Positions 1-64,000 of a DNA stretch of 64,000 bases are shown one piece after another. The notes beneath the pieces were generated by a model. It searched no databases. It worked only from the letters and a program-made list of their open reading frames with translations, and was not told the DNA's origin. This stretch comes from an uncultured Phycisphaerales bacterium (GTDB taxonomy: Bacteria > Planctomycetota > Phycisphaerae > Phycisphaerales > UBA1924). Positions within the stretch are counted from its first letter, which is position 1. Every line of letters begins with the position of its first letter. The stretch covers positions 44,504 to 108,503 of the forward strand of contig CALKVL010000017.1 of NCBI GenBank assembly GCA_937997415.1, in the 5' to 3' direction. A program made the position numbers and the translations under genes.

Positions 1-2577
1 GCCCACGCTGGCGAGATGCTCGCCATCGGGGCTGAACGCCACGCTCGGCACGCCGCCGGCGTGCCCCACCAACCGGCGCCGCTCGGGGGAGTCGCCCATG
101 TGGATCACACGCAGCTGTTTGCCGACGGAGAGGATGGTGCGTGATTCGGCGGCGATATGGAGTTCGTACGCTCCAAGCGAGAGGCGGGCGGCATCGGCAT
201 TGGTGGCGATGTTGACGAGTCGTACCAGCGACTCCTGAGGCATCGGCACGGCGAGAGTGGTGCGGTCAAAGAAGGACGGCGTGTTGAAATAGCCGCGGAG
301 GGTGCAGATGTGGGAGAAGTTCTGCGCATCGAACACGGCGATCCCGGTGTTTGCCACACATGCGAGCGAGGATGTGTTGTCGTTGAACAGGACTGCCGAG
401 ATGAAAGTAAGACCCGGGGCCAGCGTGGCCAGCGGCCGATCTGATTTGACATCACGGATTTCGCACTCAACGCCCCCGGCGGTTCTCACGGCGACGAGCT
501 GTCGATCCCCAGAGAGTCCCACGGGATGACCCTCAACGACGGAAAGTGTCTCTCCGGTGAGAAGGTCGATCAGTCGATGCACACCAGCCTCGCCTGGAAC
601 GGCGGCGATCACACCGGCGGACGTTTTGAGCATACGGATCGGTCCGGGGGCCGGGGCGCTGCCGATGCGCATCCAAGACCCTCCTTCCTTCTTCCATTGC
701 ACGACTGCCGCACGACTGTCGGCGTTCGTGCCGTTCTCATCGAATGTAAGACCGATGAGGTGCGGAACTGTCGGGGCGAACTGCAGGGCGCGGATCATTC
801 CCTGCTCCGTAAACTCGGCGAGTTGCCTGCCCGACGATGTATCGAACACGGTCATTGTGCCGTTGGGTGTTGCGAGAGCGGCGAGCTCGCCCGTGGGATG
901 GATGGCGTAGCACGGATCGGTCAGCGCGTTCCCGGTCGGGGGCCGCTCGTTTGTCGCCAGCTCGATCGGGTCCAGCCCGAGCGGGTCGCCGAGACATCGA
1001 GACGCTTCGGCCCTGAGAATCGCGGGATTCTGGTCTTTGCACTCGATCTCCGCGGCTTGCCTGAGCAGTCCGAAGACGATCGCCCGGTACCCGACCTGAC
1101 GCGCGGAGCGCACGGAGCGGGCCTCGCGGAGGAGCGAGTCGTACAGGCGGGATCGGGCCAGGTCTCGCTGTCTGGTCGCCGCGATCTCGGCAATTTGCGC
1201 GGACTGCTCGGCGGCAAGGGCCCGGTCCTTCTGTCGCAAAGCCCAGATCAGCCCCGCCCCGGTGCCGATCATGCCAAGCACAAGCGCCGCGGCGATGAGG
1301 GTGCCCGCGATCACACCCGTTCGGTTGCGCTTCACGAACTTTCGCAGGCGGTAGACCGTGCTGGGCGGGCTGGCGGTCACGGGTTCATCGTTGAGGTAGC
1401 GGCGGATGTCCGAGGCAAGCCCGTTGGCGGTTTCGTACCGGCGTGAGCGGTCCTTCTCCAGGCACTTCATCACAATCCAATCGAGGTCGCCGCGGAGTGC
1501 GAGGCGGAGTTCACTCGGGTCCCTTGCGTGGCGCTGCTGGGCGGTCCTGTCGGCGGTGATGGTGAGTGAAGAGAGACGGGTGGATGGCTTGGGCGGGTCG
1601 ATCTCTCGGATGGTGCGCATCATTTCGGCGATGCTCAGGCCCATCAGTTCGTCATTGCTGAACGGGGTGGTGCCTGTGAGGAGTTCGTAGAGAAGCACGC
1701 CGAGGCTGTAGATATCACTGCGGGTGTCGATGTCGAGGCCGCTGAGTTCGGCCTGTTCCGGGCTCATGTACGCGGGGGTACCGACAAGTTGACGATGCTC
1801 GGTGAAGAGCGTTCGTTCGGTCAGTTCACCGCTGGTGGCTTTCGCGATGCCGAAGTCGATGACCTTGGGCACGGGCACGCCGTCGTGCAGGGTGATGAGC
1901 ACGTTGCTGGGCTTGATGTCGCGGTGGATGATTCCCTTCTGGTGCGCGTGCTGGATAGCCTGGCAGACGCTGATGAGCAGTTCGAGACGTTCACGGGTGC
2001 CCAGTCGCTCGCCGTCGCAGTACTCCAGCATGGGCACGCCCCGGATGTACTCCATGACAAAGTAGGGGCGTCCCGTGTCGGTGCTCCCCGCATCGAGCAC
2101 ACGGGCGATGTGCGGGTGGTCCATGAGGGCCAGGGCCTGGCGCTCCGCCTCGAAGCGGGCGATCACCTGCTTCGTGTCCATTCCCAGTTTGATGATCTTG
2201 AGGGCTACGCGACGCTTGACAGGCTCGCGCTGCTCGGCCATCCAGACGCTGCCGAAACCGCCCTCGCCGATCAGTTGCAAGAGGCGGTAGTGGCCGATCT
2301 GTGTGCCGGACTCTTCATGGCTGTGCGCGTGCGCGGCCGGCGCGACACGCCCGTGCGTGGCGATCGAACCGCTCGCGGGCGTCAGTACTTCCAGCGTGGG
2401 GGCGGCGAGCGGGTCTTCGGCAGGAGTCGCACTCTCCAGGAGCTCGCAAACCGCCTTTCGGAGGGTCGGATCGCTTCCACACCAGCGGTCGAGGGCCGCG
2501 GCTCGACCCTCGGGCGCGAGTTCGGCGATCCGTTGATAGATGCGACTGACGCGGGGATCTGGGGCGGCGGGAGGCAT
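1..2577 (-). CDS. Ser/Thr protein kinase (Hanks type) with one TM segment and a C-terminal beta-propeller/WD40-like region; 3' end cut by the window edge
   Basis: Not in the ORF track because it has no in-window stop. My reverse-strand translation from ATG 2577-2575 gives MPPAAPDPRVSRIYQRIAEL. It continues with GEGGFGSVW (Gly loop), VALKII, HRDIKPSNVL, DFGIAK and GTPAYMSPEQ. A TM-like segment GVIAGTLIAAALVLGMIGTGAGLIWAL follows. The frame stays open to nt 1 (859 codons). Confidence 0.85.
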   Translation of the reverse strand, partial: MPPAAPDPRVSRIYQRIAELAPEGRAAALDRWCGSDPTLRKAVCELLESATPAEDPLAAPTLEVLTPASGSIATHGRVAPAAHAHSHEESGTQIGHYRLLQLIGEGGFGSVWMAEQREPVKRRVALKIIKLGMDTKQVIARFEAERQALALMDHPHIARVLDAGSTDTGRPYFVMEYIRGVPMLEYCDGERLGTRERLELLISVCQAIQHAHQKGIIHRDIKPSNVLITLHDGVPVPKVIDFGIAKATSGELTERTLFTEHRQLVGTPAYMSPEQAELSGLDIDTRSDIYSLGVLLYELLTGTTPFSNDELMGLSIAEMMRTIREIDPPKPSTRLSSLTITADRTAQQRHARDPSELRLALRGDLDWIVMKCLEKDRSRRYETANGLASDIRRYLNDEPVTASPPSTVYRLRKFVKRNRTGVIAGTLIAAALVLGMIGTGAGLIWALRQKDRALAAEQSAQIAEIAATRQRDLARSRLYDSLLREARSVRSARQVGYRAIVFGLLRQAAEIECKDQNPAILRAEASRCLGDPLGLDPIELATNERPPTGNALTDPCYAIHPTGELAALATPNGTMTVFDTSSGRQLAEFTEQGMIRALQFAPTVPHLIGLTFDENGTNADSRAAVVQWKKEGGSWMRIGSAPAPGPIRMLKTSAGVIAAVPGEAGVHRLIDLLTGETLSVVEGHPVGLSGDRQLVAVRTAGGVECEIRDVKSDRPLATLAPGLTFISAVLFNDNTSSLACVANTGIAVFDAQNFSHICTLRGYFNTPSFFDRTTLAVPMPQESLVRLVNIATNADAARLSLGAYELHIAAESRTILSVGKQLRVIHMGDSPERRRLVGHAGGVPSVAFSPDGEHLASVG

Positions 2578-2761
2578 GCAGCGTGGGACCGCTCTGGAAC
2601 AGACGGATTGGATGAAAGGCAATGGATGATACCACGGGAGTTTCACTCCCAGCGTGCAGGAACACTCGGCACAGAGGTCTCTGGGTTCAATGAACATCTG
2701 GTTCGTGGAGTGCCGAGGGTGTTCTCCGGGAAACAGATGAAGGAAATCTCACCATACACAC

Positions 2762-2790
2762 TTGACAAATATATCTATAGCAGATATATT
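2762..2790 (+). promoter_or_regulatory. Sigma70-type promoter with embedded inverted-repeat operator for the PadR gene
   Basis: TTGACA (2762-2767), 17-bp spacer, TATATT (2785-2790). Perfect inverted repeat AATATATCT-N5-AGATATATT at 2768-2790. The ATG at 2797 lies 6 nt after the -10. Confidence 0.5.
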
Positions 2791-2796
2791 GACATC

Positions 2797-3156
2797 ATGG
2801 CTGTCGAAGACTCCACCGATCTGGTCGTCCTGTCCATGCTCGCGGAAGGTCCCATGTACGGTTACGCGATCAGCCGCGAGGTGAGCGCGCGATCCGGTGG
2901 TCGGCTTCGGCTGACTCCCGGCGTGCTGTACCCGCTGCTCAAAGGGATGGAGACCGAAGGGTTGGTGCTGACCGAATGGGAGGAAATCAAGAGCGACCGT
3001 GCGGATGAAGAAGCGGGGGGGCGACGCCGCAAGTGGTACCGGCTGTCCGTCAAGGGGCGCCGACGCCTGGAGCAGCGCATCGCGGCGATGCGGGCGTATC
3101 GAGCGATCATCGACACATTCATCGGCCCCGCGCAGGAGAAGGAGCCAACGCGATGA
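2797..3156 (+). CDS. PadR family transcriptional regulator
   Basis: Internal ATG of ORF 1789..3156. Sequence MAVEDSTDLVVLSMLAEGPMYGYAISREV...LTPGVLYPLLKGMETEGLV...KWYRLSVKGRRRL is the typical PadR winged-helix signature. The upstream part of the ORF lies antisense to the kinase gene. Confidence 0.9.
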   Translation: MAVEDSTDLVVLSMLAEGPMYGYAISREVSARSGGRLRLTPGVLYPLLKGMETEGLVLTEWEEIKSDRADEEAGGRRRKWYRLSVKGRRRLEQRIAAMRAYRAIIDTFIGPAQEKEPTR

Positions 3157-4472
3157 CCTCACCGGATCTCGACCCTTCAATCCCGCCCGAGCGGGGAGGC
3201 GGGCCCTCCCTCCGCCTGACTTCGGAGTTGCCTTCGCGCGACGTTGCCGCCGCGGAGATTGGGCGATCCGCCTGGCTCACCGAACTCGCTCCGTTGCTTC
3301 CTGTGAGCGTGAGGCGTGAGTGTCTCGACGAGTTGGAGGATCACCTGCGTTGCCGCGTGAACGACCTGATGCTGAAGGGCCACTCCGAACAAGACGCGAT
3401 GAGTCTGGCGTGCGAGGAACTTGGTGATCCCGCCGGGATCGCCTCCGGATATCGAACCGAGTTGGCCAAACCCAGAAGGAGGCTTGCGATGAATCTCTCG
3501 ATCCTCGGACTTTCCGCCGCGGCGTTGGTGGCGGGCGTGTCCACGCTTGGCACGAGACCTGCGCCCGTGCCCGTATCGGTCTTTCAGGCGGCCGTCGAAC
3601 CGGCGGAGTTCCTTCAGGCGAAAGTGACGACGCCGAAGGATGCCACGTTTGCGCAGTTGCTCGAATCCCTTGGAGCGCCGTCGAAACTGACGGTCGAACC
3701 CGTGTGGAGTGAGTTTCAGGCGGCGGGGCTTTCTCCCGAGAGCAAGTTGGGCTTCGAGTGCAGCGGGTTGCCCGTCGTGACGGTACTGAGGAATCTCAAC
3801 GATCACCTTCAGGAGGAACAGCGATTCGAGTTCCGGGTGCGTGACTTCCGGCTCATCTTCGCACCCACTTCCTATTTCGACCGGACGGAGCAGACCCTGG
3901 CCACCTACGACCTCGCGGGCATTGTGCGGGCTCGACCTGATACATCCGAGGCGCAGGTCATCGAAGAAGCGATTCTTCTCCTCACCGCCCTGATCGAGCC
4001 GAACATCTGGCGTCATAACGGGGGCGATCTCGGCGAGATCAACAGTTTCGGCACCAAACTCTTTGTCCGAGCGCCGCGGCGCATCCATCGTCATGTCGAG
4101 TGGGTGCTGAGCGAACTCCCGAAAGCCGATGCTCCGATCTCCCAGCAAGGGGAGATCCGACTCGGAGTCCTTCCCCAGCGACCGGAGCCGCCTGCCGCCG
4201 GCGAATCCGCGCGGATCGTGATGCTTCAACACGCGGCGGCGGACGATGCCGCCGAGGCGCTTTCAGGGGTCTTTGCCGGGGCCACGATCAAGGGGGTTGC
4301 GATGGACGCCGTTCGTGTGCGTTCCATGCCCCAGACCAACTCTCTCTTGATCCTGGCCGGCCCCAAGCAGCAGGAACTTCTCGACGGGTTGATCGCGGAA
4401 ATGGAACGTAGCGCCGCCCTGAGGAGGGCGGCCGCCGAGGCCAAGGAGCAGGCGTCCAAGGCCGTGAAGTGA
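3153..4472 (+). CDS. PadR-associated single-pass membrane protein: cytoplasmic helical sensor-prefix domain, TM, periplasmic secretin-N/NolW-like domains
   Basis: ATG at 3153 overlaps the PadR stop (ATGA). The N-terminal VRRECLDELEDHLRCRVNDLMLKGHSEQDAMSLACEELGDPAGIASGY resembles the helical prefix domains that follow PadR genes. TM segment: LSILGLSAAALVAGVSTLG. The C-terminal IVMLQHAAADDAAEALSGVF...VRSMPQTNSLLILAGPKQQELLDGLIAEM resembles a secretin N-domain. Confidence 0.7.
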   Translation: MTSPDLDPSIPPERGGGPSLRLTSELPSRDVAAAEIGRSAWLTELAPLLPVSVRRECLDELEDHLRCRVNDLMLKGHSEQDAMSLACEELGDPAGIASGYRTELAKPRRRLAMNLSILGLSAAALVAGVSTLGTRPAPVPVSVFQAAVEPAEFLQAKVTTPKDATFAQLLESLGAPSKLTVEPVWSEFQAAGLSPESKLGFECSGLPVVTVLRNLNDHLQEEQRFEFRVRDFRLIFAPTSYFDRTEQTLATYDLAGIVRARPDTSEAQVIEEAILLLTALIEPNIWRHNGGDLGEINSFGTKLFVRAPRRIHRHVEWVLSELPKADAPISQQGEIRLGVLPQRPEPPAAGESARIVMLQHAAADDAAEALSGVFAGATIKGVAMDAVRVRSMPQTNSLLILAGPKQQELLDGLIAEMERSAALRRAAAEAKEQASKAVK

Positions 4473-4526
4473 CACGCTCCACGCTCAGGGGCGAGTGGCA
4501 CGCCGCATGCGTATCGGCGCAGCGGC

Positions 4527-6584
4527 ATGTCAAGCGTCCCACCCACTCCGGCGAGAATCTCGAACCTGATGGCCTCGCGGATCGCGCTGGGAAACCTGTC
4601 GCGCACGAACGCTGCTCTGTTCGGTGTGCAGCAGCAGTTGGCGACAGGGCTCTCAATCCTGCGGCCTTCGGATGACATTGTCAAGGCCGCCACGATCGGC
4701 ACCCTTGATGACCGCCTGGACAGGTCGGCGCAGATTCAGCGCAACCTCGCGCACGCGGACGCCGCGGTGAGTGAAATGGATGATGCGCTGGCGGAAGCGG
4801 CGTCGATCGCCGAGCAGGCCCGGAGCATCGCCTCGTCCCAGGTCGGGATCACATCCAGCCCCACCGAGCGGGCGGCCCAGGCGGCGGTGGTGGACGGGCT
4901 TCTTCGAGGCCTGTTCACAACAGTCAATCGACAGGGTGTGGCCGGGTACACCTTTGGGGGGACACGCGGGAGCGAACCGCCCGTGCGTGCATTCCTCGGA
5001 GGGTACAGATACCTCCCCACGGGAAGCGGAGCGACTTCGGACCTCGGGCTGGCATCGGCGGCACCCATCACGCTTGGTGACGGCAACCCGATCGCCCGCA
5101 CCTCGGTGAGCGTGAAGGGTGTGGTTGATTTCAATCCCGACCTGACGGGCACGACACGCCTGGCGGACCTGGCCGGAGCGCGTGGCCTTGGAGTGACGCT
5201 CGGCACGGTGGGCGTCTCGTACGGCGGTGGACCGGTCGAGTTCATTGACCTGAGCGGTTCGGACACCATCGGCGATGTTGCGCTGCGCCTGGAAGCGGGG
5301 CTGCGTCGTTATGAGTCGGACCACGGCGTCACAGTTCTCGGTGCTGGCGGCGTGTCGATGCAGGGCGGGTCGCTTTCGATCGCGGTTGCTGCGGGAGCTC
5401 AGACTCTGTCCTTTTCAGAAGTCGGCACGGGCCTGACGGCACGGGATCTGGGACTCAATGCTGAACCACCCATCGCCTTCTCGGCGGGTTCGCCTTTGGG
5501 CGCGGACCTTTCGCCGCGGCTGACCTGGCGGACACCGATCTCAACCCTCGCGGGGCTTGGCGGGCCGCTGGGGAGCATCCGGATCAGCAACGCTGGACAG
5601 ACCGCGGTCGTCGATCTCTCGACGTCGGTCACGCTTCAAGATATCCGGACCGCGGTCGAAGGGACGAACCTGGGTGTCCGGGTCGAGTTGAATACGGGGG
5701 GAGACGGGCTGAACTTCGTAAACGAGATATCCGCCGCGAGCACCAACGCGCTGTCGATCGGGGAGGTATCAGGCGGCACGACCGCCACTCGGTTGGGAGT
5801 GCGGACTTTCTCGCCGCTGACCCGTTTGTCGGAGTTCAACTTCGGGGCCGGCGTTGGCATCGTGAACGGGCTGAACGACCCTTCCGGCGGGGCGGCTTCC
5901 GGGAATCTCAACGAGGACTTTGTGATCACGCTGGGCGACAGCGCGGCGACTCGAATCGCCATCGACCTTCGGCCAGAGGATGTGGTGACCGTGCAGACAC
6001 TCCTGGACCGGATCAACTCCCAGGCGGCCTCGCAACTCATGGCGGCGGGGCTACCCGCGAACTCGCTTGTGGCGGGGCTTGCGACCGACGGCAACGGCAT
6101 TCGTCTCTCGCAGAGCGGGCTTTTCCCGGATCCCCTGAGGGTGGAGGCGAGGAACAACTCACCCGCCGCCGGGCAGATCGGGCTGCTCTCGGGGCGGTAC
6201 GACGCCGGCAGCGCAAGCCTGATCGGCGAAGATCGCGCGAAAGTGCGCATCGACAGCCTGTTCACTCACCTTCTCGACCTGCGAGAGAGCTTGAGCGGGA
6301 ACGACTCTGCTGGCATCGGGCTTGCTGGCTCGGGTGTGAGCGCTTCGCTCGATGAGATCGCGGAACTCCGCGGGGTCGTCGGGGGACACGCTCAGAGGAT
6401 TGAATCGGCGACGGCTCGCGAGTCTGATCGCGCGACGCTCGACGAAACGATCCGCAGCGGCCTTCGGGATTCCGATTATGCGCAGGCCGCGACCCGTTTT
6501 TCTCTCCTCCAGACACAGATGGAGGCGGGGCTGCGGGTCACGGCGCTGAGTTCCCAGCGGACGCTGCTTGATTTTCTCGGTTAG
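4527..6584 (+). CDS. flgL: Flagellar hook-associated protein 3 (hook-filament junction protein FlgL), unusually long
   Basis: Flagellin-type N-terminus RISNLMASRIALGNLSRTNAALFGVQQQLATGLSILRPSDDIVKAA. Flagellin-type C-terminus DSDYAQAATRFSLLQTQMEAGLRVTALSSQRTLLDFLG. It lies directly upstream of fliW-csrA-flagellin. Confidence 0.8.
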   Translation: MSSVPPTPARISNLMASRIALGNLSRTNAALFGVQQQLATGLSILRPSDDIVKAATIGTLDDRLDRSAQIQRNLAHADAAVSEMDDALAEAASIAEQARSIASSQVGITSSPTERAAQAAVVDGLLRGLFTTVNRQGVAGYTFGGTRGSEPPVRAFLGGYRYLPTGSGATSDLGLASAAPITLGDGNPIARTSVSVKGVVDFNPDLTGTTRLADLAGARGLGVTLGTVGVSYGGGPVEFIDLSGSDTIGDVALRLEAGLRRYESDHGVTVLGAGGVSMQGGSLSIAVAAGAQTLSFSEVGTGLTARDLGLNAEPPIAFSAGSPLGADLSPRLTWRTPISTLAGLGGPLGSIRISNAGQTAVVDLSTSVTLQDIRTAVEGTNLGVRVELNTGGDGLNFVNEISAASTNALSIGEVSGGTTATRLGVRTFSPLTRLSEFNFGAGVGIVNGLNDPSGGAASGNLNEDFVITLGDSAATRIAIDLRPEDVVTVQTLLDRINSQAASQLMAAGLPANSLVAGLATDGNGIRLSQSGLFPDPLRVEARNNSPAAGQIGLLSGRYDAGSASLIGEDRAKVRIDSLFTHLLDLRESLSGNDSAGIGLAGSGVSASLDEIAELRGVVGGHAQRIESATARESDRATLDETIRSGLRDSDYAQAATRFSLLQTQMEAGLRVTALSSQRTLLDFLG

Positions 6585-6725
6585 AGAGTCATCACGGGAT
6601 CGATAGCACAGTGATGAACATCCTCCCCGCGTCTCGGCCGCGCGGCGGGGGAAACCAGGATGGGCCACGCCTCACGCGGGGCGCGGCGGATCGGTGGAAC
6701 CGGCCGGCGAAGCGGAGCACTCGCG

Positions 6726-7181
6726 ATGGAAGTGCGGACGACACGATTCGGCATGGTGGAGATCGCGGAGGACCGCGTCATCACCTTCCCCAAGGGGCTT
6801 CTGGGGTTCTCGAAGTTCACACGCTACTGCCTGCTGGAGCCGGGCGACGATGCGTGCTTCTTCTGGCTTCAATCCCTGGACGATCCCGGCCTGGCCTTCG
6901 TGGTCACGGATCCGAGCATGTTCGTGACGAACTACACGGTGCCGATCCGGCCCGAGCAGTTGGGGGACCTGGGCATCGACCGGCTGGAGGATGCGCAAGT
7001 CTTCTGCATCGTGAACAAGGTGGACGGATCACTCACCGGAAACCTGCAAGGTCCGCTGGTCATCAACACCCTGACCCGCAACGGCGAGCAGGTGGTGCTG
7101 GCGGAGAAACGCTGGTCCACACGACATCCGCTGGTCAAGGTGGGCGCGGCGGAACAACGGGCGCGGGCCGTGCCCGCGTAA
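6726..7181 (+). CDS. fliW: Flagellar assembly factor FliW
   Basis: MEVRTTRFGMVEIAEDRVITFPKGLLGFSKFTRYCLLEP...NLQGPLVINT matches the FliW family pattern. GGAG lies 8 nt upstream of ATG 6726. The ORF-track start at 6660 adds a non-conserved Arg/Gly tail. Confidence 0.9.
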   Translation: MEVRTTRFGMVEIAEDRVITFPKGLLGFSKFTRYCLLEPGDDACFFWLQSLDDPGLAFVVTDPSMFVTNYTVPIRPEQLGDLGIDRLEDAQVFCIVNKVDGSLTGNLQGPLVINTLTRNGEQVVLAEKRWSTRHPLVKVGAAEQRARAVPA

Positions 7182-7345
7182 CGGGATGAACCGAGCGCAC
7201 TCCCAACGTAGGACGAATGAAATTCCGCCCCGCGAGCGCGTCGGCGGCCCGCCCGGTACTCGGGGCGGGTCGGGCGGCGATGCGCCGGGGCACGAGGCTG
7301 GCAAGGGACATCCGCGCGGGCAAGCGCGGAGCAAGGAGCAACGAG

Positions 7346-7711
7346 ATGCTGGTGCTGTCCCGGCAGCGCGACGAGACGATCATGATCGGCGACGAGATCG
7401 AGATCACGGTCGTGGACATCCGCGGCGACAAGATTCGCCTGGGGATCTCCGCGCCCGCACGTATCGCCGTGCACCGCAAGGAAGTGTACGAATCCATCCG
7501 GAAAGAGAACGAGCAGGCGGCGCGGCTTGCGGGGGAGGAGCTGATCCCCCTCGCGGGCGAGCCGCCGGGGGTATCGCCCGGGCCGCGTCGGTTGCGGGTG
7601 CGACCCGCCTCCGTGACGGGCTTGTCGAGCCCGAAGGCCGCGGGGGCGGCGGGGCAGGTGCGTGCGAACGCACGATCGCCCGACCCATGGGCCTTGAGAA
7701 AGGCGGGCTAG
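7346..7711 (+). CDS. csrA: Carbon storage regulator CsrA (FliW-partner type) with long C-terminal tail
   Basis: MLVLSRQRDETIMIGDEIEITVVDIRGDKIRLGISAPARIAVHRKEVYESI is the canonical CsrA core. AAGGAG lies 7 nt upstream of ATG 7346. The track start at 7217 is an upstream extension. Confidence 0.9.
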   Translation: MLVLSRQRDETIMIGDEIEITVVDIRGDKIRLGISAPARIAVHRKEVYESIRKENEQAARLAGEELIPLAGEPPGVSPGPRRLRVRPASVTGLSSPKAAGAAGQVRANARSPDPWALRKAG

Positions 7712-7804
7712 CAGGTCCGCACACCCATGATCGGCACGCGTCGGGACGGGCGGAACCCGATCCCATCACTCTGAACATCACAGCCTCAATCACGGAGGAT
7801 TGCC

Positions 7805-9361
7805 ATGGCTCGTATTAACACGAACATCCCCAGCCTCATCGCGCAGAAGACCCTTGGCCGTACCCAAACGGAACTGGGCCTGCGACTCGAGCGTCTCTCG
7901 ACCGGACTCAAGATCAACCGCGGAAAGGACGACCCCGCGGGCCTGATCGTCTCGGAGCGCATCCGCTCCAACATCCGCGGCGTCGAAACCGGCGTTCGCA
8001 ACAGCGAACGGGCCAGCGCCGTCATCGCCACCACCGAGGGCGCCCTCGCGGAGGTGAACGATCTGCTGAACTCGATCCGCAGCCTGATCGTCGAGGCCGC
8101 GAACACCGGCGCCAACTCAGCCACGGAGCGAGAGGCCAACCAGCTCCAGATCGATTCGGCGATCGAGTCCATCACGCGCATCTCGAACACGGCCTCGTTC
8201 GGCAGCCTGAAACTCCTCAACGGCAGCCTTGACTACACCCTCTCGGGAGTGCGGAGCAGCGCCATCACGCTGGCCCAGGTGCACAACGCCAACTTCGTGA
8301 ACGGCGCGGCCCTGCAGGTGCAGGTGGATGTCGTCGCCTCGGCGCAGGTCGGGGCGCTGTACTACAACGGCAATACCACACCCGCCGGTGTGACTCTGAG
8401 CGCGATGACGCTGGAGATCGCTGGGCCCAAGGGTGTGCAGGTTATCACCATCGCTTCGGGTCAACCCTTGTCGCGCGTGGTCGCCGCCGTGAACAATCTC
8501 ACGAGTCTGACCGGCGTGGAGGCGAACCTGATCAACGGGTCCGCCGCCAGCGGCATGGTCTTCAACTCTTCGGATTACGGTTCCGACGCCTTCGTCAGCG
8601 TGAAGCGGCTGGGCGGGCCGGGGCAGCCGGGGGACTCCTTCGATCTTTTCAAGTTCACGTCCGGGGCGCCGGTGGTCAGCGATACCCCCTTCGGGTGGTC
8701 TTCGCTGCTCGGCGCCGGCACTCTTATTGCCGGAGATCGCGACAACGGCGCGGACGTGCAGGCGCTGGTGAACGGCAACCTGGCCACCGGACGCGGGCTG
8801 GCCATCTCGGTCAACTCCCCCTCGCTGGGGTTGGAACTCACGCTCACCAGCGCCGCCGCGACACGGCCCAGCGCTACACCGACCACCTTTGACATCACCG
8901 GGGGCGGCGCGCTCTTTCAACTCGGACCGGATGTCACCCCATCCCAGCAGTCCGCGGCGGGGATCCCGTCCATGGCTGCGTCCCGTCTCGGGGCGAGTTT
9001 GGTGGGTGGGGCGGTGCAGTACCTGTCGAGCCTCAAGACCGGTCAAACCAACAGCATCGCCGAGAATGTCCGGCGTGGAAACTTCACGGATGCGAGCAAC
9101 ATTCTCGGCAAGGCCATCGACCAGGTCACGGTGCTCAGGGGACGGCTCGGTGCCTTCGAGCGGAATGTGCTGGAGACCAACCAGCGAAGTCTCCAGACGC
9201 AGTTCGAGAATCTCTCCGCGAGCGACTCGTCGATCCGCGACTCGGACTTTGCCTTCGAGACGAGCCGGTTGACACGGGCGCAGATTCTGGCCAGTTCGGG
9301 GACCAGCGTTCTGAGCCTGGCGAACCAGCAGAGTCAGCAGGTGCTGCAACTCCTCGGCTAA
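7805..9361 (+). CDS. fliC: Flagellin (copy 1, 518 aa)
   Basis: MARINTNIPSLIAQKTLGRTQ...LSTGLKINRGKDDPAGL at the N-terminus. ...IRDSDFAFETSRLTRAQILASSGTSVLSLANQQSQQVLQLLG at the C-terminus. The central region carries a flagellin-IN-like motif (LSRVVAAVNNLTSLTGVEANL). Confidence 0.95.
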   Translation: MARINTNIPSLIAQKTLGRTQTELGLRLERLSTGLKINRGKDDPAGLIVSERIRSNIRGVETGVRNSERASAVIATTEGALAEVNDLLNSIRSLIVEAANTGANSATEREANQLQIDSAIESITRISNTASFGSLKLLNGSLDYTLSGVRSSAITLAQVHNANFVNGAALQVQVDVVASAQVGALYYNGNTTPAGVTLSAMTLEIAGPKGVQVITIASGQPLSRVVAAVNNLTSLTGVEANLINGSAASGMVFNSSDYGSDAFVSVKRLGGPGQPGDSFDLFKFTSGAPVVSDTPFGWSSLLGAGTLIAGDRDNGADVQALVNGNLATGRGLAISVNSPSLGLELTLTSAAATRPSATPTTFDITGGGALFQLGPDVTPSQQSAAGIPSMAASRLGASLVGGAVQYLSSLKTGQTNSIAENVRRGNFTDASNILGKAIDQVTVLRGRLGAFERNVLETNQRSLQTQFENLSASDSSIRDSDFAFETSRLTRAQILASSGTSVLSLANQQSQQVLQLLG

Positions 9362-9390
9362 ACCACTCTCATCCGAGACATCAGACACAC

Positions 9391-9422
9391 AAGGCCCTGC
9401 CGCTCGAAGGCAGGGCCTTTTC
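9391..9422 (+). terminator. Rho-independent terminator after flagellin 1
   Basis: AAGGCCCTGCC (9391-9401), 7-nt loop, GGCAGGGCCTT (9409-9419), followed by a T run. Confidence 0.7.
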
Positions 9423-9497
9423 ATGTTCCCGGGCCATGATCCCCCCATCTCGGCGTGCGCGAAGGTCACAATCACTCCAACCACTTTCATCCTTTGC

Positions 9498-9526
9498 TGA
9501 AGTCGGTCTGTTGTGATTCCGATGTT
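9498..9526 (+). promoter_or_regulatory. Possible sigma28 (FliA)-type promoter for flagellin 2
   Basis: TGAAGT (9498-9503), 15 nt, CCGATGTT (9519-9526), compared with the consensus TAAA-N15-GCCGATAA. The match is partial only. Confidence 0.3.
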
Positions 9527-9714
9527 CCCGGTGCCCGCACGTCCGCCTCACACGGACGCATCGGGCTGGTGGCCGGAACGGATTCCGGCGGCCATAAGCC
9601 CCGGGCCGCGTCGGAACGGGCATGACATCCAGGCCGACGGCGCTCTGGCCCATCTCCCGGGCCGGACGGAGCGCACGGGCAATCGTTTCCCACCATCCTC
9701 ACGGAGGGTCTTTC

Positions 9715-11262
9715 ATGGGTCGCATCAACACGAACGTTCAGTCTCTGATCTCCCAGCGCGTCCTTACACAGAACAACGCGGCGCTCTCGACCTCGCTCGA
9801 GCGGCTGTCCACGGGCATCAAGATCAACCGCGGCAAGGATGACCCCGCGGGCCTGATCGCCAGCGAGAACCTCCGCGGCGAGCAGAAGTCCCTCGCACAG
9901 GCCATTTCCAACTCCGATCGTGCGGATCAGGTCGTGAACATCGCCGAGGGCGGTCTTCAGGAAATCTCGGGCCTCTTGACCGAACTCCAGGGCCTGATCA
10001 CCAACACCGCCAGCCGCGCCGGCCTGTCGGTCGAGGAGAAGAACGCCAACCAGTTGCAGATCGACTCGATCCTCCAGACCATCGACCGCGTATCGAGCGC
10101 GACCAACTTCCAGGGGATCAAACTCCTCAACGGCAACTTTGACTTCAAGACTTCGGGCGTGCAGTCCGGCGTCTCCGACTTCCGCGTGAATGCCGCCAAG
10201 TTCTCCGGCTCGTCGCTCGCGGTTGATATCCAGGTGACGACGTCGGCCCAGCAGGGCGGGCTCTTCCTCTCCCTGGGCGGCACCAGCATCGACATCAACA
10301 CCGGGTCTTCGTTCGTGATCGAGATCAGCGGCAGCAAGGGAAGCCGCGAACTCTCCTTCGCCTCGGGCACCACGCTCGCCAAGATCCGTGACGCGATCAA
10401 CACCTTCACGGACGTGACCGGCGTTTCGGCGTCGCTCTCGTCGAGCGCGACGCGCCTCGCGCTCGCCTCCAGCGACTTTGGCTCGAGCGAGTTTGTGTCC
10501 GTCAAGGTGATCAATGCCGCGGGTATCAACTCCACCGCGAACGGTGACGCGAGCACCCCGGTGCGCGGCGTCTACAACCGCCAGGCCGCGGCCTTCAACA
10601 CCGCGAACACCACACTGAACAGTTCCTTCACGGCCGCCACGAACGGGGTGACCGATTACGGCCAGAACGTGGCGGCAACGATCAACGGCATCGCGGCGAC
10701 CGCCTCGGGCAAGACCGTCCGCATCAACACGGACTTCCTTGATGTCGAGGTTACGCTCTCGACGTCCGAATCCCAGGGTCTTGGCAACGTCGGCTCGGGC
10801 AGCAGCCCCGCGTTCTTCGTCACCGGCGGCGGCGCCGATTTCCAGCTCGCGGGCCGCGTGGATATCGCCGGAAAGGTCTCCATGGGTATCCGCGATGTGG
10901 CCGTCCGCAAGTTGGGCAACAGCACCATCGGCACCCTGGACCGTCTTGCCAGCGGTAAGTCGAATAACGTTGTCAACGGCGATGTCAGCGGAGCGCAGAA
11001 GATCGTCGCCGAAGCGATCCAGCAGGTCTCGGGCCTTCGCGGCCGGCTGGGCGCGTTCCAGAAGAACACCGTGGGGGCGACCATCCGCAGCCTGAACGTG
11101 GCGCTCGAGAACACCGCGGCGGCGCAGAGCGTGATCCGTGACTCGGACTTCGCGACCGAGACGGCGCAACTCACCCGCTCGCAGATCCTGGTCTCGGCTT
11201 CGACCAACATCCTGCAGTTGGCGAACCAAAGCCCGCAGTCCGCCCTGCAGTTGCTCGGCTAA
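9715..11262 (+). CDS. fliC: Flagellin (copy 2, 515 aa)
   Basis: The internal ATG of ORF 9622..11262 is preceded by ACGGAGG. MGRINTNVQSLISQRVL...LSTGIKINRGKDDPAGL at the N-terminus. ...IRDSDFATETAQLTRSQILVSASTNILQLANQSPQSALQLLG at the C-terminus. Confidence 0.95.
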   Translation: MGRINTNVQSLISQRVLTQNNAALSTSLERLSTGIKINRGKDDPAGLIASENLRGEQKSLAQAISNSDRADQVVNIAEGGLQEISGLLTELQGLITNTASRAGLSVEEKNANQLQIDSILQTIDRVSSATNFQGIKLLNGNFDFKTSGVQSGVSDFRVNAAKFSGSSLAVDIQVTTSAQQGGLFLSLGGTSIDINTGSSFVIEISGSKGSRELSFASGTTLAKIRDAINTFTDVTGVSASLSSSATRLALASSDFGSSEFVSVKVINAAGINSTANGDASTPVRGVYNRQAAAFNTANTTLNSSFTAATNGVTDYGQNVAATINGIAATASGKTVRINTDFLDVEVTLSTSESQGLGNVGSGSSPAFFVTGGGADFQLAGRVDIAGKVSMGIRDVAVRKLGNSTIGTLDRLASGKSNNVVNGDVSGAQKIVAEAIQQVSGLRGRLGAFQKNTVGATIRSLNVALENTAAAQSVIRDSDFATETAQLTRSQILVSASTNILQLANQSPQSALQLLG

Positions 11263-11286
11263 ACCCGATCGGACTTGAACTCGTGA

Positions 11287-11318
11287 GGCCCCGGCTCAGC
11301 GTTGAGTCGGGGCCTTTT
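11287..11318. terminator. Hairpin terminator between the convergent flagellin 2 and kdsA genes
   Basis: GGCCCCGGCTCA (11287-11298), 4-nt loop, TGAGTCGGGGCC (11303-11314; one G-T pair), then TTTT. The left arm overlaps the kdsA stop codon. Confidence 0.55.
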
Positions 11319-12198
11319 CGCTGCGCGATGCGGGGCCGCGTGGGAGCGACCGAAGCGCGTTCCAGATGGCCGCGGCATCAGCGATGACACGGGACGCCGC
11401 ATCAAGCGTCAGCATGGTGCTCGCATCGCTCTGGGCTTTCGTCGGCTCCGGGTGACACTCCAGAAAGAGAGCGTGAACACCGGCCGCCGTCGCGGCCCGG
11501 GCCAGCAAGGGAGCCCGCTCGGGTCTGCCCCCGGTCTGTTCACCCGCGCCGGGCAACTGTGTTGAGTGGGTGCAATCGAAGCAGACGGGCGGCGGACCGC
11601 CCTCGCACTCGAGTTCCATGAGATCCCCAAGCCCGAGAAAGTCGTTGACCAGTCTGCCGTACCCGAAGAAGGTGCCCCGCTCGGTAAGCATGACGTTCGA
11701 GCATCCCGCTTCCGCGAGTTTCCTCACTGCGCCCCGCATCTCCGCGGGGGAAAGAAACTGGCCTTTCTTGACATTGACGGCGCGGCCGCGGCTTGAGGCG
11801 GCATGGCCTGCGGTGCTGAGCAGGTCGGTCTGGCGGCAGAGAAAGGCCGGGATCTGCAGCAGGTCCACGGCCTCCGCGGCGTGATCGGCCTGGGAAGGCT
11901 CGTGGATGTCGGTGGTGGCGGGCACACCCAGCTCGGCACGAATATCGGAGAGCCACCGCAGCCCGACCTTCGCCCCAGGCCCGCGTGACGAGCGGATGCT
12001 TGAGCGGTTCGCCTTGTCGAAGGAAGCCTTGAAGATGTACGGCAACCCGTGCGAGACACACTCCCGCTGGAGGTGCCGGCCGATCGTCAGCCCGAGTTCC
12101 TTCGTCTCCAGGAGGCACGGCCCCGCGATGATCACGGGCGGAGCATCCGCGCCGATCCGTACGCCGCCGACCGTGCACGCGCGTGTTGCTTCGCTCAT
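11296..12198 (-). CDS. kdsA: 3-deoxy-8-phosphooctulonate (KDO8P) synthase
   Basis: VIIAGPCLLE, IFKASFDKANRSS, LLQIPAFLCRQTDLL, NVKKGQFLSP and FDCTHS are family-typical motifs. Confidence 0.9.
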   Translation of the reverse strand: MSEATRACTVGGVRIGADAPPVIIAGPCLLETKELGLTIGRHLQRECVSHGLPYIFKASFDKANRSSIRSSRGPGAKVGLRWLSDIRAELGVPATTDIHEPSQADHAAEAVDLLQIPAFLCRQTDLLSTAGHAASSRGRAVNVKKGQFLSPAEMRGAVRKLAEAGCSNVMLTERGTFFGYGRLVNDFLGLGDLMELECEGGPPPVCFDCTHSTQLPGAGEQTGGRPERAPLLARAATAAGVHALFLECHPEPTKAQSDASTMLTLDAASRVIADAAAIWNALRSLPRGPASRSEKAPTQR

Positions 12199-12210
12199 GC
12201 ACGGAGGGTA

Positions 12211-12861
12211 TCAGCCGGCATCCACGGGTGGTGTGGCCTTGAGTTTCGATACCCGCAGGCGATCTCGGAGCGAACTCGCGCATTGCCCGGCACTCAACAA
12301 GGCGGACTTCGCGGCACGCGAGGAAATGTCCCGTGCCTTAGCCGCGGCGAGTCGTGCCGCGCTCCACGCGGGCGATGTCCTGTTCCATCGATGACACTGA
12401 ACAGCGCTCTTCACTCCTCGGGTCAAACGGGCGAATCCGCGCTTTGGCAAACTGGCGATAGCCGCGCGACGGCGAGCCACCGTGCGAACAGCGAAGATGC
12501 TGCCGACCATGGTGAGGCACGTCGCCCAGGCCCAGGCACCCCAGGCTCCCGCAGCGCTTACCCAAGCCACTTCCGCCGCGCCGTTCGCGGCGATACCCGC
12601 AAGAACCGAGGTGCCGAGTGTGCCGATGAACCCAGCACGCAGCAACCCGACAGGAGGGGCCAGGCTCGTCTCAGGGGCTCGGCTGTCAATAATTTCAAAC
12701 GCCGCCGCGGGTGTATCAGTTCGGACGGATCCCGGGCATGCCGCCGCGGCGGGAGGCCGTGAAGAGTCACCGAAAGCCCACCAGAGCACCCCGTAGAACT
12801 TCCAGAGCACCCAGAGGGGAGAGAAGACGACTTTGCTCATCAGGGACAGCACTTCGAGCAT
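12211..12861 (-). CDS. Hypothetical membrane protein
   Basis: ATG at 12861 is preceded by GGAGG (5-nt spacer). Hydrophobic segments: VVFSPLWVLWKFYGVLWWAF and LAGIAANGAAEVAWVSAAGAWGAWAWATCLTMVGSIFAV. The track ORF 12211..13173 runs upstream into the neighbouring gene in another frame. Confidence 0.45.
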   Translation of the reverse strand: MLEVLSLMSKVVFSPLWVLWKFYGVLWWAFGDSSRPPAAAACPGSVRTDTPAAAFEIIDSRAPETSLAPPVGLLRAGFIGTLGTSVLAGIAANGAAEVAWVSAAGAWGAWAWATCLTMVGSIFAVRTVARRRAAIASLPKRGFARLTRGVKSAVQCHRWNRTSPAWSAARLAAAKARDISSRAAKSALLSAGQCASSLRDRLRVSKLKATPPVDAG

Positions 12862-12907
12862 GAGGGGCCTCCGAAACTGATTCGTTCGGAATCCGCCCGT
12901 CCCGGTT

Positions 12908-14215
12908 TCACGGCTTCGATTCGGGCTTGTCGGGGGCGCAGGCTTGAACAATGTCGAGCGTGGCCTCTTCGATAGCCGGCTTTTCGGTCGGGCTGATGCC
13001 CGCCCACTGCATACCGGCGCCGCGCAGCAGTACGACCGACCTGGGTTTCTCACCGGTGCAAGCGACAAGCACCTTGAAATCTTTTTCAACCGTGAGTGCC
13101 GCCCCTTCATCCAGATAAAACGCCTGAGCGCCGGGCACGCTGGAGACCCACATCTGTCCCGCGTGCATGGCATCGCTCACGGCTTTCCCAGTCCAGACGC
13201 GGCTGATGATGCAGACGTTCGACTGATAGCGGATGGGATCGCCGGCGCTGCCGCCGTCGATGCGCATCGGAGTTGCTTCGCCGAACGCGCGCGGCCACTG
13301 CTCCGAAAGTACGTGCTTCACAAACTCCGGTCTTTTCAAGACCGTCTTGGAGTTCAGGTCCACGACGTATCCGGCGGGCCACTGTGAATACGCCAGACCA
13401 ACGACACTCGGGGGAGAGCCGGGCTCCAACTCCGCGACGGTTGAATCCGTGATCCTGAGCATGGTCACCGTTCCTTCGCCGCGGATTTCGGCCATGCCGT
13501 TGGGATCGACACACACCGCGGTTCTGGGATCAACACCGAGGCCGACGATCTCGCGTTTGAGGTCGAGTGCGCACGCCGCGAGCATCGCGGCCAGGCGGGG
13601 TAAACGCCCTCGCTCCGTGAAATGCGTGTCGTACAGGATACCCGGCGAAAAGCCGAGGAAGTCGGCGGTCAGTGTCAGGTCAGGGTGGCGTGCATCGTGC
13701 AGGATGTCGTTGGGCGAGAGTCCGCCGTGCCGGGCGTCGTAGGTGATCTCGCCCAAAACAGCACACCCGGCGCTCGTTCCCGCGATGACCCCGCCCTTCT
13801 CATAAACAGACTTGATCGCCTTCTGCGTTTTCGTGCCTGTCCACCAGTTGACGTAGCGGCTCTGGTCTCCGCCCCGGATAAAGACGATGCTGGCGTTACG
13901 GATCGTCTCTTCGACATCGGGTGAATCGGCATTCTCCTGAGTAACGACCAGGCTCGTCACGGAGGAAGCGCCGAGGCGGGTGAAGAGGGCGGGCCGTTCG
14001 TCGTTCTCGATCGGGACGGCACCGATGATGACAACCCCGCCTTTCGCTCCTTTCTCGACCATCCAGCCGAAGACCTCCTCGGCCCAGTTTCCCTTTCCGG
14101 GGTTGCCGCCACCTTCAGCGCAGATGTAGCCCTGCCCCGAAGCGTTCATCGTCAGGGCGCAAGCCGCAAGGAGAACAAACCCGGCTACATGTCGATACGC
14201 GGTGTGAGCCAGCAT
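12908..14215 (-). CDS. Exported cyanophycinase-like peptidase (family S51) with C-terminal extension
   Basis: Start re-picked at MLAHTAYRHVAGFVLLAACALTMNASGQ (signal peptide). IFIRGGDQSRY, the GVIAGTSAGCAVLG nucleophile elbow and YDTHFTERGRLPRL are typical of the cyanophycinase/S51 fold. Confidence 0.8.
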   Translation of the reverse strand: MLAHTAYRHVAGFVLLAACALTMNASGQGYICAEGGGNPGKGNWAEEVFGWMVEKGAKGGVVIIGAVPIENDERPALFTRLGASSVTSLVVTQENADSPDVEETIRNASIVFIRGGDQSRYVNWWTGTKTQKAIKSVYEKGGVIAGTSAGCAVLGEITYDARHGGLSPNDILHDARHPDLTLTADFLGFSPGILYDTHFTERGRLPRLAAMLAACALDLKREIVGLGVDPRTAVCVDPNGMAEIRGEGTVTMLRITDSTVAELEPGSPPSVVGLAYSQWPAGYVVDLNSKTVLKRPEFVKHVLSEQWPRAFGEATPMRIDGGSAGDPIRYQSNVCIISRVWTGKAVSDAMHAGQMWVSSVPGAQAFYLDEGAALTVEKDFKVLVACTGEKPRSVVLLRGAGMQWAGISPTEKPAIEEATLDIVQACAPDKPESKP

Positions 14216-14250
14216 GCCAGAGTTTACCTTGTCTTCGAAGGTGGTGTGGG

Positions 14251-14511
14251 TTATTTGCCGGGCACTTCGAGAGCGCCGTGGTGAGGCACGGGAGGAGGAG
14301 TTGGGGAGCTCGTCTCTTGCTCGGCTGGGGACGTGCGGTCGGCCTCGGCTGAGAGCTCCGCCGCTCTCTTGGCCGCCGCGGCGTCGTTCCCTCCACTTTC
14401 GCCGGCGAGGAAAGCCGCGCCTCGCCACGCCGCGATGGCGATGGCCACCATTGCGATGAGGGCGAGGACGTATGTCTTGGCCTTTGATGGGGCCTGCGAT
14501 GTCGAGGTCAC
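14251..14511 (-). CDS. Small single-TM protein (86 aa), GTG start overlapping the pseudopilin stop
   Basis: The GTG (14511-14509) overlaps the TGA of the upstream gene (GTGA). TM segment: TYVLALIAMVAIAIAAWRGAAFL. The third codon position is mostly G/C. The rest of track ORF 14251..14979 overlaps the pseudopilin gene out of frame. Confidence 0.35.
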   Translation of the reverse strand: MTSTSQAPSKAKTYVLALIAMVAIAIAAWRGAAFLAGESGGNDAAAAKRAAELSAEADRTSPAEQETSSPTPPPVPHHGALEVPGK

Positions 14512-15479
14512 TTGATGTCTCTCCCGCGCAGGCCGTTGCGGGTCGCCCAGAAGTAGGCAGGCTCGTTGTACGTCCAACGAAATCCCTGGGCCAGACCGTA
14601 TTGGATGTACGCCGAGCCCATCTCGGACTCGGTGGGGTTCCACCGTCCTGCGGGGAAGCGGATCATCCCCGGGGTGGTGCCCGTCGGAGTGTCTGTTTCG
14701 AGGATGATGTCGGACATGTGGACGGTGCGGGCGCTGCCGTCGGTCAAGGCGACCTGCGGCTTGGCACCCGCGGTGTTCCACATCGGCTTGGTCTTGCTTG
14801 TGAAATCCTTGTTCTCGAAGAGGAGCACCTTGCCGGACGGGGTGATGACATCGGTGGTGCGGTTGCGCCGGAAGAAGAAGCCGTTGGAAGCCTGACCCGT
14901 CGGCCGCGTGGAGTTGGCGAAGCGTGCCGGATCCTGCCAGAAGGTTGGCGGGTACCAGTATGAGGTGGGGAAGATCCATTCGTAGTCCGATTGCGCGTTC
15001 TGGTTGATGTTACCCCGCAGCCATCGCTGGAGATCGGAGTCATCGGGAGCGATGTTGGACTTGAGACGGGAGGCGATGTCGTGTTCGTGGAACTGCGTGT
15101 GGGCGAGCCAGTGATACCCGTAACTCTCGCTGGCGCTGATGCTGTACGGGTCGCCGTAGCACCAGCCGTAGGAGCCGAAGGGCCGCCCGTTGGGCGGGTG
15201 TTGTGCCCAGACCCACGGCACCGACAGGGCACCCCGCCCGGCCACGAAGGGATTGACCCAGCAATCCTGATGATCGCCGCTGTAGGCGTGATTGAACTGG
15301 GCGTTGCTTCGAAGGTTGGCCATGCTCAGCACACGCCGCGCGCTCCCGCGGGCCGATCCAAGCGATGGCAGGAGCAGACCGATCAGCAGCGCGATGACGG
15401 CGATGACAACAAGTATTTCGATGAGCGTAAAGCCGTGTCCGCTGATGCGAACTCGGCGATCGAACAGCATCCGAGACAT
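14508..15479 (-). CDS. Prepilin-type N-terminal cleavage/methylation domain protein (type II pseudopilin-like, planctomycete DUF1559-like)
   Basis: ATG at 15479 follows GGGAGGG. GFTLIEILVVIAVIALLIGLLLPSL is the class III signal/N-methylation motif. The C-terminal part is rich in W/Y/N, as in the planctomycete family. Confidence 0.85.
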   Translation of the reverse strand: MSRMLFDRRVRISGHGFTLIEILVVIAVIALLIGLLLPSLGSARGSARRVLSMANLRSNAQFNHAYSGDHQDCWVNPFVAGRGALSVPWVWAQHPPNGRPFGSYGWCYGDPYSISASESYGYHWLAHTQFHEHDIASRLKSNIAPDDSDLQRWLRGNINQNAQSDYEWIFPTSYWYPPTFWQDPARFANSTRPTGQASNGFFFRRNRTTDVITPSGKVLLFENKDFTSKTKPMWNTAGAKPQVALTDGSARTVHMSDIILETDTPTGTTPGMIRFPAGRWNPTESEMGSAYIQYGLAQGFRWTYNEPAYFWATRNGLRGRDIK

Positions 15480-15691
15480 CTGACCCTCCCATGCGAATGC
15501 GGGACGGCGACCGAGAGACAGATAAGCATAGCAAGGTGACAGGAAAGTCGGATTGATCCTTCTCGCCCGATTTCGGAACCAGATCCCCCGAAACGGCAGG
15601 ACGCGTTCCAAACGAACTTGCCTCGGCATGCTGCAATAGCAGAGCATAAAGAGCGTTGAACCAGAGGGTGTTTCGTCAAGGAGAATCGTAC

Positions 15692-16600
15692 ATGAAAGTT
15701 GGTCAACTCATCTCACTTCTCGTGCTCGCCAACGTGACACTCCCCGGCCTCGCGCAGGTTCGCCCGCCCCGGGAAGGAGAAGATCGTATCGAACGTCGGA
15801 TCGTTGTCATCGATGGCGATGAACAGCCAGCGAAGGAGAAGCGAGAGAGCCGCGGCCGTCGGCCCGGTGATCGTGAGAAGCAGCACGCGCCCGCGAGTCC
15901 GCGCCGAGACGGACCCGGTGGTCCGGAAAACGAAGAGCGCCCACCGAATCCCGTGGACCGCGGCGGCCCGGATGGCGGACAGGCTCGGCGAGGTCCGCGC
16001 GGGCTGGAGAGGATGGATGAGGAAGATGTCATGATCCGTCGCTTTCGTCGAGCGCCTTTCGACGAGTTCGGCGGACACATGGATGCACCACGTCAATCTC
16101 CCCGTGGGGATGGCGTGCCGCCGCCGGGTGGACGGGGCCAGATCGGGCGCGATCAGTTCGGGCGCGGTGGACCTGGACCGATCGGGCCGCGTGGTGAAGG
16201 TGGTCCGGGACATCAAGGTACCAGAGAAAGGCTTGGGCCGGGTCGCTTCGGCAGCAATCAACGCGGGGAGTTCGCACCTCCGGAAAGGCACCATGGGCAT
16301 CACGGGCCGCGTGGCGACATCGGCAGAGGACAAACGCGAGGGGAGTTTCGCAACGGCCCGCGGCGAGATGAGTTCGAGCCACGCCGCGATATGATGAGGA
16401 AGATTCCCCAGCAGCACCCATCCATGCATGAGCGGTTCCGCGGGCGGAATATGGAGAAGTTTGAGAATCGCGGCGGGCAACGCGGTCCATGGCCACGCGG
16501 GATGGGCGGTCGGGAAGGTGCAGGCAAGATTGGACCGGGCAAAGGCCCAGGAAGGTTTGAAGGATCGCCCCGTCACTCCCCTCGTTGGCGTGAGTTCTAA
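15692..16600 (+). CDS. Secreted Arg/Gly/Pro/Glu-rich low-complexity protein
   Basis: AAGGAG lies 8 nt upstream of ATG 15692. Signal peptide: MKVGQLISLLVLANVTLPGLAQ. The remainder is repetitive (GPRG, RGEF, GRGG). The overlapping 432-aa minus-strand ORF has no recognisable features. Confidence 0.5.
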   Translation: MKVGQLISLLVLANVTLPGLAQVRPPREGEDRIERRIVVIDGDEQPAKEKRESRGRRPGDREKQHAPASPRRDGPGGPENEERPPNPVDRGGPDGGQARRGPRGLERMDEEDVMIRRFRRAPFDEFGGHMDAPRQSPRGDGVPPPGGRGQIGRDQFGRGGPGPIGPRGEGGPGHQGTRERLGPGRFGSNQRGEFAPPERHHGHHGPRGDIGRGQTRGEFRNGPRRDEFEPRRDMMRKIPQQHPSMHERFRGRNMEKFENRGGQRGPWPRGMGGREGAGKIGPGKGPGRFEGSPRHSPRWREF

Positions 16601-16690
16601 TACTGGATTTCCTGATCTGCAAGGAACGGCCCGGCGGGTATGCCGGGCCTTCTCTTTCATGGGGATTGAGATCGAGTACGATGGTGGTGC

Positions 16691-17008
16691 ATGGACGCTC
16701 CGCTGCACATCGACCTCAAGAAAGATCGCGGGCTGACGGTTCAGTGGGCGGACGGTTCCACATCGTTTTACTCCATCTCGTATCTGCGGCGCATGTCTCC
16801 AAGCGCCGATGCCAAGACCCTTCGCGAGGAGATGAAGAATAATCCGCTCACCGTGTTGCCCGTGCGAGGGGCGCAAGGACCGCTCACCGCACTCTCGGCG
16901 GAGTTGGTAGGAAACTACGCGATCAAGATTCAGTTCAGCGATGGGCACGCCACCGGCTTGTATTCGTGGCAGTATCTGCGGGACATTGATCCGCGGCAAC
17001 CCGGCTGA
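16691..17008 (+). CDS. DUF971 family protein (gamma-butyrobetaine hydroxylase-like N-terminal domain)
   Basis: LTVQWADGSTSFYSISYLRR...VGNYAIKIQFSDGHATGLYSWQYLRDI matches the DUF971 pattern. Confidence 0.75.
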   Translation: MDAPLHIDLKKDRGLTVQWADGSTSFYSISYLRRMSPSADAKTLREEMKNNPLTVLPVRGAQGPLTALSAELVGNYAIKIQFSDGHATGLYSWQYLRDIDPRQPG

Positions 17009-17011
17009 CAC

Positions 17012-17665
17012 CTATCGAAACAGCCGCACGCCCGAGGCGATGATGTCGCCGGCCAGGTTCATTCCGAAGCCCGCGATTCTACCCCCGATGACGAAGAAGA
17101 CGAGCGCGAAGGCGATCATGCCGATCACCGCCCCGTTCTCGCCCTGCCACAGGCGAGCGTACGGACGAGAGAAGTTCGAGAGAATCCGCCATCCGTCGAG
17201 CGGCGGGACAGGCAGCAGGTTGAAGAGGAACAGGACGATGTTGATAAAGACGCCCACCGTGAGGAGGATGCGCATGTTGCTGTTCAATGGGTCGGGGACC
17301 CCTTTGGCGAAGACAATCCAGAGGACCGCGAGGACCGTGCAGAGGGCGAAGAGCGCGAGATTGACCATCGGCCCGGCGAATGCCACGTAGGCGTCGGCGT
17401 ATCGGCCTCGGAATCTGCTCGGGTCCACAGGCATCATGCCCCACGTGAAGCCGAAGAGCGCGAACATGATGAGACTCCACCCGCCCATGTGCACCATCGG
17501 GTTCCAGGTCATGTGACCTGTCAGGCGGGGCGTGTCATCGCCGCGCCTGATCGCCGCCAGGCCGTGGCCCAGTTCATGCAGCACGACCGACACGATCACC
17601 CACAGGACCCACGCCACAGCCAGCATGGGGTTGATGCTCCAGTATTTCGCCAGCCACCAATCCAT
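17012..17665 (-). CDS. Site-2 protease family (M50) membrane metalloprotease
   Basis: HELGH zinc motif (VVLHELGHGLAA), multiple TM segments, and the NLLPVPPLDG motif. Confidence 0.85.
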   Translation of the reverse strand: MDWWLAKYWSINPMLAVAWVLWVIVSVVLHELGHGLAAIRRGDDTPRLTGHMTWNPMVHMGGWSLIMFALFGFTWGMMPVDPSRFRGRYADAYVAFAGPMVNLALFALCTVLAVLWIVFAKGVPDPLNSNMRILLTVGVFINIVLFLFNLLPVPPLDGWRILSNFSRPYARLWQGENGAVIGMIAFALVFFVIGGRIAGFGMNLAGDIIASGVRLFR

Positions 17666-17789
17666 GGTTCATCCTTGTGGCAACAGGGTCTACCCAGATT
17701 CCGACATGCCTGGACCAGCGCACCGGTTCTTTGGGACGAATGTACGGCCGAAGACCGGCTCGGACTTCAAGCTCGGACGCATAAAGCAT

Positions 17790-17818
17790 AACCGGCGCGA
17801 CGGTCGGTCGCGCCGGTT
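17790..17818 (-). terminator. Hairpin terminator downstream of rplT
   Basis: Perfect 12-bp stem AACCGGCGCGAC / GTCGCGCCGGTT with a 5-nt loop. On the minus strand it is followed by ATGCTTTAT, a weak T tract. Confidence 0.55.
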
Positions 17819-17841
17819 GATGAATCAGAATCAGAACATAC

Positions 17842-18216
17842 TCAGGCCTTGGCCGGAACGGCCTTGCTGGCCTTCACGCCGGTCGTCACGATCGTGTCGA
17901 AGAGTTTGGGGTCTTCGATGGCGATCTGGCTGAGCATCTTGCGGTTGAGCGTGATCCCGGCCAGTTTCAGTCCGTTCATGAACAGGCTGTAGCGGGTGCC
18001 GCGCATCCGGCACGCGGCGGTGATGCGTGTGATCCAGAGTTTCCGGTAATCGCGCTTCCGGCGGCGACGGTCCCGATAGCCATAGACGCCGGCGCGGACG
18101 ACGGCGTACTCGGCGCGGTACTTGCTCTTGTGATTGGACCCGAAATGGCCTCGGGCCTTGCGGAGAATTCTTTTACGGGCCTGGGCGCGGGCTGCGCCTT
18201 TACGTACGCGGGGCAT
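17842..18216 (-). CDS. rplT: 50S ribosomal protein L20
   Basis: MPRVRKGAARAQARKRILRKARGHFG...YRDRRRRKRDYRKLWITRI is the canonical L20 sequence. Confidence 0.95.
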   Translation of the reverse strand: MPRVRKGAARAQARKRILRKARGHFGSNHKSKYRAEYAVVRAGVYGYRDRRRRKRDYRKLWITRITAACRMRGTRYSLFMNGLKLAGITLNRKMLSQIAIEDPKLFDTIVTTGVKASKAVPAKA

Positions 18217-18298
18217 GGTTCAAACTCCTGGCTGATCCGTACGGGGTGTCGGTACGTGACCGACCGCTTGGGTCCCGGCGGATGAAAGGTACTGTTGA

Positions 18299-18655
18299 CT
18301 ACTTGACTGGCTTGAGAGCGAGGTGCTTCTTCGCCCAAGGGGTGCGCTTCTTCGCGGCGGGTTTCGTGGCCTCGACGGCCTTGGCTGCTGCTGCGGCCTT
18401 TCGCTGCTCGGGCGAAGGACTCTTTCGGAGAGCCGTGCGGGGCTGCTCCCGGCCTCGCAGGCGGCGGAAAAGCAGTTTCTCGAGCCGTTTGGCATCGGCC
18501 GATGCCATGAACGGATCGTTGCGGTACTGACGCAGTTTCTTGCCACCTTTTCCTGAGCGCAAGTGCTTGTGGCTGGAAGAGCGGTGCCGGATCTTGCCGG
18601 TCTTGGAGATTCGGACCCGCTTGAGAAGGCCCTTGTGTGGCTTGGACTTAGGCAT
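18299..18655 (-). CDS. rpmI: 50S ribosomal protein L35 with Lys/Ala-rich C-terminal extension
   Basis: MPKSKPHKGLLKRVRISKTGKIRHRSSSHKHL is the L35 core. It lies immediately upstream of rplT. GGAG lies 6 nt before the ATG. Confidence 0.9.
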   Translation of the reverse strand: MPKSKPHKGLLKRVRISKTGKIRHRSSSHKHLRSGKGGKKLRQYRNDPFMASADAKRLEKLLFRRLRGREQPRTALRKSPSPEQRKAAAAAKAVEATKPAAKKRTPWAKKHLALKPVK

Positions 18656-18766
18656 GACAAACTCCGTACAGGCACCGACCCGTTGATTCGGGCTGGGCCA
18701 AAATGATAGGCGGGCAGGATGGTCGGCGGCAAGGCACTGGTTTGGCCGAAATCGTCGCGGTGAACT

Positions 18767-20389
18767 TCACGCACCATGAGGCAGGGCCGACGGGAGCGGA
18801 GTTTGGTTCACGGGAGCAGCCGACGGCATCGAGTCGATCGCGTCCGCCAGTGACTTTCCCTCGGCCGCTCGGCGGCGTGCCTCGTTGAACTGCCGCAGGA
18901 GCCTTGAAGCAGCGCAGTCGGGTGGGGCCTGGTCTTGGGTGGCGGCGGCATCTTCGGCGACAAGGAGAATGTCCTCGAGTGCGATGCGCTCCGGGGGGCG
19001 TGCGAGGGTGTACGAGCCTTCCTGCTCTTCATCACTGACCCGGCGGATAAGCCCCGCCTTGGCCAGACGTTCCAGCATCAGACTGACCGTGTGATCATCG
19101 ATTCCGGTGGACTTTGCGGCGTGCGCGTGATCTGTTGAATCACCCCTCGCGAAGCGCTCGGCGACAACAGCCATGACCCGAACCAACGCGGTGGAGTCGA
19201 GGAGTCGAAGCGGAGCCGCCGCGACCTTGCGTGCCATCAGGCCGAGGGTTTCGAGGACAGAATCAGAGTATCCTGCCGCGGTGGCGACTCTGTATGTCTG
19301 GATCGAGTGTGCGAGTTGAAGGCCGAAGAGCACGATCATCCACGTGACGTAGACCCAGAGAAAGAAGAGCGGGAGGAGGGCGAGGGTGCCGTAGAACTGC
19401 GAGTAGCCCGTTGAAAACTTCACGTACGTCGTAAATCCCCACTTGCCGGCCTCCCAGAGGGTTGCACCGACAATGGCACCGATGAACGCCGGGCCGACGA
19501 ACACCCGCGTGTTGGGAACCGTCGCGTAGACGCCGAGAAGCAGTATGGTGCTGATCGTCACGGACACCGCGAATCCGGCGGCGGTCACGAGTGTCTGCGA
19601 CAGCCGGGAGCGGGGGCGAGGAGCGGGGGTGATCGGGGAGTTGGTGTTCGACGGGTTTGCTTCGCCCGCTGCCGGAGAATGCACTTCGGCGGGCGTCGGA
19701 GGCTCTTCCGACGGCTGTGCACTGCTCCGAGCATCTTCACTCGGGGATGCGGCATCATCACGTTCAATGAACGCGATGATCGAGGATTCCGGCAAGGTCT
19801 CGACCCACCGCATGACACGTTCGGTCACACCGAAACTCGCGAAGAGGAAAATCGGTCCGAGAGTCAGCAAGGCCCAGTACTGCGGGATGCGACGCTTCCA
19901 ACTCCGTCCCGTGGGCGAGTGGTAGATGTCGTTGAAAGCGTTCTCAATCTCGACAAGCATGGAGAGCGCGGCGTAGATGAGAGTGAGAATTCCGACAAAC
20001 CCGATGGTCCTAAACGGGAGTTTGTGGATGCCCTCGACGAGGCTGGATATCCAGGAATCGAGGTGTGTTGCTTCCCCCGCCACAAGGGGGATCGCCGGAT
20101 CGATGGGCGGCTGGCTGACGACGATGTTCGAAAGCCCCGCGAACTTGAGCATGGACGAAACGGCTGTGCCGACCATCTCCTTGGACGAAAAAGCGCCCAG
20201 CACGACCAGGCCGATCACCAGCACGGGGATGAGGCTGAAGATGGTGCGGTAGGTCAGCGCCGCGGCCATGCGGGTCAACTGCGATCGCCGGATACCGAGG
20301 ATGCACAGGTGCCCCATGTGGAGGAGTTGCCTGATGGGGGCGGGCCGTGGCAGGCTTGAGGGCGGGTTGTCGTAACGATCGTGCTTCAT
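18767..20389 (-). CDS. YihY/BrkB (virulence factor BrkB) family membrane protein with C-terminal winged-helix-like domain
   Basis: LTRMAAALTYRTIFSLIPVLVIGL, multiple TM segments and YGTLALLPLFFLWVYVTWMIVLFG match the YihY family. The C-terminal IDDHTVSLMLERLAKAGLIRRV looks like a wHTH. Confidence 0.85.
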   Translation of the reverse strand: MKHDRYDNPPSSLPRPAPIRQLLHMGHLCILGIRRSQLTRMAAALTYRTIFSLIPVLVIGLVVLGAFSSKEMVGTAVSSMLKFAGLSNIVVSQPPIDPAIPLVAGEATHLDSWISSLVEGIHKLPFRTIGFVGILTLIYAALSMLVEIENAFNDIYHSPTGRSWKRRIPQYWALLTLGPIFLFASFGVTERVMRWVETLPESSIIAFIERDDAASPSEDARSSAQPSEEPPTPAEVHSPAAGEANPSNTNSPITPAPRPRSRLSQTLVTAAGFAVSVTISTILLLGVYATVPNTRVFVGPAFIGAIVGATLWEAGKWGFTTYVKFSTGYSQFYGTLALLPLFFLWVYVTWMIVLFGLQLAHSIQTYRVATAAGYSDSVLETLGLMARKVAAAPLRLLDSTALVRVMAVVAERFARGDSTDHAHAAKSTGIDDHTVSLMLERLAKAGLIRRVSDEEQEGSYTLARPPERIALEDILLVAEDAAATQDQAPPDCAASRLLRQFNEARRRAAEGKSLADAIDSMPSAAPVNQTPLPSALPHGA

Positions 20390-21381
20390 CGGTGTGCCGC
20401 GCGGCGTGGTTTCATCGGTCCTTGCTCGTGACTGGTTCGAGCGCGTGATCTCGCGGTGGTATTCTTCGGATCCGCACGTGGTGCGCTTCGTCCTGGGAGT
20501 GAAGTCCCCCCGCGCGGGCGGGCGGTTCGGCGCAAACTTTGAATTTCGTCCCTGGCCAACTCTCGCCAGTGTCCGGGGGCCAGACCTCGTAGTTGTAGAG
20601 TGCCGATCGCGGTGCGGGTGAGTTTCTTGATCGGCATTCCGAGCAGCCGCAGCACTTCACGGAGTTCCCGGTTCCGAGATTCACGGAGCGTGATGCGGAG
20701 AAGCGTGTTGCCGTGCTTCTGTCCGGCGATCTCGAAGTCTCCACCCGACGATTTCACCCGCGCCCCCGGCCCGGCACCCCTGGCCTCGCGCTTGGACAAA
20801 GCCCTGAGTTTCGCCGGGATGGCGCTGACAGCGGACTCATCCAGACTTCCCTTGACCAGTGCTTCATACGTCTTGGTAACGCCGTATCGGGGGTGGGAGA
20901 GACGGTTGGCCAGTTCACCATCGTTGGTCAGGAGAACCAGACCGGAAGAATCAAAGTCCAGCCTTCCCACCGGGAAGAGTCGCCCCGCGGCCGGGTGATC
21001 GATCAGGTCCATCACCGTAGCGCGGTCGAATCCCGGCTCGTCCGCGCTGGTGACCAGCACCCGCTCGGGCTTGTTCAGCATGAGATACATGCGACGCTCC
21101 GGGCCGCGGATGGAACGTCCGTCAACCCTGATGACATCTTGTTCGGGGTTGATGAAGATTGGAAGTCGGGTCGGGGTTTCGCCGTTGACGGTCACCCGAC
21201 CGGCCTCGATCAGCGATTCACAGGTACGGCGAGCGGCTACGCCCGCATCAGCGAGGAATCGTTGAAGCCGAACACGGGGCGAACCTGAATCGTGGTGATG
21301 CTCGTCGGCGGTCGGCATGAGGGAGGATAGGTGCCGGGTTGACGCTGTGAACCGAGACGGTGCGAAACTCATCCCCGGCAT
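20386..21381 (-). CDS. rluB: Pseudouridine synthase, RsuA/RluB family (S4 domain + catalytic domain); start uncertain
   Basis: VRLQRFLADAGVAARR (S4 domain), PVGRLDFDSSGLVLLTNDGEL (catalytic Asp motif), KTYEALVKG. The stop overlaps the yihY-like start. Alternative start at 21318. Confidence 0.85.
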   Translation of the reverse strand: MPGMSFAPSRFTASTRHLSSLMPTADEHHHDSGSPRVRLQRFLADAGVAARRTCESLIEAGRVTVNGETPTRLPIFINPEQDVIRVDGRSIRGPERRMYLMLNKPERVLVTSADEPGFDRATVMDLIDHPAAGRLFPVGRLDFDSSGLVLLTNDGELANRLSHPRYGVTKTYEALVKGSLDESAVSAIPAKLRALSKREARGAGPGARVKSSGGDFEIAGQKHGNTLLRITLRESRNRELREVLRLLGMPIKKLTRTAIGTLQLRGLAPGHWRELARDEIQSLRRTARPRGGTSLPGRSAPRADPKNTTARSRARTSHEQGPMKPRRAAHR

Positions 21382-21431
21382 GGGGAATACCCGATGGAAG
21401 GTGAGTTCGGCGGTGACCTTGTATCAGGAGT

Positions 21432-22613
21432 TTGAGATTGACAGAGAGCGAGCGTCGGCAGCACGATCCCGCAGAAGCTGAGGGGAGCAATGCCGGGACG
21501 GTGCGCGATGAGGCGGATGGCATCGCCGAGAAGGTCGTCGTTTCGCCTCGGACGATCGATCAGCACGCATTCAATGAACTCTCATCGACGCTTCGGTCGC
21601 TGGTTCGGGATGCCGCGAGCCAGAATCGCGTGCTGCTGAGCGCCACGGGCGAGGTGCGTGGATTGAGTGAACAGCTGCGAGCCGCGGCCGGCGATCTGAA
21701 TGAACGGGTTCGTACAGCCTCTGCGTGCCTGCCCGGCCTCGATGAGCGGATCGCTCGCAACGAGCAACTCCTCGCGATGGCGAGAGAGGAGCTCGGTGCC
21801 CGGGTGAGAGAGTTCCGGGACCTGCTCTCGTCCGCCGCGATGATTGATCGTGACGCCATCTCGCGTGATGTACGAGCGTGGGTGGCCGAGGATGTGGCGC
21901 GTGAACTGCGAATGATGCTCGATGGCGCGACCGCGGCGGTGAACGAAGTTCTGTCGCGGGGTGAGTCTCGACTGCATGCAATGCGGACGGAGGCGGAGGG
22001 TACGGCGTGGCGCATCGAGCGATTGCGCACCGACATGGAGTCGCACGCCGCGGAACTCACCGGTCGCGTGGAATCGATGATCACTTCGTTGGCAGCGGCG
22101 GTCGAATCGTCAGAGTCTCGCACGCGAGGGATCCTGGCTTCGCTCACAACCTCGCTCGAGCACGCGGCGGAACAGGCTTCCGCGCTCGACCTGGCGACGG
22201 CGCGCCACGCGAACGAGGACCTGGCCGAGGCGGTGGCGAAGGCGACCGAGGCGGCGCTCGAGATGCGGGAACTGACCGCACAGATCGGTCAGCATCGAGA
22301 GCATGCGGAGGCGGCCGGAAGAACGTTCGCGACACTGGCGAGCCAGGCGGTACGGGCGGGAGAGGATGTCGGCAACCGAATTCTGGCCGCGGCGGAGTGC
22401 ATTGAGAGTCTGGAACAGCACCTCGACCGCGTGCGATCCCGTTTCGGCGAGATTGCCAAGGATGCAGATCGCAAAATTGAAGGGATCGAAGCATTGAGGG
22501 CTTCGGTTGCGCAGGCCCACGAGGTCGGCCCGCGTCTGGCGAGCCTTGTGGCGAGGGCTGAGGAGCTCCGCCGGCGCGACGGAGAACGTCCTGTCGGCGG
22601 CGGCCAGGCATAA
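21432..22613 (+). CDS. Hypothetical Ala/Arg/Glu-rich coiled-coil protein; start uncertain
   Basis: Long helical heptad-like sequence with no TM segment. The track start is TTG. An in-frame GTG lies at 21501. Antisense ORFs here lack features. Confidence 0.55.
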   Translation: MRLTESERRQHDPAEAEGSNAGTVRDEADGIAEKVVVSPRTIDQHAFNELSSTLRSLVRDAASQNRVLLSATGEVRGLSEQLRAAAGDLNERVRTASACLPGLDERIARNEQLLAMAREELGARVREFRDLLSSAAMIDRDAISRDVRAWVAEDVARELRMMLDGATAAVNEVLSRGESRLHAMRTEAEGTAWRIERLRTDMESHAAELTGRVESMITSLAAAVESSESRTRGILASLTTSLEHAAEQASALDLATARHANEDLAEAVAKATEAALEMRELTAQIGQHREHAEAAGRTFATLASQAVRAGEDVGNRILAAAECIESLEQHLDRVRSRFGEIAKDADRKIEGIEALRASVAQAHEVGPRLASLVARAEELRRRDGERPVGGGQA

Positions 22614-22647
22614 CGAATCGACGATCCCAATGACCGGGTCATAAAAA

Positions 22648-22675
22648 ACAGCCCGGACGAACTCGTCCGGGCTGT
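22648..22675. terminator. Bidirectional terminator between convergent genes
   Basis: Perfect 13-bp arms ACAGCCCGGACGA / TCGTCCGGGCTGT. An A6 run lies on the left, which reads as a U tract for the minus-strand giant gene. TGT lies on the right. Confidence 0.7.
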
Positions 22676-22696
22676 TGTCGGCGGGGTTGATGTCGA

Positions 22697-25600
22697 TCAG
22701 CGACGGTTCAGTACACGGTCAAGGAGACTGACAGCGTTCTGACGGCCGAGGAAGAAGTTGGAGCGGGTGATGGAGTCGAACGAACCGGAGAGGGTTCGAG
22801 ATGTGTTGAGGATGGTGTAGGAGCGGTCGGAGCCGGGTTGGTTGTTGACCGAATCGGCCGCGAAAGGATCGAACAGGGTCGCTGCGCCGTTGTCCGCGGT
22901 GATGCGCAAGCCCATGAGCTCTCCCACGCGGCGTGAAACCGCGCCGGTCAGGGCCTGTGCGATGGTGTCCAGCCCCGCCACATCCGGGACGATGCCCTTG
23001 ACCGCGAAGGACGGGAGGAACACGACCGCGTCGTCTTCGAGGTCGGTGTTGAAGGGATCTGAACGCTGTGAGAAGCCGAAGGGCTGGGTGTTGAAGAATC
23101 CGGTCTGGAGGAAGTTGAAGTTGAAGGCGTTCCCGAACGCGTCGAAGAGCGGCAGGAGCGGGTCGGTGGTGGTGGAGAGATACACGGTGGAGAACGGCTC
23201 GAACTCAAAGTCCGCGGGGTTGGTTGAGAAGCGAACATCAAAGCCCGAACCCGCGACGGAACCCTGGAAGAGCGCGTTGAGCTGGTTGACAAGGTTTGTC
23301 AAGACGTAGTCGTTGACTGGCAGCCCGTTGACCGAACCGCCGGTGAAGCCCAGGGCTCGGAGATCGAACGATTGGATATTGGTGGTGAATCCGCCCGCCT
23401 GGAGCCAATCCACGCTGCCGCCGTTGGTCTCGATGAGCACATTCTGTGTGCGTCGCGTGATGGTGCCGGTGCCGGCGGTGATAACCTCGAGTTGGTAGTC
23501 TGTGTTGAAGGCGCCCTGCAGCATGACCGCGAAGGTGCCGTTCGCGCCCGGCGACCCGGCACGCTCGGGGACGATGAAGTCGATGTAGAAATCGCCCTGG
23601 GCGTCGAAGCCGTAACGGGTCTCGCCGTTGTCGGCGATGACCTTGTTGGGTGTGCCGGCATACGGCAGGAAGTCTGTTGGGCTGAAGACGAGCGAGGCGT
23701 CGTCGATCAGGGTGCCTCCGGTGGTGTCGAACAGAGCGAACTGGACCACGCCGCGGTTGTCCTGGAAGTCGGTCGGCGAAGCGCTGCCCAGGTCGGCGCC
23801 GAAGTCGGCCAGTTTAACCGTGATCTTCATCCTGGTGCCTGCCGCGATGGGCTGGCGGTTGTTGAGATGGAAGACGTCCACATCACCCGTGACTAGGGCG
23901 TTGGGAACACCCGCGCTGCCGCGCGGGCCGATGGCGGCATTGACGGTGCTGGTCACCTTTCCGGAGGCGTCGCGGATGGTGGAGATGTTGGAGGCGTTGG
24001 TGCCCGAGACAATCCCGGATGCACGATCAAAGACGAACGTGTAGTCTCCGATGATGAGCGTCGAGATGTCGTCGGACGTTCCGAGCACGCCGTCGGCCCC
24101 TGCGAAACTGATCGGGTCGGGCGCATTCGCGACGAGTTGGCCGTCGCCCGAGTCGGTCGCGGAGTTGAAGCCCGAATCTCCGTCGTCGAAGAGCGTGATG
24201 GTGAAGTTGTAATCACCCAGCGTGTTGGGGAAGGTGTCCGGGTTGGGCGTTGTGGTCGGGCTGAAGACCCCCGACGTGTTGCCCACGACGATGTAGTACG
24301 TGCCGGTGGCCTGGATGAGATAACTCTGTGCGAAAGTCTGGTCGGTGGCGGTGCCCGCCGCGGCGGGGACGGAGACGGCCACCGCGTTGTCGGCAAACTG
24401 ACCGAACTGTCCGCCCGTGGCGGTAAAGACCGTGAGGCCGGCGTTGATCGCAGTGCCGCGGAGTCCTGAGAGTTGCAGGATCTGACCCGCCTGGAGGGTG
24501 ACGGCGTAGACGTCTGCATCGCCCGCGAAACGGAAGAAGTTGTTGTCGTTGTCGGGGTGATCGCCGATGAAGCCGCGCACGGTGTAGGGGATGTTGGGGT
24601 CGGGCAGGTTGTTCGCCGTGGCGTTGCGGTCCATGACGAAGTTGAGGTTCGTCGCGCCGTACATATCCACGCGGAGCGGAGCACCGTTGGTGTTGACGAA
24701 GTTGATCGTCGGGTTGATCTTGTCGCCGGCATCGCCGACGATGCCGTCCCCGGAGAAGTTGTCGCCGGGTTCGGAGAAACCGTCGCCGTCGCCGTCGATG
24801 CCGATGCCGACGAGTTTGGCCTTGAAGATACTCTCGTCGATCTCAAACCTGTAGATTCCCGGCCCCGGAAGGGCCGGTGCGATGGGCAGGTTCCGCTCGG
24901 TGACTGACTTCGAGAAGACGACCTTGACGGTGTTGTTGGTGGCGTCGTAGGAGAGGGTGTAGTCGACACCCTGGATAAGACGGATGGTGATGTTGCCGTT
25001 GCCCCGCACCTCGGAGACGCTCAGCGAGGGGCTTATGGTGCTGAAGTCGATCGGCTGATTGAAGACCAGATTGGCGGTGAAGACGCGGGCATCGACCGAG
25101 AGTCGGATATCGCTGACCTGGGCCGAGATCGGGGCAAGTCTGGGAGCTTCGACCGCGAAGTTGCCCTGAGAGCCTGTGAACGTGCTCCCGCCGATTCGGA
25201 CCGGGCCGATGATGCCGTTGCTGGCGATGCGGTAGTTCTCGGTGGAGCGTGTGGAGCCGACCCCCGTGCCGTTGATAGTCACGGCGCCGATGGAACCAAG
25301 GCCCGCGGCGACATTGTCATCGTTGGTGCCGAAGAAGCCATCATTGCCCCGGGCGTAGCCGGCGGTGATGTCGGACTCGCGGAAGTTGCCGCTGACGGTG
25401 ACGTTGCCGATGGTGCCGCTGCTGAGGGTGTCCGCAGCGGAGCCGGTGCCTCCGAAGAAGGCATCGGTGCCCAGGTCCATCCCGGAGACGAGGGCCGAGT
25501 CGAAGAAGTCGCCGTTGATGGTGACGTTGCCGATGGAATCGCCGGCGCTGAAAATGGTCTGGCTGACGGCGGGAGCGGTGATGGCCCCGACGCTGTTGCC

Positions 25601-28600
25601 GAAGCGGAAGAGTGAACGCTGGACTGGGCCGCCCAGCGTCAAGGACAGGGAGTCCCTCGCCACGCTGACATCGCCGCGGGAAGCCCCGGTGATGGTGATG
25701 GCTCCGCTCTGGAGCAGCGAGATGCTCGCCTCGCCGCGGATGGTGGAGTTCGCGGCCCCGAAATCACCGTTGATGGCGAGCGTGCCGACGGAACGGGCGG
25801 AGAAGAAGCCGCCGCTGAGGCCGGCGATCGTGGCGGTCGTGATGTCCCCGCCGATGGCGATCGTGCCCGAGCCATCGATCTTCCCCGAAACGATTGAAGT
25901 GACGTTTCCGTCGATGGTGATGTCGCTGTCGCCGGTGACGGAGCCAACCAGGGTCAACACTCCGAGGGCCGCATCATCGGCACCGAAGATATCGAAGTTA
26001 TTGAGGATCCCGTTGGACGACGAGACGGTGAGGTTGCTTGTCGCCGTGGTGTTTCGGAGTTGAAGCGTGAGCGAGCCGGGGCTGAAGATCGCCGTGCCGG
26101 TGGTGAGCGTGATGGAGTAGGTCACGCCGCCGACCGTGAAGGTGCGAGCCCCTGTGAAGGACACCGCATCCGGAGGGGGCGTTGAGGAACCAAAGTCCAC
26201 ATCCGGGTTGGTGTTGGGGAGGTCTGTTCCGCCCCGGATGAGCCTGGCGTCGTTGGCGACCGCGGGCGAGAGGGTGTCGCCGAAGGCGCTGGTGTTCGTG
26301 ACCGTGCCGCCCAGCGTGAGCGCTGTAATGGTCGAGAAGCCGAAAGCGGAGCGATCGTCGGCGGTGTTGTAGATGCCGTCGGCACCCGGGTCGATTCCAG
26401 CGGAGAAGGAGGAGTCCCGCGTTCCGCCCGTGATGCTGATGGTGCCGATGCTGCCCGACCCGATGGTGTCGGCGTTGGAACCGGTGCCGCCGATGCGGTT
26501 GTCTGCTCCGAGGCCGCGTACTCCTGAGACAAAGGCCGTGTTCGACACCCGGCCTGTGACCGCGATGGAGGTGATGGAGTCTCCCGCGGCGAAGAAACTG
26601 CCGATGCCGGTGGTGAGATCGTCGTTGCTGACGGAACCGTTGACCGTGATGGCGGTGATCGCACGCTGGGCGTACACGGACGCCTCGAAGACTGAACCGT
26701 TGACCACCTCGAATCGGGCGAGGTTCCTGCCGGCGGTGATGCGCGGACCCTGAATCCCCGCACCCTGGGCAACGCCCGGCGGGAGCTGGTTCCGGTTGGC
26801 ATCGACGGCGACAGCGGCGGAGCGGGCGGGGTTGATGCCCACATCACCGAAGACGCTGCCCGGTGCGCTCGCCACGCGAAGCAGCGTGACGTCGAAATCG
26901 GCGTGGATATCGCCGTACAGATTGCCGTTGGTGATGACCACGCTGGCGAGCGACCCGTCGTACGACGCGATCATGTTGCCCGGGAGGAACGAGCCGTTGT
27001 TGATCGCGACGGAGGCGATGCCGCCGCTGTAACTGACGACGCTGCCGTTGAAATCGCCGTTGGAGATGACGGAGTTGATCCGACCGAAGGCGATCACCGA
27101 TCCGCGGCCGAGGAGGTTGGCATCGGGCTTGGCGCTGACGCCGCCGATGGTGACGACACCGGTGATGTTCCCGCCGACGCGGAGGTCGTTGAAGAGTTGA
27201 CCGGCCGGCGCTCCGGCGCTGGCGAGATCGCCTCGCACGAGGATGACTCCGGCCTCGCCCGCGCGACCGATGTTGCGTCCCGCGTTGAGGGCGGTGATGC
27301 CGCCGGAGAGATCGGTGCGGATGGCCAGATCCCGCGATGCGGAGAGGGTGCCGACGTTGCCCCGGCTGCCGGTGGTGGTGATGCTGCCGGACAGATCGCC
27401 CGCCGTCGCCGAGACCGTGGTGATCGGCCCGCTGGCGGCGATATCACCGCTGATGCCGCGGGCGGAGACGGTGATGATTGCGCCGTCGGGTCCGGTGACC
27501 TCGATGCGGCTGTTGATGATCTCGTTGGTGGCGGTGAAACTGGTGATGACGCCGGAGACCAGGAATGTCGAGGCCGTGATATTGCGGCCCGCGCGGGTGG
27601 TCGTCAGTTGGCCGGTGGTGATCGCGCTGGCTCGGATGTCGTTGGTGGCCGAGAGCAGGATCAGTTCGTTCACGACGCCGATGGTGCTGCGTGTGATGTT
27701 GGTGGCGGTGATGCCTGTGCGGACACGCCCTGTAACGTTGATGAGCAGGTCGCTCATGTCGCCGTTGGTGGCGGCGATGCGGCCCACATCGAGGGCGCAG
27801 ATGATCTCGCTGGGGCGGAGTTCATCGAGGCTGCCCGTGAGCGTGGAGTTGCGGAAGCCCGCGGCGAGGATGTCGCCCACCCGGCCCGTGGTTCGGAGGC
27901 GCGACGCGTCCCAGAAGCCGCCGGTGAGCGTGAAGTTACCGAAGTTGTTGGTCGAGATCTCGCTGTTGTAGAAGGTGGAGTTGTTGAGCGTGATGCCCGC
28001 GATGTCGCCGAGTTGGACGTTGTCGTCACCATAGAAGAAACTGGGCCAGAAACCGTCGAGGGTCTGGGTGCCGAAGTACGCGCCACGGACCTGGGCATTG
28101 GTGAAACTGATGGAGTTGATGCCGTCGGCGACGGTGAGGAGCGGCTCCGGGACCGAGTTGCTGGCGCTGATGGCGCCTTCGATCAGGATCGGGCCGGGGC
28201 GTGAACTGTTCACGCTGAGGAGGTTGTTGATGGCGAAGATGCCTCCCGAGGCGATGGGGTTGGGCCCGCGCGAAGCGATACCGTCACCCACATCGACGCC
28301 GGTGATATTAAAAGCGAAGATCGAACCGATGACGCCGTCGAAACCGCCTTGCGGGGTGATGCGGTCGCCGTTGGCTGTTGCCTGGGCGAGTTCCGCGGTC
28401 GCGCCTTGCAGGATGACGTCGCCAAGCGATCCTTCGGCACGAACGACCGCCACGTTGCCCGCTCGGATCACGACGCCGTTGAGATACGGCGAGAAGGGGG
28501 CGCCGATATCGTCGAGCGAAGCCTGGCCGCCCTGGAAGTTGTCGTCGTTGACCGCACGGATCAACTTCGAGGGGAGAAAATCATCGTCGAGCAGCGCGCC

Positions 28601-31600
28601 ACCGGGGATGCCGAGCGTCCCGCCGACCTCGCCGACGAGGCCGATGCTGTAGCCCATGAACGGCCCGATGAGGGTGGGGCCGTAGTCGGGCAGTTGGGAG
28701 CGACCGAGATTTCCACGCACGCTCAGGCGACCCAGGCCCGCGACATCCACGGCGATGATGTCGCCGTTGGGCGAGTTGTTCTCGATGAAGGCCAGGCCGC
28801 CGCCTTGCGTGTCCGCGCCGCCGAACTGGCCGCGGGTGACGCGCTCCTCGATGCGCCACACGTCGATCTCGGAAGAGCCGCCGATGGCGATGCTTGACGC
28901 CCCGTCGCCGGTCACCAGGATGTGGCCGATACCGATGGCGGCGGTGGGGGAGGTCGTGACGCTGGTGATGCTCAGCGTGCGGCCGCCGACGAGGTTGGCG
29001 ATAATCTGACCGATCACCACGCCCTGCGACCCGTTCACCGGGAGGGCACGGACAAGGCCGACCTGCTGGTTGGGCGGAGCGTTGGCGACACTGATCTGCA
29101 CACGGGCGCCTCCGTCATCGATCAGATTCAGCGTCTGGCCGCCGATGAGCGGGTACGTGATGTCCGCGGAGCCTGTCAACGAGAGCAGCGGCAGGTCGGC
29201 GAAACGGATGTCCGAACCCGAGCCGGTGTTCAGACGGATGCCCTGTGCCCCGAGGTAGACACCGGATCGCGGGTTGGCATCGTCGTAGGCGTCCTGGCTG
29301 ACCAGGATGGCGCCGATGCGTGAGTTGGGGCTGGTGGTGACAGTGAACGAATCGCCCGCGACGTGGAACCCGACTCGGATCATGCCGATGTCGCCCGGCC
29401 CGCCGCCGAGACCCGTGAACACGTTGAACGAGTTGACGCTCAGCAGAGCGCGGGGGTCTGGTTCGTCCTGGTCCATTCCAACGCCGCCGCGGATATCGAG
29501 AAGACCGATACGGCCGTTGACGTTCAGGTCGAGGAAGTTGACATCGCCCTCGCTGGGTCGGTCGCCGCCGGGGACGGCGGACATTCCTGTATACAGCGAA
29601 CCGAGATCTCCGCCGATGGTGACGTTGATCCGCGGGTTGCCCGTGACGGCGTTTGGTCCGATGTCGGAGCCGGTGATGATGTTGAAGAGGCTTCCGGCGA
29701 CGCTCACGCTGCCGCCCTGCCAACTCATCGCGTCGTCGTCGCTGAGAACGGTGTTCGAGAGTTCAACCGGGGACGTTTCCGCTCCGCCGCCGTTCATGAA
29801 GCCGGTGCCGATGCGCAGCGAGCCGACATTGCCCGAGAGGACCGAGATGCTGCTGCCTTCGCCGCTGGCCTGGTCGGTGAAGCCGTTGCCGCCCGCGGTG
29901 CGGAAGGCTCCCAGCGTCGCGGGGGCCATGCCGGTGATGGTTACCGAGTACGGGAGAACTCCCGAACCGGTATCGTTGCTGTTGGGGTCGGTGATAACCA
30001 GGTAATAGACGCCGGGTGCATCGGCCTTCCAGGTGAGGTTGGTCGCGACGAACCGACCCTCGCGGAACTGGCTCGGGGGCGCTGCGAGCGTTCGGCCGTC
30101 CTGGTCCATGATGCGGAAGTAGGGAGAGAGTGTGGCACTGCTGATCGTGGCCTGGATGTTGATCGTCGCGCCTTTGTCGGCGGCGAAGGCGAAGACGTCC
30201 GCGGCGTCTTCGCCCAGGAAAGGATCTCGCCCGGAGATGTCGCCCACGATGCGTGCGGCCGTGCCCGCGTTGCCGATGAACTCGGCGGCGAGGATGGAGT
30301 CGTTGCGGAGGAAACTGGAGCCCAGAACGATGGATTGCTGCCCTGCCCGCAGGAGCGAAGTGGACGCCGTGTAGTTGTCCGGCGTGTTGAGCATGAGTTG
30401 GCGGACAGCCTCGGCGCGGGTGGTGCCCGGGTCCACGCCGATATACGCCTCGAGTTCGTTGTAGGTGTAAATGTCTCGGGAGGGACGGTTTTGCGGATCG
30501 AAGGTATCGCCGACGATGGTCACATCGAGTTGGCTGCGGGCGCCGATAAGGATCTGCCCGGCGGTCCTGCCGACGATCACCTGTCCGTTGGTCTTGTTGT
30601 TGGGATCGACCGTGCGGCCGTCGGAAAAGCGGAAATCGGTGTCGGGGGACCAGATGCCCGCATCGCCTCCGACCACCAATGAGCCCAGGTCGCCGTCAAC
30701 CGTGATGGAGCCCATGAGCACGCCGATGGCGATCTTGTCCACGAACCCGGAGAAGTACGATGATCCGTGGACCAGTCCGTGGATGGTGATGCTGCCCATC
30801 GAACTGCCGTCTTCCAGGAAGATGCCCTGGTTCGGACGGTTGAACCCAGTGGTGACGTAATCAATGACGTCGAACGGGTTGGGTGTCGAGAGGTCGGGCA
30901 TGAGGCCGCCCGGGTTGGCCCCTCCCTGGGTCACGTTGTTGCGGATGAAAGGTGACCCGATGATGATCGAGGCCGGCCCGGGCGGGAGGCCCGCGAAGTC
31001 GAACTGATCCTGCTGCAGGTCCACGGCGTAGGCGAACCCCACATCTTCCATCTCGTCGAGAAGGCCGATCGGATTGGCCTCGAGCGTGAAGACATATGGC
31101 GCCTGGTACTCGATGCGAGGGATGAGCGTGAAGGGATCGAAGCCGTCCGGCGCCGTGGTGCTCGTGGTGATCTTGCCGCCCCACATCTGGAAGGATGTGC
31201 GCGAGTCCGTTCCGCTGAATCGGATGGAGCCGATGCCGTCGTTGTAATCGGGGATGCCATCCGCGTTGATGTCGCCGGGGTTGAACTCGGTGCCGGGCGG
31301 CGGGATCGTCGCCAGGGTTTGGCGCATGTCGCGGCCGTAGAGGTCGCGGAAGTTGACCGTTGCACCGACGGGACCCGTCAGGACCGCGATGAAACCGTAC
31401 TGCCCCAGGTCGTTGAGGAGGGCGGCATAGTCCGAGGAAGGAAGTGTGAAGGAGACATCATCGATTCGGAAAGCCGGGTTGATCCCCGACCCGGCATTGA
31501 CGGCCTGGGTCAGTTCCAGACGGAGCGTGTCGAACCCTCCGACGTTCGCGGGAAGCGTCAGCGTGCCGGTGCCCAGGTTGGCGTTGCCGCCGGCGAAGAG

Positions 31601-32251
31601 CGCCCGCAGGGCCGCGCCGGTGAAGGACTGCGTCACGACGTTGTTGTAGAGAAGTGAAAGACGCGTCTGGTCCGTCAGGATGCCGGTGTTGTCGGTGCCG
31701 CCGTCGGCGGTGACAAGGAACGAAGCACCGATCGCCGCGAGTTGGAACTGCGGGTTGGCCCCGTCATCCCAGAAACGGAACTGCACAAACTCGGTTCGTT
31801 CATCGAGCGAGACGCGGAGATAACGCTGCTGGTTGTCCTGTACCTGGGGCTGGGCCGTGATGCGGATATCCCCGGCGGGGTTGATGTTGTGCTGAATTTG
31901 GAGCCCAGATTCGGGGGCGATACCTCCGCTGCCCACGATGCCGTAGCCCAACTGGTCGAAGCTCTCGGTCTTGGAAGTGGGATCGGTGGGGGTGATGTCG
32001 ACGTTGCTGGCGATGTACGGCAGGTAGTACCCGGCGTACCCGACGACGGTGCCCAGGCCGGTGTTCGGATCGACGTTGTCGGCGGTGACGGTCAGCGAGA
32101 AGAGCATCTGCCGGCGTTCGAGCTGCTCGATGTTCGGGCGCTCCGTTGAACCGGCGAGCATCGCCAGTCGAGACGGGCCATCTCCACCCTCTCCGCACAG
32201 GCGCTGACGCTGACGGACGTATGGGCGGTTCACCTTCTTCTTGCGATGCAT
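22697..32251 (-). CDS. Giant secreted/surface repeat protein (about 3184 aa): basic N-terminus + LExRxLLS-type motif, PPC-like domains, long beta-helix-like repeat region
   Basis: ATG at 32251 is preceded by AGGAG (5-nt spacer). N-terminus: MHRKKKVNRPYVRQRQR...IEQLERRQMLFS. The Gly/Thr/Ser/Asn/Asp-rich repeats contain almost no Cys. All overlapping plus-strand ORFs are antisense artefacts. Confidence 0.85.
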   Translation of the reverse strand: MHRKKKVNRPYVRQRQRLCGEGGDGPSRLAMLAGSTERPNIEQLERRQMLFSLTVTADNVDPNTGLGTVVGYAGYYLPYIASNVDITPTDPTSKTESFDQLGYGIVGSGGIAPESGLQIQHNINPAGDIRITAQPQVQDNQQRYLRVSLDERTEFVQFRFWDDGANPQFQLAAIGASFLVTADGGTDNTGILTDQTRLSLLYNNVVTQSFTGAALRALFAGGNANLGTGTLTLPANVGGFDTLRLELTQAVNAGSGINPAFRIDDVSFTLPSSDYAALLNDLGQYGFIAVLTGPVGATVNFRDLYGRDMRQTLATIPPPGTEFNPGDINADGIPDYNDGIGSIRFSGTDSRTSFQMWGGKITTSTTAPDGFDPFTLIPRIEYQAPYVFTLEANPIGLLDEMEDVGFAYAVDLQQDQFDFAGLPPGPASIIIGSPFIRNNVTQGGANPGGLMPDLSTPNPFDVIDYVTTGFNRPNQGIFLEDGSSMGSITIHGLVHGSSYFSGFVDKIAIGVLMGSITVDGDLGSLVVGGDAGIWSPDTDFRFSDGRTVDPNNKTNGQVIVGRTAGQILIGARSQLDVTIVGDTFDPQNRPSRDIYTYNELEAYIGVDPGTTRAEAVRQLMLNTPDNYTASTSLLRAGQQSIVLGSSFLRNDSILAAEFIGNAGTAARIVGDISGRDPFLGEDAADVFAFAADKGATINIQATISSATLSPYFRIMDQDGRTLAAPPSQFREGRFVATNLTWKADAPGVYYLVITDPNSNDTGSGVLPYSVTITGMAPATLGAFRTAGGNGFTDQASGEGSSISVLSGNVGSLRIGTGFMNGGGAETSPVELSNTVLSDDDAMSWQGGSVSVAGSLFNIITGSDIGPNAVTGNPRINVTIGGDLGSLYTGMSAVPGGDRPSEGDVNFLDLNVNGRIGLLDIRGGVGMDQDEPDPRALLSVNSFNVFTGLGGGPGDIGMIRVGFHVAGDSFTVTTSPNSRIGAILVSQDAYDDANPRSGVYLGAQGIRLNTGSGSDIRFADLPLLSLTGSADITYPLIGGQTLNLIDDGGARVQISVANAPPNQQVGLVRALPVNGSQGVVIGQIIANLVGGRTLSITSVTTSPTAAIGIGHILVTGDGASSIAIGGSSEIDVWRIEERVTRGQFGGADTQGGGLAFIENNSPNGDIIAVDVAGLGRLSVRGNLGRSQLPDYGPTLIGPFMGYSIGLVGEVGGTLGIPGGALLDDDFLPSKLIRAVNDDNFQGGQASLDDIGAPFSPYLNGVVIRAGNVAVVRAEGSLGDVILQGATAELAQATANGDRITPQGGFDGVIGSIFAFNITGVDVGDGIASRGPNPIASGGIFAINNLLSVNSSRPGPILIEGAISASNSVPEPLLTVADGINSISFTNAQVRGAYFGTQTLDGFWPSFFYGDDNVQLGDIAGITLNNSTFYNSEISTNNFGNFTLTGGFWDASRLRTTGRVGDILAAGFRNSTLTGSLDELRPSEIICALDVGRIAATNGDMSDLLINVTGRVRTGITATNITRSTIGVVNELILLSATNDIRASAITTGQLTTTRAGRNITASTFLVSGVITSFTATNEIINSRIEVTGPDGAIITVSARGISGDIAASGPITTVSATAGDLSGSITTTGSRGNVGTLSASRDLAIRTDLSGGITALNAGRNIGRAGEAGVILVRGDLASAGAPAGQLFNDLRVGGNITGVVTIGGVSAKPDANLLGRGSVIAFGRINSVISNGDFNGSVVSYSGGIASVAINNGSFLPGNMIASYDGSLASVVITNGNLYGDIHADFDVTLLRVASAPGSVFGDVGINPARSAAVAVDANRNQLPPGVAQGAGIQGPRITAGRNLARFEVVNGSVFEASVYAQRAITAITVNGSVSNDDLTTGIGSFFAAGDSITSIAVTGRVSNTAFVSGVRGLGADNRIGGTGSNADTIGSGSIGTISITGGTRDSSFSAGIDPGADGIYNTADDRSAFGFSTITALTLGGTVTNTSAFGDTLSPAVANDARLIRGGTDLPNTNPDVDFGSSTPPPDAVSFTGARTFTVGGVTYSITLTTGTAIFSPGSLTLQLRNTTATSNLTVSSSNGILNNFDIFGADDAALGVLTLVGSVTGDSDITIDGNVTSIVSGKIDGSGTIAIGGDITTATIAGLSGGFFSARSVGTLAINGDFGAANSTIRGEASISLLQSGAITITGASRGDVSVARDSLSLTLGGPVQRSLFRFGNSVGAITAPAVSQTIFSAGDSIGNVTINGDFFDSALVSGMDLGTDAFFGGTGSAADTLSSGTIGNVTVSGNFRESDITAGYARGNDGFFGTNDDNVAAGLGSIGAVTINGTGVGSTRSTENYRIASNGIIGPVRIGGSTFTGSQGNFAVEAPRLAPISAQVSDIRLSVDARVFTANLVFNQPIDFSTISPSLSVSEVRGNGNITIRLIQGVDYTLSYDATNNTVKVVFSKSVTERNLPIAPALPGPGIYRFEIDESIFKAKLVGIGIDGDGDGFSEPGDNFSGDGIVGDAGDKINPTINFVNTNGAPLRVDMYGATNLNFVMDRNATANNLPDPNIPYTVRGFIGDHPDNDNNFFRFAGDADVYAVTLQAGQILQLSGLRGTAINAGLTVFTATGGQFGQFADNAVAVSVPAAAGTATDQTFAQSYLIQATGTYYIVVGNTSGVFSPTTTPNPDTFPNTLGDYNFTITLFDDGDSGFNSATDSGDGQLVANAPDPISFAGADGVLGTSDDISTLIIGDYTFVFDRASGIVSGTNASNISTIRDASGKVTSTVNAAIGPRGSAGVPNALVTGDVDVFHLNNRQPIAAGTRMKITVKLADFGADLGSASPTDFQDNRGVVQFALFDTTGGTLIDDASLVFSPTDFLPYAGTPNKVIADNGETRYGFDAQGDFYIDFIVPERAGSPGANGTFAVMLQGAFNTDYQLEVITAGTGTITRRTQNVLIETNGGSVDWLQAGGFTTNIQSFDLRALGFTGGSVNGLPVNDYVLTNLVNQLNALFQGSVAGSGFDVRFSTNPADFEFEPFSTVYLSTTTDPLLPLFDAFGNAFNFNFLQTGFFNTQPFGFSQRSDPFNTDLEDDAVVFLPSFAVKGIVPDVAGLDTIAQALTGAVSRRVGELMGLRITADNGAATLFDPFAADSVNNQPGSDRSYTILNTSRTLSGSFDSITRSNFFLGRQNAVSLLDRVLNRR

Positions 32252-32660
32252 ATCTGCTCCTGAGCACCCAACGGACTGTCCCCCCGGACATCCTTCTTGA
32301 ATATCAACTTCACTCACGACCGCGCGGCCGTCCTATGGCAGCACCGATCGCCGTCGCCAACTGACTGAACGACGAGGGCGCAACGTCCCCTCGTCATACA
32401 CCGAACAATATGTAGCCGTACGCAGGGTCACTTCATCAGTTTCATGGTACCAGCCTCAACCGGCCCCGAATGTAGGACCGTACTCGTACAGGGACCAAAT
32501 ACGGGTTCTGCTGCCAATAAACCAGATCAAAGCCCAGTTGGTGCGTTGTTTTGGTGCCCGTCTGGTATTGCCTGTCTCTGTTCAACTCGGCAGTACTCAT
32601 ATCCTTTTCTACAGGCTGATCTGCTGATGAGATGTAAGTCTCTCTCTACTGTTCTATCTT

Positions 32661-33824
32661 TCAGAGGATCCGCTTCGAACGCGGGTAACTCCCGATCACC
32701 GCCAGTTCGCGGCAGTGTGCCTTCGCATCGTCTAAAGCCCTGATCATGGGCTGGTCGTTTCGATGTCCGAGGCAATCGATGAAGAACGTGTAGGTCCAGT
32801 TTCGCCGTCCGCTTGGTCGCTTCTCGATATGAGTCAAGTTGATGTTCGATCGCTGGAACGCGAGCAAGACCTCGACCAGTGCGCCGGGTTTGTCGGCGGT
32901 CGTGAACATGACTGTTGTCTTGTCGTCTCCCGTCCGTTCGGTTTTCTGTCGGGAGATGACAAAGAAACGCGTGATGTTCCCCGGATTGTCCTCGATGCCT
33001 ACAAGTAGAGGGTTCAGGCCATAGATTTGCCCGGCGAGTTCGGACCCGATTGCTGCGCTGTGCGGTGTGCGGCCTTCGGCCAAATCTGCTCGGGCCTCTT
33101 CGGCAACGATCTCGGCTGCTTTGCTGCTGCTTGGGGTGGGGATGCGCTCTGCCTTGGGGTACTGCCGGGCGAGCCAGATTCGGCATTGGTCGAATACCTC
33201 AGGTTTCGAGTAGATGCGTTTCACCTGGCTGGGAGCGCAGTTGGCGAGCAGGCAATGGCGGACATCGATCTGCACCTCGGCGCAGACTACGACTTCGCCC
33301 TTGCCCCCCTGATCGCGGAAAGCATCGAGGGTTTCGACGATTCCGCCTCCGGTGGAGTTCTCGATCGGGACCAGTCCGTAGTGCACATGCCCGCGCTGGA
33401 CTTCGGTGAAGACCCCGGCGATATCGTGCAGGTCCTCGTGTTCCACGCTGCTGCCGAACTGTCGTAGGGCCGCGAGGTGCGAATAGGACCCTGCTGGGCC
33501 GAGGTATCCGATCCTCAGAGGCTGCTGCAGCGAGAAACTCCCGGACATCAGTTCGCGGTAGATCGCCTCGAGGGTTCGATCGGGGAGCGGGCCGTTGTTG
33601 GCCTTCAGCGCGCGTTCCAGCACCTCGGCCTCACGGTGCGGGGTGTAGATCGGCAGACCGGCCGCGCGCTTCTGCTCTCCGACTTTCACCACCAGCGATG
33701 AACGCTCGTTCAGAAGTGTGACCAGCGCCCGATCGAGATCGTTGATGCGCTGGCGGATGGAGGCGAGGTTAATGGCCGCGCTTGGCTTGGATCGTCGGGT
33801 CGTTTTCGCGGGCTTCTTCGGCAT
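32661..33824 (-). CDS. pheA: Bifunctional chorismate mutase / prephenate dehydratase (P-protein)
   Basis: IRQRINDLDRALVTLLNERSSLV (chorismate mutase), IGYLGPAGSYSH and GLVPIENSTGG (prephenate dehydratase), HIEKRPSG (ACT region). ATG 33824 was chosen. A GTG at 33875 is the alternative. Confidence 0.9.
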   Translation of the reverse strand: MPKKPAKTTRRSKPSAAINLASIRQRINDLDRALVTLLNERSSLVVKVGEQKRAAGLPIYTPHREAEVLERALKANNGPLPDRTLEAIYRELMSGSFSLQQPLRIGYLGPAGSYSHLAALRQFGSSVEHEDLHDIAGVFTEVQRGHVHYGLVPIENSTGGGIVETLDAFRDQGGKGEVVVCAEVQIDVRHCLLANCAPSQVKRIYSKPEVFDQCRIWLARQYPKAERIPTPSSSKAAEIVAEEARADLAEGRTPHSAAIGSELAGQIYGLNPLLVGIEDNPGNITRFFVISRQKTERTGDDKTTVMFTTADKPGALVEVLLAFQRSNINLTHIEKRPSGRRNWTYTFFIDCLGHRNDQPMIRALDDAKAHCRELAVIGSYPRSKRIL

Positions 33825-33908
33825 GGACCAACGGTACCCGCGCTGCGCGGCATTTTCGGAGAGGCGGCGCAGCACGACTTCCGGGTTTGGAGCATCGATA
33901 GGGGATGT

Positions 33909-36900
33909 TTACGTCGCGAGTGCCGGGAGTGCGGGGACGGTCGCCTCTACGCGGCGTGACTTGGCACCCGCGACGAGGATGTAGATCGAGGGAACAATCA
34001 GAAGCGTGAAGATCGTAGAAATCGCCATACCGCTGACGAGAACGATGCCGATGCTGTTGCGTGCCATCGCCCCCGCGCCCGTGACAAGAACCAGCGGGAA
34101 GTGACCGAAGACGGTGGCCACGCTCGTCATAAGGATGGGCCGCAGGCGGGTCATGGCCGCCTCGCGGACGGCGTCTCGCTTGGAGAGGCCGCTTTCCTGC
34201 AGGTGATTCGCGAACTCCACGATCAGGATGCCGTTCTTGGCCACCAATCCAACGAGGGTGATGAGACCGACCTGAGAGTAAATGTTGATGGTGGTCCAGC
34301 CGAGGAAGGTAAAGACGAGCGCGCCGCTGATGGCCAGTGGCACCGAACCAAGCAGCACGATCAACGGGTCTCGGAAACTGCTGAACTGTGCCGCCAGAAC
34401 GAGGTAGATCAGACCCAGCGCGAAGCCCAGGGTGACCGCCAGGCTTGCCCCTTCCATTCGGAGCTGGCGGCTCTCACCCGCGAAGTCGATGGCGTAGCCG
34501 GGCGGGAGCACCGCCCGTGCCGCGGCTTCGAGCGCATCAAGGGCCTCTGCCTTGGTCACACCCGGTGCCACGCCGCCGTAGATCTTGACGCTGTTGCGTT
34601 GCTGGAAACGATTGAGTGTGCGCGGTGCGGCGATCGTTTCCAGACGCACAAAACTGCCCACGCTCACCAGGCCGCCGTCACGGGCCCGCACTTTCATCTG
34701 AAGGATCTGGTCGGGGGTGGCGCGGCCCGCCTCTTCGATCTGCGGGATGACCTTGTAACTGCGTCCGTCGTAGTTGAAGCGGTTGACGTACCCGCCCGAG
34801 AGCATGATCGAGAGATCTCTGCCGACCGAGGCGAGGTCCAGTCCCATGTCGGCGACTTTTTCACGGTCGATGATGATCCGCGTCTGGGGCAGGTCGATTT
34901 TGAGATCGGTGTCGGCGAACATGAACTTGCCGGTGCCGAAGGCCGCGCCGACCAGGCCGCCTGCCACCTGGGCCATTTCTTCCGGCGAGTCCTGGCTGGT
35001 GATGAGGAGTTCGACATCGAACTGCCCCGCGCCGGGCAGTGGTGGAGGCAGCACGGGGAAGGCCGTGACACCGGCGATCACACTGACCATGCCGTAGGCC
35101 TGCGGCTGGATGTCCTTCGTGGTCCGCTCGCGCTCCTTCCACTTCTTCAGATTGACGCCGCCGAAGCCCGAGGACGGTGACATCAGAACACGCCAACTGA
35201 ACTCCGCTTCCGGCAAGTCCATCAGGGTCGTGGAGACGGCCGTCGCGGCCTGTTTGGTCGCCTCCAGCGAGGAATCCGGCGATCCGGACAGGACGAAGAA
35301 GATGCCGCCCTCATCCTCCGTCGGGGCTAGTTCCTTGCCGGACATCGAGTACAAGGGGACCGCGGCCAAGGCGATCAGCACCGCCGCGAAAGCCATCGAC
35401 CAGCGCAGATCGAGCGTCACGCCGAGCACCCGACCGTACAGGCGACGCACTCTGTCAAAGCCCCTGTTGACCAGCCGCGTGAGCACCCCCTCTCGCCCGT
35501 GAGCGGGGACCAGTCGAGAACTCATCATGGGTGAGAGTGTCAGCGCCACAATACCCGAAACGACTACCGCCGCGGCGAGCGTGAAGGCGAACTCCTTGAA
35601 CAGAACCCCCGTCAGGCCTGTCTGGAAGCCGATGGGCGCGTAGACCGCGGCGAGCGTGATGGTCATGGAGATGACCGGTGAGGCCAGTTCGCGCGCGCCC
35701 AGAAGGGCCGCATCGATGCGGCTTCGGCCTTCTCGCACGTGCCGCTCGACATTCTCGACCATGACGATGGCATCGTCGACGACCAGGCCAACGCAGAGCA
35801 CCAGCGCGAGGATGGTGAGCAGGTTCAGGCTGAACCCGAAAACGGACATGAAGATGCACGCGCCCGCGATGGAGATGGGGATCGCCACCAGCGGCACCAG
35901 GACGGTGCGGATGGAGCCCATGAAGAGAAAGACGACGATCGCGACGATGGCGATGGTCTCGGCGAGGGTGGTGCCGATGGCCTTGAGGGCGTTGTCCATG
36001 TAGAACGTGCCGTCGTACGCCAGCTGCATTTCGATGCTTGGCGGAAGACGAGGGCGCAGGCGTTCCATGGTTGCCCTGAGTCGCTTGGCCACCTCCAGTT
36101 CGTTCGAGCGGGGCAACGGCCAGACCGACAGGTACACCGCCGGCTCAGCGTTCAGCCCCGCTTCGGCGGTCGGTTCTTCACTGCCCAGTTCGACGCGGGC
36201 CACATCGCGCAGCCGCACGATGGTACCCTTTCGTTCGCGGACGATGAGCTGCTCGAACTCGTGCGGTGATCGCAGGTCGGTGTTGGTCAGGAGGTCGATC
36301 TGGACATCCCGGCTCTTGGTCCGGCCCACCGCGGCGAGGTAGTTGTTCCGGCGCAGCGAGTCGTAGACCTCGCCGGGGGTCACGTCGAGGGCCGTGAGGC
36401 GCGATTCGCTGAGCCAGATGCGCATCGCCAGGTAGCGGGGGCCTTCGATGCCGCAGCGCTGGACGCCCTCGATCGTGGAGAGTTCGGGCCTTACTTCCCG
36501 GTCGAGATACTCGGTGAGTCGGGAGAGGTCAAGTTCCTTGCTCGTGAAACTCAGGTAGAACGTGGCGAAGGGCCTGTCCGCGCGCTGGATGTCGATCACG
36601 GGGCTTTCGGCCTCGGGCGGGAGTTCGCTGCGGACCTGGTTGAGCCGGGCCCCGATCTCCGCGAGGGCGTCGTTGCTGTCGTGGTTGAGCCGAAGCCGTA
36701 CCGTGATCGTGCTCATGCCCGCGGCGCTTGAACTCTCGATGTAGTCGATCCCGTCGATCGCCGACACCGCCCGCTCGATCGGGGTCGTGATGAACCCTCG
36801 CACCGTTTCGGCGCTGGCCCCGATGTACATCGTCGTGATCACGACCGATGTGGACTCGATGCGCGGGTATTGGCGGATCGGCAAGTTGCTCGCCGCGCGC

Positions 36901-36980
36901 CACCCCACGGCGAGGATGATGAGGTTCAGAACGACCGCCAGCACGGGCCGATTGATGAAGATATCGGTGAAGGATCGCAT
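33909..36980 (-). CDS. RND efflux transporter permease (AcrB/HAE1-like)
   Basis: 1023 aa. FINRPVLAVVLNLIILAVG N-terminus, 12-TM RND architecture, and the family-typical VGLVVDDAIVMVEN motif. Confidence 0.95.
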   Translation of the reverse strand: MRSFTDIFINRPVLAVVLNLIILAVGWRAASNLPIRQYPRIESTSVVITTMYIGASAETVRGFITTPIERAVSAIDGIDYIESSSAAGMSTITVRLRLNHDSNDALAEIGARLNQVRSELPPEAESPVIDIQRADRPFATFYLSFTSKELDLSRLTEYLDREVRPELSTIEGVQRCGIEGPRYLAMRIWLSESRLTALDVTPGEVYDSLRRNNYLAAVGRTKSRDVQIDLLTNTDLRSPHEFEQLIVRERKGTIVRLRDVARVELGSEEPTAEAGLNAEPAVYLSVWPLPRSNELEVAKRLRATMERLRPRLPPSIEMQLAYDGTFYMDNALKAIGTTLAETIAIVAIVVFLFMGSIRTVLVPLVAIPISIAGACIFMSVFGFSLNLLTILALVLCVGLVVDDAIVMVENVERHVREGRSRIDAALLGARELASPVISMTITLAAVYAPIGFQTGLTGVLFKEFAFTLAAAVVVSGIVALTLSPMMSSRLVPAHGREGVLTRLVNRGFDRVRRLYGRVLGVTLDLRWSMAFAAVLIALAAVPLYSMSGKELAPTEDEGGIFFVLSGSPDSSLEATKQAATAVSTTLMDLPEAEFSWRVLMSPSSGFGGVNLKKWKERERTTKDIQPQAYGMVSVIAGVTAFPVLPPPLPGAGQFDVELLITSQDSPEEMAQVAGGLVGAAFGTGKFMFADTDLKIDLPQTRIIIDREKVADMGLDLASVGRDLSIMLSGGYVNRFNYDGRSYKVIPQIEEAGRATPDQILQMKVRARDGGLVSVGSFVRLETIAAPRTLNRFQQRNSVKIYGGVAPGVTKAEALDALEAAARAVLPPGYAIDFAGESRQLRMEGASLAVTLGFALGLIYLVLAAQFSSFRDPLIVLLGSVPLAISGALVFTFLGWTTINIYSQVGLITLVGLVAKNGILIVEFANHLQESGLSKRDAVREAAMTRLRPILMTSVATVFGHFPLVLVTGAGAMARNSIGIVLVSGMAISTIFTLLIVPSIYILVAGAKSRRVEATVPALPALAT

Positions 36981-37051
36981 GCGGATGTGTGTCGTGGGTG
37001 TGGCGAGATGTGGTGAAGTATCGGGGTGATGAGGACGAGGCGATTGAACGT

Positions 37052-38260
37052 TCAGTGCGGCTTTGATGAGGGGTGGGAGCCGCCCGAGGCCGTCGCCGGC
37101 GGTGCCTCGATCACGAGCGAACCTTCGCGTAGTTTGAAGGAGCCGGTCGCCGCGATGCGGTCGCCCGGCTTCACCCCTTCGAGCACGATCACATCGTTCT
37201 CAACCATGGGTCCGAGTTTCACGAAGCGCTGCGTGGCTCGCATCGTGTCGGGCTTATCGCCTGGGATGATCACAAAGACCTGATCCCCGTACGAGGTCCG
37301 CCGCACTGCGGTGGCGGGCACCACTGTGTAGGGCTTCTCCGGTTCGACCGGCACGCGGATCTGCACGAACATGCCGGGTCGCAGCCGGCCCTGGGGGTCG
37401 TGCACACTCGCACGCACCCGGACGTTCCGGGTGTCGTTGTTTACCGTTGCATCGACGGCAACGACCGTGATGATGATCGGTTCGGGTCCCATGACCGGGC
37501 ACGTTGCATCGACTTCCAGGCCGGGGGACACCCGTGCGAGATACTCCTGCGGGATGGCGAAGTCCAGGTGGGTTGTATCCTTGACCTCCTGTAGCATCAC
37601 GACCGCCGCCCCCTCGGCCAGGTACTGCCCCTCGTGAACGTTCTTCAACCCGACCCGGGCGCGGAAGGGGGCACGGATCGTGCGTTTGTCGAGGCGGGTC
37701 TGAACCTGGGCCACGCGGGCTTTCGCCTGCGAAACCTCCGCGTGCGTGCGTTCCAGATCCGCCTTGGCGCGGTCGACCTCGGCCTTCGCTCGGTCGTAAT
37801 CCATCGCCGAGGCCGCGCCGCGCTCTTTGGCGGTTGTCAGGCGGCCCAACTCTGACTCGGCCACCACGACGCGCGGCTGGGCCACCGTCACGTTCGTCTC
37901 GGCCACGCGGAGTGCGGCGTTGGCGGCATCCAGGTCCGCCCGATCCACGGCATCGTCCTGCATCAGGATGACCATACCCGGTTCAACGATCTGTCCCGAC
38001 TCGAAGGGCAGTTTGGTGATCACCCCGGCGAGTTCCGTGTTCACCATAATCGAGCGTTCGGCCAACACCGTCCCGACGAGGTCGGACATGGGCCTCCATA
38101 CCACTTGTCGCGCTTCGGCCAATCTCACCGCTTCGGCGGGCTCAAACGGCGGCGGGGGCGGTGCGTTGATCTGGCGGTATTTCCACCATGCCAACCCACC
38201 GCCGACGCACCCGAGTACCGTGAACATGAGAAAACCCGCCAACAAGGTCGAACGTTTCAC
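37052..38260 (-). CDS. RND efflux periplasmic adaptor (membrane fusion protein)
   Basis: The GTG start overlaps the tetR stop (GTGA) and has GAGAGGAG upstream. N-terminal TM segment, coiled-coil hairpin (AEVDRAKADLERTHAEVSQAKARVAQ) and beta-barrel C-terminus. Confidence 0.9.
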   Translation of the reverse strand: MKRSTLLAGFLMFTVLGCVGGGLAWWKYRQINAPPPPPFEPAEAVRLAEARQVVWRPMSDLVGTVLAERSIMVNTELAGVITKLPFESGQIVEPGMVILMQDDAVDRADLDAANAALRVAETNVTVAQPRVVVAESELGRLTTAKERGAASAMDYDRAKAEVDRAKADLERTHAEVSQAKARVAQVQTRLDKRTIRAPFRARVGLKNVHEGQYLAEGAAVVMLQEVKDTTHLDFAIPQEYLARVSPGLEVDATCPVMGPEPIIITVVAVDATVNNDTRNVRVRASVHDPQGRLRPGMFVQIRVPVEPEKPYTVVPATAVRRTSYGDQVFVIIPGDKPDTMRATQRFVKLGPMVENDVIVLEGVKPGDRIAATGSFKLREGSLVIEAPPATASGGSHPSSKPH

Positions 38261-38925
38261 GCTCGCAAACTCCTCTCAGCCGAGTCCGGCAGAGCCGGTG
38301 ATGAGCCGTCAACTCCGCGGGGTGCAAGTTCATTCCCGCCGCATGCTAACCGCTCCAGTGCCTCCCGCAGCGCATCCAGACGCTTCGGCGTCATCTCCGC
38401 CAGACCAAAGATCCATCCAAACCAGATTCCGTCCATCGCCATCTTGACCGCCTCGCCCGCCCCGGGCGGCAGCCCATCTTCCGCGAGACGCTCGGTGATC
38501 TCCCGGTGAACATCGCGCAACGGCTCCACTCGACGCGGATCATGCACCAGCGCGGCCACTAGAACCAACCCGCTCCGCCTCATTTCTTCCGTCCATTTGT
38601 CCGTGGATGAAAGACACAGACCGAGGAGCGCCCGAGCCACTCGTCCATCGCCGGGACCTTGTCGCTCGATCGCCGCGATGCATTCACCCCGCCAGCCGCA
38701 CAACTTCCGTTCAACCAATGAATCAATCAGTGCATCTTTGCTCGGGAAGTAATGAAGCAGGCCACCCTTGCTCGCGCCGGCTTGTTTCGCCACTGCATCG
38801 AGGGTCAAAGATCCGATCCCATCGCGCAAAATGACTTCCTCCGCTGCGTCCAAGACGGCATCACGTTGGGTGCTGCGGCGAGGGGTGATATCAGAGGTCT
38901 TTGAGTTGTTTACTGGGGGTGGCAA
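38257..38925 (-). CDS. TetR/AcrR family transcriptional regulator (start probably TTG at 38925, alternatively GTG at 39009)
   Basis: LDAAEEVILRDGIGSLTLDAVAKQAGASKGGLLHYFPSKDALI is the TetR HTH. A consensus promoter lies inside the GTG-extended ORF (see next feature). Confidence 0.85.
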   Translation of the reverse strand: MPPPVNNSKTSDITPRRSTQRDAVLDAAEEVILRDGIGSLTLDAVAKQAGASKGGLLHYFPSKDALIDSLVERKLCGWRGECIAAIERQGPGDGRVARALLGLCLSSTDKWTEEMRRSGLVLVAALVHDPRRVEPLRDVHREITERLAEDGLPPGAGEAVKMAMDGIWFGWIFGLAEMTPKRLDALREALERLACGGNELAPRGVDGSSPALPDSAERSLRA

Positions 38926-38931
38926 GTGCGA

Positions 38932-38972
38932 ACTATACCGTCCGGACGGTCGATATTCAACCGACCGGACGG
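38932..38972 (-). promoter_or_regulatory. Promoter and palindromic operators of the tetR-MFP-RND operon
   Basis: Minus-strand reading: TTGAAT (38960-38955), 17 bp, TATAGT (38937-38932), 6 nt, TTG start. A 14-bp perfect palindrome ACCGTCCGGACGGT (38937-38950) fills the spacer. A second half-related site, CCGACCGGACGG, lies at 38961-38972. Confidence 0.5.
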
Positions 38973-39023
38973 CTTGCCCGTTTATTTGGATATAGTTCGT
39001 GCTTATCACTTCATTAACATTGG

Positions 39024-39051
39024 AAAAAACGCTCCGGCGCGGGCCGGAGCG
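39024..39051 (-). terminator. Rho-independent terminator of the 1697-aa gene
   Basis: Stem CGCTCCGG / CCGGAGCG with a 6-nt loop, followed on the minus strand by TTTTTT (39029-39024). Confidence 0.7.
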
Positions 39052-39090
39052 TACTGGTTTTGAACTGAGTTCTGTGCTTGCCGCAGTGCG

Positions 39091-42000
39091 TCAACAACTC
39101 CCATTTTCCCAGGCAAAGAAGAATACTTGTACATCGCTGCCGTCGATGCCGCCATCCTGGTTGACATCTGCATCGGCGATGCCGTTCTGCCACGCCTCGA
39201 AGAAGGACTCGACATCGGCGCCGTCGAAGCCGCCATCGTTGTTGAAGTCGCCGACACAGCCGGGGGGTGGGTCGCCGCAGTGCTCATCACAATAGTTCAC
39301 GCGCTGCGTCAATACCGTCTCGTACATGATGTCGTACATGTTCTTTGATTGCCAATCCTCGAGCAGGATGTAGTGTCTCTCCCAGTCATACTTGAAGAAC
39401 TGGAGCAGTCGCTGCAGCCAGCGCCGTGTGTGAGGCAACGGGCGTGCCCGGCGTATCTGAATGCTGTGCGGTACATCGCCGCCCGCACCGACAAACCCGG
39501 GACGGATCAGCGGTGCATTGTCGAAGGGGTACCGGGTGTTCGGCACATGAGCGAAGACCGCAGGGTCGTCCACGACCCAACTTTCTTCATCGCAGGCGGC
39601 CCCGAAGGAGGAATTGTAATCGCGATCCCCGTTCGGCCCGGCGAAGTGATCCGCCGTGCTTTGGAGGAAGGAGTAATGGTTGGGCTTGCGGTTCCGTGGG
39701 TTGTAGCCGCCGGTCAGCTTGTACTCTCGTTGAACCGGCTGAATCATGCCGGACGGTGAGAGGTAGGGTGTTGCCGAAGCGCCTACGAGGAGCGGATGGA
39801 CCACCAGCCCGATCGACGGGAACGGAGCGAACCACTTGTCTCTCACCTGGTCGATGAAGAGGCCGATCGCTTTCGTGGGTTGGCCCCGACCCGCGGGGCT
39901 GAATAGGCCGCGGTCGAAGACCTTGCCGAAGAGAACCGGCAGGTCGAGTTGGGGGCGGTAGCCCGCGGGCCTCAGAAGCGGGTGGTTGGCGCTCGAGAGC
40001 GCGCTGTCGAAACTCACGGTGTTGTCGTCAAAGCCCTGGAGCAGGAGGTACTTAATCGGCGCGAGACTGGTCGGGTGCCCGCCCGCAAGCGTGAGAGTCT
40101 TGATCGGCGTGGTGTTCTGATACGACCTCCATTTGTAGTGCATGACCACCGGCACCAGGTCCACGAGATTGCTGCGTGCCAGCGGCAGGAAGTCGAAGAG
40201 GTTGTCGCAGTCGATGCGACAGGCGTTGTTGCCGACACCGGTGATGTCGATCAGATCGAGCAGGATGTTGACCGCCGGGCAGAGCCAGGGAGGGAGCGTC
40301 GGAGGATTCGTCTGGAGGTAGCCGCCCAGCACGATCGCGGCCGTGGCCAGACGACTTCCGCCGAAGGCGCCCTGTATGGACACGTGCGCCTTGCACAACT
40401 CCGGGACATGCCCGACGTTGAGATTGGAGAACCGCGATGCGGCGGACATCGTGATGTCGGTCACCGGCGCTCCGGTGGAGTGCGACACCACGACATAACT
40501 GGGCGTGCCGAAGTTATTCTCGTACCGCCCCATCGGGTCGTAGACCCCGTGGGCCGCATCGCCATACTGCATGGCATCCGCGATCTGACGCATCATCGCC
40601 CTTGCGGCGACATCGAGACGCTGCGTCGCGGCATAACTGACGATGATGTAGCGGTTTCTGAAGCCCCGGCTGGTCATATATTCATGGATGTGATCCTCCC
40701 AGTATCGCTTCGCACCTTCGTGCCAGTAGCCGCCGGGGTAGAACTCGCTGATGTCATCAGGCCATTTGGTGTAGGCCCCCGGCGCGGTGGACTCGCTGCA
40801 GACCAGCCGTTCAAAGAGCGGGTCCAGACGTAGCCCGTGAACGAAGACAATGTCCCGCCCGCCGAAGAGATACTGCTGATCGGGGCAGGGGCAATACGCG
40901 GGGGGGTTGTGGTAGGAATAGGTGACGATGGCATCGCTGTCGGGCGTGAAGGGATCGACTTCGTTGCGTACTTCCTCGAGGATCTGCTCGTCCCACTTGC
41001 GGATGGTCTCCGCGAACTCATCGCAACTCACGCCGGTGATACCCAGTGCCGCGAGGTCCGCATCGCAGTTAGGCAGGTCCGTCTCCGGGGGCGGTGGGTC
41101 GCCGCCGATCGCAGGGTCGCAGGGGAAATCCTTCAACCACGTCACCAACTGGGTGTTGAGCGTGGGGTGGAGCGAACTGACGCGTCCCTGGATGTCGATG
41201 ATCCACGAACCTTCATCGAGCGAGCCGGGTTCGAGGTTCGGCGGGTAGGCGATCATGCCCGCGGGTCCGCGCTCGATCCCCTCCGATTCGCAGACGCATC
41301 GCCGTTCGAGCGTTTCCGTGCTGTTCATCCCGGGTTGTGAGAACAGATCGGCGTTGAGGTAGACCATCCTGTTCCGCGCGTTGTCGTAGCACATGCCGCT
41401 CTGGCCGTGCGCGGTGGGGGTGTCCTCCGCACGCACCCATTCAGCGCCGTCCCACTCCCATGTATCGCTCAGGAACTGCGTCCCGTTGTACCCGCCGTGC
41501 AGCACGACACGGTTGCACTTTGAGTCAAAGGCCATGGCCGAGATGGTGCGGGCGGGCGGGCCGCTGGTGCGGACCAGCGACCAGACCACACCGTCCCACT
41601 CCCATGTATCTCCCAATACCGACGAGCCTCCGGCCGTCTGGCCGCCGAAGAGAACCACCCGGCGACGGTGGGCGTCATACGCCATCGCGGGTGAATATCG
41701 GGGTGTCGGTGCCGGGCCGCCGAGTCCGACCTGGACCCAGCCGGCACCGTTCCATTCCCATGTGTCGGTCAACGGCCCCGTGCCTGTCCAACCGCCGAAG
41801 AGGACCGTCACGCCGCGGGCCGAGTCAAAGGCCATCGCGTGGCGGGAGCGGGCCGCCGGGCCGGGAGCGACCATCTGTGTCCACGTTGCGGTCAGCGCAT
41901 CAAACTCCCACGTATCGCCGCGGATGCCGGCCACGCCGACACCGCCTTCACCACCGAAGAGCACGGCTCGATCTCGGAACGTGTCGGTCGCGATGCCTGC

Positions 42001-44184
42001 CAGCGCACGCGCGGAAGGACGGATCGCCGCGGGAAGCTGCACCCATGCCGACCCATCCCACTCCCACGTGTCGTTCAGGTACGAGGTGCCGCCGACCCAG
42101 CCGCCGAACGCCAGGCTAGTGGCGCGAGCCTCAACGAAGGTCATGGCCGGCGCGATGCGAGGTGGTGGAACATCGCGATTGACCACGGACCAGATCTGCT
42201 TCTTGCAGGCGTAGATTTTCTCGAAGGGTGTGACATCCTCGTAGGTGTTGCCGATGCGAATCTCATCGATCTCGCCGGAGTACGCCGCGGCCCCGCGGCC
42301 CAACTGGACCTGCGCCCTGGTCACACTGTGGATATCCACGAAGTTGAGCGCCGTCACCGCCGCGGTATGGTCCTCCGGCTCGATGGAGAGTGACGGGTTG
42401 ATCCATAAGCGGAAATCATCGGGGCCGGTCTTGAAGTCGATCCGCATGACCAGCAGCGCCTTGGTCGTCGCCGGTACGGTGGACTGGCGATGGCCGCCGC
42501 CGATGCCGCCGTCGATGCCCCACGTCGATTCCGCGTAGGGCTGCCCGAAGAAGATGAACCGACCGGCGGGGCCGACGGGTAGTTGGACACCCAGGTATGT
42601 CAACCCGACCGAACCGCCCGTTTGCTGCGCGATGAAACTCAACCAGAGTGTGCCGGGCCGATCACCCAACGGTGCACCGCCCCCGAGGTCCAAGGGGCGC
42701 TCGATGATCGACATGGTGGACGCCTCACCCCTTCCGATCGTGTGATTCATCGGGTCGCCGCCGTTGAAGTGGGGCAGGCTGCCCGCGGCGACATTCCATT
42801 GACCTGTGTTCGAGGTCCAGGGGCCTGCCCAGCCGGTGCCGCCGGCCTGACCGGCCATGATGCTCCCGGGCTGGTAGCCGAAGCCTTCGTAGACGGTATC
42901 TGGAAGCAGTCGTGCGGCGGGCAACTGTGAGCCTGGGCCAGTCCATCGCGCCATCCGATTGGCGGAGCCTCCGTTGACGTTGACAAACCGTCCACAGGCG
43001 TACAGCCCCGTGGAGGTTGGGCCACCCGCGGTCATCCGCATGAGCGCATAGACGCGGTCATCGCATCCGGCACCCAAGGGCGCCCAGACGCCGGGCGACC
43101 ATTTGGCGATTCTGGCGGCGGCTACACCACCCGCGTTCAGGAAGTCTCCACCCGCGTACAGCTGGGGCTGGTTGTTGTCGTTGAAAGATCCCAGCGCGTA
43201 GACGGCGTTATCCACGCCGTTGCTTCCCCCGCCTCCAGGCAGGTTCGACCAGAGTGTGCCATTCCAACGCGCGATACGGCTGGCGTTGCCGCCGCCCGCG
43301 ACGGTAAAAGCACCGCCCGCGTACAACTTCAAGCCCGAGCCGTCGTCGAAGGTTGTCAGCGCCCAGCAGTTTCCGTTTAGGCCAGCGCCAAGAGCATTCC
43401 ACGCCGAGCCGTTCCACTTGGCGATGCGGGCGGAGGCCACGCCGCCCGCCAAGGTGAAGATTCCGCCCGCGTAGAGCGCGTTGCCGGTGCCGTCGTCGTA
43501 GTCCACGAGCGCGTAGGTGCCAAGGTTGGTTCCGGTGCCGAGAGGAGACCAGGCCGAACCGTTCCAACGAGCGATGCTCGAGCACGCGATGCCGCCCGCG
43601 GTTGAGAAGTTGCCTCCTGCATACAGCGCCGGGGTGCCGTCGACACGCGAGACGTACAGCACCGGAACGAAGCCGTTGATGCCTTGCCCGGACGGTCCGA
43701 CATCGACCCAGGCCGAGCCGTTCCACTTGGCGATGCGGTTGATCGCCATCGGAGTTCCACCCTGGGTAATGCTGGTGAACGCGCCCGCCGCGAAGAGCCT
43801 TGGCGGGCTGGGACCGGCGCCGTCTTCATCAAAAACGGCCAGCGCGTTGATCGTGTTATTGAAGAGCACACCAGATCCGATGGACGACCACACCGAACCG
43901 TCCCACACCGCGATCCGTGATGCGGAGACGCCTCCTGCGTTGGTGAAGTTTCCGGCCACGACGAGCCGGGGCGGGTTGGGGCCGGGACCATCGGTATCCC
44001 AGGTGGTCATGGCGTAGGCCTCGCTGTTGAGGCCCGGCACACCTGTAGAAATATCCCATTGTGCCGGTGCAAAGGAAGCGCTCACACACAGCACGGCCAG
44101 CCCTGCCCAGCCACTCGTGAGTCGCGCGGCACGCTGGGGGGTTTGAACCTGAAGTTCCATACCGCCTCCTGACATTTTCTTCAT
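39091..44184 (-). CDS. 1697-aa secreted multidomain protein: beta-propeller repeats, LamG-like region, Kelch repeats, alpha/beta-hydrolase (lipase-like) domain, C-terminal Cys-terminated dockerin-like module
   Basis: Signal peptide: AGLAVLCVSASFAPAQW. About 8 repeats of the IA(K/R)WNGSxW...YAGGxF type. Kelch-like DTWEWDG repeats. IVFVHGL plus VVVSHSTGA (oxyanion and nucleophile-elbow motifs). The protein ends ...DVNQDGGIDGSDVQVFFFAWENGSC. AGGAGG lies 4 nt before an internal ATG at 44160, which may be the true start. Confidence 0.85.
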   Translation of the reverse strand: MKKMSGGGMELQVQTPQRAARLTSGWAGLAVLCVSASFAPAQWDISTGVPGLNSEAYAMTTWDTDGPGPNPPRLVVAGNFTNAGGVSASRIAVWDGSVWSSIGSGVLFNNTINALAVFDEDGAGPSPPRLFAAGAFTSITQGGTPMAINRIAKWNGSAWVDVGPSGQGINGFVPVLYVSRVDGTPALYAGGNFSTAGGIACSSIARWNGSAWSPLGTGTNLGTYALVDYDDGTGNALYAGGIFTLAGGVASARIAKWNGSAWNALGAGLNGNCWALTTFDDGSGLKLYAGGAFTVAGGGNASRIARWNGTLWSNLPGGGGSNGVDNAVYALGSFNDNNQPQLYAGGDFLNAGGVAAARIAKWSPGVWAPLGAGCDDRVYALMRMTAGGPTSTGLYACGRFVNVNGGSANRMARWTGPGSQLPAARLLPDTVYEGFGYQPGSIMAGQAGGTGWAGPWTSNTGQWNVAAGSLPHFNGGDPMNHTIGRGEASTMSIIERPLDLGGGAPLGDRPGTLWLSFIAQQTGGSVGLTYLGVQLPVGPAGRFIFFGQPYAESTWGIDGGIGGGHRQSTVPATTKALLVMRIDFKTGPDDFRLWINPSLSIEPEDHTAAVTALNFVDIHSVTRAQVQLGRGAAAYSGEIDEIRIGNTYEDVTPFEKIYACKKQIWSVVNRDVPPPRIAPAMTFVEARATSLAFGGWVGGTSYLNDTWEWDGSAWVQLPAAIRPSARALAGIATDTFRDRAVLFGGEGGVGVAGIRGDTWEFDALTATWTQMVAPGPAARSRHAMAFDSARGVTVLFGGWTGTGPLTDTWEWNGAGWVQVGLGGPAPTPRYSPAMAYDAHRRRVVLFGGQTAGGSSVLGDTWEWDGVVWSLVRTSGPPARTISAMAFDSKCNRVVLHGGYNGTQFLSDTWEWDGAEWVRAEDTPTAHGQSGMCYDNARNRMVYLNADLFSQPGMNSTETLERRCVCESEGIERGPAGMIAYPPNLEPGSLDEGSWIIDIQGRVSSLHPTLNTQLVTWLKDFPCDPAIGGDPPPPETDLPNCDADLAALGITGVSCDEFAETIRKWDEQILEEVRNEVDPFTPDSDAIVTYSYHNPPAYCPCPDQQYLFGGRDIVFVHGLRLDPLFERLVCSESTAPGAYTKWPDDISEFYPGGYWHEGAKRYWEDHIHEYMTSRGFRNRYIIVSYAATQRLDVAARAMMRQIADAMQYGDAAHGVYDPMGRYENNFGTPSYVVVSHSTGAPVTDITMSAASRFSNLNVGHVPELCKAHVSIQGAFGGSRLATAAIVLGGYLQTNPPTLPPWLCPAVNILLDLIDITGVGNNACRIDCDNLFDFLPLARSNLVDLVPVVMHYKWRSYQNTTPIKTLTLAGGHPTSLAPIKYLLLQGFDDNTVSFDSALSSANHPLLRPAGYRPQLDLPVLFGKVFDRGLFSPAGRGQPTKAIGLFIDQVRDKWFAPFPSIGLVVHPLLVGASATPYLSPSGMIQPVQREYKLTGGYNPRNRKPNHYSFLQSTADHFAGPNGDRDYNSSFGAACDEESWVVDDPAVFAHVPNTRYPFDNAPLIRPGFVGAGGDVPHSIQIRRARPLPHTRRWLQRLLQFFKYDWERHYILLEDWQSKNMYDIMYETVLTQRVNYCDEHCGDPPPGCVGDFNNDGGFDGADVESFFEAWQNGIADADVNQDGGIDGSDVQVFFFAWENGSC

Positions 44185-44616
44185 TTCACTACTACGGATG
44201 AGATCCTTGAAACATCCCGGAATGAGTACCCCGGTGACCGTCGCAGACAGAACTGCTCAGAGGTGTTCGCGCTTTCGCAGTTCGATCTAACAGTCGATTG
44301 TGAAGAAATAATCCGAGGACAATATAAATAGAAGGCAAGACCCGAATACTTAACAAAACACAAACTATTAGTGCATTGGGCTTCCCCCGCAGAGATGCAC
44401 AAGTTTGAACACGAGGGTTAAGAGACGTCCGTGAGGATCAAAACCGTACCTCATAATGCAAGGGAACGAACAACCGGACGGAATTAAAGGAAAGGAGTCT
44501 CAAAACGAGAACTACATGGCGTCTTGTGCAAGTTTGAGTCTGAGCCCTCCATTGCGGACGTCCTTGCCACCCGATAAACTATAAGTACGGTTATACAACA
44601 GTCTTGGCAGCAACAC

Positions 44617-46404
44617 ATGAACGACATACGCCGCATCCTCGCTCAGGCTTCTCGCCGTTTGTGGATCACAGATTCACTGAGAACACTCACCTACGTGCTG
44701 GCCGCTGCGCTCGTCGCGGTGCTCGCTGTCCGTGTCGTGGAGCGGGTCTTCGGGTATGGATTCCCCTGGCGAACGATCTTTTACGGCACTGCCGCGGGCA
44801 TCGCATTGGTGACTCTGGTGTGGAGTATCCTTGCGCGCCGCCGCGCACTCTCGGTGGCGAAGGTACTGGACGAAAGAGCCGGTCTGCGCGAGACACTGAG
44901 CACGGCTCTTTACATGCAACGATCGGAAGATCCATGGGCGAAAGCAGTCATCGAGACCGCTGGTGAAAAAGCGCGCGGCGTGAAAGTGGGGGACGCTCTT
45001 CCCATCGAGTCCCCCCGTTTCTGGCCTGTTCCCGTGGCGATGGCCATCGCCTTCGGCCTGGTGTGGCAGTTCCTGCCCGAGTTCGACATCTTCAAATACC
45101 AGGCCGACAAGGTCGCGAAGGAAGAAAAGCAGCGGGCCATCGTCGAGGTCAAGACCGATCTTGATTCCAAGAAAGAGGAACTCAGAAAGGCTCTTGAGAA
45201 GGCCAAGGTGGAGTTTCTTGATCAGTCCCCCGAAGACCCCGAGGGCAAGGACAAGAAGCCCGATGAACTCGATCCCGATGCCATGCGTCGCGAAGCTGTG
45301 AAACGTCTCACGGATCTGACGGAGAAACTCGAGGCGCAAAAAGAGGGCGAGAAGGCGGACCAACTCGACGCGATGAAAGAGGCCATGCGCCAACTCAAGC
45401 AGCCCGGCGATGGCCCGCTCAATGAACTCTCACGCGCGCTTTCACGGGGTGACTTCAACAAAGCGCAGGACCAACTCAGGCAACTGGCCGAGAAGATGGC
45501 GGACTCCAAGACCAGCCCCGAGGCCAAGGCGCAGGCGAAGGAGCAGATGGAGAATCTCGCCAAGCAACTCAAGCAACTCGCGGAGAATCAGGGAAATCTC
45601 GCCAAGCAGTTGCAGAAGGCGGGCCTAGACAAGAAAACCGCAGAAGAACTCGCCAAGGCGGCCGCCACCAACCCCGAGGCGATCCAGAAGGCGCTGGAGA
45701 AAAACCAGAACCTGAGCGAAGAGCAGAAGCAGCAACTGCTCGAGATGGCCAAGGCGGCCTGCAAGGCGGGAGAAAAGTGCGGGAAAATGGGCGAGAGCAT
45801 GTCCAAAATGGCCAAAGGGATGACCCAGGAAGGTCTCCAGCAGGAAGGCATGGAGGGCATGGATGATCTTGAAAAGGAACTCTCGGAGTCCGAGATGCTC
45901 CAGGAGGACATGGCCAATCTCGATGCCGCGCTTGATGCCGCGAAGCAGCAACTCGCCGAACTTGGCAAGTGCCTGGGCGGAGACAGTGACGGCACGGGTC
46001 AGTGCGAAGGCAATGGCAAGACTGGCGGGTGGAAGCCCGGTGAGTCAACGGGCAAAACAGGCAGCGGAAGCGGCGGACCCGGTCAGAGCGCGGGTGGCCA
46101 GGCCCCGCCCCCGGAGGCGGCCGACTTCCAACTCGAAAAGGTCAAGGCCAACACCCAGACCCAGGGCGGCCCGATCATCGGCACACGACTGGTCTACGGA
46201 GAGCAGATCAAGGGTGAGAGCATCGCCGAGTTCTCCGATGTCGTCGCTGCGGGCACCCAGGAAGCCGCCGAGGCGATGGAATCCAATACCATTCCCCGCG
46301 AGTACCACGATGCTGTCAAGCGCTATTTCGGCACGCTGCAGGCGAAGGTGAACAAGGAGAACGCCACGAGCAAGCCCGCGGCGAAACCCGAACCCAAGAA
46401 GTAG
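44617..46404 (+). CDS. Membrane-anchored Lys/Glu/Gln-rich coiled-coil protein, hypothetical
   Basis: N-terminal TM segments: LTYVLAAALVAVLAV, IFYGTAAGIALVTLVWSIL, FWPVPVAMAIAFGLVW. A long charged helical region and a Gly-rich patch follow. Codon usage is lower in GC but consistent in one frame. Confidence 0.7.
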   Translation: MNDIRRILAQASRRLWITDSLRTLTYVLAAALVAVLAVRVVERVFGYGFPWRTIFYGTAAGIALVTLVWSILARRRALSVAKVLDERAGLRETLSTALYMQRSEDPWAKAVIETAGEKARGVKVGDALPIESPRFWPVPVAMAIAFGLVWQFLPEFDIFKYQADKVAKEEKQRAIVEVKTDLDSKKEELRKALEKAKVEFLDQSPEDPEGKDKKPDELDPDAMRREAVKRLTDLTEKLEAQKEGEKADQLDAMKEAMRQLKQPGDGPLNELSRALSRGDFNKAQDQLRQLAEKMADSKTSPEAKAQAKEQMENLAKQLKQLAENQGNLAKQLQKAGLDKKTAEELAKAAATNPEAIQKALEKNQNLSEEQKQQLLEMAKAACKAGEKCGKMGESMSKMAKGMTQEGLQQEGMEGMDDLEKELSESEMLQEDMANLDAALDAAKQQLAELGKCLGGDSDGTGQCEGNGKTGGWKPGESTGKTGSGSGGPGQSAGGQAPPPEAADFQLEKVKANTQTQGGPIIGTRLVYGEQIKGESIAEFSDVVAAGTQEAAEAMESNTIPREYHDAVKRYFGTLQAKVNKENATSKPAAKPEPKK

Positions 46405-46410
46405 AGAGTT

Positions 46411-47010
46411 TCAGCGGGTTGATCCATCCGCAGTGCCCGGCCGGCGTTTGACGCGGTCTTTGATGTCGCCCGCGATACGCCGTTCGAGCGCGGGGTCGCG
46501 TCGGACAGGCACCTCATACACGGCCCCTGAGGTCCGCATCGGATCTATTGCCAATGTCGTCAGACCGGCTGCCTTGCTCGGGGCACGAAGCCCGGCGGTT
46601 TGTGTGCGGTGAACAGTGACCCAGACGCTTCCCGATACGGTTTCATCGGATGAGGGAGGTCCGCCGCCCTCCCCCTCGAAAGTCACCCGTACCGTTCGTC
46701 TCTGTTGATTGAGGAGGTCTTCGGCCTCATCGTGCACTGTGGATTGCTCCAGATCCCAGGGTGAAGCCAAGCCCATGCTCGACTTCGGTCGTGTGCTCAG
46801 CACGCCTGCCTCGGCATCCACACGGTCGAGAATGAAACGGCTGTCTCGGAGCGAGTCCTTGGCCGCCGCGAACGCACATTCATACTCGCCGATGTTGATC
46901 TCGAACGAGTTGGTCGGGCCGCCCTTGGCGCACCCCACCGCGTGCCACGAACACCATGCCGTCAGTGACAAGGAAGCGAAAAAAGCCCATGAGCGTGGCT
47001 GGGGTTTCAT
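46411..47010 (-). CDS. Putative lipoprotein, hypothetical
   Basis: MKPQPRSWAFFASLSLTAWCSWHAVGC carries a lipobox-like AVGC. The start overlaps the stop of the upstream PIN/TRAM gene (ATGA). Confidence 0.6.
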   Translation of the reverse strand: MKPQPRSWAFFASLSLTAWCSWHAVGCAKGGPTNSFEINIGEYECAFAAAKDSLRDSRFILDRVDAEAGVLSTRPKSSMGLASPWDLEQSTVHDEAEDLLNQQRRTVRVTFEGEGGGPPSSDETVSGSVWVTVHRTQTAGLRAPSKAAGLTTLAIDPMRTSGAVYEVPVRRDPALERRIAGDIKDRVKRRPGTADGSTR

Positions 47011-48359
47011 CGGCGGGGGTTCCGGGGCGTTCCGGGTCGAGTTGGTCGGAAGGCCTGGGGCGGGGGGAATGGTGATCGTGCCGATTTCACGCCAGTATCA
47101 GCTCGAGGCACGGGATCTATATCCGTCGGGGCATTATCACGGTCTGCGTCCTCGGGAGGTAAGTCCTGTGCCGGAACGAACGGTGCTGATTCGTTCGTGA
47201 GTTTCGGATCAACCGATGATTCAGTTGCTGTGGCAGCAGGGGCTTGCGATTCCGTGATCTTCGCAAAGACAAGTCTGCCGGCGGAGGTTTGCAGACTTGA
47301 CGTGACAGTCAGGTCCACCGCCTGGCCGAGCCGGGATGCCCCGTTTTCTGTAACGACCATGGTGCCGTCGGGGAGATATCCCACGGCTTGCCCGGGTTGT
47401 TCGCCCGGACGGATCAGCCGTACCTGGAGCGACTCGCCCGGCACGAGGGAAGTCTTCATCGCGTTGGCGAGGTCGTTGATGTTGAGGGTGCTGATATTCT
47501 CAATTTTCGCTACCTGCGCGAGTGCGACGTCGCTCGTCACGAGGATCGCGGGCATGGTTCTTGCCCGATCGAGCAGCATCTGGTCCACCGCCTTGCCGGG
47601 CACGGGAGTCTCGTCGATGGTCACATCGAGGCGAGCGGTACGCTGAAGGCGAGCGGTAAACTCCAACCCGCGGCGGCCTTTGGCGCGTTTCAACGGATCC
47701 TGGCTGTCCGCCAGAGTCTGCAACTCGTTGATCACGAATCGGGGGATGACGATCGGGGCCTGCAGGAACCCAGTGGCGGCGACGTCCACCAGTCGCCCGT
47801 CGATGAGCATCGTAGTGTCGAGAAGCATCGGCCTCACGCCGCGGATCTGCTTGGCGAACTCGACATACGGCACCACCAGGCGGAAATCGTCCTGGGTTTG
47901 AAGGACCGTTGTGACGCCGATGTAGCAGAGTGAGAGGCCGATCAGCACCTTGAAGGAGATGACCACAGGTCGGAGCACGTCGAGTGCCTGCGCGTTCTGC
48001 ACCCAACTCTCAAGGAGCAGATCGATGACGAACCCCAGGGCGGCGGTCGCCAGCACACCCGCGATGATGCCCAGCATGACGCCCGTGATCATCGAGATTT
48101 TTTTCTTCGGCGTCGCGAAGTCGATCAGCACCGCCGCGGCGAACATGACCATGGCGACGGCCAGCGATACACCCACCGGCATCCACCACCGAACATCCGG
48201 AGAGAATACCTTCTTGTCGCTCTGCTGCTGCTGAAGGGCAGCCAACAGCGCGAATGTGACCATCAGGATGAGAAACCCTGCTCGGACCACCCGGATGATG
48301 ATCGCCTTGCGGCGTTCCGCCGCTTCCGCCGGGTTGAGTTGTTCCGTTGGCAGTGACAT
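47007..48359 (-). CDS. PIN/TRAM domain-containing membrane protein (YacL-like)
   Basis: Four N-terminal TM segments. PIN domain (LLDTTMLIDGRLVD...VIPRFVINELQTLADS...ILVTSDVAL). TRAM domain (GESLQVRLIRPGEQPGQAVGYLPDGTMVVTENG). Confidence 0.85.
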   Translation of the reverse strand: MSLPTEQLNPAEAAERRKAIIIRVVRAGFLILMVTFALLAALQQQQSDKKVFSPDVRWWMPVGVSLAVAMVMFAAAVLIDFATPKKKISMITGVMLGIIAGVLATAALGFVIDLLLESWVQNAQALDVLRPVVISFKVLIGLSLCYIGVTTVLQTQDDFRLVVPYVEFAKQIRGVRPMLLDTTMLIDGRLVDVAATGFLQAPIVIPRFVINELQTLADSQDPLKRAKGRRGLEFTARLQRTARLDVTIDETPVPGKAVDQMLLDRARTMPAILVTSDVALAQVAKIENISTLNINDLANAMKTSLVPGESLQVRLIRPGEQPGQAVGYLPDGTMVVTENGASRLGQAVDLTVTSSLQTSAGRLVFAKITESQAPAATATESSVDPKLTNESAPFVPAQDLPPEDADRDNAPTDIDPVPRADTGVKSARSPFPPPQAFRPTRPGTPRNPRR

Positions 48360-48484
48360 TCAACCCAGTGTACGGGGCGGTGAGCACGGGGGCGGTTCGG
48401 AGAGAAACAGCCTTCTCGCCGGGTTCGAGTGGCTCGATCTGATCCGGCCCTCCGCGGCGAGCGATCTCCTACCCTTCGATCCAG

Positions 48485-49099
48485 ATGGACATTCAACAGC
48501 GTATCGCCCAGTTCGAGACCATGGTCCGCCCGGAGGCCGATCCTCATAACGACATGGCGTGGTTCAGCCTCGGCGGGGCCTATGCCCAGGCGGGCAGGCA
48601 CGCCGATGCCGCCCGCGCTTACACACGGTGCTTCGAGATCAACCCGGCGATGTCGAAAGCGTACCAACTCGCCGGCAAGGCGCTGATCGACTCGGGAGAC
48701 ACCGCCGGTGCCATCGTCACGTTGACCCGCGGCTTTCATTCCGCGGCTGGCCGGGGCGACTTTCTTCCCCGCAAAGCGATGGGGGAACTTCTCGCCTCGC
48801 TCGGAGCGCCGGTGCCGCAGTTGGAGGAAGAAACAAAGACCCCCGCCGCGGTTTCCGACGGATTTGTCTGCGGGCGGACGGGCAGGCCTGGTACAAAGAT
48901 GGTCAGACCCCCGTTCCGCGGCCCTGTCGGAGAATGGATCGCGGCCAACATCTCTCAAGAGACGTGGATGGACTGGATCAAGCAGGGCACCAAGGTCATC
49001 AATGAACTCCGATTGGATCTTTCACGCGAGGAGGACAGCGCTACCTACGACAGGCACATGAGAGAGTACCTGGGCATCGACGAAAGTGTCGCGGCCTGA
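48485..49099 (+). CDS. TPR-repeat / YggX-like (Fe2+-trafficking, oxidative damage protection) fusion protein
   Basis: The N-terminal AWFSLGGAYAQAGRHADAARAYTRCFEINPAMSKAYQLAGKALIDSGD is TPR-like. The C-terminal GEWIAANISQETWMDWIKQGTKVINELRLDLSREEDSATYDRHMREYLG resembles YggX. Confidence 0.75.
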   Translation: MDIQQRIAQFETMVRPEADPHNDMAWFSLGGAYAQAGRHADAARAYTRCFEINPAMSKAYQLAGKALIDSGDTAGAIVTLTRGFHSAAGRGDFLPRKAMGELLASLGAPVPQLEEETKTPAAVSDGFVCGRTGRPGTKMVRPPFRGPVGEWIAANISQETWMDWIKQGTKVINELRLDLSREEDSATYDRHMREYLGIDESVAA

Positions 49100-49899
49100 T
49101 GGAATCTCCCGCACGCGTCACCATGCCATTGCTTCAAGCCGTCAATCTGCGAAAGTCGTTCGGCGGGCGCACCGTCGTTCGGGATGTCAGTTTTCACGTG
49201 GAGCGGGCCGAGGTCATGGGGCTGCTGGGCCGCAACGGGGCGGGCAAAACCACCAGTTTTCGCATGACCATCGGCATGATCGACCCCGACCCCGGGGCCG
49301 CAAGCCGAGTTCACTTTGATGGAACGGATGTCAGCGCACTGCCTATGTACCGGAGGGCAAGGCTTGGCATGGGCTACTTATCACAGGAGCCGAGTGTTTT
49401 CGGCCGGCTGACGTGTGAGCAGAACCTGCTCGTGATCCTCGAAACGCTCGGATTGAGCCGTGCCGAGCGTCGCATCCGTGCGACCGAACTGCTCGATCAG
49501 TTCGGCCTGGCCCATAAGGCCCGTCACCCCGCCCGCACCTGCTCCGGCGGTGAAAGGCGCAAACTTGAAATCGCCCGCGCCCTGGTCACCAACCCGCGGC
49601 TCATCCTCCTCGATGAGCCGTTTTCAGGCGTTGATCCCATCGCCGTCGAGGACCTTCAGAGCGAGGTTCGACGGCTCGCGGATCGGGGGATCGCGTTTCT
49701 GATCACGGATCACAATGTGCAGCAGACTCTCCGCGTCTGCGACCGTGCTGCCATCATTGTTGAAGGTCGCAAACTCGCCGAGGACACGCCCCGCGCCCTC
49801 ATCAACGATCCCCAGGTGAAGCGTGCATATCTCGGCAATCTCTTCAGGGGCGACGAGTTCGATCACGCCGCGCCATCCGCCGGCGCGGACCATGCCTGA
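49099..49899 (+). CDS. lptB: LPS export ABC transporter ATP-binding protein
   Basis: GRNGAGKTT (Walker A), CSGGERRKLEIARAL (signature), LILLDEPFSGVDP (Walker B), and the LptB-typical tail NDPQVKRAYLG. Confidence 0.9.
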   Translation: MESPARVTMPLLQAVNLRKSFGGRTVVRDVSFHVERAEVMGLLGRNGAGKTTSFRMTIGMIDPDPGAASRVHFDGTDVSALPMYRRARLGMGYLSQEPSVFGRLTCEQNLLVILETLGLSRAERRIRATELLDQFGLAHKARHPARTCSGGERRKLEIARALVTNPRLILLDEPFSGVDPIAVEDLQSEVRRLADRGIAFLITDHNVQQTLRVCDRAAIIVEGRKLAEDTPRALINDPQVKRAYLGNLFRGDEFDHAAPSAGADHA

Positions 49900-49923
49900 A
49901 GTCTGAACGAAAGGCCCCCTCAC

Positions 49924-50511
49924 ATGCTCTCTCCCGAGTTGCTCAGTTCCTCATTCGCCGCGGCGGTCCCGTACGAGCAGTATGTCGCCACCGGCACCCC
50001 GGACCAGCGAGATCAGTGGGGGCGAATCCACGCCCGTGCCTCGCTCACGGCGAGCCAGTCCTCGCTGGTACGCGGCTTTACCCGTCGGGTGAATGTGCTG
50101 GTGTCTTCCGGCCTCTGGTGCGGCGACTGTGCTCATCAGTGCCCGATGCTCGCGCGGATCGCGGAGGCGGGACCGATCCAGTCCGATGGCCGGGGAGTTG
50201 ACCTGCGCTTCATCGACCGCGACAAGGCTCCGGACCTGGCAGATCAAATCCGGATCTGCGGGGGCACACGGGTGCCCACCGCCATCTTCTTGTCCGAGGA
50301 TTATTACTTTGTCTCACTCCTCGGTGATAAAACACTATCTCGGCTTCGTGCCAAAGCCGACAAGTCGCTCGGGGAGTTTTGTCCGGTACCGGGTGCTGAA
50401 CTTCCATCCGACGAACTCGCCGCGACACTTTCGGACTGGCTCGATGAGTTTGAAAGAGTACATTTAATTTTGAGACTTAGTCCGCGGCTTAGGCATACGC
50501 ATGGCGACTAG
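49924..50511 (+). CDS. Thioredoxin-fold family protein
   Basis: WCGDC redox motif in a thioredoxin-like context (NVLVSSGLWCGDCAHQCP...RVPTAIFL). Confidence 0.8.
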   Translation: MLSPELLSSSFAAAVPYEQYVATGTPDQRDQWGRIHARASLTASQSSLVRGFTRRVNVLVSSGLWCGDCAHQCPMLARIAEAGPIQSDGRGVDLRFIDRDKAPDLADQIRICGGTRVPTAIFLSEDYYFVSLLGDKTLSRLRAKADKSLGEFCPVPGAELPSDELAATLSDWLDEFERVHLILRLSPRLRHTHGD

Positions 50512-50610
50512 AAACTAGTCCGATAACTCAGTATCGTCGTCGGCGTTCTCGTTCGTGTGGCCTGTAACGCTTTTTTTAAACTGATAACCGTCTGTTCATT
50601 ACAATCTCTG

Positions 50611-50639
50611 TTGACAAAGACGAGTTTCAGAGTCACAAT
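50611..50639 (+). promoter_or_regulatory. Candidate sigma70-type promoter for the PEP-CTERM gene
   Basis: TTGACA (50611-50616), 17 bp, CACAAT (50634-50639), inside an AT-rich patch. This would give a leader of about 165 nt. Confidence 0.35.
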
Positions 50640-50809
50640 AGAGATGGGCCGGAGGATTGAAGAGACAAGACTCCTTGCCCGTCTGATCGCTGTTTGACTC
50701 CCGGGCGAAACCGGGAAGGGTGTGGTTTGTGATGTCACGCCGCGGCGATGGTTCGGTTCCCGCTCGTGTTTCCGCGCGAGGTCGGGCGTTCGACAAGGAG
50801 AGATGAGAG

Positions 50810-51403
50810 ATGAAGACTGTTTCCGTTCTTGCGTTGATCGCGTTGGCCGGCGCGGCTCAGGCCACCATCGAACTGCGGGCCGATCCGCTTTCGAGCGCTC
50901 CTTCATACGTGGACCGCGCGGTGGTGTACAGCGGCATTCCTGGTCCGTACAACGCGTTCCCTGCGGCCGGCGGCTCACTTGGCTTTGACGACTACTCGTC
51001 CACCATGGCGAACCCCGTTGAGGGCTTGACTCAGATGCGTTTCGTCGGCGGTGTGACCAACGCCCTCGAGACGGCCCGGTTCGAGTTCTACAGCACGGCC
51101 GGCATCCTGATCAACTCGTTCAACGTGCAGTTCCCGCAGGGTGGGGCATTCATTTGGACGATCACTCTCGGAGCTCCGATTGATATTCCCCAGAACGGCA
51201 TCATGCAGATCGTCGCAACCGGCAACTCCACGGGTCGCTGGTTCTTGACGGGCGTTGCCCCGACGGTCGGCACGAACAGCAACTCTTTCGGGGGTGCCAA
51301 CGGCGGCGCGCTCTTCCACGCCTTTGAACTCACCACCCCGACGCCCGGCGCCCTCGCGGTGCTCGGCCTGGGCGGCTTGGCCATCGGCCGCCGTCGCCGG
51401 TGA
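50810..51403 (+). CDS. PEP-CTERM sorting-domain protein (exosortase substrate candidate)
   Basis: AAGGAG upstream of the start. Signal peptide: MKTVSVLALIALAGAAQA. C-terminus: TPTPGALAVLGLGGLAIGRRRR, a PEP-like motif followed by a TM segment and an Arg cluster. Confidence 0.8.
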   Translation: MKTVSVLALIALAGAAQATIELRADPLSSAPSYVDRAVVYSGIPGPYNAFPAAGGSLGFDDYSSTMANPVEGLTQMRFVGGVTNALETARFEFYSTAGILINSFNVQFPQGGAFIWTITLGAPIDIPQNGIMQIVATGNSTGRWFLTGVAPTVGTNSNSFGGANGGALFHAFELTTPTPGALAVLGLGGLAIGRRRR

Positions 51404-51452
51404 TTCAGACTCCGTTGCCCCGGGGCAATGGACTTCCCAAGGATTTCTCCAA

Positions 51453-51491
51453 ACGGCCCCGCGCTCGACCCGGCGCGGGGCCGTCGTTTTT
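51453..51491 (+). terminator. Rho-independent terminator after the PEP-CTERM gene
   Basis: ACGGCCCCGCGC (51453-51464), 8-nt loop, GCGCGGGGCCGT (51473-51484), then CGTTTTT. Confidence 0.7.
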
Positions 51492-51542
51492 GAGTGCCTT
51501 TGTCGCGTTGGGGCGGACGACCCACGTCCTTATTGGTGCGGT

Positions 51543-52187
51543 TCAGCCGACTCGCCGTGCCACGATGTGGTACAGGTGGTGGTGTTTCGTGATGCCCAAC
51601 GCATCGCCCCCGTCCTTCTCGACTTCCTCGAAATGCTCAAAGTGAAAGCCCTTGAAAAGCTTATCCACTTCTGCGCGCCGCCAATGGCTGGCGGGTCGCA
51701 CCACCGCCCATTCATCGCGGTCCCCGAAGAACTGGCCCGCGAATCGGCCACCGGGCGCGAGACATTGCACGATCCTCTTCCACAGCGAGGGGAACGCCGC
51801 GGGATCGCAGAACGGGAGCGCGAAACTCGCGTTGACCAGGGCCACTTCCCCGGGCCAATCTTCCGCCGCCGCGGCGTCCTCCATCCGAAGCACGCGTGCC
51901 GACAGGGCGTGATGCTGATCACGTGGCACGCTCGCGGATAACCGATCGATCGCCTGACAAGTGGCATCGAACGCCCACACACGCCATCCACGGGCCAGGA
52001 GTTCACGCGTGTCCCTGCCCTCTCCACAGGCGATGTCCACCGCCATCGGTGGGTTTGCAGGGTCTGCTTGCCCGTGCAATCCCGCCGCGCGGATGAGCGT
52101 ATCACGAGGCCCCAGCGACGCCACCGCGTCAAAGTAACGGGGCCAATCCCTCTGGTAATCCGGTGTGATGCTGGGGGGAAGCGTCAT
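51543..52187 (-). CDS. Class I SAM-dependent methyltransferase
   Basis: The VDIACGEGRD motif I and the following LAPGGRF-type motif. Size and pattern match small-molecule methyltransferases. Confidence 0.8.
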   Translation of the reverse strand: MTLPPSITPDYQRDWPRYFDAVASLGPRDTLIRAAGLHGQADPANPPMAVDIACGEGRDTRELLARGWRVWAFDATCQAIDRLSASVPRDQHHALSARVLRMEDAAAAEDWPGEVALVNASFALPFCDPAAFPSLWKRIVQCLAPGGRFAGQFFGDRDEWAVVRPASHWRRAEVDKLFKGFHFEHFEEVEKDGGDALGITKHHHLYHIVARRVG

Positions 52188-52289
52188 GAAATCGAAATGT
52201 TGGAGCCCTTATCGATCACAGGAAAAGAACTGTAGTGTTGAACCCAAGCCCCGCGGCCGCGTGCATCGTTGGGAAACGCCACAACGGCA

Positions 52290-52318
52290 CGGGGCCGCCC
52301 CGAAAGGGAGCGGCCCCG
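52290..52318 (-). terminator. Hairpin terminator downstream of the 726-aa beta-helix gene
   Basis: CGGGGCCGC (52290-52298), 11-nt loop, GCGGCCCCG (52310-52318). The downstream minus-strand sequence is moderately T-rich. Confidence 0.5.
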
Positions 52319-52345
52319 TTGCGCGGCGTGCCTCTCTCTCGACGT

Positions 52346-54526
52346 TCAGCAGCCGCCGCTCTCCCACGCGGCGTAAAAGGCTTCCACATCGGAACCGTCG
52401 ATGCCGCCATCTCGGTTCACGTCGGCTGCATCAACACCGTTCTGCCAATCCGCGAAGAAGGCCTCGACATCACCGCCGTCGATGCCGCCGTCCTGGTTGT
52501 AGTCGGCGGGGCAGGGCGGCGCCTGGAACTCATAAGCGCCGACATCCACGATCGGGGCTGTGCCCGCGCCGAAGTCCGCGGTCGCGGGATCATCGATCAG
52601 GCGGGGCATCCCGGCGAGGTCCCAAGGAGTGATCTCGTTCATGTTGCCGTCGGCATCGGCATCGGTGAAGTCCGTCGGCAACAAACTGTTCGTGCCGCGG
52701 TCGATACAGGGTGAGTTCGTGCTGAGGCGCAAGTCATCGTCGAGGTCGCCGGGGATGTTGTTCGGCCCGTCGTAATCCACGAAGCCCGGCGCGGTCAGGA
52801 AGTTGCCGACGCCGGGGTAGGGCACTCGGTCATCGTCCTGAATATTGCAATACGTAGCGGACATGGTTGAGTCGGGCTGTGCGTGGAGATTCTCGAACTC
52901 TTTGCCCAGCCAGGCGTTGCCCGACGTGTTGTAGTAGATGATGCAGTTGCGGGCCGAGACGGTGGAGGCCCACTCGGCGTACAAACCACCGGATTGAACG
53001 AAGGCCGAGTTGCCGACCACCGTGCAGTTGTAGAGGTGCGCATACCCCGGATCTCCGTCGCCGTTCCCCGGCTTGCGTGCCGCGACTGCGCCGCCCTCGC
53101 CCGCGTAACCGCCGCTGAAGACGCTGTTGGCGATCCAGGCGGTGCCCCCTTCGATGCAGACTCCCGACCCAGAACCGTTCACCGTGGCCTGGTTGCCTAT
53201 GAACCTGCATCGGTTGATCCGCAGGACCGGCGCGAACCAGCCGCTCTGGCCGCGGAAGTCGATCGCACCGCCGTGCTTGTCCGATGTGTTGTTCAAGAAC
53301 AGACAGGCTTCGAAGGTCGGCCCGCTCGAGCCTTCGCAGAAGACCGCGCCGCCGACTCCGTCCGCGTTGTTGCCGACAAACCGCACGTTACGGAAGGTGG
53401 GAGAAGCATTGGTGATCCACGCTCCTCCGCCCTTGTTGTCGTTGCCTGCGGCGTTGTGGTTGCCCCCGGTGATGGTGACGCCGTCGAGCACGGCTGTGCT
53501 GTTGACGTTGGTGATGCGCAGGACGTGGTACGAGTTGTCGCTGGTGAGTTGGCTCGCGATATCCCCGCTGAGGTAGACGGCGTTTGATTCCGGATCTCGC
53601 TGCGAGGCGAGGGATTCGATGCCGGCGAATCCCCCGAGGATCCTGCACCCTTGCACGAGTTCGAACGAGGCGTTGCGGTTGATGTTGTTCGGGGAGCCTG
53701 TCGGGTAATAGGTTCCTTCGGCGACCCAGATTTCACTGATCGCACCCTGCGATGCCTTGGCGAAATCGATGGCGTCGGTCAGGCGGGTGAAAGCGTTGGT
53801 CCACGACAAGCCCGTGTTCGCGCCCGATGCATCCTTGTCCACGTACAGGCGACTCTGGTTGATCTTGACCAGTTGGATGCCATTGATCGCGGCCCGCTCC
53901 TGATCGGTCCATCCGCAGTTGGCCTTGATCTGGACAACGGGCGAACCGCTCCCTATCACGAGCGTGCCGACCACGTAGTTGGTGCCGCGGATCCATGAGT
54001 TGGCGGGAACGGGCTGGCCGCCGCAGTTGGCGGAGAACTGCGTGACTCCCCCAACGGTGGCGGTGATGGAACTGCTGTAATAGTTCGTGAAACCCCACGA
54101 ATCGATCCACGAACCCGCGGAGCCGGGCAGCGCGGAGTAGACATAGACACGGTACAGACCTTGTGAAAGCCCGTTGAGGGAAACACCGCAGGAAGCACCG
54201 AGACCTGAGACGCTCATGTAGTCGAAGATCAGTCTGCTGTAGTCCGTGGTCGCTCCCGATACGGAACTCGAAGACGAGGAGCCGTTGAGTTTCGTGCAGG
54301 AGACTCCCGAGGAGGTGCCGTTCAGAGCCAGGAGGGAAACGGGGCCGCCGGAGTTGGCAAGAAAGGAGTTCCAATGTCCGACCTGGCCGCCCGCCGCGGT
54401 GTACGCGATGGATGGGGTCCCGGACCCGGTGCCGCTCGACTGGTCAATGTCGATATTCAACGACTGTGCGAGCGCGGGGCAGGCCGTCACGATACAGGCG
54501 AGAATGAGAGCGTGGGCGGGTTGCAT
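52346..54526 (-). CDS. Secreted right-handed beta-helix (pectate-lyase-fold / Pmp-repeat-like) protein with C-terminal Cys-terminated dockerin-like module
   Basis: Start re-picked at MQPAHALILACIVTACPALAQS (signal peptide). Repeats of the GGA(I/V)...N(S/C)xFxxN type. The protein ends ...CPADYNQDGGIDGGDVEAFFADWQNGVDAADVNRDGGIDGSDVEAFYAAWESGGC. Confidence 0.85.
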   Translation of the reverse strand: MQPAHALILACIVTACPALAQSLNIDIDQSSGTGSGTPSIAYTAAGGQVGHWNSFLANSGGPVSLLALNGTSSGVSCTKLNGSSSSSSVSGATTDYSRLIFDYMSVSGLGASCGVSLNGLSQGLYRVYVYSALPGSAGSWIDSWGFTNYYSSSITATVGGVTQFSANCGGQPVPANSWIRGTNYVVGTLVIGSGSPVVQIKANCGWTDQERAAINGIQLVKINQSRLYVDKDASGANTGLSWTNAFTRLTDAIDFAKASQGAISEIWVAEGTYYPTGSPNNINRNASFELVQGCRILGGFAGIESLASQRDPESNAVYLSGDIASQLTSDNSYHVLRITNVNSTAVLDGVTITGGNHNAAGNDNKGGGAWITNASPTFRNVRFVGNNADGVGGAVFCEGSSGPTFEACLFLNNTSDKHGGAIDFRGQSGWFAPVLRINRCRFIGNQATVNGSGSGVCIEGGTAWIANSVFSGGYAGEGGAVAARKPGNGDGDPGYAHLYNCTVVGNSAFVQSGGLYAEWASTVSARNCIIYYNTSGNAWLGKEFENLHAQPDSTMSATYCNIQDDDRVPYPGVGNFLTAPGFVDYDGPNNIPGDLDDDLRLSTNSPCIDRGTNSLLPTDFTDADADGNMNEITPWDLAGMPRLIDDPATADFGAGTAPIVDVGAYEFQAPPCPADYNQDGGIDGGDVEAFFADWQNGVDAADVNRDGGIDGSDVEAFYAAWESGGC

Positions 54527-54759
54527 GTGGTCGATCCTTTCAGGTGGTGTGCGTGTACCCGATACATCCCACCATGGCACCGTTCGGCACTATGCCGATA
54601 CGCGGGTGGGTGATTCAGATCGGGTCGAGGCGGGTGTCAAACCTGACCTCGTACGGACTCATGCGCGAATGGTGCAGCGATCGGCTAGGAGATTCTCCGA
54701 CAGGCTACCCTCCGCCGAGTCCGTACCACACGACACCCGATCACCAACCCGGAGAACAC

Positions 54760-55245
54760 ATGGCGAAGAAAAAATCAAAGAAGGCAGCATCCAAAGCCGC
54801 GAAGAAGCCCGCGAAGAAAAACGCAGCGAAGAGTGCGAAGAAGAGAGCAGCAACCGCCAAGGGTCCGCGAGCGATGAGCACCGGCAGGGGGGCAACACCG
54901 CTTGAGATCGGATCAAGACTTGTCGCGGATTTCAACGCGGGCAAGTGGGAACTGACCGATGCCTGGAGCAAGGACCTGGTCAGCATCGAAGGACTGGGCG
55001 TGGCCATGGCCTGGGAGGGGCGCAGGGCCGTGGATGAGAAGAACGCGTGGTGGGCGAGCACGCATAAGGTCTACGGCGGGCGGGCCGAGGGACCCTTCGT
55101 CGGCGCGACGGGCTTCGCGGTCAAGTTCACGATCGACGTCGAGGACACGACCACCGGCAAGCGTGAAACCATGGTCGAGGTCGGCGTGTACACCGTGAAC
55201 AATGGCAAGATCATCCGGGAAGAGTTCATGTACTTCGCCGGTTGA
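54760..55245 (+). CDS. NTF2/SnoaL-like fold protein with Lys/Ala-rich (histone H1-like) N-terminal tail
   Basis: GGAG lies 6 nt upstream of ATG 54760. MAKKKSKKAASKAAKKPAKKNAAKSAKKRAATAK is followed by ...MVEVGVYTVNNGKIIREEFMYF, which is typical of the SnoaL-like C-terminus. Confidence 0.6.
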   Translation: MAKKKSKKAASKAAKKPAKKNAAKSAKKRAATAKGPRAMSTGRGATPLEIGSRLVADFNAGKWELTDAWSKDLVSIEGLGVAMAWEGRRAVDEKNAWWASTHKVYGGRAEGPFVGATGFAVKFTIDVEDTTTGKRETMVEVGVYTVNNGKIIREEFMYFAG

Positions 55246-55414
55246 GCGTGGGATTGCCCGATCACAGAACAGACCCGGGTGCTCCCGAGCACCGCGGATG
55301 AGGTGATGATATTCGCCCGAAAATGTGCCTGAACGGCCTACCCGTACTGAGAACCCGAGCTCGACGCTCATGCAGGATCTCGCATCATCGCGGCTCGCGA
55401 TGATGGGCGCGGTC

Positions 55415-55514
55415 TGCACCGGCGACTTCAACCGCGACGGCGGCGTTGACGTCGCTGATGTCGAGTATTTCTTTGAACGCCGGCAATCGGGATGCCGATT
55501 CGGTATCGGCGTGA
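55415..55514 (+). pseudogene. Decayed fragment of a dockerin-like module (one Ca-loop repeat, frameshifted)
   Basis: It translates as CTGDFNRDGGVDVADVEYFFE. The homologous continuation (NAGNRDADSVSA-stop) appears only in the +1 frame. There is no credible upstream coding region. It lies in the intergenic gap before the convergent GT28 gene. Confidence 0.25.
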
Positions 55515-55536
55515 TCCGGGGCGATCGTGTCGCCTG

Positions 55537-56721
55537 TCACAACATCGCCGCGATGGGAGCGGATGGCGTTCTGGACTCGCCGGACTCAGATAGCCTGCTG
55601 ATAACCATCGCGGCATCGAGCGCGGCGCAGGGTTTGCCGATCAACCCGGCATACCGAGACATCGCTGTGAGACGATCCGGCTCTTCGAGCAGCTCCGCCG
55701 CGACCTTGCCGGCCTGTTTCGGCTCCGGTTCCATCAACGCGGCCCCGGCACGGACCAGCATATCCGCGTTGCGTTCCTCTTGTCCGGGAATGGGCTTCAG
55801 CAGCACCATCGGCAGGCTCATCGCCGCGGCCTCCGCGGTCGAGAGTCCGCCCGGCTTGCCCACCATTAAGTCCGCGGCGGCCATGTACTCGTGCATCAGG
55901 CGCGTCTCGCCCAACACGTGGAATCTCGACCCAGCCGTGTGGTTGCGCAGCGTTTCGCTTAGACGCCTGCGTAGTCGCTCGTTGCGGCCGCAGACAACGA
56001 TCGCCGTGGCCCGGCTCTGTGCATCGATCAGACCCTCGACAACCCGGTCAAGCCCCCCCAGACCAAGACCGCCTCCGCTCAGCAGCAACACCGGACCATG
56101 TCTGGGGAGACGGTGGCGTTCTCGTGCCATGAGTTTGGCGATTGGACGAGAAAAGACCGGATCGATCGGGATGCCGGTCACGGCGATGCGGTGCGTGTCC
56201 ACGCCCCTTTGTTGGAGCGTGGCCGCTGCGGTCCGCGTTCCTACCAGATACATGTCAACACCCTCTACCTGCCAGATCGCGTGCGGGTGCTGATCGGTCA
56301 CGACCACGCACAGTCGTGCCGAGAGAACTCCTTTCAATCGAGCGGCGCTCAACACGCGAGCACACGCGAAATGGGTGCAGACGAGAGTGCCCGCTTCACG
56401 CACCGTTTTCAACCGGGTGAACGGGGTCAACGCGTGCTGCTCGATCATCGCGGCCATCCAACCGCCCGCACGACCCTGCGGGGCGTTGTCCATTCGATCG
56501 TACAACCAGCCCGCCACGCGTGGCAGACGGCTCATGGTCGCGAGATAACCGTCCCGATAGCCGTGGACAAACCAGGCGGGAGCGTGCTCCAGCGCCTCGA
56601 TCGTTTCAACCGCGCCGTACCGCGCCAACTCCGAGAACGCCGCGCTCAGGGCGTGGGCCGCACGGGTGTGGCCGGAACCGATTTCGGCGGTGCAGAGCAC
56701 CACCCCGGACTGGTGATTCAT
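55537..56721 (-). CDS. MGDG synthase / UgtP-like glycosyltransferase (GT28 family)
   Basis: VVLCTAEIGSGHTRAAHAL N-terminal motif, LLLSGGGLGLG, and a C-terminal GT-B region (GKPGGLSTAEAAAMSLPMV). Confidence 0.85.
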   Translation of the reverse strand: MNHQSGVVLCTAEIGSGHTRAAHALSAAFSELARYGAVETIEALEHAPAWFVHGYRDGYLATMSRLPRVAGWLYDRMDNAPQGRAGGWMAAMIEQHALTPFTRLKTVREAGTLVCTHFACARVLSAARLKGVLSARLCVVVTDQHPHAIWQVEGVDMYLVGTRTAAATLQQRGVDTHRIAVTGIPIDPVFSRPIAKLMARERHRLPRHGPVLLLSGGGLGLGGLDRVVEGLIDAQSRATAIVVCGRNERLRRRLSETLRNHTAGSRFHVLGETRLMHEYMAAADLMVGKPGGLSTAEAAAMSLPMVLLKPIPGQEERNADMLVRAGAALMEPEPKQAGKVAAELLEEPDRLTAMSRYAGLIGKPCAALDAAMVISRLSESGESRTPSAPIAAML

Positions 56722-57542
56722 GTCACGACCTCGGCATCCTCCCCGGTACCGAGTTCGATCGGCTCGGACAGTTCACGTTTGACCTCGATCCCAGCCCCCG
56801 CCAGCAGGCTCTCCACACAGAGCAGTTCGAGTCTGCCGTCATGATGCTCGACCAACGCCGTCGCCCGCTCAATCCAATCGCCGCAGTTGGCGTAGATCAT
56901 TCCGCCCTCGCGGTCAACAAGGGCCGCCTTGTGGACATGCCCGCACACGACCCCGTGCAGGTTCCGGCGGGAGGCCTCGCCCAGGAGCGCTGCCTCGTAG
57001 TTCGAAACGAACGTGCACGCGGACTTCACCCTCGACTTGATGGCCGCGGCGAAACTCCATCGCCGCAGACCGAAGGCGGCTCGGCAAGCGTTGACCGCAC
57101 GGTTGATCGTCACGAGGTGGTCGTACGCCCAGCCTCCGACCATGGACAACAAGCGCGAGTTCTGGACCACCAGGTCGAACTCATCGCCGTGGGTGACGAG
57201 CAGGCTGCGGCCATCGGCCGTGCGATGGATCGCTCTCATGGCCAGCCTGACGCCACCGAAATCCAGGCCAACGTACTGCCGCAGGGCGTCGTCGTGGTTG
57301 CCGGGGATGTACATCACCGCCACCCCCTTGCGGGCCATCTTCAGGATGCGGCGGATGACCTGGTTGTGGGACGCCGGCCACCTCCAGCGGGCCTTGAGCG
57401 ACCAGAGGTCGATGATGTCGCCGACGAGGTAGAGCCGCTCGCAGCGCACATGCTTCAGGAATGCGGCCAACTGCTCGGCCAGCACGCCGTTCATGCCAAG
57501 ATGGGTGTCGCTAATGAAGATCGATCGGTAGTTCAGTTCCAT
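56718..57542 (-). CDS. LpxH-like metallophosphoesterase (UDP-2,3-diacylglucosamine diphosphatase family)
   Basis: IFISDTHLG, LYLVGDIIDLW, IPGNHDD, VTHGDEFD and VCGHVH are calcineurin-like phosphoesterase motifs in the LpxH order. The stop overlaps the GT28 start. Confidence 0.85.
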   Translation of the reverse strand: MELNYRSIFISDTHLGMNGVLAEQLAAFLKHVRCERLYLVGDIIDLWSLKARWRWPASHNQVIRRILKMARKGVAVMYIPGNHDDALRQYVGLDFGGVRLAMRAIHRTADGRSLLVTHGDEFDLVVQNSRLLSMVGGWAYDHLVTINRAVNACRAAFGLRRWSFAAAIKSRVKSACTFVSNYEAALLGEASRRNLHGVVCGHVHKAALVDREGGMIYANCGDWIERATALVEHHDGRLELLCVESLLAGAGIEVKRELSEPIELGTGEDAEVVT

Positions 57543-58035
57543 GCAGTTCCCCCGAGAGAACCAAGATTCGCAGACCAGAACATTGCGCTGCGAATCGGCT
57601 AAAGTCGCGGGATTCAGTTATCTTCTTCAGAGCCGTTTGCGAAGTCTGGCGCTTTGCTTACGCACTCTGAACCTGTTGTGAACAATCAGTTCTCTTTCGG
57701 ACCTGACGGGCTGTCCAGAATGCGCCGGGCATGGCACGATCGAAGGAGTTCCGGGCCGATCCTGAGGGCGATAGCCGATACCGAGAAGAAACGACTCTGA
57801 ACGGTGTCAGAGGAGCCGCTCGTCTCAGGATCGGCACGAGTCCCTTCAAGAAAGCCGGCACCTCGTGACGAAAACTCAAGCCCGTATCGGAGTCATGCTC
57901 CCGGCGCACCGATTCATAACGAGTCGGACGCCACGGTGCCGGGCCTTGAACATGCTATCCTCAGCCGGTCAATATCGCGATCCGCGTTGCGCAACGCTCG
58001 ATATTCGTGCACGACTCTTGAGAACCATTGATTCC

Positions 58036-59082
58036 ATGCCCACACTCGCCTACGCCGCCCAGTCCCCCACATCACCGATCGCTCCATTCTCGATTGTTCG
58101 GCGTGATCCGCTTCCTTCGGATGTTGAGATCGATATTCTGTACTGTGGGGTCTGTCATTCGGATCTTCACTTTGCACGCAATGAGTGGGGTTTCACGGCC
58201 TATCCGGTTGTTCCTGGTCACGAGATTCTGGGGCGGGTCACGCGCATCGGCGAGAAGGTGACGAAGTTCAAAGTTGGTGATCTCGCGGCGGTGGGGTGTC
58301 TGGTCGATTCCTGCCGCACCTGCGCCAGTTGCCGCGCGGGCAGCGAGCAGTTCTGTCTGGGAGGCCCCGTGTTTTCTTATAACGGGCCGGACAAGCATTC
58401 GGGCGGGATGACGTTCGGCGGGTACTCGGAACGCATCGTGTGCGATGAGGCATACACACTGAAGGTGCCCTCCGGCCTCGATCCGGCACGGGCCGCGCCG
58501 CTCCTGTGCGCGGGGATCACCACGTATTCACCTCTGCGCAAGTGGGGCGCTGCAAAGGGAAAGAAAGTCGGCATTGTCGGCCTCGGCGGCCTGGGGCACA
58601 TGGGTGTGAAGTTCGCCCACGCCTTCGGGGCGCACACGGTCCTTTTGACCACGTCGGAGAGCAAGATCGCCGACGGCAAGCGTCTTGGTGCGGACGAGGT
58701 GGTGATCTCGAAGAACGCTGACGCGATGGCGAAGCACGCCGGCAGTTTCGACATGATTCTCGATACCGTTTCCGCCGATCACGATCTGAATGCCCTCATC
58801 GGACTCCTGAAACTCGATGGTTCGCTCGTCATCGTGGGCGCACCGCCGAACCCGTTGCCGCTCGCCGTGTTCGGCCTGCTGATGCCGCGGCGTCATGTCT
58901 CGGGATCGTTGATCGGCGGCATCGCCGAGACGCAGGAGATGCTTGACTTCTGCGGGAAGCACAACGTCGTGTGCGATATCGAACTGATCCGCATGCAGCA
59001 GATCAACGAGGCGTACGAGCGGATGCTGCGCAGCGATGTCAAGTACCGCTTTGTCATCGACATGGCGTCGATCAGGGGCTGA
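58036..59082 (+). CDS. Zinc-dependent NAD(P) alcohol dehydrogenase (cinnamyl-ADH/YahK-like)
   Basis: Internal ATG 58036 of ORF 57865..59082. GVCHSDLH, GHEILG, a CxxCxxC structural-zinc cluster (CRTCASCRAGSEQFC) and the GLGGLGHMG Rossmann motif. Confidence 0.9.
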   Translation: MPTLAYAAQSPTSPIAPFSIVRRDPLPSDVEIDILYCGVCHSDLHFARNEWGFTAYPVVPGHEILGRVTRIGEKVTKFKVGDLAAVGCLVDSCRTCASCRAGSEQFCLGGPVFSYNGPDKHSGGMTFGGYSERIVCDEAYTLKVPSGLDPARAAPLLCAGITTYSPLRKWGAAKGKKVGIVGLGGLGHMGVKFAHAFGAHTVLLTTSESKIADGKRLGADEVVISKNADAMAKHAGSFDMILDTVSADHDLNALIGLLKLDGSLVIVGAPPNPLPLAVFGLLMPRRHVSGSLIGGIAETQEMLDFCGKHNVVCDIELIRMQQINEAYERMLRSDVKYRFVIDMASIRG

Positions 59083-59581
59083 TCGGGGCTTCGTCCAGCA
59101 CGAGCATCACGACTTCACCCGCTGTGTAGCGGTCCGTTTCATGCCCCATGAACGTTCCGTTACGCCTGAACCCGCACCGCTCCAGCACTCGGATCGAGGC
59201 GACATTCGTTACGGCGGCGTACGCATGAAGCGGACGCCTGCGCGTCAACTCCAGAAAAGCTGCCAGCGCCCGGGTCGCCAAACCTCTGCCCCAGTGCGAG
59301 CGTGCGATCCAGTACCCCACCATGACGCGGGAGTCCATCTCGAAACAGGAAATCCCGCCGACAACCTCGCCGTCGTGCATGATGATGCGGTGAAGCCCGT
59401 CAGGGTCGGCGAGCGACTTGCTCCAGAGGTCGCGGAACGCGGACTCGCTCCGCGGCTTGGTGCCGGCCATTCGATTGGCCTCGGGGTCGCACTGCATGGC
59501 GTACAACACATCGACATCGGCGGGGCACACCGGTCGCAAAAGTCCTGATGGCGGATCGGCTTGCACGACGGTGGTGGGCAT
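59072..59581 (-). CDS. GNAT family N-acetyltransferase
   Basis: WGRGLATRALAAFL (acetyl-CoA binding motif A) and VASIRVLERCGFRR. Confidence 0.85.
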   Translation of the reverse strand: MPTTVVQADPPSGLLRPVCPADVDVLYAMQCDPEANRMAGTKPRSESAFRDLWSKSLADPDGLHRIIMHDGEVVGGISCFEMDSRVMVGYWIARSHWGRGLATRALAAFLELTRRRPLHAYAAVTNVASIRVLERCGFRRNGTFMGHETDRYTAGEVVMLVLDEAPISP

Positions 59582-59599
59582 GAGTATGTGAGGAACTTG

Positions 59600-60082
59600 C
59601 TACCTGACGGGCCGGGGCACGTGCTGATCGATCAGGATCGGGTTGCCATCGGGATCGGTCAGCGTGATGTGTGCCGGGCCGGCGGAGTCGGGATCGGCGC
59701 GCAAGTCGAGCGTCAGCCCGCGGGACATCAGGACAGTCTGTATCTCACGCACATCATCGAACGCCGGGAGGGTCTTCGCAGAAGCATCCCAGCCCGGGTT
59801 GAAGGTAAGCGTGTTCTTCGGGAACATGCCTTGGAACAGGCCGATGGTGGTTGACCCGCTCTGCATGATGAGCCAGCCTTGTGCCGCGTTGCCGCCGAAG
59901 ACGCGGAACCCGAGTTTCTCATAAAACTCTCTCGAGGCGGAGAGATCCTTGACTGAGAGGCTGATGGAGAAGTGCCCCAGCGCAGGGCTGGGGGCGGGTC
60001 CGGATTGACTCTGATCGTCTTTCATTGTGGAGCATCCTGTCGCCAGCGCGGCCAACAGACTGAAACCTATGAAGAATTTCAT
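59600..60082 (-). CDS. VOC (glyoxalase/bleomycin-resistance fold) family lipoprotein
   Basis: Start re-picked at MKFFIGFSLLAALATGC (lipobox). HFSISLSVKDLSASREFYEKLGF and ITLTDPDGNPILIDQ are VOC-type motifs. Confidence 0.75.
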   Translation of the reverse strand: MKFFIGFSLLAALATGCSTMKDDQSQSGPAPSPALGHFSISLSVKDLSASREFYEKLGFRVFGGNAAQGWLIMQSGSTTIGLFQGMFPKNTLTFNPGWDASAKTLPAFDDVREIQTVLMSRGLTLDLRADPDSAGPAHITLTDPDGNPILIDQHVPRPVR

Positions 60083-60167
60083 GGTACGACCGTAGCAGCG
60101 AAACCGGAAGCTTACGACATCGGTCAGGCGGATTGTTAGGCCGGGGCTTGAATCCAAACCTTCGGGA

Positions 60168-61538
60168 TTATGAAGGGTCTATCGCCAGGGAGAGGGTGCT
60201 GATGACCTGATTGGCGAGAAGATAACCGGTCTCGCTCAGGCAGAAGGGTGTGTGTATCAGCAGGCCGCGTCCACGAAGTGCGTCCGCCGCGCGGTTCCAC
60301 CGCCGGCGAATCGCGGGATCAACTGAATCGGCACGTTCCAGAAACTGGTTTTCGTCGATCCCTTCGGCGAGACGGAGTCCTGTGAGAATGAACTCGATCA
60401 GCGCTCGCCGCGGATCGGGGGGTTCGGCATCGATGATCGGTGCGAAACCGTCATCGTCGAGCGAGAGGTAGTCGTCCAGCCGTGGAGTGTTTTTCCAACA
60501 CCATCCGGCGAAATGGCCGCTCGCCGCCGGCCCCGCGGCGAGCCAGTCTTTCTGCCGCCAATACGCGAGGTTGTGCCGGCATTCCGCGCCGGGACGGGCG
60601 AAGTTGCTCACTTCGTACCTGCGCATTCCCGCCGCGGCAAGGTCCGACACGGTATCGATGAACATATCCGCTTCGAGGTCTTCATCGATGCGGGAAAACT
60701 CGCCCCGCTGGTGGCGGGCGGTCATCGCCGTCCCCTGCTCGTACGTCAGGCCGTAGCACGAGAGGTGCTCTGTTCCGGCGGAGAGTGCGAGTCGAAGATC
60801 GCTTCGCCACTCGTCGATCGTCTGTCCGGGGATGCCAAAGATGAGATCCAGGGACTGCCTTTCGATCCCCGCTCGACGAGCCAGTTCGACCGCTCGAAAG
60901 ACATTGTCGGGGTCGTGCCAGCGCTCAAGGGTTTTGAGGTGCACGCGATTGAACGATTGTGCCCCGATGCTGACCCGGCTGACTCCCCCTGTGCGCAGGG
61001 TGTGCATCAGTTCTGGAGTGACTGTCTCCGGGTTGCACTCGACCGTGAACTCGCCGCCGCGGGATTCGATGCTCGATGCCCCGGCTGCACGGTCGAGTCC
61101 TTCGAGCAACAAGGCCCACAACTCCGGCCGAAGGAGGCTGGGGGTGCCTCCTCCGACAAAGATGGTGCCGATGTTCGGCTCCATGAAGGGAGCCAAGGCT
61201 TCGAGTTCGCGGAGAAGTCGGCGAGTAAAAGCTTCTTGCCTGTCCCGAGTGTCCACGATGCTGTAAAAGTCGCAGTAATGGCATTTATGGAAGCAGAATG
61301 GCACATGAATGTAGAGCGAACCCGCCGGGCTGTGTGGTTTCGCGGACTGAGAAAAAATAGTCCGTGCAGAACTGTTGGTCCTCACCGCCAAAGGGAGGCG
61401 TACCGGACTCGATGCACGAGCCGGATTCGGTGCAGGGTCGGAAAAGCCCGTTTCCTCATCGTGATCCATGATCTCACGAAGCGTACACGAGGTTGCCGCT
61501 GCGGGTGGAGCCTCGGAAGGGTTCTGACTTGGCTTCAA
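60168..61538 (-). CDS. hemW: Radical SAM heme chaperone HemW / HemN-like protein
   Basis: YIHVPFCFHKCHYCDF (CxxxCxxC), GGGTPSLL, and HemN C-terminal-like domain. The N-terminal approximately 70 aa are non-conserved, so the start is uncertain. Confidence 0.9.
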   Translation of the reverse strand: MKPSQNPSEAPPAAATSCTLREIMDHDEETGFSDPAPNPARASSPVRLPLAVRTNSSARTIFSQSAKPHSPAGSLYIHVPFCFHKCHYCDFYSIVDTRDRQEAFTRRLLRELEALAPFMEPNIGTIFVGGGTPSLLRPELWALLLEGLDRAAGASSIESRGGEFTVECNPETVTPELMHTLRTGGVSRVSIGAQSFNRVHLKTLERWHDPDNVFRAVELARRAGIERQSLDLIFGIPGQTIDEWRSDLRLALSAGTEHLSCYGLTYEQGTAMTARHQRGEFSRIDEDLEADMFIDTVSDLAAAGMRRYEVSNFARPGAECRHNLAYWRQKDWLAAGPAASGHFAGWCWKNTPRLDDYLSLDDDGFAPIIDAEPPDPRRALIEFILTGLRLAEGIDENQFLERADSVDPAIRRRWNRAADALRGRGLLIHTPFCLSETGYLLANQVISTLSLAIDPS

Positions 61539-61628
61539 CGGGTATCGGGCCGCTCCAAGAACCGCAACGGAGCGTCGGTCGCTCGCTGATCGGGACGGGT
61601 ACCATGAACCCTCACACAGGAGGTTGCC

Positions 61629-62279
61629 GTGCCGAGTCCTTCTGATTCGATCGATCCCGCGAACGGCGTATCACGCCGCAGTTTCATGCAGACGCTGGGG
61701 GCCTCAGCCGCCGCGGCGTCCATCACGAGCAGCGCACAAGCGCTGGAACAACGCCCTTCGTTGAAACGCGAGCCGGGTGTCGAAGGCCCCGGCCCCATCG
61801 ACATCGTGCTGGATGTCAACGGTCAACCCCGACGGCTTCGGGTCGAGCCGTCGACGACATTGCTGGAGGCACTTCGTCTTCAGATCGGCTTGACGGGCAC
61901 GAAGGAGATCTGCGATCGGGGCTCGTGCGGCGGTTGCTGCGTGATCCTCGATGGCAAACTGGTCAACGCCTGCATGATGTTCGCGGCGGATGCGGCCGGG
62001 GCTAAACTGACTACCGTCGAGGGCCTCGCGAGCGGCGGGGCGCTTCAACCGGTCCAGGAAGCCTTCATCAGGCACGATGCGCTGCAGTGCGGCTACTGCA
62101 CCCCGGGGTTCCTTGTGGCCAGTGCTTGGCTTCTCAAGGAAACACCCAAGCCCAGTCTGGATCAGATCAAGAAAGCCCTGTCCGGCAACATTTGCCGCTG
62201 CGGCACCTACACCAATGTGTTCAACGCCGTGCTCGAAGCCAGCGGGCAACCCGTGCTGATCGATCCGATCTTGTCCTAG
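61629..62279 (+). CDS. (2Fe-2S)-binding small subunit of a xanthine dehydrogenase-family molybdoenzyme, with TAT signal
   Basis: AGGAGG lies 6 nt before GTG 61629. SRRSFMQTLGASAAAASITSSAQA is a twin-arginine signal. CDRGSCGGCCV, QCGYCTPG and CRCGTY are Fe-S motifs. Confidence 0.9.
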   Translation: MPSPSDSIDPANGVSRRSFMQTLGASAAAASITSSAQALEQRPSLKREPGVEGPGPIDIVLDVNGQPRRLRVEPSTTLLEALRLQIGLTGTKEICDRGSCGGCCVILDGKLVNACMMFAADAAGAKLTTVEGLASGGALQPVQEAFIRHDALQCGYCTPGFLVASAWLLKETPKPSLDQIKKALSGNICRCGTYTNVFNAVLEASGQPVLIDPILS

Positions 62280-62367
62280 TCGAGGCAATCGTCGGAGGCT
62301 TTGGCAGTTCTCTTCAACTCTCGGTATCAACGTTCGAGAAGTCTTTACCGCGTTTCAGGATCTCCCC

Positions 62368-64000
62368 ATGCCCGATTCCACAGTACTGCTGCCGACGAAC
62401 AACCGTCCCGCGAACACGGGCAGTTCGATGAACGATGATGCTTCGCGCCTCGATGGGATTGCCAAGGTGACCGGCGCTGCCAAGTACGGCCGAGATGTCT
62501 ATGTCCCCAACTCGCTCTTTGTCGCGTTTGTCCGATGCCCGTGGGGCGTGGGCGAACTGGTGTCGAGCAACCGCGATGCGGCGATGAAAGTGCCCGGGGT
62601 GCTCGATGTGGAACTGACCAAGAAGGAGGGGCAGTACCACGGCGCCACAGTGGGGCACATGATCGCGGAGAGTCCAGCGGCGCTCAGTCGCGGCATGAGT
62701 GAACTGGCCTGTCGTTGGAAGAGACGTGAAGCCAAGACACGGCTCGCTGAAGAGATCGGCGAAGAGCCGCCTATCGGGGAGGCCGCCGCCGCGGCGCTGG
62801 CGAAGGGGTCGAAGAGGCTCGAGGCGGACTACTCGACAGAAGTGCAGACTCATAGTTCGCTCGAAACACACGGAGTCAGCATCGATTTCAAGTCCGATTC
62901 CGCGGTGGTCTACGCCAGCACCCAGGGCACGTTTTCGGTTCGCGATGGTCTGGATGAGCGTTTGAAACTGAAACGAAGCCAGTATGAGGTCGTCTGTGAG
63001 TACGTAGGCGGCGGGTTCGGCAGTAAACTCGGCGGGGCCGGAAAGGAAGGCATCACCGCCGCGATGATCGCGGCGAAGTACAACCGACCGGTCTATCTCT
63101 TCTGCAACCGCGCGGAGGAGCACCTCGACACGGGCAACCGTCCGGGGAGTCGCACCCGGGTCAGAATCGGGTTCAATGACGACGGAACGATCGTGGGTGG
63201 TGAGATACGGACTTGGGGCAGCGTCGGGCCCAATAAAAGCGGCGGAGGGTGCAACGTGCCCAGCGGCCGCTACAACCTCGGCGATACAAAGAAAGCCCAC
63301 GAGGATGTGGCTCTCAACGCCGGCATGCCCCGCGCCTTCCGCGCGCCGGGACACCCGCAGGGATCGTTCGCCGAGGAGATGATGCTCGATGAGGTGGCGT
63401 TCGCGTGCGGGCTAGACCCCCTCGCCCTGCGACTGAAACTCATCCGATCCGATGCCATCAAGGAGATGGCGAGTCTGGGCGCGAGGCAGATCGGGTGGGA
63501 TAATCGCCGGCCCACGGGCAGCCAGAAGGGCGTGGTGAGACGCGGCATGGGGATGGGTATCACCAGTTGGGGCCGTTTTCCTGCCGCGGTCGAGGCCGAG
63601 GTCGTGATCAACCAGGACGGCAGCATCGAGGCACGCACGGGCACGCAGGACATCGGCACCGGCCAGCGAACGATGGTCGGCATTGTGACGAGCAGCACGC
63701 TCGGTGTGTCGCTCGATGCCGTGACCGTGCGGATCGGCCGGTCAACCTTGCCGGAAGGCCCCGGCAGCGGCGGGAGTGTCACGGCGGTCAACAGCGCTCC
63801 TGCCTTCATCGCCGCGGCGGAGGACGCCAAGCGGAAGATGTTGGAGGCTCTGACCCAGCGGATGAACGCGGAACCCGGTGAACTCGATATCGCCGATGGC
63901 GTGATCCGCAGGGGGGAACGCAACGCGGTGCAGTGGAAAGACGCGTGCGCCATGCTGGGCAACGCCATCACGGGCAAGGGGGTGAACAACCGTGCCACTG
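62368..64000 (+). CDS. Molybdopterin-binding large subunit of a xanthine dehydrogenase-family oxidoreductase; 3' end cut by the window edge
   Basis: Not in the ORF track because it runs off the window end. My translation: MPDSTVLLPTNNRP...DGIAKVTGAAKYGRD...QTHSSLETHG...EYVGGGFGSKLG...RAPGHPQGSFAEEMMLDE... The frame is open to nt 64000. Antisense ORFs 62314..63354 and 63270..63998 are rejected. Confidence 0.85.
   Translation, partial: MPDSTVLLPTNNRPANTGSSMNDDASRLDGIAKVTGAAKYGRDVYVPNSLFVAFVRCPWGVGELVSSNRDAAMKVPGVLDVELTKKEGQYHGATVGHMIAESPAALSRGMSELACRWKRREAKTRLAEEIGEEPPIGEAAAAALAKGSKRLEADYSTEVQTHSSLETHGVSIDFKSDSAVVYASTQGTFSVRDGLDERLKLKRSQYEVVCEYVGGGFGSKLGGAGKEGITAAMIAAKYNRPVYLFCNRAEEHLDTGNRPGSRTRVRIGFNDDGTIVGGEIRTWGSVGPNKSGGGCNVPSGRYNLGDTKKAHEDVALNAGMPRAFRAPGHPQGSFAEEMMLDEVAFACGLDPLALRLKLIRSDAIKEMASLGARQIGWDNRRPTGSQKGVVRRGMGMGITSWGRFPAAVEAEVVINQDGSIEARTGTQDIGTGQRTMVGIVTSSTLGVSLDAVTVRIGRSTLPEGPGSGGSVTAVNSAPAFIAAAEDAKRKMLEALTQRMNAEPGELDIADGVIRRGERNAVQWKDACAMLGNAITGKGVNNRAT

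What the first reader, a model, noticed from the sequence alone, without database searches (positions are those of the whole stretch)
2797..4472. PadR regulator translationally coupled to a membrane protein whose periplasmic part resembles secretin N-domains, placed directly upstream of late flagellar genes
The PadR stop and the partner's start overlap (ATGA at 3153-3156). The partner has three parts. First is a cytoplasmic helical domain of the kind that follows PadR genes (ECLDELEDHLRCRVNDLMLKGHSEQDAMSLACEELGDP). Second is one TM segment. Third is a periplasmic region of about 280 aa with elements I associate with secretin/GspD N-terminal domains. These are …YDLAGIV…LIEPNIWRHNGGDLGEINSFGTKLFVRAPRRIHRHVEWVLSEL and a NolW-like IVMLQHAAADDAAEALSGVF…VRSMPQTNSLLILAGPKQQELLDGLIAEM. 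There is no C-terminal secretin barrel. A secretin-N-like sensor that gates a PadR repressor is not a system I know to be described. Its position 55 nt upstream of flgL raises a possible link to envelope or flagellar assembly status.
Basis: inference. Interest (0 to 1): 0.65.

Follow-up and report, generated by a model that had tools for sequence, protein, structure and literature searches.

The report
PadR repressor plus secretin-like membrane sensor
This is a two-gene signalling unit from a Phycisphaerae bacterium: a PadR repressor coupled to a membrane protein whose periplasmic part copies the N-terminal domains of secretins. The pairing is a known kind with a sensor type I did not find described, and its position next to flagellar genes looks local rather than functional.

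Summary
padR (2797-3156) and a 439-aa partner (3153-4472) overlap in ATGA. The partner has a cytoplasmic three-helix HAAS / perm_prefix_1 domain, one TM helix and a periplasmic region, with no secretin barrel. The C-terminal module passes Pfam Secretin_N. The middle 180 aa has no sequence match, but Foldseek matches it only to secretin N0-N1 pairs.

The system is not undescribed in kind. It is a HAAS-PadR dyad (Ravi et al. 2024), tested in Listeria as LltR-Lmo0600. What I did not find described is the sensor. The family has at least 934 clusters at 50% identity, and every located member is in Phycisphaerae or Planctomycetota.

All 14 loci examined have padR directly upstream. Thirteen have overlapping stop and start codons. 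All carry one promoter-operator, TTGACA-[G/A]ATATATC-N7-GATATATTG. Its half-site occurs nowhere else in 230 kb, including in front of the flagellar genes.

The flgL adjacency appears only in orthologues of at least 52% identity and in none of 11 more distant loci. flgL also has a conserved sigma-54-like box of its own.

Best reading: an autorepressed transmembrane anti-repressor module. Any flagellar input would come through read-through only. The sensed signal is unknown.

The parts
2762..2790 (+). Sigma-70-type promoter of the padR operon: -35 TTGACA (2762-2767), 17-nt spacer, -10 TATATT (2785-2790). Only 6 nt separate the -10 from the ATG at 2797, so the mRNA is probably leaderless.
   Evidence: The promoter scan gives 11 of 12 matches; shuffles expect 0.3 such sites in the region. 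The same TTGAC(A) followed by the same operator is found in 12 of 14 homologous loci; L012 and L013 keep only TTG before the first half-site. The leaderless start is an inference from spacing; the same 6-nt spacing is seen in L001 and L004.
2768..2790 (.). Predicted PadR operator AATATATC-TATAGCA-GATATATT. It is two copies of a self-complementary 8-mer, 15 nt centre to centre. It fills the promoter spacer and overlaps the -10.
   Evidence: It forms a perfect 9-nt inverted repeat. It is unique in the window at up to 3 mismatches, with 0 expected by chance. ATATATC-N7-GATATAT is exact in 13 of 14 family loci and has 2 mismatches in L008. The half-site [GA]ATATAT[CT] occurs nowhere else in 229,593 nt. 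In a metatranscriptome variant the spacer bases differ (2776, 2777) while the half-sites do not. Binding by PadR is inferred, not tested.
2797..3156 (+). padR: a 119-aa winged-helix repressor of the PadR family, short type.
   Evidence: Pfam PF03551, 3.6e-18, 65.8 bits. The best NCBIfam match is TIGR03433 padR_acidobact at 69.7 bits, below its cutoff of 101.8. A PadR gene lies directly upstream of the partner in 14 of 14 loci.
3139..3156 (+). Coupling junction: Shine-Dalgarno AAGGAG (3139-3144), an 8-nt spacer, then ATGA (3153-3156), which is the partner start overlapping the padR stop.
   Evidence: Read directly from the sequence. The overlap is conserved in 12 of 14 loci as NTGA and in 1 as TGATG. 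Many loci have AAGGAG-like sequence upstream.
3153..4472 (+). Partner gene: a 439-aa single-pass (N-in) membrane protein, HAAS - TM - N0-like - N1-like - Secretin_N.
   Evidence: AF2 model with mean pLDDT 86.5; the domains are above 90. The family has 934 representatives at E<=1e-3 and 137 at E<=1e-30. Of 101 members, 89 hit HAAS and 51 hit Secretin_N.
3237..3443 (+). Cytoplasmic HAAS / perm_prefix_1 helical domain (residues ~29-97; helices 29-48, 51-74 and 79-90, then G91-D92-P93 at the kink before the long helix 93-128). This is the predicted PadR-binding module.
   Evidence: NCBIfam NF038403 at 38.8 bits, above its cutoff of 30. Pfam HAAS at 18.5 bits, below its cutoff. Nearly invariant residues: W41, E60, L61, H64, R68, D71, L72, G76, E79, A82, A86, E89, L90, G91. 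The GxP kink motif is described in PMC11237479. The interaction with PadR is inferred.
3483..3539 (+). Single transmembrane helix (residues 111-129), preceded by the conserved R109 and R110, which places the N-terminus in the cytoplasm.
   Evidence: Hydropathy peak of 1.94. One such helix at about residues 95-140 is seen in nearly all of the 60 members checked. It forms part of model helix 93-128.
3621..4118 (+). Conserved periplasmic core with no Pfam family. Residues 157-245 are secretin-N0-like (beta-alpha-beta-alpha-beta-alpha-beta-beta). Residues 246-322 are N1-like (beta-alpha-beta-beta-alpha) and carry the motif W286-x2-N-G290-G291-D ... F304-x2-A307-P308-x-R310.
   Evidence: The domain model has pLDDT 93.2 and pTM 0.82. 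The Foldseek top 26 hits are all secretin N0-N1: PilQ 1.9e-4, EscC 3.6e-4, GspD 8.8e-4; PilQ N0 alone gives TM 0.48. A sequence profile against PDB finds nothing. W286, P308 and R310 are invariant in 101 sequences.
4212..4409 (+). Secretin_N (N1/N2-type) module, residues 354-419. It follows a disordered linker (328-343) and continues into a C-terminal helix that runs to residue 438.
   Evidence: Pfam PF03958, 5.7e-08, 33.3 bits, above the cutoff of 28.2. There is a weak PDB sequence match to the GspD N-domains of 5wq7. This position varies within the family: one or two Secretin_N copies, SLBB, Poly_export or LysM.
4496..4510 (+). Sigma-54-like -24/-12 box TGGCACGCCGCATGC in the spacer between the partner gene and flgL. 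It is a candidate promoter for flgL alone and is not part of the dyad.
   Evidence: The pattern has 2 matches in the window against 0.31 expected. The block TGGCACGC.GC.TGCGTA is kept in L004, the 52% orthologue, while the rest of the spacer is not alignable. It is a candidate only; the predicted start site would leave about 6 nt of leader.
4527..6584 (+). flgL (hook-filament junction protein, 685 aa), the first gene of flgL-fliW-csrA-fliC-fliC. It is a neighbour that could receive read-through from the padR promoter, because no terminator-like site lies between them.
   Evidence: Pfam Flagellin_N and Flagellin_C. No terminator-like site was found in 2400-4800. The start at 4527 is supported by the conserved N-terminus MSSVPPTP.RISNLM in L004.

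Best explanation
This is an autoregulated HAAS-PadR signalling dyad. It is a one-step transmembrane relay that works like a sigma / anti-sigma pair but uses a repressor.

Proposed mechanism:
1. PadR dimers bind the two GATATATC-type half-sites that sit between and over the -35 and -10 of the operon's own, near-consensus promoter, and shut it off. (Inferred.)
2. The translationally coupled partner is made in step with PadR and inserts with its HAAS three-helix domain in the cytoplasm.
3. Its periplasmic stalk is built like the N0-N1-N2 domains of a secretin but has no pore. I take it to be the sensor. (Inferred.)
4. Engagement of this stalk with a periplasmic or outer-membrane partner changes how the HAAS domain holds PadR. 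PadR is then captured at, or released from, the membrane, and the promoter opens or closes. (Inferred.) Secretin N-domains and the related STN domains act by protein-protein docking.

The only target visible in the data is the operon itself. The flagellar genes downstream would be touched only by read-through. Their adjacency is a feature of one small orthologue group, not of the family.

Shown here: gene pair, coupling, domain content, fold similarity, and conservation and uniqueness of the promoter-operator. Inferred: PadR-operator binding, PadR-HAAS binding, the direction of the switch, and the signal.
For: - Domains: PadR; perm_prefix_1/HAAS, which also hits 89 of 101 family members; Secretin_N above threshold, and in 51 of 101 members.
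- Fold: in Foldseek, the top 32 hits of the full model and the top 26 of the middle domain are all secretin N-domains.
- Pairing: padR is directly upstream in 14 of 14 loci. Stop and start overlap in 13 of 14.
- Operator: conserved in 14 of 14 loci across partner identities of 26-97% and absent from the other ~230 kb. It overlaps the -10 of an 11/12 promoter.
- Operon shape: in most loci the next gene is on the other strand, so the operon is just the pair.
- Precedent: the dyad model (PMC11237479). Listeria LltR represses its own lltR-lmo0600(DUF1700/HAAS)-lmo0601 operon 100-150-fold, its regulon is mainly that operon, and the next gene rises about 13-fold by read-through (PMC6624303). The PadR gene lftR is co-transcribed with a DUF1048 (HAAS-superfamily) gene that is functionally linked to it (PMC4517056).
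- Expression: partner-gene contigs occur in four sediment metatranscriptome assemblies.
Against: - No binding, interaction or expression experiment exists for this family.
- Pfam HAAS is below its gathering score for this protein. NCBIfam's equivalent model passes.
- N0/N1 likeness of residues 157-322 is at fold level only. TM-scores are 0.3-0.48, E-values are 2e-4 at best, and there is no sequence-profile hit.
- The operator is also the promoter, so part of its conservation could be promoter conservation. The first half-site lies outside both hexamers, though.
- If the only target is the operon itself, the output of the system is unexplained, unless the partner protein is itself the effector.
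- Only 64 kb of this genome was searched for further operators.
Confidence: 0.65

Rival explanations
1. Flagellar or envelope checkpoint. The secretin-like sensor reports flagellar or envelope assembly status, and PadR directly controls the late flagellar genes flgL-fliW-csrA-fliC.
For: - padR-partner-flgL order is kept in the 52%-identity orthologue although the upstream flank differs.
- No terminator-like site lies before flgL.
- A 5.5-kb metatranscriptome contig runs from padR into csrA.
- In Listeria, read-through from a derepressed PadR operon raises the next gene about 13-fold.
Against: - None of 11 more distant family loci has any flagellar gene within reach. Their neighbours are thrS, nrdR and an ECF sigma factor with a kinase.
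- The operator half-site is absent from the promoters of flgL, fliW, csrA and both fliC genes, and from the whole window.
- flgL has its own conserved sigma-54-like box.
- The long RNA contig also covers the divergent kinase gene, so it is not one transcript and may contain DNA.
Confidence: 0.15
2. The partner is mainly a structural envelope protein. It would be an inner-membrane-anchored periplasmic scaffold using ring-building or docking domains, like GspC/PilP partners or secretin N-rings. The PadR/HAAS part would serve only as a dosage feedback on its own synthesis.
For: - The only detectable PadR target is the operon itself.
- The variable C-terminal modules (Secretin_N, SLBB, Poly_export, LysM) are all parts of outer-membrane channel or peptidoglycan-binding proteins.
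- The same N0-N1-like core occurs twice in a lipoprotein-like 490-aa protein with no HAAS domain, next to one family member (L015).
- In Listeria the HAAS membrane protein Lmo0600 is the effector whose overproduction is harmful.
Against: - No secretin, T2SS or pilus machinery genes lie beside any of the loci examined.
- A purely structural role does not explain the strict conservation of the HAAS residues and of the PadR coupling.
- This reading overlaps with the best explanation rather than excluding it.
Confidence: 0.15
3. A classical ligand-sensing PadR. A small hydrophobic or phenolic compound binds PadR directly, as in PadR, LmrR and LadR, and the downstream membrane protein is merely a regulated cargo.
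For: Many studied PadR proteins are released from DNA by small molecules (established knowledge of the family; LftR and LadR are discussed).
Against: - No efflux pump or detoxifying enzyme is in the operon.
- The HAAS domain is found specifically with PadR genes and is nearly invariant at 14 positions in this family.
- Coupling is conserved in 13 of 14 loci.
Confidence: 0.05

Closest known systems
HAAS-PadR-like wHTH dyad (Ravi et al., mSystems 2024, PMC11237479)
   Same: A standalone PadR gene sits next to, and upstream of, a membrane protein that starts with the three-helix HAAS domain with a GxP-type kink (here G91-D92-P93). The dyad was proposed as a one-step alternative to two-component signalling.
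   Different: The described sensors are multi-TM modules (PspC, LiaI-LiaF-TM, FtsX-like, FtsW/RodA, VanZ) or intracellular ones (Toastrack, pentapeptide repeats). Here there is a single TM helix and a large periplasmic secretin-N-like stalk. The paper mentions secretins only in its reference list, and Planctomycetes not at all.
Listeria monocytogenes LltR (Lmo0599) - Lmo0600 (DUF1700) - Lmo0601 operon (PMC6624303)
   Same: A PadR repressor is followed by a HAAS/DUF1700 membrane protein. Autorepression is strong, the regulon is mainly the operon itself, and the downstream gene is raised by read-through.
   Different: It is in Firmicutes. Lmo0600 is multi-spanning and has no secretin-like domain. 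No operator of the GATATATC type is reported. The signal is unknown there too.
Acidobacterial PadR (TIGR03433) + perm_prefix_1 FtsX-like permease pairs
   Same: The best NCBIfam matches of both window proteins come from this pairing: PadR to padR_acidobact and the partner's N-terminus to perm_prefix_1.
   Different: The PadR match is below that model's cutoff (69.7 against 101.8). In those pairs the membrane part is a duplicated FtsX-type permease, not a single-pass protein.
FecR/PupR-type sigma regulators of cell-surface signalling (PMC7186176)
   Same: These are single-pass inner-membrane regulators. [quoted passage not shown] This is the best functional analogy. A FecR-like anti-sigma structure (4m0n) appears among the weaker Foldseek hits.
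   Different: The cytoplasmic module there is an anti-sigma domain that acts on an ECF sigma factor, and signalling goes through regulated proteolysis. No TonB-dependent transducer or ECF sigma gene is linked here.
Secretin periplasmic N-domains (GspD/XcpQ N0-N1-N2, InvG/EscC N0-N1, PilQ N0)
   Same: The order and fold of three modules agree (N0-like, then two beta-alpha-beta-beta-alpha modules). The last one is recognised by Pfam Secretin_N.
   Different: There is no signal peptide, no C-terminal secretin barrel and no S-domain. The protein is anchored in the inner membrane by an N-terminal TM helix. The N0/N1 similarity is structural only.

Membership tests
PadR family transcription factor (PF03551) | Winged helix-turn-helix PadR domain scoring above the family threshold | tested here: met
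   65.8 bits against a cutoff of 27, covering profile positions 1-75 of 75.
PadR family transcription factor (PF03551) | Binds a palindromic operator and represses transcription, usually of its own operon | not testable with these tools
   A conserved dyad-symmetric site overlaps its own -10 in 14 of 14 loci. This fits the feature, but binding was not measured.
HAAS-PadR dyad | N-terminal HAAS three-helix domain in the partner | tested here: met
   NCBIfam perm_prefix_1 at 38.8 bits, above its cutoff of 30. Pfam HAAS at 18.5 bits is below its cutoff of 27 for this protein, but 89 of 101 family members hit it, best 9.3e-09. The AF2 model shows helices 51-74 and 79-90, the GDP kink, and helix 93-128.
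HAAS-PadR dyad | Strict gene-neighbourhood coupling with a standalone PadR gene | tested here: met
   14 of 14 loci have padR directly upstream on the same strand. 13 of 14 have overlapping stop and start codons.
HAAS-PadR dyad | Physical and functional interaction of HAAS with PadR | not testable with these tools
   This is only proposed in PMC11237479.
Secretin (GspD/PilQ/InvG; PF00263) | C-terminal secretin beta-barrel domain that forms the outer-membrane pore | tested here: not met
   No PF00263 hit at E<=1. The protein ends at residue 439, directly after the Secretin_N module and a helix. The protein is not a secretin.
Secretin (GspD/PilQ/InvG; PF00263) | Periplasmic N0 plus N1/N2 (Secretin_N) domains | tested here: met
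   Secretin_N at 33.3 bits, above the cutoff of 28.2. Foldseek matches XcpQ N012, GspD N0-N2 and InvG at E down to 6.6e-7, probability 1.0. The N0-N1 region alone reaches 1.9e-4. For residues 157-322 the similarity is at fold level only.
Secretin (GspD/PilQ/InvG; PF00263) | Sec signal peptide and export to the outer membrane | tested here: not met
   There is a 110-residue cytoplasmic N-terminus followed by one TM helix at 111-129, with R109 and R110 before it. No N-terminal signal peptide is present.
FecR/PupR sigma regulator | N-terminal anti-sigma domain and an adjacent ECF sigma gene | tested here: not met
   No FecR or anti-sigma Pfam hit. The upstream gene is PadR, and no ECF sigma gene is in the window region. 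The resemblance is functional, not membership.
Late flagellar operon member | Conserved linkage with flagellar genes across the family | tested here: not met
   Linkage holds only at 52% identity or more. None of 11 other loci shows it.

The most novel reading that the evidence does not exclude
Phycisphaerae carry a large, lineage-specific set of these dyads. In each, an inner-membrane-anchored, pore-less copy of a secretin's N0-N1-N2 stalk docks onto outer-membrane export channels or their inner-membrane partners. In some relatives the stalk is replaced by Wza-type SLBB/Poly_export or LysM modules. The stalk reports the assembly or occupancy state of the channel to a PadR repressor. Because all paralogues share one operator sequence, they would form a cross-wired envelope-surveillance network. 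The flgL-linked member would feed that signal into late flagellar gene expression by read-through.
Probability: 0.15. Interest if true: 0.7.

Novelty: new variant of a known kind. Interest (0 to 1): 0.45.

Why it matters
Planctomycetota have few studied signalling routes across their unusual envelope. This work defines several things:
- A large, uncharacterised family with at least 934 clusters at 50% identity.
- A high-confidence structural model of its sensor.
- A conserved periplasmic core that has no Pfam family.
- A precise, easily testable promoter-operator.

It extends the HAAS-PadR dyad, itself backed by very little experiment, to a single-pass protein whose extracytoplasmic sensor is built from protein-docking domains. 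That makes it a repressor-based counterpart of FecR/PupR cell-surface signalling.

The kind of system is already described. The flagellar neighbourhood is a local accident of one orthologue group, or at most a read-through connection.

Tried and rejected
- Word-indexed protein searches were nearly blind to this family. They returned 1 hit for the protein and 2 for the domain profile. The exhaustive HMMER search was needed.
A 6-sequence alignment gave 9 genome loci, biased towards closer relatives. 'Phycisphaerae only' therefore describes what was found; it is not a proven limit.
- Pfam on the 150-member alignment exceeded the size limit.
- A sequence profile of the middle domain against PDB gave only a non-significant DsrF hit at E 0.67. 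No sequence-level homology to secretin N0/N1 is claimed.
- The metagenome-wide scan for the exact operator returned mostly AT-rich chance matches. 20 of 120 loci had an adjacent PadR gene. About 28 high-GC matches had no PadR nearby and were not pursued, so the scan did not define a regulon.
- The metatranscriptome contigs cannot prove co-transcription. The longest contig also spans the divergent kinase gene, and contigs carry no strand.
- I looked for a sigma-28 promoter before fliC by eye and found none convincing.
- I considered that the partner might be a truncated secretin pseudogene and rejected it. The architecture, length class and TM anchor are conserved across the 60 members checked by hydropathy and the 101 scanned with Pfam.
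Full report
**1. What is in the sequence**

The window has 63% G+C. Its nearest relative is a Phycisphaerae MAG, GCA_016793105.1, whose copy of the partner protein is 97% identical.

padR runs from ATG 2797 to TGA 3156 and encodes 119 aa. Pfam PadR scores 65.8 bits against a cutoff of 27. The partner ORF runs from ATG 3153 to TGA 4472 and encodes 439 aa. The tetranucleotide ATGA at 3153-3156 is the padR stop and the partner start at once. An AAGGAG Shine-Dalgarno sequence lies 8 nt upstream of that start.

The overlap is a family trait. Across the window and 13 homologous loci, 12 of 14 have NTGA and one has TGATG.

**2. Anatomy of the partner**

- The N-terminal 100 residues match NCBIfam perm_prefix_1 (residues 53-101, 38.8 bits, cutoff 30). 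They also match Pfam HAAS, though below its threshold (18.5 against 27).
- A single hydrophobic helix lies at residues 111-129, preceded by two conserved arginines.
- Residues 354-419 pass Pfam Secretin_N (33.3 bits, cutoff 28.2).
- There is no hit to the secretin barrel, and the protein ends just after this module.

An AlphaFold2 model built on 101 family sequences has a mean pLDDT of 86.5, with every folded part above 90. It shows:

- three cytoplasmic helices, then G91-D92-P93 and a long helix that becomes the TM segment;
- a periplasmic unit at 157-245 (beta-alpha-beta-alpha-beta-alpha-beta-beta);
- a second unit at 246-322 (beta-alpha-beta-beta-alpha);
- a disordered linker at 328-343;
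- the Secretin_N unit at 352-418 (beta-alpha-beta-beta-alpha), running into a C-terminal helix.

**3. Is the periplasmic part secretin-like?**

Foldseek of the full model against PDB gives 32 hits at E<=1e-3. All are periplasmic N-domains of secretins: InvG, XcpQ N0-N1-N2, GspD N0-N2, PulD, ExeD and EpsD. The best E-value is 6.6e-7, probability is 1.0, and about 270 columns align. TM-scores are low (0.13-0.32) because the relative orientation of the three modules differs.

I remodelled residues 140-325 alone (pLDDT 93.2, pTM 0.82). Its top 26 hits are again only secretin N0-N1 pairs: PilQ 1.9e-4, EscC 3.6e-4 and GspD 8.8e-4. The isolated PilQ N0 domain gives TM 0.48. A FecR-like anti-sigma structure appears further down at E 0.1.

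A sequence profile of the same region finds nothing in PDB, and Pfam has no family for it. It is firm for the C-terminal module. It holds at fold level only for the conserved core that contains the quoted YDL...WRHNGGDL...KLFVRAPRRIH motif.

**4. The family**

An exhaustive HMMER search of 1.84 billion cluster representatives finds 934 proteins at E<=1e-3, 411 at E<=1e-10 and 137 at E<=1e-30. Most align over query residues 38-327, which cover the HAAS domain, the TM helix and the N0-N1-like core.

- Of 101 members scanned, 89 hit HAAS and 51 hit Secretin_N. Eight hit SLBB, three Poly_export and two LysM.
- Longer members carry one or two Secretin_N copies, sometimes after an SLBB domain. None of the ten longest or atypical members scanned individually has a secretin barrel; one of the 101 gave a marginal Secretin (PF00263) hit, E about 1e-3, which I did not trace.
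- One TM helix at about residue 100-125 is the rule.
- Nearly invariant residues cluster in the HAAS helices (W41, E60, H64, R68, D71, G76, E79, E89-L90-G91). They also cluster in the periplasmic core (W185, R228, D243, Y252, D253, W286, G290, G291, F304, A307, P308, R310, W317).
- All nine loci found in the genome collection are Phycisphaerae, Phycisphaerales or Planctomycetota MAGs. That scan used patterns from close relatives, so wider distribution is not excluded.

**5. Gene neighbourhood**

In every one of 14 loci a PadR gene lies immediately upstream on the same strand.

The flagellar genes behave differently. The order padR-partner-flgL(-fliW-csrA-fliC-fliC) is present in the window and in the 97% relative (L001-L003). 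It is also present in a 52%-identity orthologue whose upstream flank is different (L004). It is absent at 43% identity, where the downstream gene is a short-chain-dehydrogenase-like gene (L014). It is absent at 38% (L015) and in all nine genome loci.

Those other loci sit beside thrS (three loci), nrdR (two loci), or an ECF sigma factor plus a Ser/Thr kinase. Usually the next gene is on the opposite strand. The dyad is thus a self-contained two-gene operon that has landed in different places. The flgL-linked copies are one orthologue group.

**6. A conserved promoter-operator**

Upstream of padR lies TTGACA-17 nt-TATATT (2762-2790), which matches the sigma-70 consensus at 11 of 12 positions. 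A perfect inverted repeat, AATATATCT-N5-AGATATATT (2768-2790), is embedded in it.

Aligning the 14 loci shows the same design everywhere: TTGAC(A), then [G/A]ATATATC, seven variable bases, then GATATATTG. GATATATC is self-complementary, so this is two palindromic half-sites 15 nt apart. The second half-site contains the -10.

- ATATATC-N7-GATATAT is exact in 13 of 14 loci and has 2 mismatches in the other.
- The half-site occurs nowhere else in the 229,593 nt examined, including the rest of the 64-kb window.
- A strain variant seen in a metatranscriptome changes two spacer bases but no half-site base.

I infer that this is the PadR operator and that the operon is autorepressed by occlusion of its promoter.

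In the window, L001 and L004, only 6 nt separate the -10 from the ATG, so the padR mRNA is probably leaderless (inference from spacing).

A metagenome scan for the exact site was noisy. Even so, where there was room to look, the matches directly preceded by TTGAC had a PadR gene behind them.

**7. The flagellar question**

- No operator half-site lies before flgL, fliW, csrA or either flagellin gene.
- The 54-nt spacer before flgL contains TGGCACGCCGCATGC (4496-4510), which has the -24 GG and -12 GC spacing of sigma-54 promoters. The pattern has 2 matches in the window against 0.31 expected.
- The block is retained in L004 while the rest of the spacer has diverged. It is a candidate independent promoter.
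- No terminator-like hairpin follows the partner gene, so read-through from a derepressed padR promoter remains possible. This happens in Listeria, where the gene after the lltR operon rises about 13-fold.
- Partner-gene sequences are present in four sediment metatranscriptome assemblies. One 5.5-kb contig spans 2300-7372. It also covers the divergently oriented kinase gene, so it cannot be a single transcript and proves nothing about co-transcription.

**8. Mechanism proposed**

The best-supported reading is a HAAS-PadR dyad. PadR represses its own promoter. The co-translated membrane partner binds PadR through the HAAS groove. A periplasmic event sensed by the secretin-like stalk changes that hold.

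The gene pair, its coupling, the domains, the fold and the operator conservation are shown here. Binding, direction of the switch and the signal are inferred.

Secretin N0 domains dock inner-membrane partners, and N1-type domains pack against like domains (established knowledge of the GspD, InvG and PilQ structures that appear as hits). The STN subdomain of the sigma regulator PupR docks the like-folded signalling domain of an outer-membrane transducer (PMC7186176). The variable C-terminal modules in the family (Secretin_N, SLBB, Poly_export, LysM) all come from outer-membrane channel or cell-wall-binding proteins. The signal is therefore most likely a protein or envelope contact rather than a small molecule. 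I hold this with modest confidence.

**9. Comparison with what is known**

The kind of system is described. [quoted passage not shown] NCBI models the same N-terminal module as perm_prefix_1. Listeria LltR-Lmo0600 is an experimentally studied case of strong autorepression (PMC6624303).

What I did not find described is the sensor. That paper lists multi-TM and intracellular sensors and mentions secretins only in its reference list. A full-text search for PadR with secretin and Planctomycetes returned only one unrelated conference-abstract volume.

- The protein is not a secretin, because the barrel and the signal peptide are absent.
- It is not a FecR-type regulator, because there is no anti-sigma domain and no ECF sigma gene. 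It probably works like one.

I therefore class it as a new variant of a known kind.

**10. Verdict**

It is right on architecture and secretin likeness, wrong that the pairing is undescribed, and weak on the flagellar link.
- Interest is moderate (0.45). This is a large lineage-specific family with a clean, testable operator and a well-modelled sensor, but no evidence yet of what it senses or controls beyond itself.

Noticed in passing
window 4496-4510: A sigma-54-type box, TGGCACGCCGCATGC, lies 17 nt before the flgL start. It is conserved in the 52% orthologue locus L004 (TGGCACGCGGCGTGC) although the rest of the spacer is not. The predicted transcript start would leave only about 6 nt of leader.
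   Followed up: partly
window 2785-2797: The padR -10 hexamer ends 6 nt before the ATG, as it does in L001 and L004. This implies a leaderless mRNA. More distant family loci have 30-50 nt leaders instead.
   Followed up: partly
L015:2999-4471: The gene after one family member encodes a 490-aa lipoprotein-like protein with no Pfam hit. It contains two tandem copies of the N0-N1-like core (WxxxGGD...LFIxAPxRxH) and no HAAS domain. L012:4054-5142 is another HAAS-less relative. The core is therefore a mobile periplasmic domain in Phycisphaerae.
   Followed up: partly
window 7795-7810 (fliC leader) and 7346-7711 (csrA): The flagellin leader reads CACGGAGGA just before the ATG at 7805, which places a GGA-type CsrA site over the ribosome-binding site. 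This fits the FliW-CsrA-flagellin partner-switch cluster (fliW 6660-7181, csrA, two fliC genes). csrA most likely starts at 7346 (121 aa, as in L001) rather than at the longer ORF start 7217.
   Followed up: no
window 1-2697 (- strand): A Ser/Thr protein kinase with WD40 beta-propeller repeats (1169 aa in the relative MAG) is transcribed divergently from padR. Another family locus (L007) also has a Ser/Thr kinase (with TPR repeats) plus an ECF sigma factor on the divergent side.
   Followed up: no
window 22697-32317 (- strand): A 3206-aa ORF with coding-like GC3 (0.84) has no Pfam hit at E<=1e-4. Four other large ORFs also have none: 15713-17011 (-), 44617-46404 (+), 47007-48359 (-) and 52346-54580 (-).
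   Followed up: no
L026, L070, L096, L134 and about 24 other high-GC metagenome loci: Exact matches to [GA]ATATATC-N7-GATATATTG occur with no PadR-like gene nearby. Several share the flank GTTCCGGGAATATATCGC...ACGATATATTG. They may be operators of another regulator or remote targets of PadR-type proteins.
   Followed up: no
window 3548-3562: A second exact match to TGGCACG-N5-TGC lies inside the partner coding region, at the junction between the TM helix and the periplasmic part. It is probably chance.
   Followed up: no
window 18767-20389 (- strand): An unusual fusion ORF combines a BrkB/YihY-type membrane domain with a C-terminal Rrf2 transcription-factor domain.
   Followed up: no

Follow-up and report, generated by a model that had tools for sequence, protein, structure and literature searches.

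A probable LEPR-XLL-type leader on a giant Phycisphaerales protein and its putative link to SecA-like/M50-HlyD cassettes

How planctomycetes export giant surface proteins that lack a signal peptide has been a standing question since 2004, when the motif RRLxxExLExRxLLA was noticed and put forward as a candidate for a novel export signal at the N-terminus (Studholme, Fuerst & Bateman 2004, FEMS Microbiol Lett 236:333). This motif is catalogued as 'Planctomycete extracellular' (Planc_extracel, PF07595) in Pfam and as 'LEPR-XLL/LEPR-8K' (NF012209) in NCBIfam. In Tuwongella, 52 proteins carry it, among them 8 of the 10 longest, and proteomics detected 20 of these 52 carriers, while 8 were found solely in the SDS-soluble fraction (Seeger et al. 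2021, PMC8567305). Our literature search found no paper characterizing the export route of a LEPR-type leader. A conserved 'secondary SecA_DEAD domain protein' locus, which combines a GAF-HlyD or HlyD protein, an M50-like HlyD protein and a short SecA_DEAD protein but contains no ABC transporter, was described in a study that also reports it from other phyla, names no substrate and leaves the N-terminal motif unmentioned (Kamneva, Poudel & Ward 2015, PLoS One, PMC4452313). Here we compare the N-terminus of a giant protein, encoded in a 64,000-nucleotide stretch of Phycisphaerales DNA (the window), with these described systems.

The leader of the giant protein

The relevant features, in positions of the window, are the following:

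22697..32251, minus strand: giant gene, an open reading frame of 3,184 residues starting at the ATG at 32251
32257..32261, minus strand: Shine-Dalgarno sequence AGGAG, separated by a 5-nucleotide spacer from the ATG at 32251-32249
32111..32251, minus strand: leader, residues 1-47, conserved in sequence and predicted to be unstructured (AlphaFold, pLDDT <50)
32201..32248, minus strand: basic block, residues 2-17 (HRKKKVNRPYVRQRQR), with an NRPYVR-like core that recurs in orthologues
32150..32170, minus strand: second leader block, residues 28-34 (RLAMLAG), with G34 invariant and L29 and A33 at least 90% conserved
32096..32131, minus strand: core motif, residues 41-52 (IEQLERRQMLFS), a probable LEPR-XLL/Planc_extracel variant
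31202..32104, minus strand: first folded region, residues ~50-350, a predicted beta-sandwich (AlphaFold, mean pLDDT 80.5)

The initial annotation had described a protein that starts at an SD-supported ATG and carries, in place of a 15-20 residue hydrophobic region, an Arg/Lys block followed by LExRxxL(F/L)S. All of these elements are found in the sequence. AGGAG precedes the start by 5 nucleotides, the first 30 residues contain 9 Lys/Arg compared to 2 Asp/Glu, and the motif is present as LERRQMLFS (L44-S52, nucleotides 32122-32096). Sequence databases contain 97 homologues of the giant protein, 96 of which fall within 3,113-3,344 residues and whose named members belong to the Phycisphaerales/Phycisphaeraceae or Planctomycetota. 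Three leader blocks are common to them, a basic block of the NRPYVR type, RLAxxAG and ExLExRQ[LM]LF[SAT]. Alignments with 23 and with 58 orthologues show M1, G34, L44, E45, R47 and F51 to be invariant and L29, A33 and L50 to be at least 90% conserved, as is R13 in the larger alignment, and in giant orthologues the median net charge upstream of LExR amounts to +6. The invariant M1 and the recurring NRPYVR-like block argue that the start at 32251 and the basic stretch are real. An alternative start at M31, which would place the motif at the usual short distance from the N-terminus, was rejected since orthologues also conserve the residues that precede M31.

The presence of invariant residues in a segment with pLDDT below 50 suggests that the leader behaves as a linear motif. 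In the AlphaFold model of the N-terminal part, which is based on 24 input rows, the fold begins near residue 50, inside the LFS end of the motif, making cleavage after the small residue in analogy to signal peptidase unlikely in the giant family. The first folded region weakly resembles carbohydrate-binding modules (CBM86, 6sgf, E = 1e-5, TM 0.58 normalized by target length). The entire protein is acidic (299 Asp/Glu compared to 177 Lys/Arg) with 2 cysteines and contains, over its full length, no Pfam or NCBIfam domain above threshold; in particular, no match to HemolysinCabind was found, and by this Pfam search the protein does not classify as a type I substrate of the RTX type, which would contain GGxGxD nonapeptide repeats.

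By its sequence, the giant leader does not qualify as a signal peptide of the Sec or Tat type. No hydrophobic h-region is found near the N-terminus, where the top 12-residue Kyte-Doolittle window reaches 1.11, and residues 1-60 contain neither an h-region nor the S/T-R-R-x-F-L-K consensus. One might still regard the leader as an unconventional Sec or Tat signal, which would use SecYEG or TatABC for translocation and signal peptidase I for cleavage, with its link to the cassettes described below being incidental. The basic n-region, the conserved small residue (S/A/T) that closes the motif and the canonical SecA encoded on contig C119 would all be compatible with such a role, which we nevertheless consider quite improbable: the Kyte-Doolittle scan detected an h-region neither in the giant protein nor in any other motif carrier of this genome, the S/T-R-R-x-F-L-K motif is absent, and the sole uncharged stretch, QMLFSLTVTA, belongs to the first folded domain as predicted edge strand, with its candidate cut site VTA-D containing a proline instead in several orthologues. 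Moreover, a neighbouring astacin protein of the same genome bears an ordinary signal peptide, indicating that normal signals are used in this organism.

Relationship to known motif families and to other carriers

With respect to PF07595, the leader shares the N-terminal position, the preceding basic stretch, the ExLExRxxL core and the lack of an h-region. It also shares the context, since PF07595 is a feature of giant planctomycete proteins with extracellular domains, and the 3,184-residue product is likewise a large planctomycete protein without hydrophobic signal peptide. It differs in several respects. IEQLERRQMLFS fits ExLExRxxL, but compared to the PF07595 core ExLExRxLL[AS] it has its small residue one position further on (LLF-S), so that the motif of the giant family ends in LLF[SAT] instead of LL[AS]; it is located about 43 residues from the start compared to 8-36 residues in other carriers of this genome; and it is preceded by the two extra conserved blocks NRPYVR and RLAxxAG. 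It also differs in database scores, in that PF07595 aligns residues 41-50 to its model positions 7-16 with 11.6 bits in a search of the first 100 residues and reaches 13.6 bits in a whole-genome scan, both below the gathering threshold of 25.5, which is passed by no protein of this Phycisphaerales genome. NF012209 (cut-off 17 bits) does not match the giant protein up to E = 10, while its cut-off is passed by five other proteins of the genome. A PF07595 scan of 301 phylum genomes, limited to 28 scored candidates in each and yielding matches above the cut-off in 3 genomes, was underpowered and is unusable as a distribution.

In the reciprocal direction, a profile derived from 94 homologous leader cores, excluding the protein of the window itself, retrieved the giant protein with 22.0 bits, followed by seven canonical N-terminal carriers of this genome, which score 9.2-14.8 bits compared to 8.4 bits for the best decoy. 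Three of these seven are NF012209-positive, and the profile of the giant family thus retrieves accepted members of a family defined by the same kind of leader. Conversely, an HMM built from nine strict carriers did not retrieve the giant protein. Judged from these sequence relationships, the giant leader is very probably a leader of the LEPR-XLL/PF07595 type, in a lineage-specific variant below the thresholds of the curated models. Its role as export or processing tag appears likely. The secretion or processing signal proposed in the initial annotation is hence retained as the most likely assignment, but it is not undescribed, as had been assumed, in light of the 2004 report and the two existing family models. 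What the locus adds is a deeply conserved leader variant missed by present Pfam and NCBIfam models, as a consequence of which annotation pipelines label the 3,184-residue protein as domain-less hypothetical.

The initial annotation had also anticipated that the arrangement recurs on very large proteins with extracellular domains and that the motif is enriched at N-termini, and both expectations hold in this genome. The pattern [LIVMF][ED]xLExRxx[LMF] matches 24 six-frame open reading frames compared to 8 in reversed-sequence decoys, with the excess being entirely N-terminal and 14 of the 24 matches located less than 140 residues from the upstream stop in reading frames of 380-3,496 residues. 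A screen for N-terminal motifs flagged 15 reading frames, two of which (on contigs C52 and C218) are probably chance matches. Among the 15, the median length is 1,178 residues compared to 383 for all reading frames (Mann-Whitney p = 4e-7), and they occupy ranks 3, 5, 6, 9 and 10 by length, thus accounting for five of the ten longest. Overall, the genome encodes about 14 carriers, whose Pfam domains, where recognized, are of extracellular types (subtilase, PPC, CARDB, dockerin, Ig-like, VWA, Calx-beta and FG-GAP). The search pattern suggested initially, L-E-x-R-x-[LM]-[LF]-[SA], gave 11 matches but misses the giant protein itself, because its small residue is displaced by one position towards the C-terminus, giving LLF-S in place of LL-A.

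These data bear on whether the motif could be a functionless product of chance or of composition in a GC-rich genome. In favour of this, looser patterns such as [LIVMF]ExRxx[LMFIV] are not enriched at N-termini, with 3.4-4.4 matches per 10,000 residues in all bins up to residue 1,000 and 2.2 beyond, and the giant protein matches the curated models weakly. This explanation is refuted by the conservation data, with four motif columns being invariant over 58 orthologues of 31-55% overall identity, and the threefold excess of the stricter pattern over decoys, all of it N-terminal, and the positive reciprocal profile test equally speak against it, leaving it with a negligible probability.

Association with SecA-like/M50-HlyD cassettes

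The genome contains three SecA_DEAD reading frames, the canonical SecA and two short ones. Each of the latter is preceded by a gene for a fusion protein combining PqqD-like, M50 and HlyD parts and by an HlyD or GAF-HlyD gene, resulting in two cassettes on contigs C203 and C120 that each consist of an HlyD adaptor, the PqqD-like-M50-HlyD fusion and a truncated SecA. Both cassettes share the make-up of the published secondary SecA_DEAD locus (Kamneva et al. 2015, PMC4452313), from which our description differs in that the link to LEPR leaders originates from the comparative counts presented here and not from that paper. The fusions contain an intact HExxH motif and several transmembrane-like segments and are homologues of RiPP leader proteases of the daptide and YydH/LiaK types. 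Their N-terminal domain is predicted, from a single chain, to fold into three strands followed by three helices, and its top structural matches include leader-bound RiPP-recognition elements (RREs), namely TbiB1 (5v1v, TM 0.71), 6jx3 (TM 0.65) and PqqD (5sxy, TM 0.61). The truncated SecA-like ATPase retains the preprotein-binding domain, and the second HlyD adaptor is a GAF-HlyD protein in one cassette copy. The cassettes contain no gene for a modifying enzyme and are not adjoined by a TolC gene in this genome.

Comparative counts tie LEPR-type leaders to this cassette. Among 201 phylum genomes, 34 contain both a LEPR protein and the fusion, 4 only the former, 23 only the latter and 140 neither, so that the fusion is found in 34 of 38 LEPR-positive but in 23 of 163 LEPR-negative genomes; LEPR proteins were counted by NF012209, which gives no match in the 23 fusion-only genomes, and the genomes are related, which overstates their independence. 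At the level of the 30 listed families, 8 contain both, 2 only LEPR proteins, 1 only the fusion and 19 neither. In the family of the window, LEPR matches above cut-off are found in all 11 fusion-positive genomes (9 genera) compared to none of 10 fusion-negative genomes (9 genera). The giant protein follows the same trend, with the fusion being present in all 26 genomes containing a giant homologue, and the giant protein in all 22 genomes with a fusion match above 480 bits (C203-type). In the genomes G313, G144, G303, G424 and G299, we found neither a daptide-type M50 protein nor a second full SecA_DEAD match, with G303 containing one extra short fragment. Among fusion-less LEPR-positive genomes, one LEPR match is spurious, and the link may truly fail in G313 and G144.

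The association extends to gene order in certain cases. In 10 genomes, no more than 12 kb separate a LEPR reading frame from the fusion gene and, in one relative, a LEPR/RTX-like reading frame of 3,184 residues lies directly upstream of genes for GAF-HlyD, M50-HlyD and HlyD proteins. In the genome under study, two carriers are separated from the C203 cassette by about 11.5 kb, while the giant gene is not adjacent to either cassette and resides on a different contig. Only a single genome contains a giant homologue and a cassette on the same contig, but it provides weak evidence for linkage since two unrelated genes intervene, the orientation is convergent and the giant N-terminus extends beyond the contig. 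The immediate neighbours of the giant gene encode pheA, AcrB and a pseudouridine synthase. We found no support for a partner among the genes of the window (pheA, the AcrB pump and a BrkB/Rrf2 gene), and a 217-residue M50-like reading frame at 17012-17665 was rejected as it contains neither a PqqD nor an HlyD part.

A candidate export route

Taken together, we find it fairly probable that the N-terminus is an unstructured basic leader of a variant LEPR-XLL type that is read and trimmed by a SecA-like/PqqD-M50-HlyD cassette. For the reading step itself, we lean slightly towards recognition by this cassette. The leader would act as linear recognition tag in the cytoplasm, where it would be bound by the PqqD-like RRE domain at the N-terminus of the membrane-embedded M50 (HExxH) protease-HlyD fusion. 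Together with a second HlyD adaptor, the truncated SecA-like ATPase and a TolC-type outer-membrane duct, the fusion would enable the giant acidic protein to cross the envelope, and its M50 domain would probably remove the leader near the LExR core, ahead of the fold starting at about residue 50. We found no inner-membrane channel for this route. Since neither cassette is encoded near the giant gene, the tag would act in trans on about 14 substrates. Whether LEPR-type leaders including the Phycisphaerales variant generally serve as address tags of an undescribed trans-envelope system, comprising the truncated SecA paralogue, the leader-binding and leader-cutting RRE-M50-HlyD fusion, further HlyD adaptors and TolC but neither ABC transporter nor hydrophobic signal peptide and serving some of the largest proteins of bacteria, and whether in this lineage the C203-type paralogue has co-evolved with the conserved cysteine-poor giant of about 3,200 residues, is in our assessment an even matter. 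If true, the link would define a new secretion route and provide a simple sequence rule to predict the surface proteome of Planctomycetota and of other cassette-bearing phyla (Kamneva et al. 2015).

The proposed route would resemble type I secretion (HlyB-HlyD-TolC, or LapB-LapC-LapE with LapA and LapG) in its giant acidic surface proteins without signal peptide, its HlyD-type adaptors and TolC-type duct, and proteolytic processing near the N-terminus. It would differ in the use of a SecA paralogue as motor in place of an ABC transporter, in a signal that is N-terminal instead of C-terminal and in a giant substrate without RTX repeats. LapA-type adhesins contain an N-terminal retention module and are cleaved by LapG. 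By analogy, the leader might instead be a retention or anchoring element, which would remain bound to the PqqD-like domain at the inner membrane and tether the extruded giant until M50 cleavage, possibly controlled by the GAF domain, releases it. Such a role would share the cassette association of the export-tag model and agree with the GAF sensor domain on one adaptor and with the eight Tuwongella carriers found solely in the SDS-soluble envelope fraction (Seeger et al. 2021, PMC8567305). However, a cytoplasm-bound N-terminal tag suits the initiation of transport at least equally and the sequence data fit the export tag alike, and we regard retention as unlikely, though conceivable.

The resemblance to RiPP systems with PqqD-like RREs and M50 proteases of the daptide/YydH type leads to a further alternative, in which the leader would direct post-translational modification or maturation and not secretion. 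Common to both are an unstructured leader with a short conserved linear motif and a partner that combines an RRE-like fold with an HExxH intramembrane protease homologous to leader proteases. A role in modification is yet very improbable, given that cassettes encoding HlyD adaptors and a SecA-like motor contain no modifying enzyme and that the 'core peptides' would not be short peptides but proteins of 300 to more than 3,400 residues with extracellular domains, which, as a further difference to RiPP systems, are mostly encoded at sites unlinked to the cassette.

Start site and leader of the giant protein

The giant protein of the window was read from an open reading frame with two potential starts, and its motif was located on the same strand:

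32317 (GTG) or 32251 (ATG) to 22697, minus strand: giant open reading frame
32122-32096, minus strand: residues L44-S52 (LERRQMLFS)

The initial annotation had favored ATG 32251 for its Shine-Dalgarno sequence and had described a basic N-terminus followed by an LExR motif in place of a classical signal peptide, and each of these assignments is borne out. AGGAG is found 5 nt upstream of this ATG, from which the protein comprises 3,184 amino acids, with residues 1-55 identical to those initially given. Nine K/R and two D/E among the first 30 residues precede an acidic remainder (D+E 294 vs K+R 165); the whole protein contains only 2 cysteines, and scans of its full length against Pfam and NCBIfam did not identify any domain over threshold. 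In a database search with the first 500 residues, we found 97 homologues which, where the source is named, originate from Phycisphaerales, Phycisphaeraceae or Planctomycetota metagenome bins and which, except for one partial entry, are 3,113-3,344 residues long. An LExR-type core is present in 96 of the 97, at a median of 43 residues from the annotated start, and is preceded by two further conserved blocks, one basic with an NRPYVR-like core and the other reading RLAxxAG. Two alignments, of 58 and of 23 orthologues (31-55% identity), show no variation at M1, G34, L44, E45, R47 and F51; conservation of L29, A33 and L50 is 90% or higher in both, as is that of R13 in the larger one, with the consensus near the core reading ERPxVEQLERRQ[LM]LF[SAT]LTVTADDVDPxTG. 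Because M1 and the upstream blocks are conserved across orthologues, ATG 32251 and the basic stretch are genuine. An alternative start at M31 was rejected, since the sequence preceding it is conserved in orthologues.

The leader (residues 1-47) is conserved yet predicted to be unstructured, with pLDDT values below 50 in an AlphaFold2 model of the giant with 23 orthologues. A confident fold begins around residue 50 (mean pLDDT 80.5) with a predicted β-sandwich that weakly resembles carbohydrate-binding modules. On the Kyte-Doolittle scale, no 12-residue window near the N-terminus exceeds a score of 1.11, the sole uncharged stretch (QMLFSLTVTA) forms an edge strand of this first fold, and a Tat consensus is absent from the N-terminus. 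Conventional signals are in use in the same genome, since a neighboring astacin-type protein carries an ordinary hydrophobic one. As the predicted fold starts around residue 50, any cleavage in the giant family should occur at or before the end of the LExRQ core and not after LFS.

Conservation within the family is also among the highest in the C-terminal ~250 residues (22697-23500, minus strand; …QNVFIETxGG…DWLEAGG…RRVGELMGLR…FFLGxQN…SLLD). These do not match any Pfam model and might provide a second element for sorting, anchoring or assembly.

Distribution of the motif and its relation to known models

We searched the genome of the window (4.24 Mb, 259 contigs, 64.8% GC) for the pattern [LIVMF][ED]xLExRxx[LMF], which occurs in 24 six-frame open reading frames compared to 8 in reversed decoys, the excess residing in the 140 residues after the upstream stop in frames of 380-3,496 amino acids. 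The pattern initially suggested for such a search does have matches in the genome but misses the giant itself, whose small residue is placed one position later, and looser patterns showed no N-terminal enrichment in this genome. A screen for N-terminal motifs flagged 15 frames, two of which (on C52 and C218) are probably chance matches. With a median length of 1,178 compared to 383 amino acids (p = 4e-7), the flagged frames hold length ranks 3, 5, 6, 9, 10, 13 and 22 among 2,706, and the motif starts 8-36 residues from the start codon where latter is unambiguous. Carriers of the motif are large, and the domains recognized by Pfam (subtilase with PPC and P-domains, CARDB, dockerin, Ig-like, VWA, Calx-beta, FG-GAP and cyclophilin) are mostly of extracellular types, in line with the recurrence of this arrangement on many very large planctomycete extracellular proteins that was initially noted. 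Individual carriers include:

C175:1-10487 (L036), minus strand: further giant carrier, incomplete at the contig end (3,495 residues or more), with dockerin, Ig-like and PAP2 phosphatase domains after a canonical LEALEQRQLLTA leader
C128:3505-8085 (L032, L033), minus strand: two tandem carriers of ~740 residues with a cyclophilin-type peptidyl-prolyl isomerase directly behind the leader, candidate exported foldases provided that the leader serves as a tag for export

Of the 259 contigs, 23 have remnants of Illumina adapters (…GTGCTCTTCCGATCT) within 60 nt of the 5' end and 29 within 60 nt of the 3' end (for example C57, C117, C167, C185, C207, C231 and C256); translated as LEFRRVLFRS, they cause false motif-like matches.

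The motif had initially been regarded as undescribed, which does not hold: it has been known since 2004 and is modelled by Pfam PF07595 ('Planctomycete extracellular') and NCBIfam NF012209 ('LEPR-8K', LEPR-XLL domain). In Tuwongella immobilis, 52 genes encode it, including those of 8 of the 10 longest proteins, and proteomics detected 20 of these proteins, 8 in the SDS-soluble fraction only (Seeger et al., PMC8567305); a further paper counts PF07595 among signal-peptide models. On the giant, PF07595 matches residues 41-50 with 11.6 bits, under its cut-off of 25.5 bits, which no protein of this genome reaches, and the giant is not among the five proteins of the genome that exceed the cut-off of NF012209. 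To examine whether this leader represents the same motif, we ran a profile of the leader cores of 94 homologues, excluding the window's own protein, on all six-frame frames of the genome. The giant scored 22.0 bits and the next seven, all N-terminal motif carriers, 9.2-14.8 bits, compared to 8.4 for the best decoy. From these comparisons, we conclude that the leader represents a variant, specific to this lineage, of the known LEPR/PF07595 leader. What is new is a strongly conserved three-block variant that is missed by current models and resides on a conserved Phycisphaerales family of 3,200-residue proteins.

SecA-like cassettes and a candidate export route

A conserved locus in which HlyD, M50-like and GAF-HlyD proteins accompany a secondary SecA_DEAD protein was described previously, with neither an ABC transporter nor a known substrate being named (Kamneva, Poudel & Ward 2015, PMC4452313). 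The genome of the window contains three SecA_DEAD frames. One, of 1,377 amino acids, is regarded as the canonical copy, and two are short:

C203:83648-85732: short SecA_DEAD frame
C120:4079-6097: short SecA_DEAD frame

Both retain the DEAD, preprotein cross-linking and second P-loop domains, and a model of the C-terminal wing/scaffold did not match either at E-values up to 0.001. Each is preceded by a gene for a fusion protein (735 or 791 residues) and this in turn by a GAF-HlyD or HlyD gene. At its N-terminus, the fusion carries a PqqD-like domain, which is combined with several TM-like segments, an HlyD adaptor and an M50-type HExxH protease whose relatives are the RiPP leader proteases of the daptide and YydH/LiaK types. 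Its N-terminal domain, modelled with 21 homologues, shows three strands followed by three helices, and its best structural matches, with weak Foldseek E-values of 0.01-0.07, include the leader-bound RiPP-recognition elements (RREs) TbiB1 (5v1v, TM 0.71 on the target), lasso B1 (6jx3, 0.65), PqqD (5sxy, 0.61) and PbtF (8t19). In both cassettes of the genome, the middle protein unites an RRE-like domain with an intact metalloprotease site and a periplasmic adaptor. The genome encodes at least 10 TolC-family genes, none beside a cassette. Two carriers (C203:64323-65894 and 66378-68075) are located ~11.5 kb from the C203 cassette. The C120 cassette lies about 10 kb from a frame of at least 1,094 residues (L023 on C120, 16718-19999, plus strand), which has ART-PolyVal, LPD3 and PBECR1 domains and encodes one of the 'polyvalent proteins' known from phages and conjugative elements.

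The leaders co-occur with the cassettes across genomes, and the two are often neighbors. Among 201 genomes of the phylum of at least 90% completeness, NF012209 hits over cut-off (LEPR hits) were found in 38 and the fusion in 57, with both in 34, LEPR only in 4, fusion only in 23 and neither in 140 (Fisher p = 6e-19, which overstates independence because genomes are related). For the 30 families listed in both outputs, the respective numbers are 8, 2, 1 and 19 (p = 6e-5). In the GTDB family to which the window belongs, LEPR hits are present in every one of the 11 fusion-positive genomes tested (9 genera) and in none of 10 fusion-negative ones (9 genera). Four (G187, G212, G259, G302) of the 23 fusion-positive genomes without NF012209 hit have PF07595-type hits, and the exceptions G313 and G144 show weak motif hits, a single SecA and no daptide-type M50 protease. 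A LEPR frame lies within 12 kb of a fusion gene in G251, G415, G418, G402, G367, G271, G325, G252, G218 and G005, compared to about one genome expected by chance in a rough estimate. In G007, of the same family, an apparent operon (L041, C1:733001-753000, 3893-18947, minus strand) includes a 3,184-residue frame whose canonical leader reads …ESLEDRILLSG… and which has RTX-like GGxGxD repeats, directly followed on the same strand by GAF-HlyD, M50-HlyD and HlyD genes. Homologues of the giant are found in 26 of 121 genomes of the order, all 26 containing the fusion, and in 22/22 genomes with fusion matches above 480 bits (the C203 type) compared to 4/99 others. No cassette lies beside the giant gene itself, and in most complete relatives hundreds of kilobases separate the two loci.

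We hypothesize, at about an even chance, that export proceeds via the SecA-like/M50-HlyD cassette. In such a route, cytoplasmic binding of the LExRxLL core would fall to the RRE-like domain, the driving of transport through an HlyD/TolC conduit to the SecA-like ATPase and removal of the leader to the M50 domain.

In the window, the giant gene neighbors genes for pheA, an AcrB pump, a coiled-coil protein and a pseudouridine synthase. The pump is unrelated to the SecA-like cassette, and for the stand-alone M50-type protease, which lacks PqqD and HlyD parts, we did not find a link to the leader. The frame at 14508-15647 belongs to an expanded planctomycete pseudopilin-like class.

33909-36980, minus strand: full-length AcrB-type RND pump (847 bits), upstream of pheA and the giant gene
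37052-38260, minus strand: frame adjoining the pump, which may be its adaptor
17012-17665, minus strand: stand-alone M50-type protease of 217 residues, ~5 kb downstream of the giant gene
14508-15647, minus strand: frame of 379 residues with a prepilin-type N-terminal methylation motif

Follow-up and report, generated by a model that had tools for sequence, protein, structure and literature searches.

A window of 64,000 nucleotides of Phycisphaerales DNA (the whole stretch analysed here) encodes two large, predicted secreted proteins that end in the same kind of 55-residue, Cys-to-Cys tail. What is this tail, and what might it do for two proteins that otherwise have nothing in common?

The two carrier proteins and the identity of their tails

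The features of the locus are collected in Table 1. The first-pass annotation had described two gap-free 55-residue ends, sharing most positions, on proteins that are otherwise unrelated. Indeed, modules 1 and 2 aligned without gaps and were identical at 36 of 55 positions (65%; BLASTP E 5e-26), and the passenger parts of proteins 1 and 2 were dissimilar (best E 4.0). The three peptide strings given in that annotation all occur in the sequence, with both full modules encoded on the minus strand; plus-strand readings of 39094-39261 and 52349-52516 gave meaningless translations. At the DNA level, the modules were 71.5% identical and had the same third codon position in 31 of 55 codons, which argues for conservation at the protein level and therefore against recent gene conversion between them. 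A six-frame motif scan of the window revealed the two full modules and one single loop at 55415 (+), and nothing else.

Table 1. Features of the two carrier genes and of the single-repeat copy. Positions are those of the window.
Feature	Position (nt)	Strand	Basis or remark
Gene 1, 1697-aa secreted multidomain protein	39091..44184	(-)	ORF and translation
Module 1, 55-aa GC-type dockerin, Cys1...Cys55	39094..39258	(-)	stop at 39091-39093
Gene 1 predicted Sec signal peptide, MKKMSGGGMELQVQTPQRAARLTSGWAGLAVLCVSASFAPA, then QW	44062..44184	(-)	sequence reading; cleavage site (before QW) inferred
Gene 1 Kelch propeller	about 41434-42216	(-)	Pfam Kelch families, E 7e-25
Gene 1 lipase-fold domain, ~680 aa	39259-41304	(-)	AF2 model and Foldseek
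Gene 2, 726-aa secreted right-handed beta-helix protein	52346..54526	(-)	translation
Module 2, 55-aa GC-type dockerin, Cys1...Cys55	52349..52513	(-)	stop at 52346-52348
Gene 2 weak choice-of-anchor-Q stretch	about 52523-52732	(-)	immediately precedes dockerin tail
Gene 2 predicted signal peptide, MQPAHALILACIVTACPALA, then QS	54467..54526	(-)	inspection alone
Single-repeat (half) GC-type dockerin relic, CTGDFNRDGGVDVADVEYFFERRQSGC	55415..55498	(+)	then CGA where the ancestral stop stood

Protein 1 ends in CVGDFNNDGGFDGADVESFFEAWQNGIADADVNQDGGIDGSDVQVFFFAWENGSC and protein 2 in CPADYNQDGGIDGGDVEAFFADWQNGVDAADVNRDGGIDGSDVEAFYAAWESGGC, each directly before the stop codon. Their last residues, ENGSC and ESGGC, have the small residue or Gly followed by Cys at the extreme C-terminus by which the family described below is defined. 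The passengers had been described as propeller/Kelch/lipase and beta-helix, and this description stood at different levels: Kelch was recognized by Pfam, the lipase at the level of fold only, and the beta-helix through a weak match to DUF1565 (20.5 bits). The N-terminal part of protein 1 consists of beta-propeller-like repeats. Residues 961-1642 were modelled by AF2 with a pLDDT of 78 and a pTM of 0.87, and the best Foldseek matches of this model in the PDB were family-I bacterial lipases (probability 1.00, E 2e-6); no PDB or Pfam match to this domain was found at the sequence level. Protein 2 scored 19.7 bits against the NCBIfam model choice_anch_Q, under the cut-off, and its homologues carry the names right-handed parallel beta-helix or choice-of-anchor Q. 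The exact sequence had no match in public assemblies. MBL9002118.1, from a Phycisphaerae MAG, is 98% identical to it, and a syntenic Phycisphaerae MAG locus (L081) was reached via P0063, likewise 98% identical. The ORF of gene 2, 52346-54580 (-), encodes 744 residues from a GTG and 726 from the Met at 54526 (MQPAH...). Using a crude heuristic, the signal peptide of gene 1 was positive and that of gene 2 negative, the latter because its n-region contains neither Lys nor Arg.

The best NCBIfam match of both modules was NF041540, dockerin_GC, the GC-type dockerin domain-anchored protein, a name that the first-pass annotation had given with reserve. The alignment spanned model positions 1-66 of 67. 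The curated cut-off of NF041540, 29 bits, applies to the whole protein. Module 2 scored 36.4 bits in isolation and 30.0 in the 744-aa ORF, above the cut-off, and P0063 scored 33.2. Module 1 reached 28.8 bits in isolation and 21.2 in the full protein, so automatic annotation would miss protein 1. It nevertheless scored 83 bits against a family profile made in this analysis. Judged by sequence, protein 1 is clearly homologous to the family, its low score being a threshold miss and not a sign of another family. In terms of annotation, the two genes are predicted to code for exoproteins that are targeted to the surface and belong to a known domain family, with protein 1 just under the automatic naming threshold.

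Generic models fared less well. In isolation, the modules scored 16.4 and 19.9 bits against Pfam Dockerin_1 (PF00404), and the full proteins 12.7 and 13.8 bits, all below the gathering score of 22.9. The best EF-hand scores were 19.1 bits (EF-hand_5) and 17.0 bits (EF-hand_7), under gathering scores of 25-30, and for both modules the EF-hand matches (PF13499, PF13202 and others) were weaker than the match to dockerin_GC. The module is therefore not recognized by generic EF-hand models alone. All 79 full-length family representatives matched NF041540, but only 13 of these carriers matched Dockerin_1 at E ≤ 1e-3. The module escapes Pfam in most cases, and such proteins are 'hypothetical' in older annotations of MAGs. 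The GC-type dockerin is an already curated family; in the literature searched, no paper used its name and, as had been surmised, none described a partner. The NF041540 model is itself a naming rule, and the modules in the window resemble it in their C-terminal site and Gly/Ser-Cys end.

A large family at the C-termini of exoproteins

A word-index search with the module alone returned just 22 short fragments, so an exhaustive profile search was needed to reveal the family. This search yielded 10,722 protein clusters (50% identity), including 1,835 at E ≤ 1e-10; the family is thus very large and would tag much of the predicted Phycisphaerae exoproteome. The relatives listed belong to Phycisphaerae MAGs. 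A genome carries many copies, which frequently form tandem arrays and in most cases sit on proteins with a signal peptide; among the contig matches listed, copies per genome and taxonomic range are both lower bounds. Phycisphaerae, of which few experimental studies exist, abound in lakes, sludge and marine sediments.

The module occurs once per ORF and, in 289 of 308 non-redundant modules (94%), ends 0-1 residue before the stop. More specifically, the terminal Cys is the last residue in 238 modules and is followed by one further residue in 51 (17%). The first-pass annotation had proposed to look for genome-wide recurrence of such ends and for their enrichment among proteins with signal peptides. 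The module was found at very many C-termini, with numerous copies in a Phycisphaerae genome, and it was enriched on such proteins: using the crude test, signal peptides were found in 111 of 141 carrier ORFs and 110 of 379 other ORFs (odds ratio 9, p 1e-24).

The view of the module as a portable tag gained from the passengers, as the 79 carrier proteins contained 59 different Pfam families. Modules were 60-78% identical across genera even though the passengers were unrelated. In other phyla, homologues of the passengers carry the T9SS CTD (PF18962) or other tails at the same end, and carriers matched NCBIfam models named for myxosortase-, rhombosortase- or T9SS-dependent M36 peptidases. Other NCBIfam models matched by carriers were choice-of-anchor C/Q, HAF repeat and PEP-CTERM-associated repeat; the name 'choice-of-anchor' marks surface proteins in which different C-terminal anchors can stand in for one another (bioRxiv 10.1101/2023.03.06.531300). 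The occurrence elsewhere of T9SS, myxosortase or rhombosortase tails on homologous passengers supports a surface-localization role for the module, from which we infer anchoring.

Two other types of signal were rejected for the proteins in the window. Both proteins stop at the Cys right after an amphipathic helix, with no hydrophobic stretch or basic tail beyond it, unlike the sortase-type signals PEP-CTERM, LPXTG and MYXO-CTERM. A type 1 secretion/RTX signal does not fit the signal-peptide-like N-termini, and its GGxGxD nonapeptides differ from the loops of the modules, which have 12 residues and are of the EF/F-hand type.

Predicted fold, paired cysteines and single-repeat forms

Each module contains two 12-residue loops of the pattern D-x-N-x-D-G-G-x-D-G-x-D, and each loop leads into a helix of the pattern V-E-x-F-F-x-x-W-E. 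Both Ca loops of module 1 are intact. In 278 canonical modules, the Ca-ligand residues D/N/D/D/D at loop positions 1, 3, 5, 9 and 12 are invariant, as are the helix residues. The AF2 model of module 2 (pLDDT 94.4) places its two helices in residues 13-24 and 40-52 and presents the module as a compact 55-residue duplicated F-hand with two predicted Ca2+ loops. The best 15 Foldseek matches of this model in the PDB were dockerins in cohesin complexes (TM 0.53-0.64), at E-values of 0.25-5 that are weak because the domain is tiny. A profile-versus-PDB sequence search with the module family also returned mainly dockerins. The two repeats within a module are on average 69% identical, an internal symmetry typical of dual-binding dockerins. 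At the cohesin-contact positions of type I dockerins (loop 10-11 and helix 17-18 and 22), GC-type modules have Gly, small or variable residues, so their binding mode may differ from that of type I.

Compared with type I cellulosomal dockerins (PF00404; PDB 2VN5_B, 1OHZ_B and 4FL4), the GC module has the same duplicated F-hand, Ca-ligand spacing, two-fold symmetry and C-terminal site on secreted enzymes. However, it is shorter, at 55 residues: its repeats are joined by a linker of 4 residues (positions 27-30), and it lacks a middle helix. It is also marked by a Gly-Gly pair in both loops, the helix signature F-F-x-x-W-E and Cys residues at its two ends. Its carriers, moreover, are not cellulases.

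Of the 308 modules, 96% have Cys1 and 97% the terminal Cys. In two related ORFs (L058 and L073), both are gone; this joint loss, together with their equal conservation, points to an intramolecular pair. In solved dockerins, the intramolecular clasp involves the three residues that precede the first loop (-3 to -1) and C-terminal residues (PMC3821032), the positions that Cys1 and Cys55 occupy. There, a pre-loop residue contacts a C-terminal one and stabilizes the Ca-bound fold (Slutzki et al. 2013, PMC3821032). Known clasps are non-covalent, formed by aromatic-Pro stacking or a salt bridge, whereas the GC module would have a disulfide, a word with 0 occurrences in that paper. An optional mid-module Cys covaries with a Cys at position -3 (66/80 versus 20/228; Fisher p 5e-35, uncorrected for relatedness). 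New here is the co-conservation of Cys1 and the terminal Cys at clasp positions and the covarying, optional second pair.

The third copy in the window had been read as decayed, and it proved to be a single-repeat relic: 55415-55495 comprises 27 codons, one repeat rather than a whole module, with no stop after it. The relic is intergenic, flanked by the convergent genes 54544-55245 (+) and 55537-56721 (-), and the plus-strand ORF that overlaps it is antisense to a glycosyltransferase gene. At the orthologous locus in L081, a TGA directly follows the terminal Cys codon, and this counterpart is degraded as well: a TGA replaces the first Cys codon and the loop has decayed. In L059, two adjacent genes end in intact single-repeat versions. 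Group 2 dockerins of Ruminococcus flavefaciens, which also have a single repeat with one Ca loop, still bind cohesin (PMC12270676). The relic and the L059 tails resemble them as single-repeat GC versions, but belong to another lineage and sequence family and keep the Cys-to-Cys bracket.

A candidate docking function

Scans of 29 window ORFs (23 against Pfam and 10 against NCBIfam, 4 of them against both) gave no match to a cohesin and no other candidate receptor. We also clustered 617 ORFs from the window and the loci of 80 relatives. Among these, none of the recurrent non-dockerin neighbour families resembled a partner; the recurrent neighbours were abundant paralog families (Ser/Thr kinases, RCC1-like proteins and a cytoplasmic unknown). 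A 3206-aa neighbour had no family match and no internal repeats, and a divergent neighbour of 595 aa is a membrane coiled-coil protein.

We propose, with a probability of about 0.55, that the tail is a portable, disulfide-clasped GC-type dockerin that holds exoproteins to one conserved envelope receptor. The precursor would leave the cell via Sec using its predicted N-terminal signal peptide. Either in the oxidizing periplasm or extracellularly, the tail would bind two Ca2+ ions and fold as a dockerin, as suggested by the predicted fold and the conserved ligands. Cys1, three residues ahead of the first Ca ligand, and the C-terminal Cys would form a disulfide that staples the ends of the module together; their positions and co-conservation suggest a covalent version of the cellulosomal clasp. 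In about a quarter of members, the covariation suggests a second disulfide, between the Cys at -3 and the Cys of the inter-repeat linker. The almost two-fold-symmetric tail would then dock non-covalently on one conserved receptor, cohesin-like or functionally equivalent, that may keep dozens of unrelated exoproteins per genome on the surface, including hydrolases, proteases, beta-helix proteins and Ig/PKD adhesin-like proteins. The 60-78% identity of modules on unrelated passengers counts for one such interface. Domain shuffling and tandem gene duplication may have spread the module within the Phycisphaerae.

Alternatively, the tail could act in export or sorting, as a folded C-terminal signal like the T9SS CTD that is read by a dedicated outer-membrane translocon or processing enzyme and perhaps removed or modified. 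The module does fill exactly the slot of a T9SS CTD or sortase signal in homologous passengers, as PF18962, PEP-CTERM, MYXO-CTERM and GlyGly-CTERM do, and its strict C-terminal site and very uniform sequence over hundreds of substrates would suit a single machine. We nevertheless consider such a signal unlikely: the only documented role of the predicted fold is protein-protein docking, and the tail has neither the hydrophobic transmembrane helix and basic tail of PEP-CTERM, LPXTG and MYXO-CTERM nor a beta-sandwich CTD. Moreover, no sortase, translocon or other co-occurring machinery was seen among the neighbour families, and in P0024, P0025, P0028 and P0031 the module is followed by more dockerin-like repeats, which would be odd for a terminal signal.

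It is also rather improbable that the tail has no protein partner and serves as a Ca2+-dependent stabilizing cap or binds polysaccharide or peptidoglycan. The window scan, with no cohesin, agrees with this idea, and many bacteria reportedly encode dockerins without detectable cohesins. However, a mere cap would require neither the 60-78% identity nor the near-invariance of exposed helix residues on carriers that are unrelated, and one would not find it solely at the very end of secreted proteins. Use of the terminal Cys between molecules, whether in a disulfide with a surface partner or another tagged protein or as a site of lipid or other modification, would provide covalent anchoring. The conservation of this Cys, usually as the very last residue, is what such anchoring predicts. 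Against it, Cys1 is equally conserved and was lost jointly with the terminal Cys, 17% of modules tolerate a residue after the Cys, single-repeat forms retain both Cys, and the context is neither lipobox-like nor CaaX-like; we regard covalent anchoring as very unlikely.

Possible precedents for docking by cohesin and dockerin exist in the same class. For the Phycisphaerae Nemodlikiaceae, cohesin/dockerin assemblies have been proposed under the 'planctosome' hypothesis (PMC6461901), and Limihaloglobus sulfuriphilus has a Coh2-Doc1-Coh1 protein (PMC11557425). These systems are likewise non-cellulolytic and have peptidase and adhesin-like carriers, but they were described through Pfam-type dockerins and cohesins and in other orders, whereas the window ORFs scanned gave no cohesin match. 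A more specific version, which we put forward tentatively and hold to be possible but doubtful, is that the GC-type dockerin docks on an unrecognized envelope receptor other than a canonical cohesin. It would then form a Phycisphaerae-specific, disulfide-clasped 'planctosome' displaying dozens of exoproteins per cell, with the half-dockerins as minimal tags. Knowledge of the receptor would show by what means these bacteria retain their hydrolases, proteases and adhesin-like proteins on the cell. Finally, the module might be engineered as a small docking tag (55 aa, or 27 aa in the single-repeat form) that is Ca-dependent and disulfide-stapled.

Two C-terminal modules of a curated family

The positions given for the two tails in the first-pass annotation were right, but both genes lie on the minus strand; read on the plus strand, 39094-39261 and 52349-52516 translate to nonsense. 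The minus-strand ORFs exactly reproduce the 55-residue C-terminal strings that had been quoted, with Cys first and Cys-stop last. The tails had also been described as aligning without gaps over a majority of common positions in otherwise unrelated proteins. Both descriptions held: 36 of 55 residues are identical (E 5e-26), and the remaining 1642 and 671 residues are without similarity (best E 4.0). DNA identity between the modules is 71.5%, with third codon positions conserved in only 31 of 55, so the likeness is kept at the protein level; the third positions also rule out recent gene conversion. A six-frame scan of the window revealed only these two full modules, plus a single loop at 55415 (+).

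Coordinates of the features discussed (window positions, except where a relative's locus is named)
Feature	Position	Strand	Description
Protein 1 ORF	39091-44184	-	1697 aa
Module 1	39094-39258	-	tail of protein 1
Protein 2 ORF	52346-54580	-	744 aa from GTG, or 726 aa from Met at 54526
Module 2	52349-52513	-	tail of protein 2
Third copy	55415-55495	+	one Cys-bracketed repeat (CTGDFNRDGGVDVADVEYFFERRQSGC); gap between two convergent genes
Single-repeat genes, locus L059	ORFs 1-552 and 556-1599	minus strand of locus	Cys-to-Cys 'half' GC dockerin
Variant module ORF, locus L058	3135-5792	-	
Variant module ORF, locus L073	8317-10662	-	
Giant ORF	22697-32317	-	3206 aa; GC3 0.84
Flagellar/secretion gene block	3009-11262	+	
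Tandem flagellin genes	7775-9361 and 9598-11262	+	within the block
SnoaL-like gene	54544-55245	+	adjoins the third copy

The NCBI name suggested in the first-pass annotation was correct: NF041540, 'dockerin_GC / GC-type dockerin domain-anchored protein', was the best NCBIfam match of both modules. Against a cut-off of 29 bits, module 2 scored 36.4 alone and 30.0 within its protein; module 1 scored 28.8, just below, and 21.2, respectively. Pfam Dockerin_1 and EF-hand models all remained under their thresholds for both modules. NF041540 was matched by 79 of 79 full-length family representatives. The family is already known, since it is NCBI-curated and protein 2 would receive its name automatically; the term 'GC-type dockerin' was not found in any paper of the literature searched. 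The present analysis adds the family size, the strict C-terminal habit, a predicted dockerin fold, two Cys pairs, single-repeat forms, tandem arrays, an 'anchor slot' comparison and the placement of protein 1 just under the curated threshold. Residues 38-51 of module 2, in the second helix region (DGSDVEAFYAAWES), also gave a sub-threshold match to NF041643, 'EAxFAS motif-containing spurious protein' (19.7 bits, cut-off 27), probably a short-motif coincidence.

Fold and cysteine pattern

Using an alignment of the two window modules and 20 metagenomic relatives (A1), AlphaFold2 modelled two loops with a helix after each (pLDDT 94.4). The best 15 Foldseek matches in the PDB were all dockerins solved with cohesins (2VN5_B, 4FL4, 2CCL_B, 5LXV_B and others), at TM 0.53-0.64; given the tiny size of the domain, E was only 0.25-5. 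A sequence search of the PDB with the profile likewise gave mostly dockerins. In 278 canonical 55-residue modules, the (nearly) invariant residues were C1, A3, D4, N6, D8, G9, G10, D12, G13, D15, F19, W23, D31, N33, D35, G36, G37, D39, G40, D42, F46, W50, G53 and C55; Ca ligand positions 1, 3, 5, 9 and 12 of both 12-residue loops are among them. The repeats within a module were 69% identical on average. The linker between them has only four residues (positions 27-30) and thus no middle helix.

Solved dockerins have an 'intramolecular clasp', in which one partner is a C-terminal residue and the other lies within the three positions preceding the first Ca loop; mutations in the clasp make the fold less stable and cohesin binding weaker (PMC3821032). 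Cys1 and Cys55 occupy exactly the clasp places; by this analogy, we infer a disulfide clasp, with an optional second disulfide. Of 308 non-redundant modules, 96% have Cys1 and 97% have the terminal Cys. In 26%, the linker contains a third Cys, which was strongly tied to a fourth three residues upstream of Cys1 (66/80 versus 20/228; Fisher p 5e-35, a figure inflated by kinship of the sequences). Both bracketing cysteines are lost in two related ORFs, in loci L058 and L073, where the repeats have apparently exchanged places, so that the DVN-type loop precedes the DFN-type loop.

P0306, a homologue of the lipase-like domain of protein 1, has another dockerin subtype, with L-F-V-V-L-G-S-W-G helices. 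As this subtype likewise has Cys as its first residue and GGC as its ending, the Cys bracket also occurs outside the NF041540 sequence family. In P0024, P0025, P0028 and P0031, a GC-type dockerin is followed by one to six Cys-rich dockerin-like repeats (D-F-N-L-D-G-x-V-N-C-x-D...), and the proteins end ...GPxCxPCP in place of GC; they may be multi-dockerin adaptor proteins.

Distribution, carriers and proposed role

An exhaustive search with the profile, covering 1.84 billion cluster representatives, returned 10,722 proteins at E<=1e-3, the weak end of which surely includes other dockerins, and 1,835 at E<=1e-10; 141 of the best 150 end in W-x(2-4)-C-x(0-2). A contig scan using one genome per species confirmed at least 300 relatives. 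The best 80 of these loci came from about nine MAGs, at three to about twenty loci each, labelled Phycisphaerae, Phycisphaerales, Phycisphaeraceae or Planctomycetota with one exception. This was L040 (JBAXBV010000070.1), a 6.4-kb contig with a typical GC-dockerin gene whose MAG is labelled Betaproteobacteria; wrong binning is the most likely cause, not a true occurrence outside Planctomycetota. With a 55-column profile, 163 ORFs in the best 80 loci and the window each had exactly one module. Two to seven such ORFs lay within 12 kb in 47 of 81 sources, often in head-to-tail arrays, an approximate count as some loci overlap on one contig. Recurrence at C-termini, proposed as a check of the tag, was evident: 238 of the 308 modules reach the stop itself, and 51 are one residue short of it. 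The window's closest relative is the Phycisphaerae MAG GCA_016793105.1, with a syntenic locus whose MBL9002118.1, deposited as 'hypothetical protein', is 98% identical to protein 2.

The carriers are diverse. Besides propeller-like repeats, protein 1 comprises a Kelch propeller, recognised by Pfam at E 7e-25, and a domain of ~680 residues that had no family match in Pfam or a PDB sequence search; in Foldseek, the AlphaFold model of this domain (pLDDT 78, pTM 0.87) matched bacterial lipases of family I with prob 1.00 and E 2e-6. Protein 2 belongs to the right-handed beta-helix proteins and shows a weak choice-of-anchor-Q stretch immediately ahead of the tail. The 79 representatives contained 59 different Pfam families, including Ig, PKD, beta-helix, M36 and S8 peptidases and FG-GAP. 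A crude signal-peptide test was passed by 111 of 141 carrier ORFs versus 110 of 379 other ORFs of the same loci (OR 9, p 1e-24). Protein 1 passed; protein 2 failed solely for want of a basic residue, and its N-terminus (MQPAHALILACIVTACPALA|QS) resembles a signal peptide.

In Bacteroidota, homologues of the protein-2 passenger, the part ahead of the module, end in a T9SS C-terminal domain (PF18962), and others end in different dockerin-like tails or a Y-L-P-L-V-x-R motif; only those of Phycisphaerae end in the GC module. The lipase-like domain's homologues have no tail, other dockerin types or T9SS-like tails. Family carriers also match NCBIfam models that take their names from other anchors, among them myxosortase-, rhombosortase- and T9SS-dependent M36 peptidases, choice-of-anchor C and Q, HAF repeat and PEP-CTERM-associated repeat; 'choice-of-anchor' denotes surface proteins with alternative C-terminal anchors (bioRxiv 10.1101/2023.03.06.531300). 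This comparison, comparative rather than direct, is the best available evidence for the GC module as a surface-localisation device. The short (I/V)-Y-L-P-L-V-(L/V)-R-(N) ending of many beta-helix homologues from other phyla (P0189, P0202, P0208, P0222, P0229, P0239, P0247 and P0269, for example) looks like another C-terminal sorting signal.

We favour, at a probability of roughly 0.55, one joint reading: the carrier would be exported by Sec, its tail would fold in a Ca-dependent manner, the disulfide clasp would close, and the tail would dock non-covalently on a single conserved receptor of the envelope, either cohesin-like or an equivalent, so that many unrelated exoproteins would be displayed at the surface. 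That the tail is instead an export signal resembling the T9SS C-terminal domain, the element that ends the Bacteroidota homologues, appears unlikely. A partner-less cap, stabilising or glycan-binding, seems a little less probable again. Pfam and NCBIfam revealed no receptor among the scanned window ORFs, nor was there one among recurrent neighbours in the relatives' loci; cohesin-dockerin systems have been proposed or detected in other Phycisphaerae (PMC6461901; PMC11557425), and nothing ties them to the GC type. Covalent linkage through the highly conserved terminal Cys is improbable: 17% of modules have one extra residue after it, which argues against chemistry needing the Cys carboxylate.

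Single-repeat copies and other genes

The third copy had been called decayed, and comparison with the orthologous MAG locus bears this out. The codon after its last Cys is CGA in the window and TGA in the orthologue; in the orthologue, TGA also replaces the codon of the first Cys, and the loop has degenerated. Both copies are thus relics of a gene end that have decayed in different ways. The window copy is covered by a long plus-strand ORF, which runs antisense to a glycosyltransferase gene. In another Phycisphaerales MAG (locus L059), two adjacent paralogous genes terminate in an intact single-repeat tail (ACPADFNADGG[VI]DGLDLFAFFERWENGC-stop). Such tails parallel the single-repeat dockerins of Ruminococcus flavefaciens, which are functional (PMC12270676). 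The half module may serve as a minimal tag.

The longest ORF of the SnoaL-like gene has a Lys/Ala-rich, histone-H1-like N-terminal extension (MAKKKSKKAASKAAKKPAKKNAAKSAKKR...); its orthologue in locus L081 is called as 123 aa only. The giant ORF lacked Pfam and NCBIfam matches, internal BLAST repeats and a C-terminal GC dockerin. Its product has 0.1% Cys but abundant Gly, Thr, Ser, Asp and Asn (very rich in all five), and is probably a giant surface protein of a beta-helical or adhesin-like kind. The flagellar/secretion block encodes a secretin-N domain protein, FlgL/flagellin-like protein, FliW and CsrA, and includes the two tandem flagellin genes.
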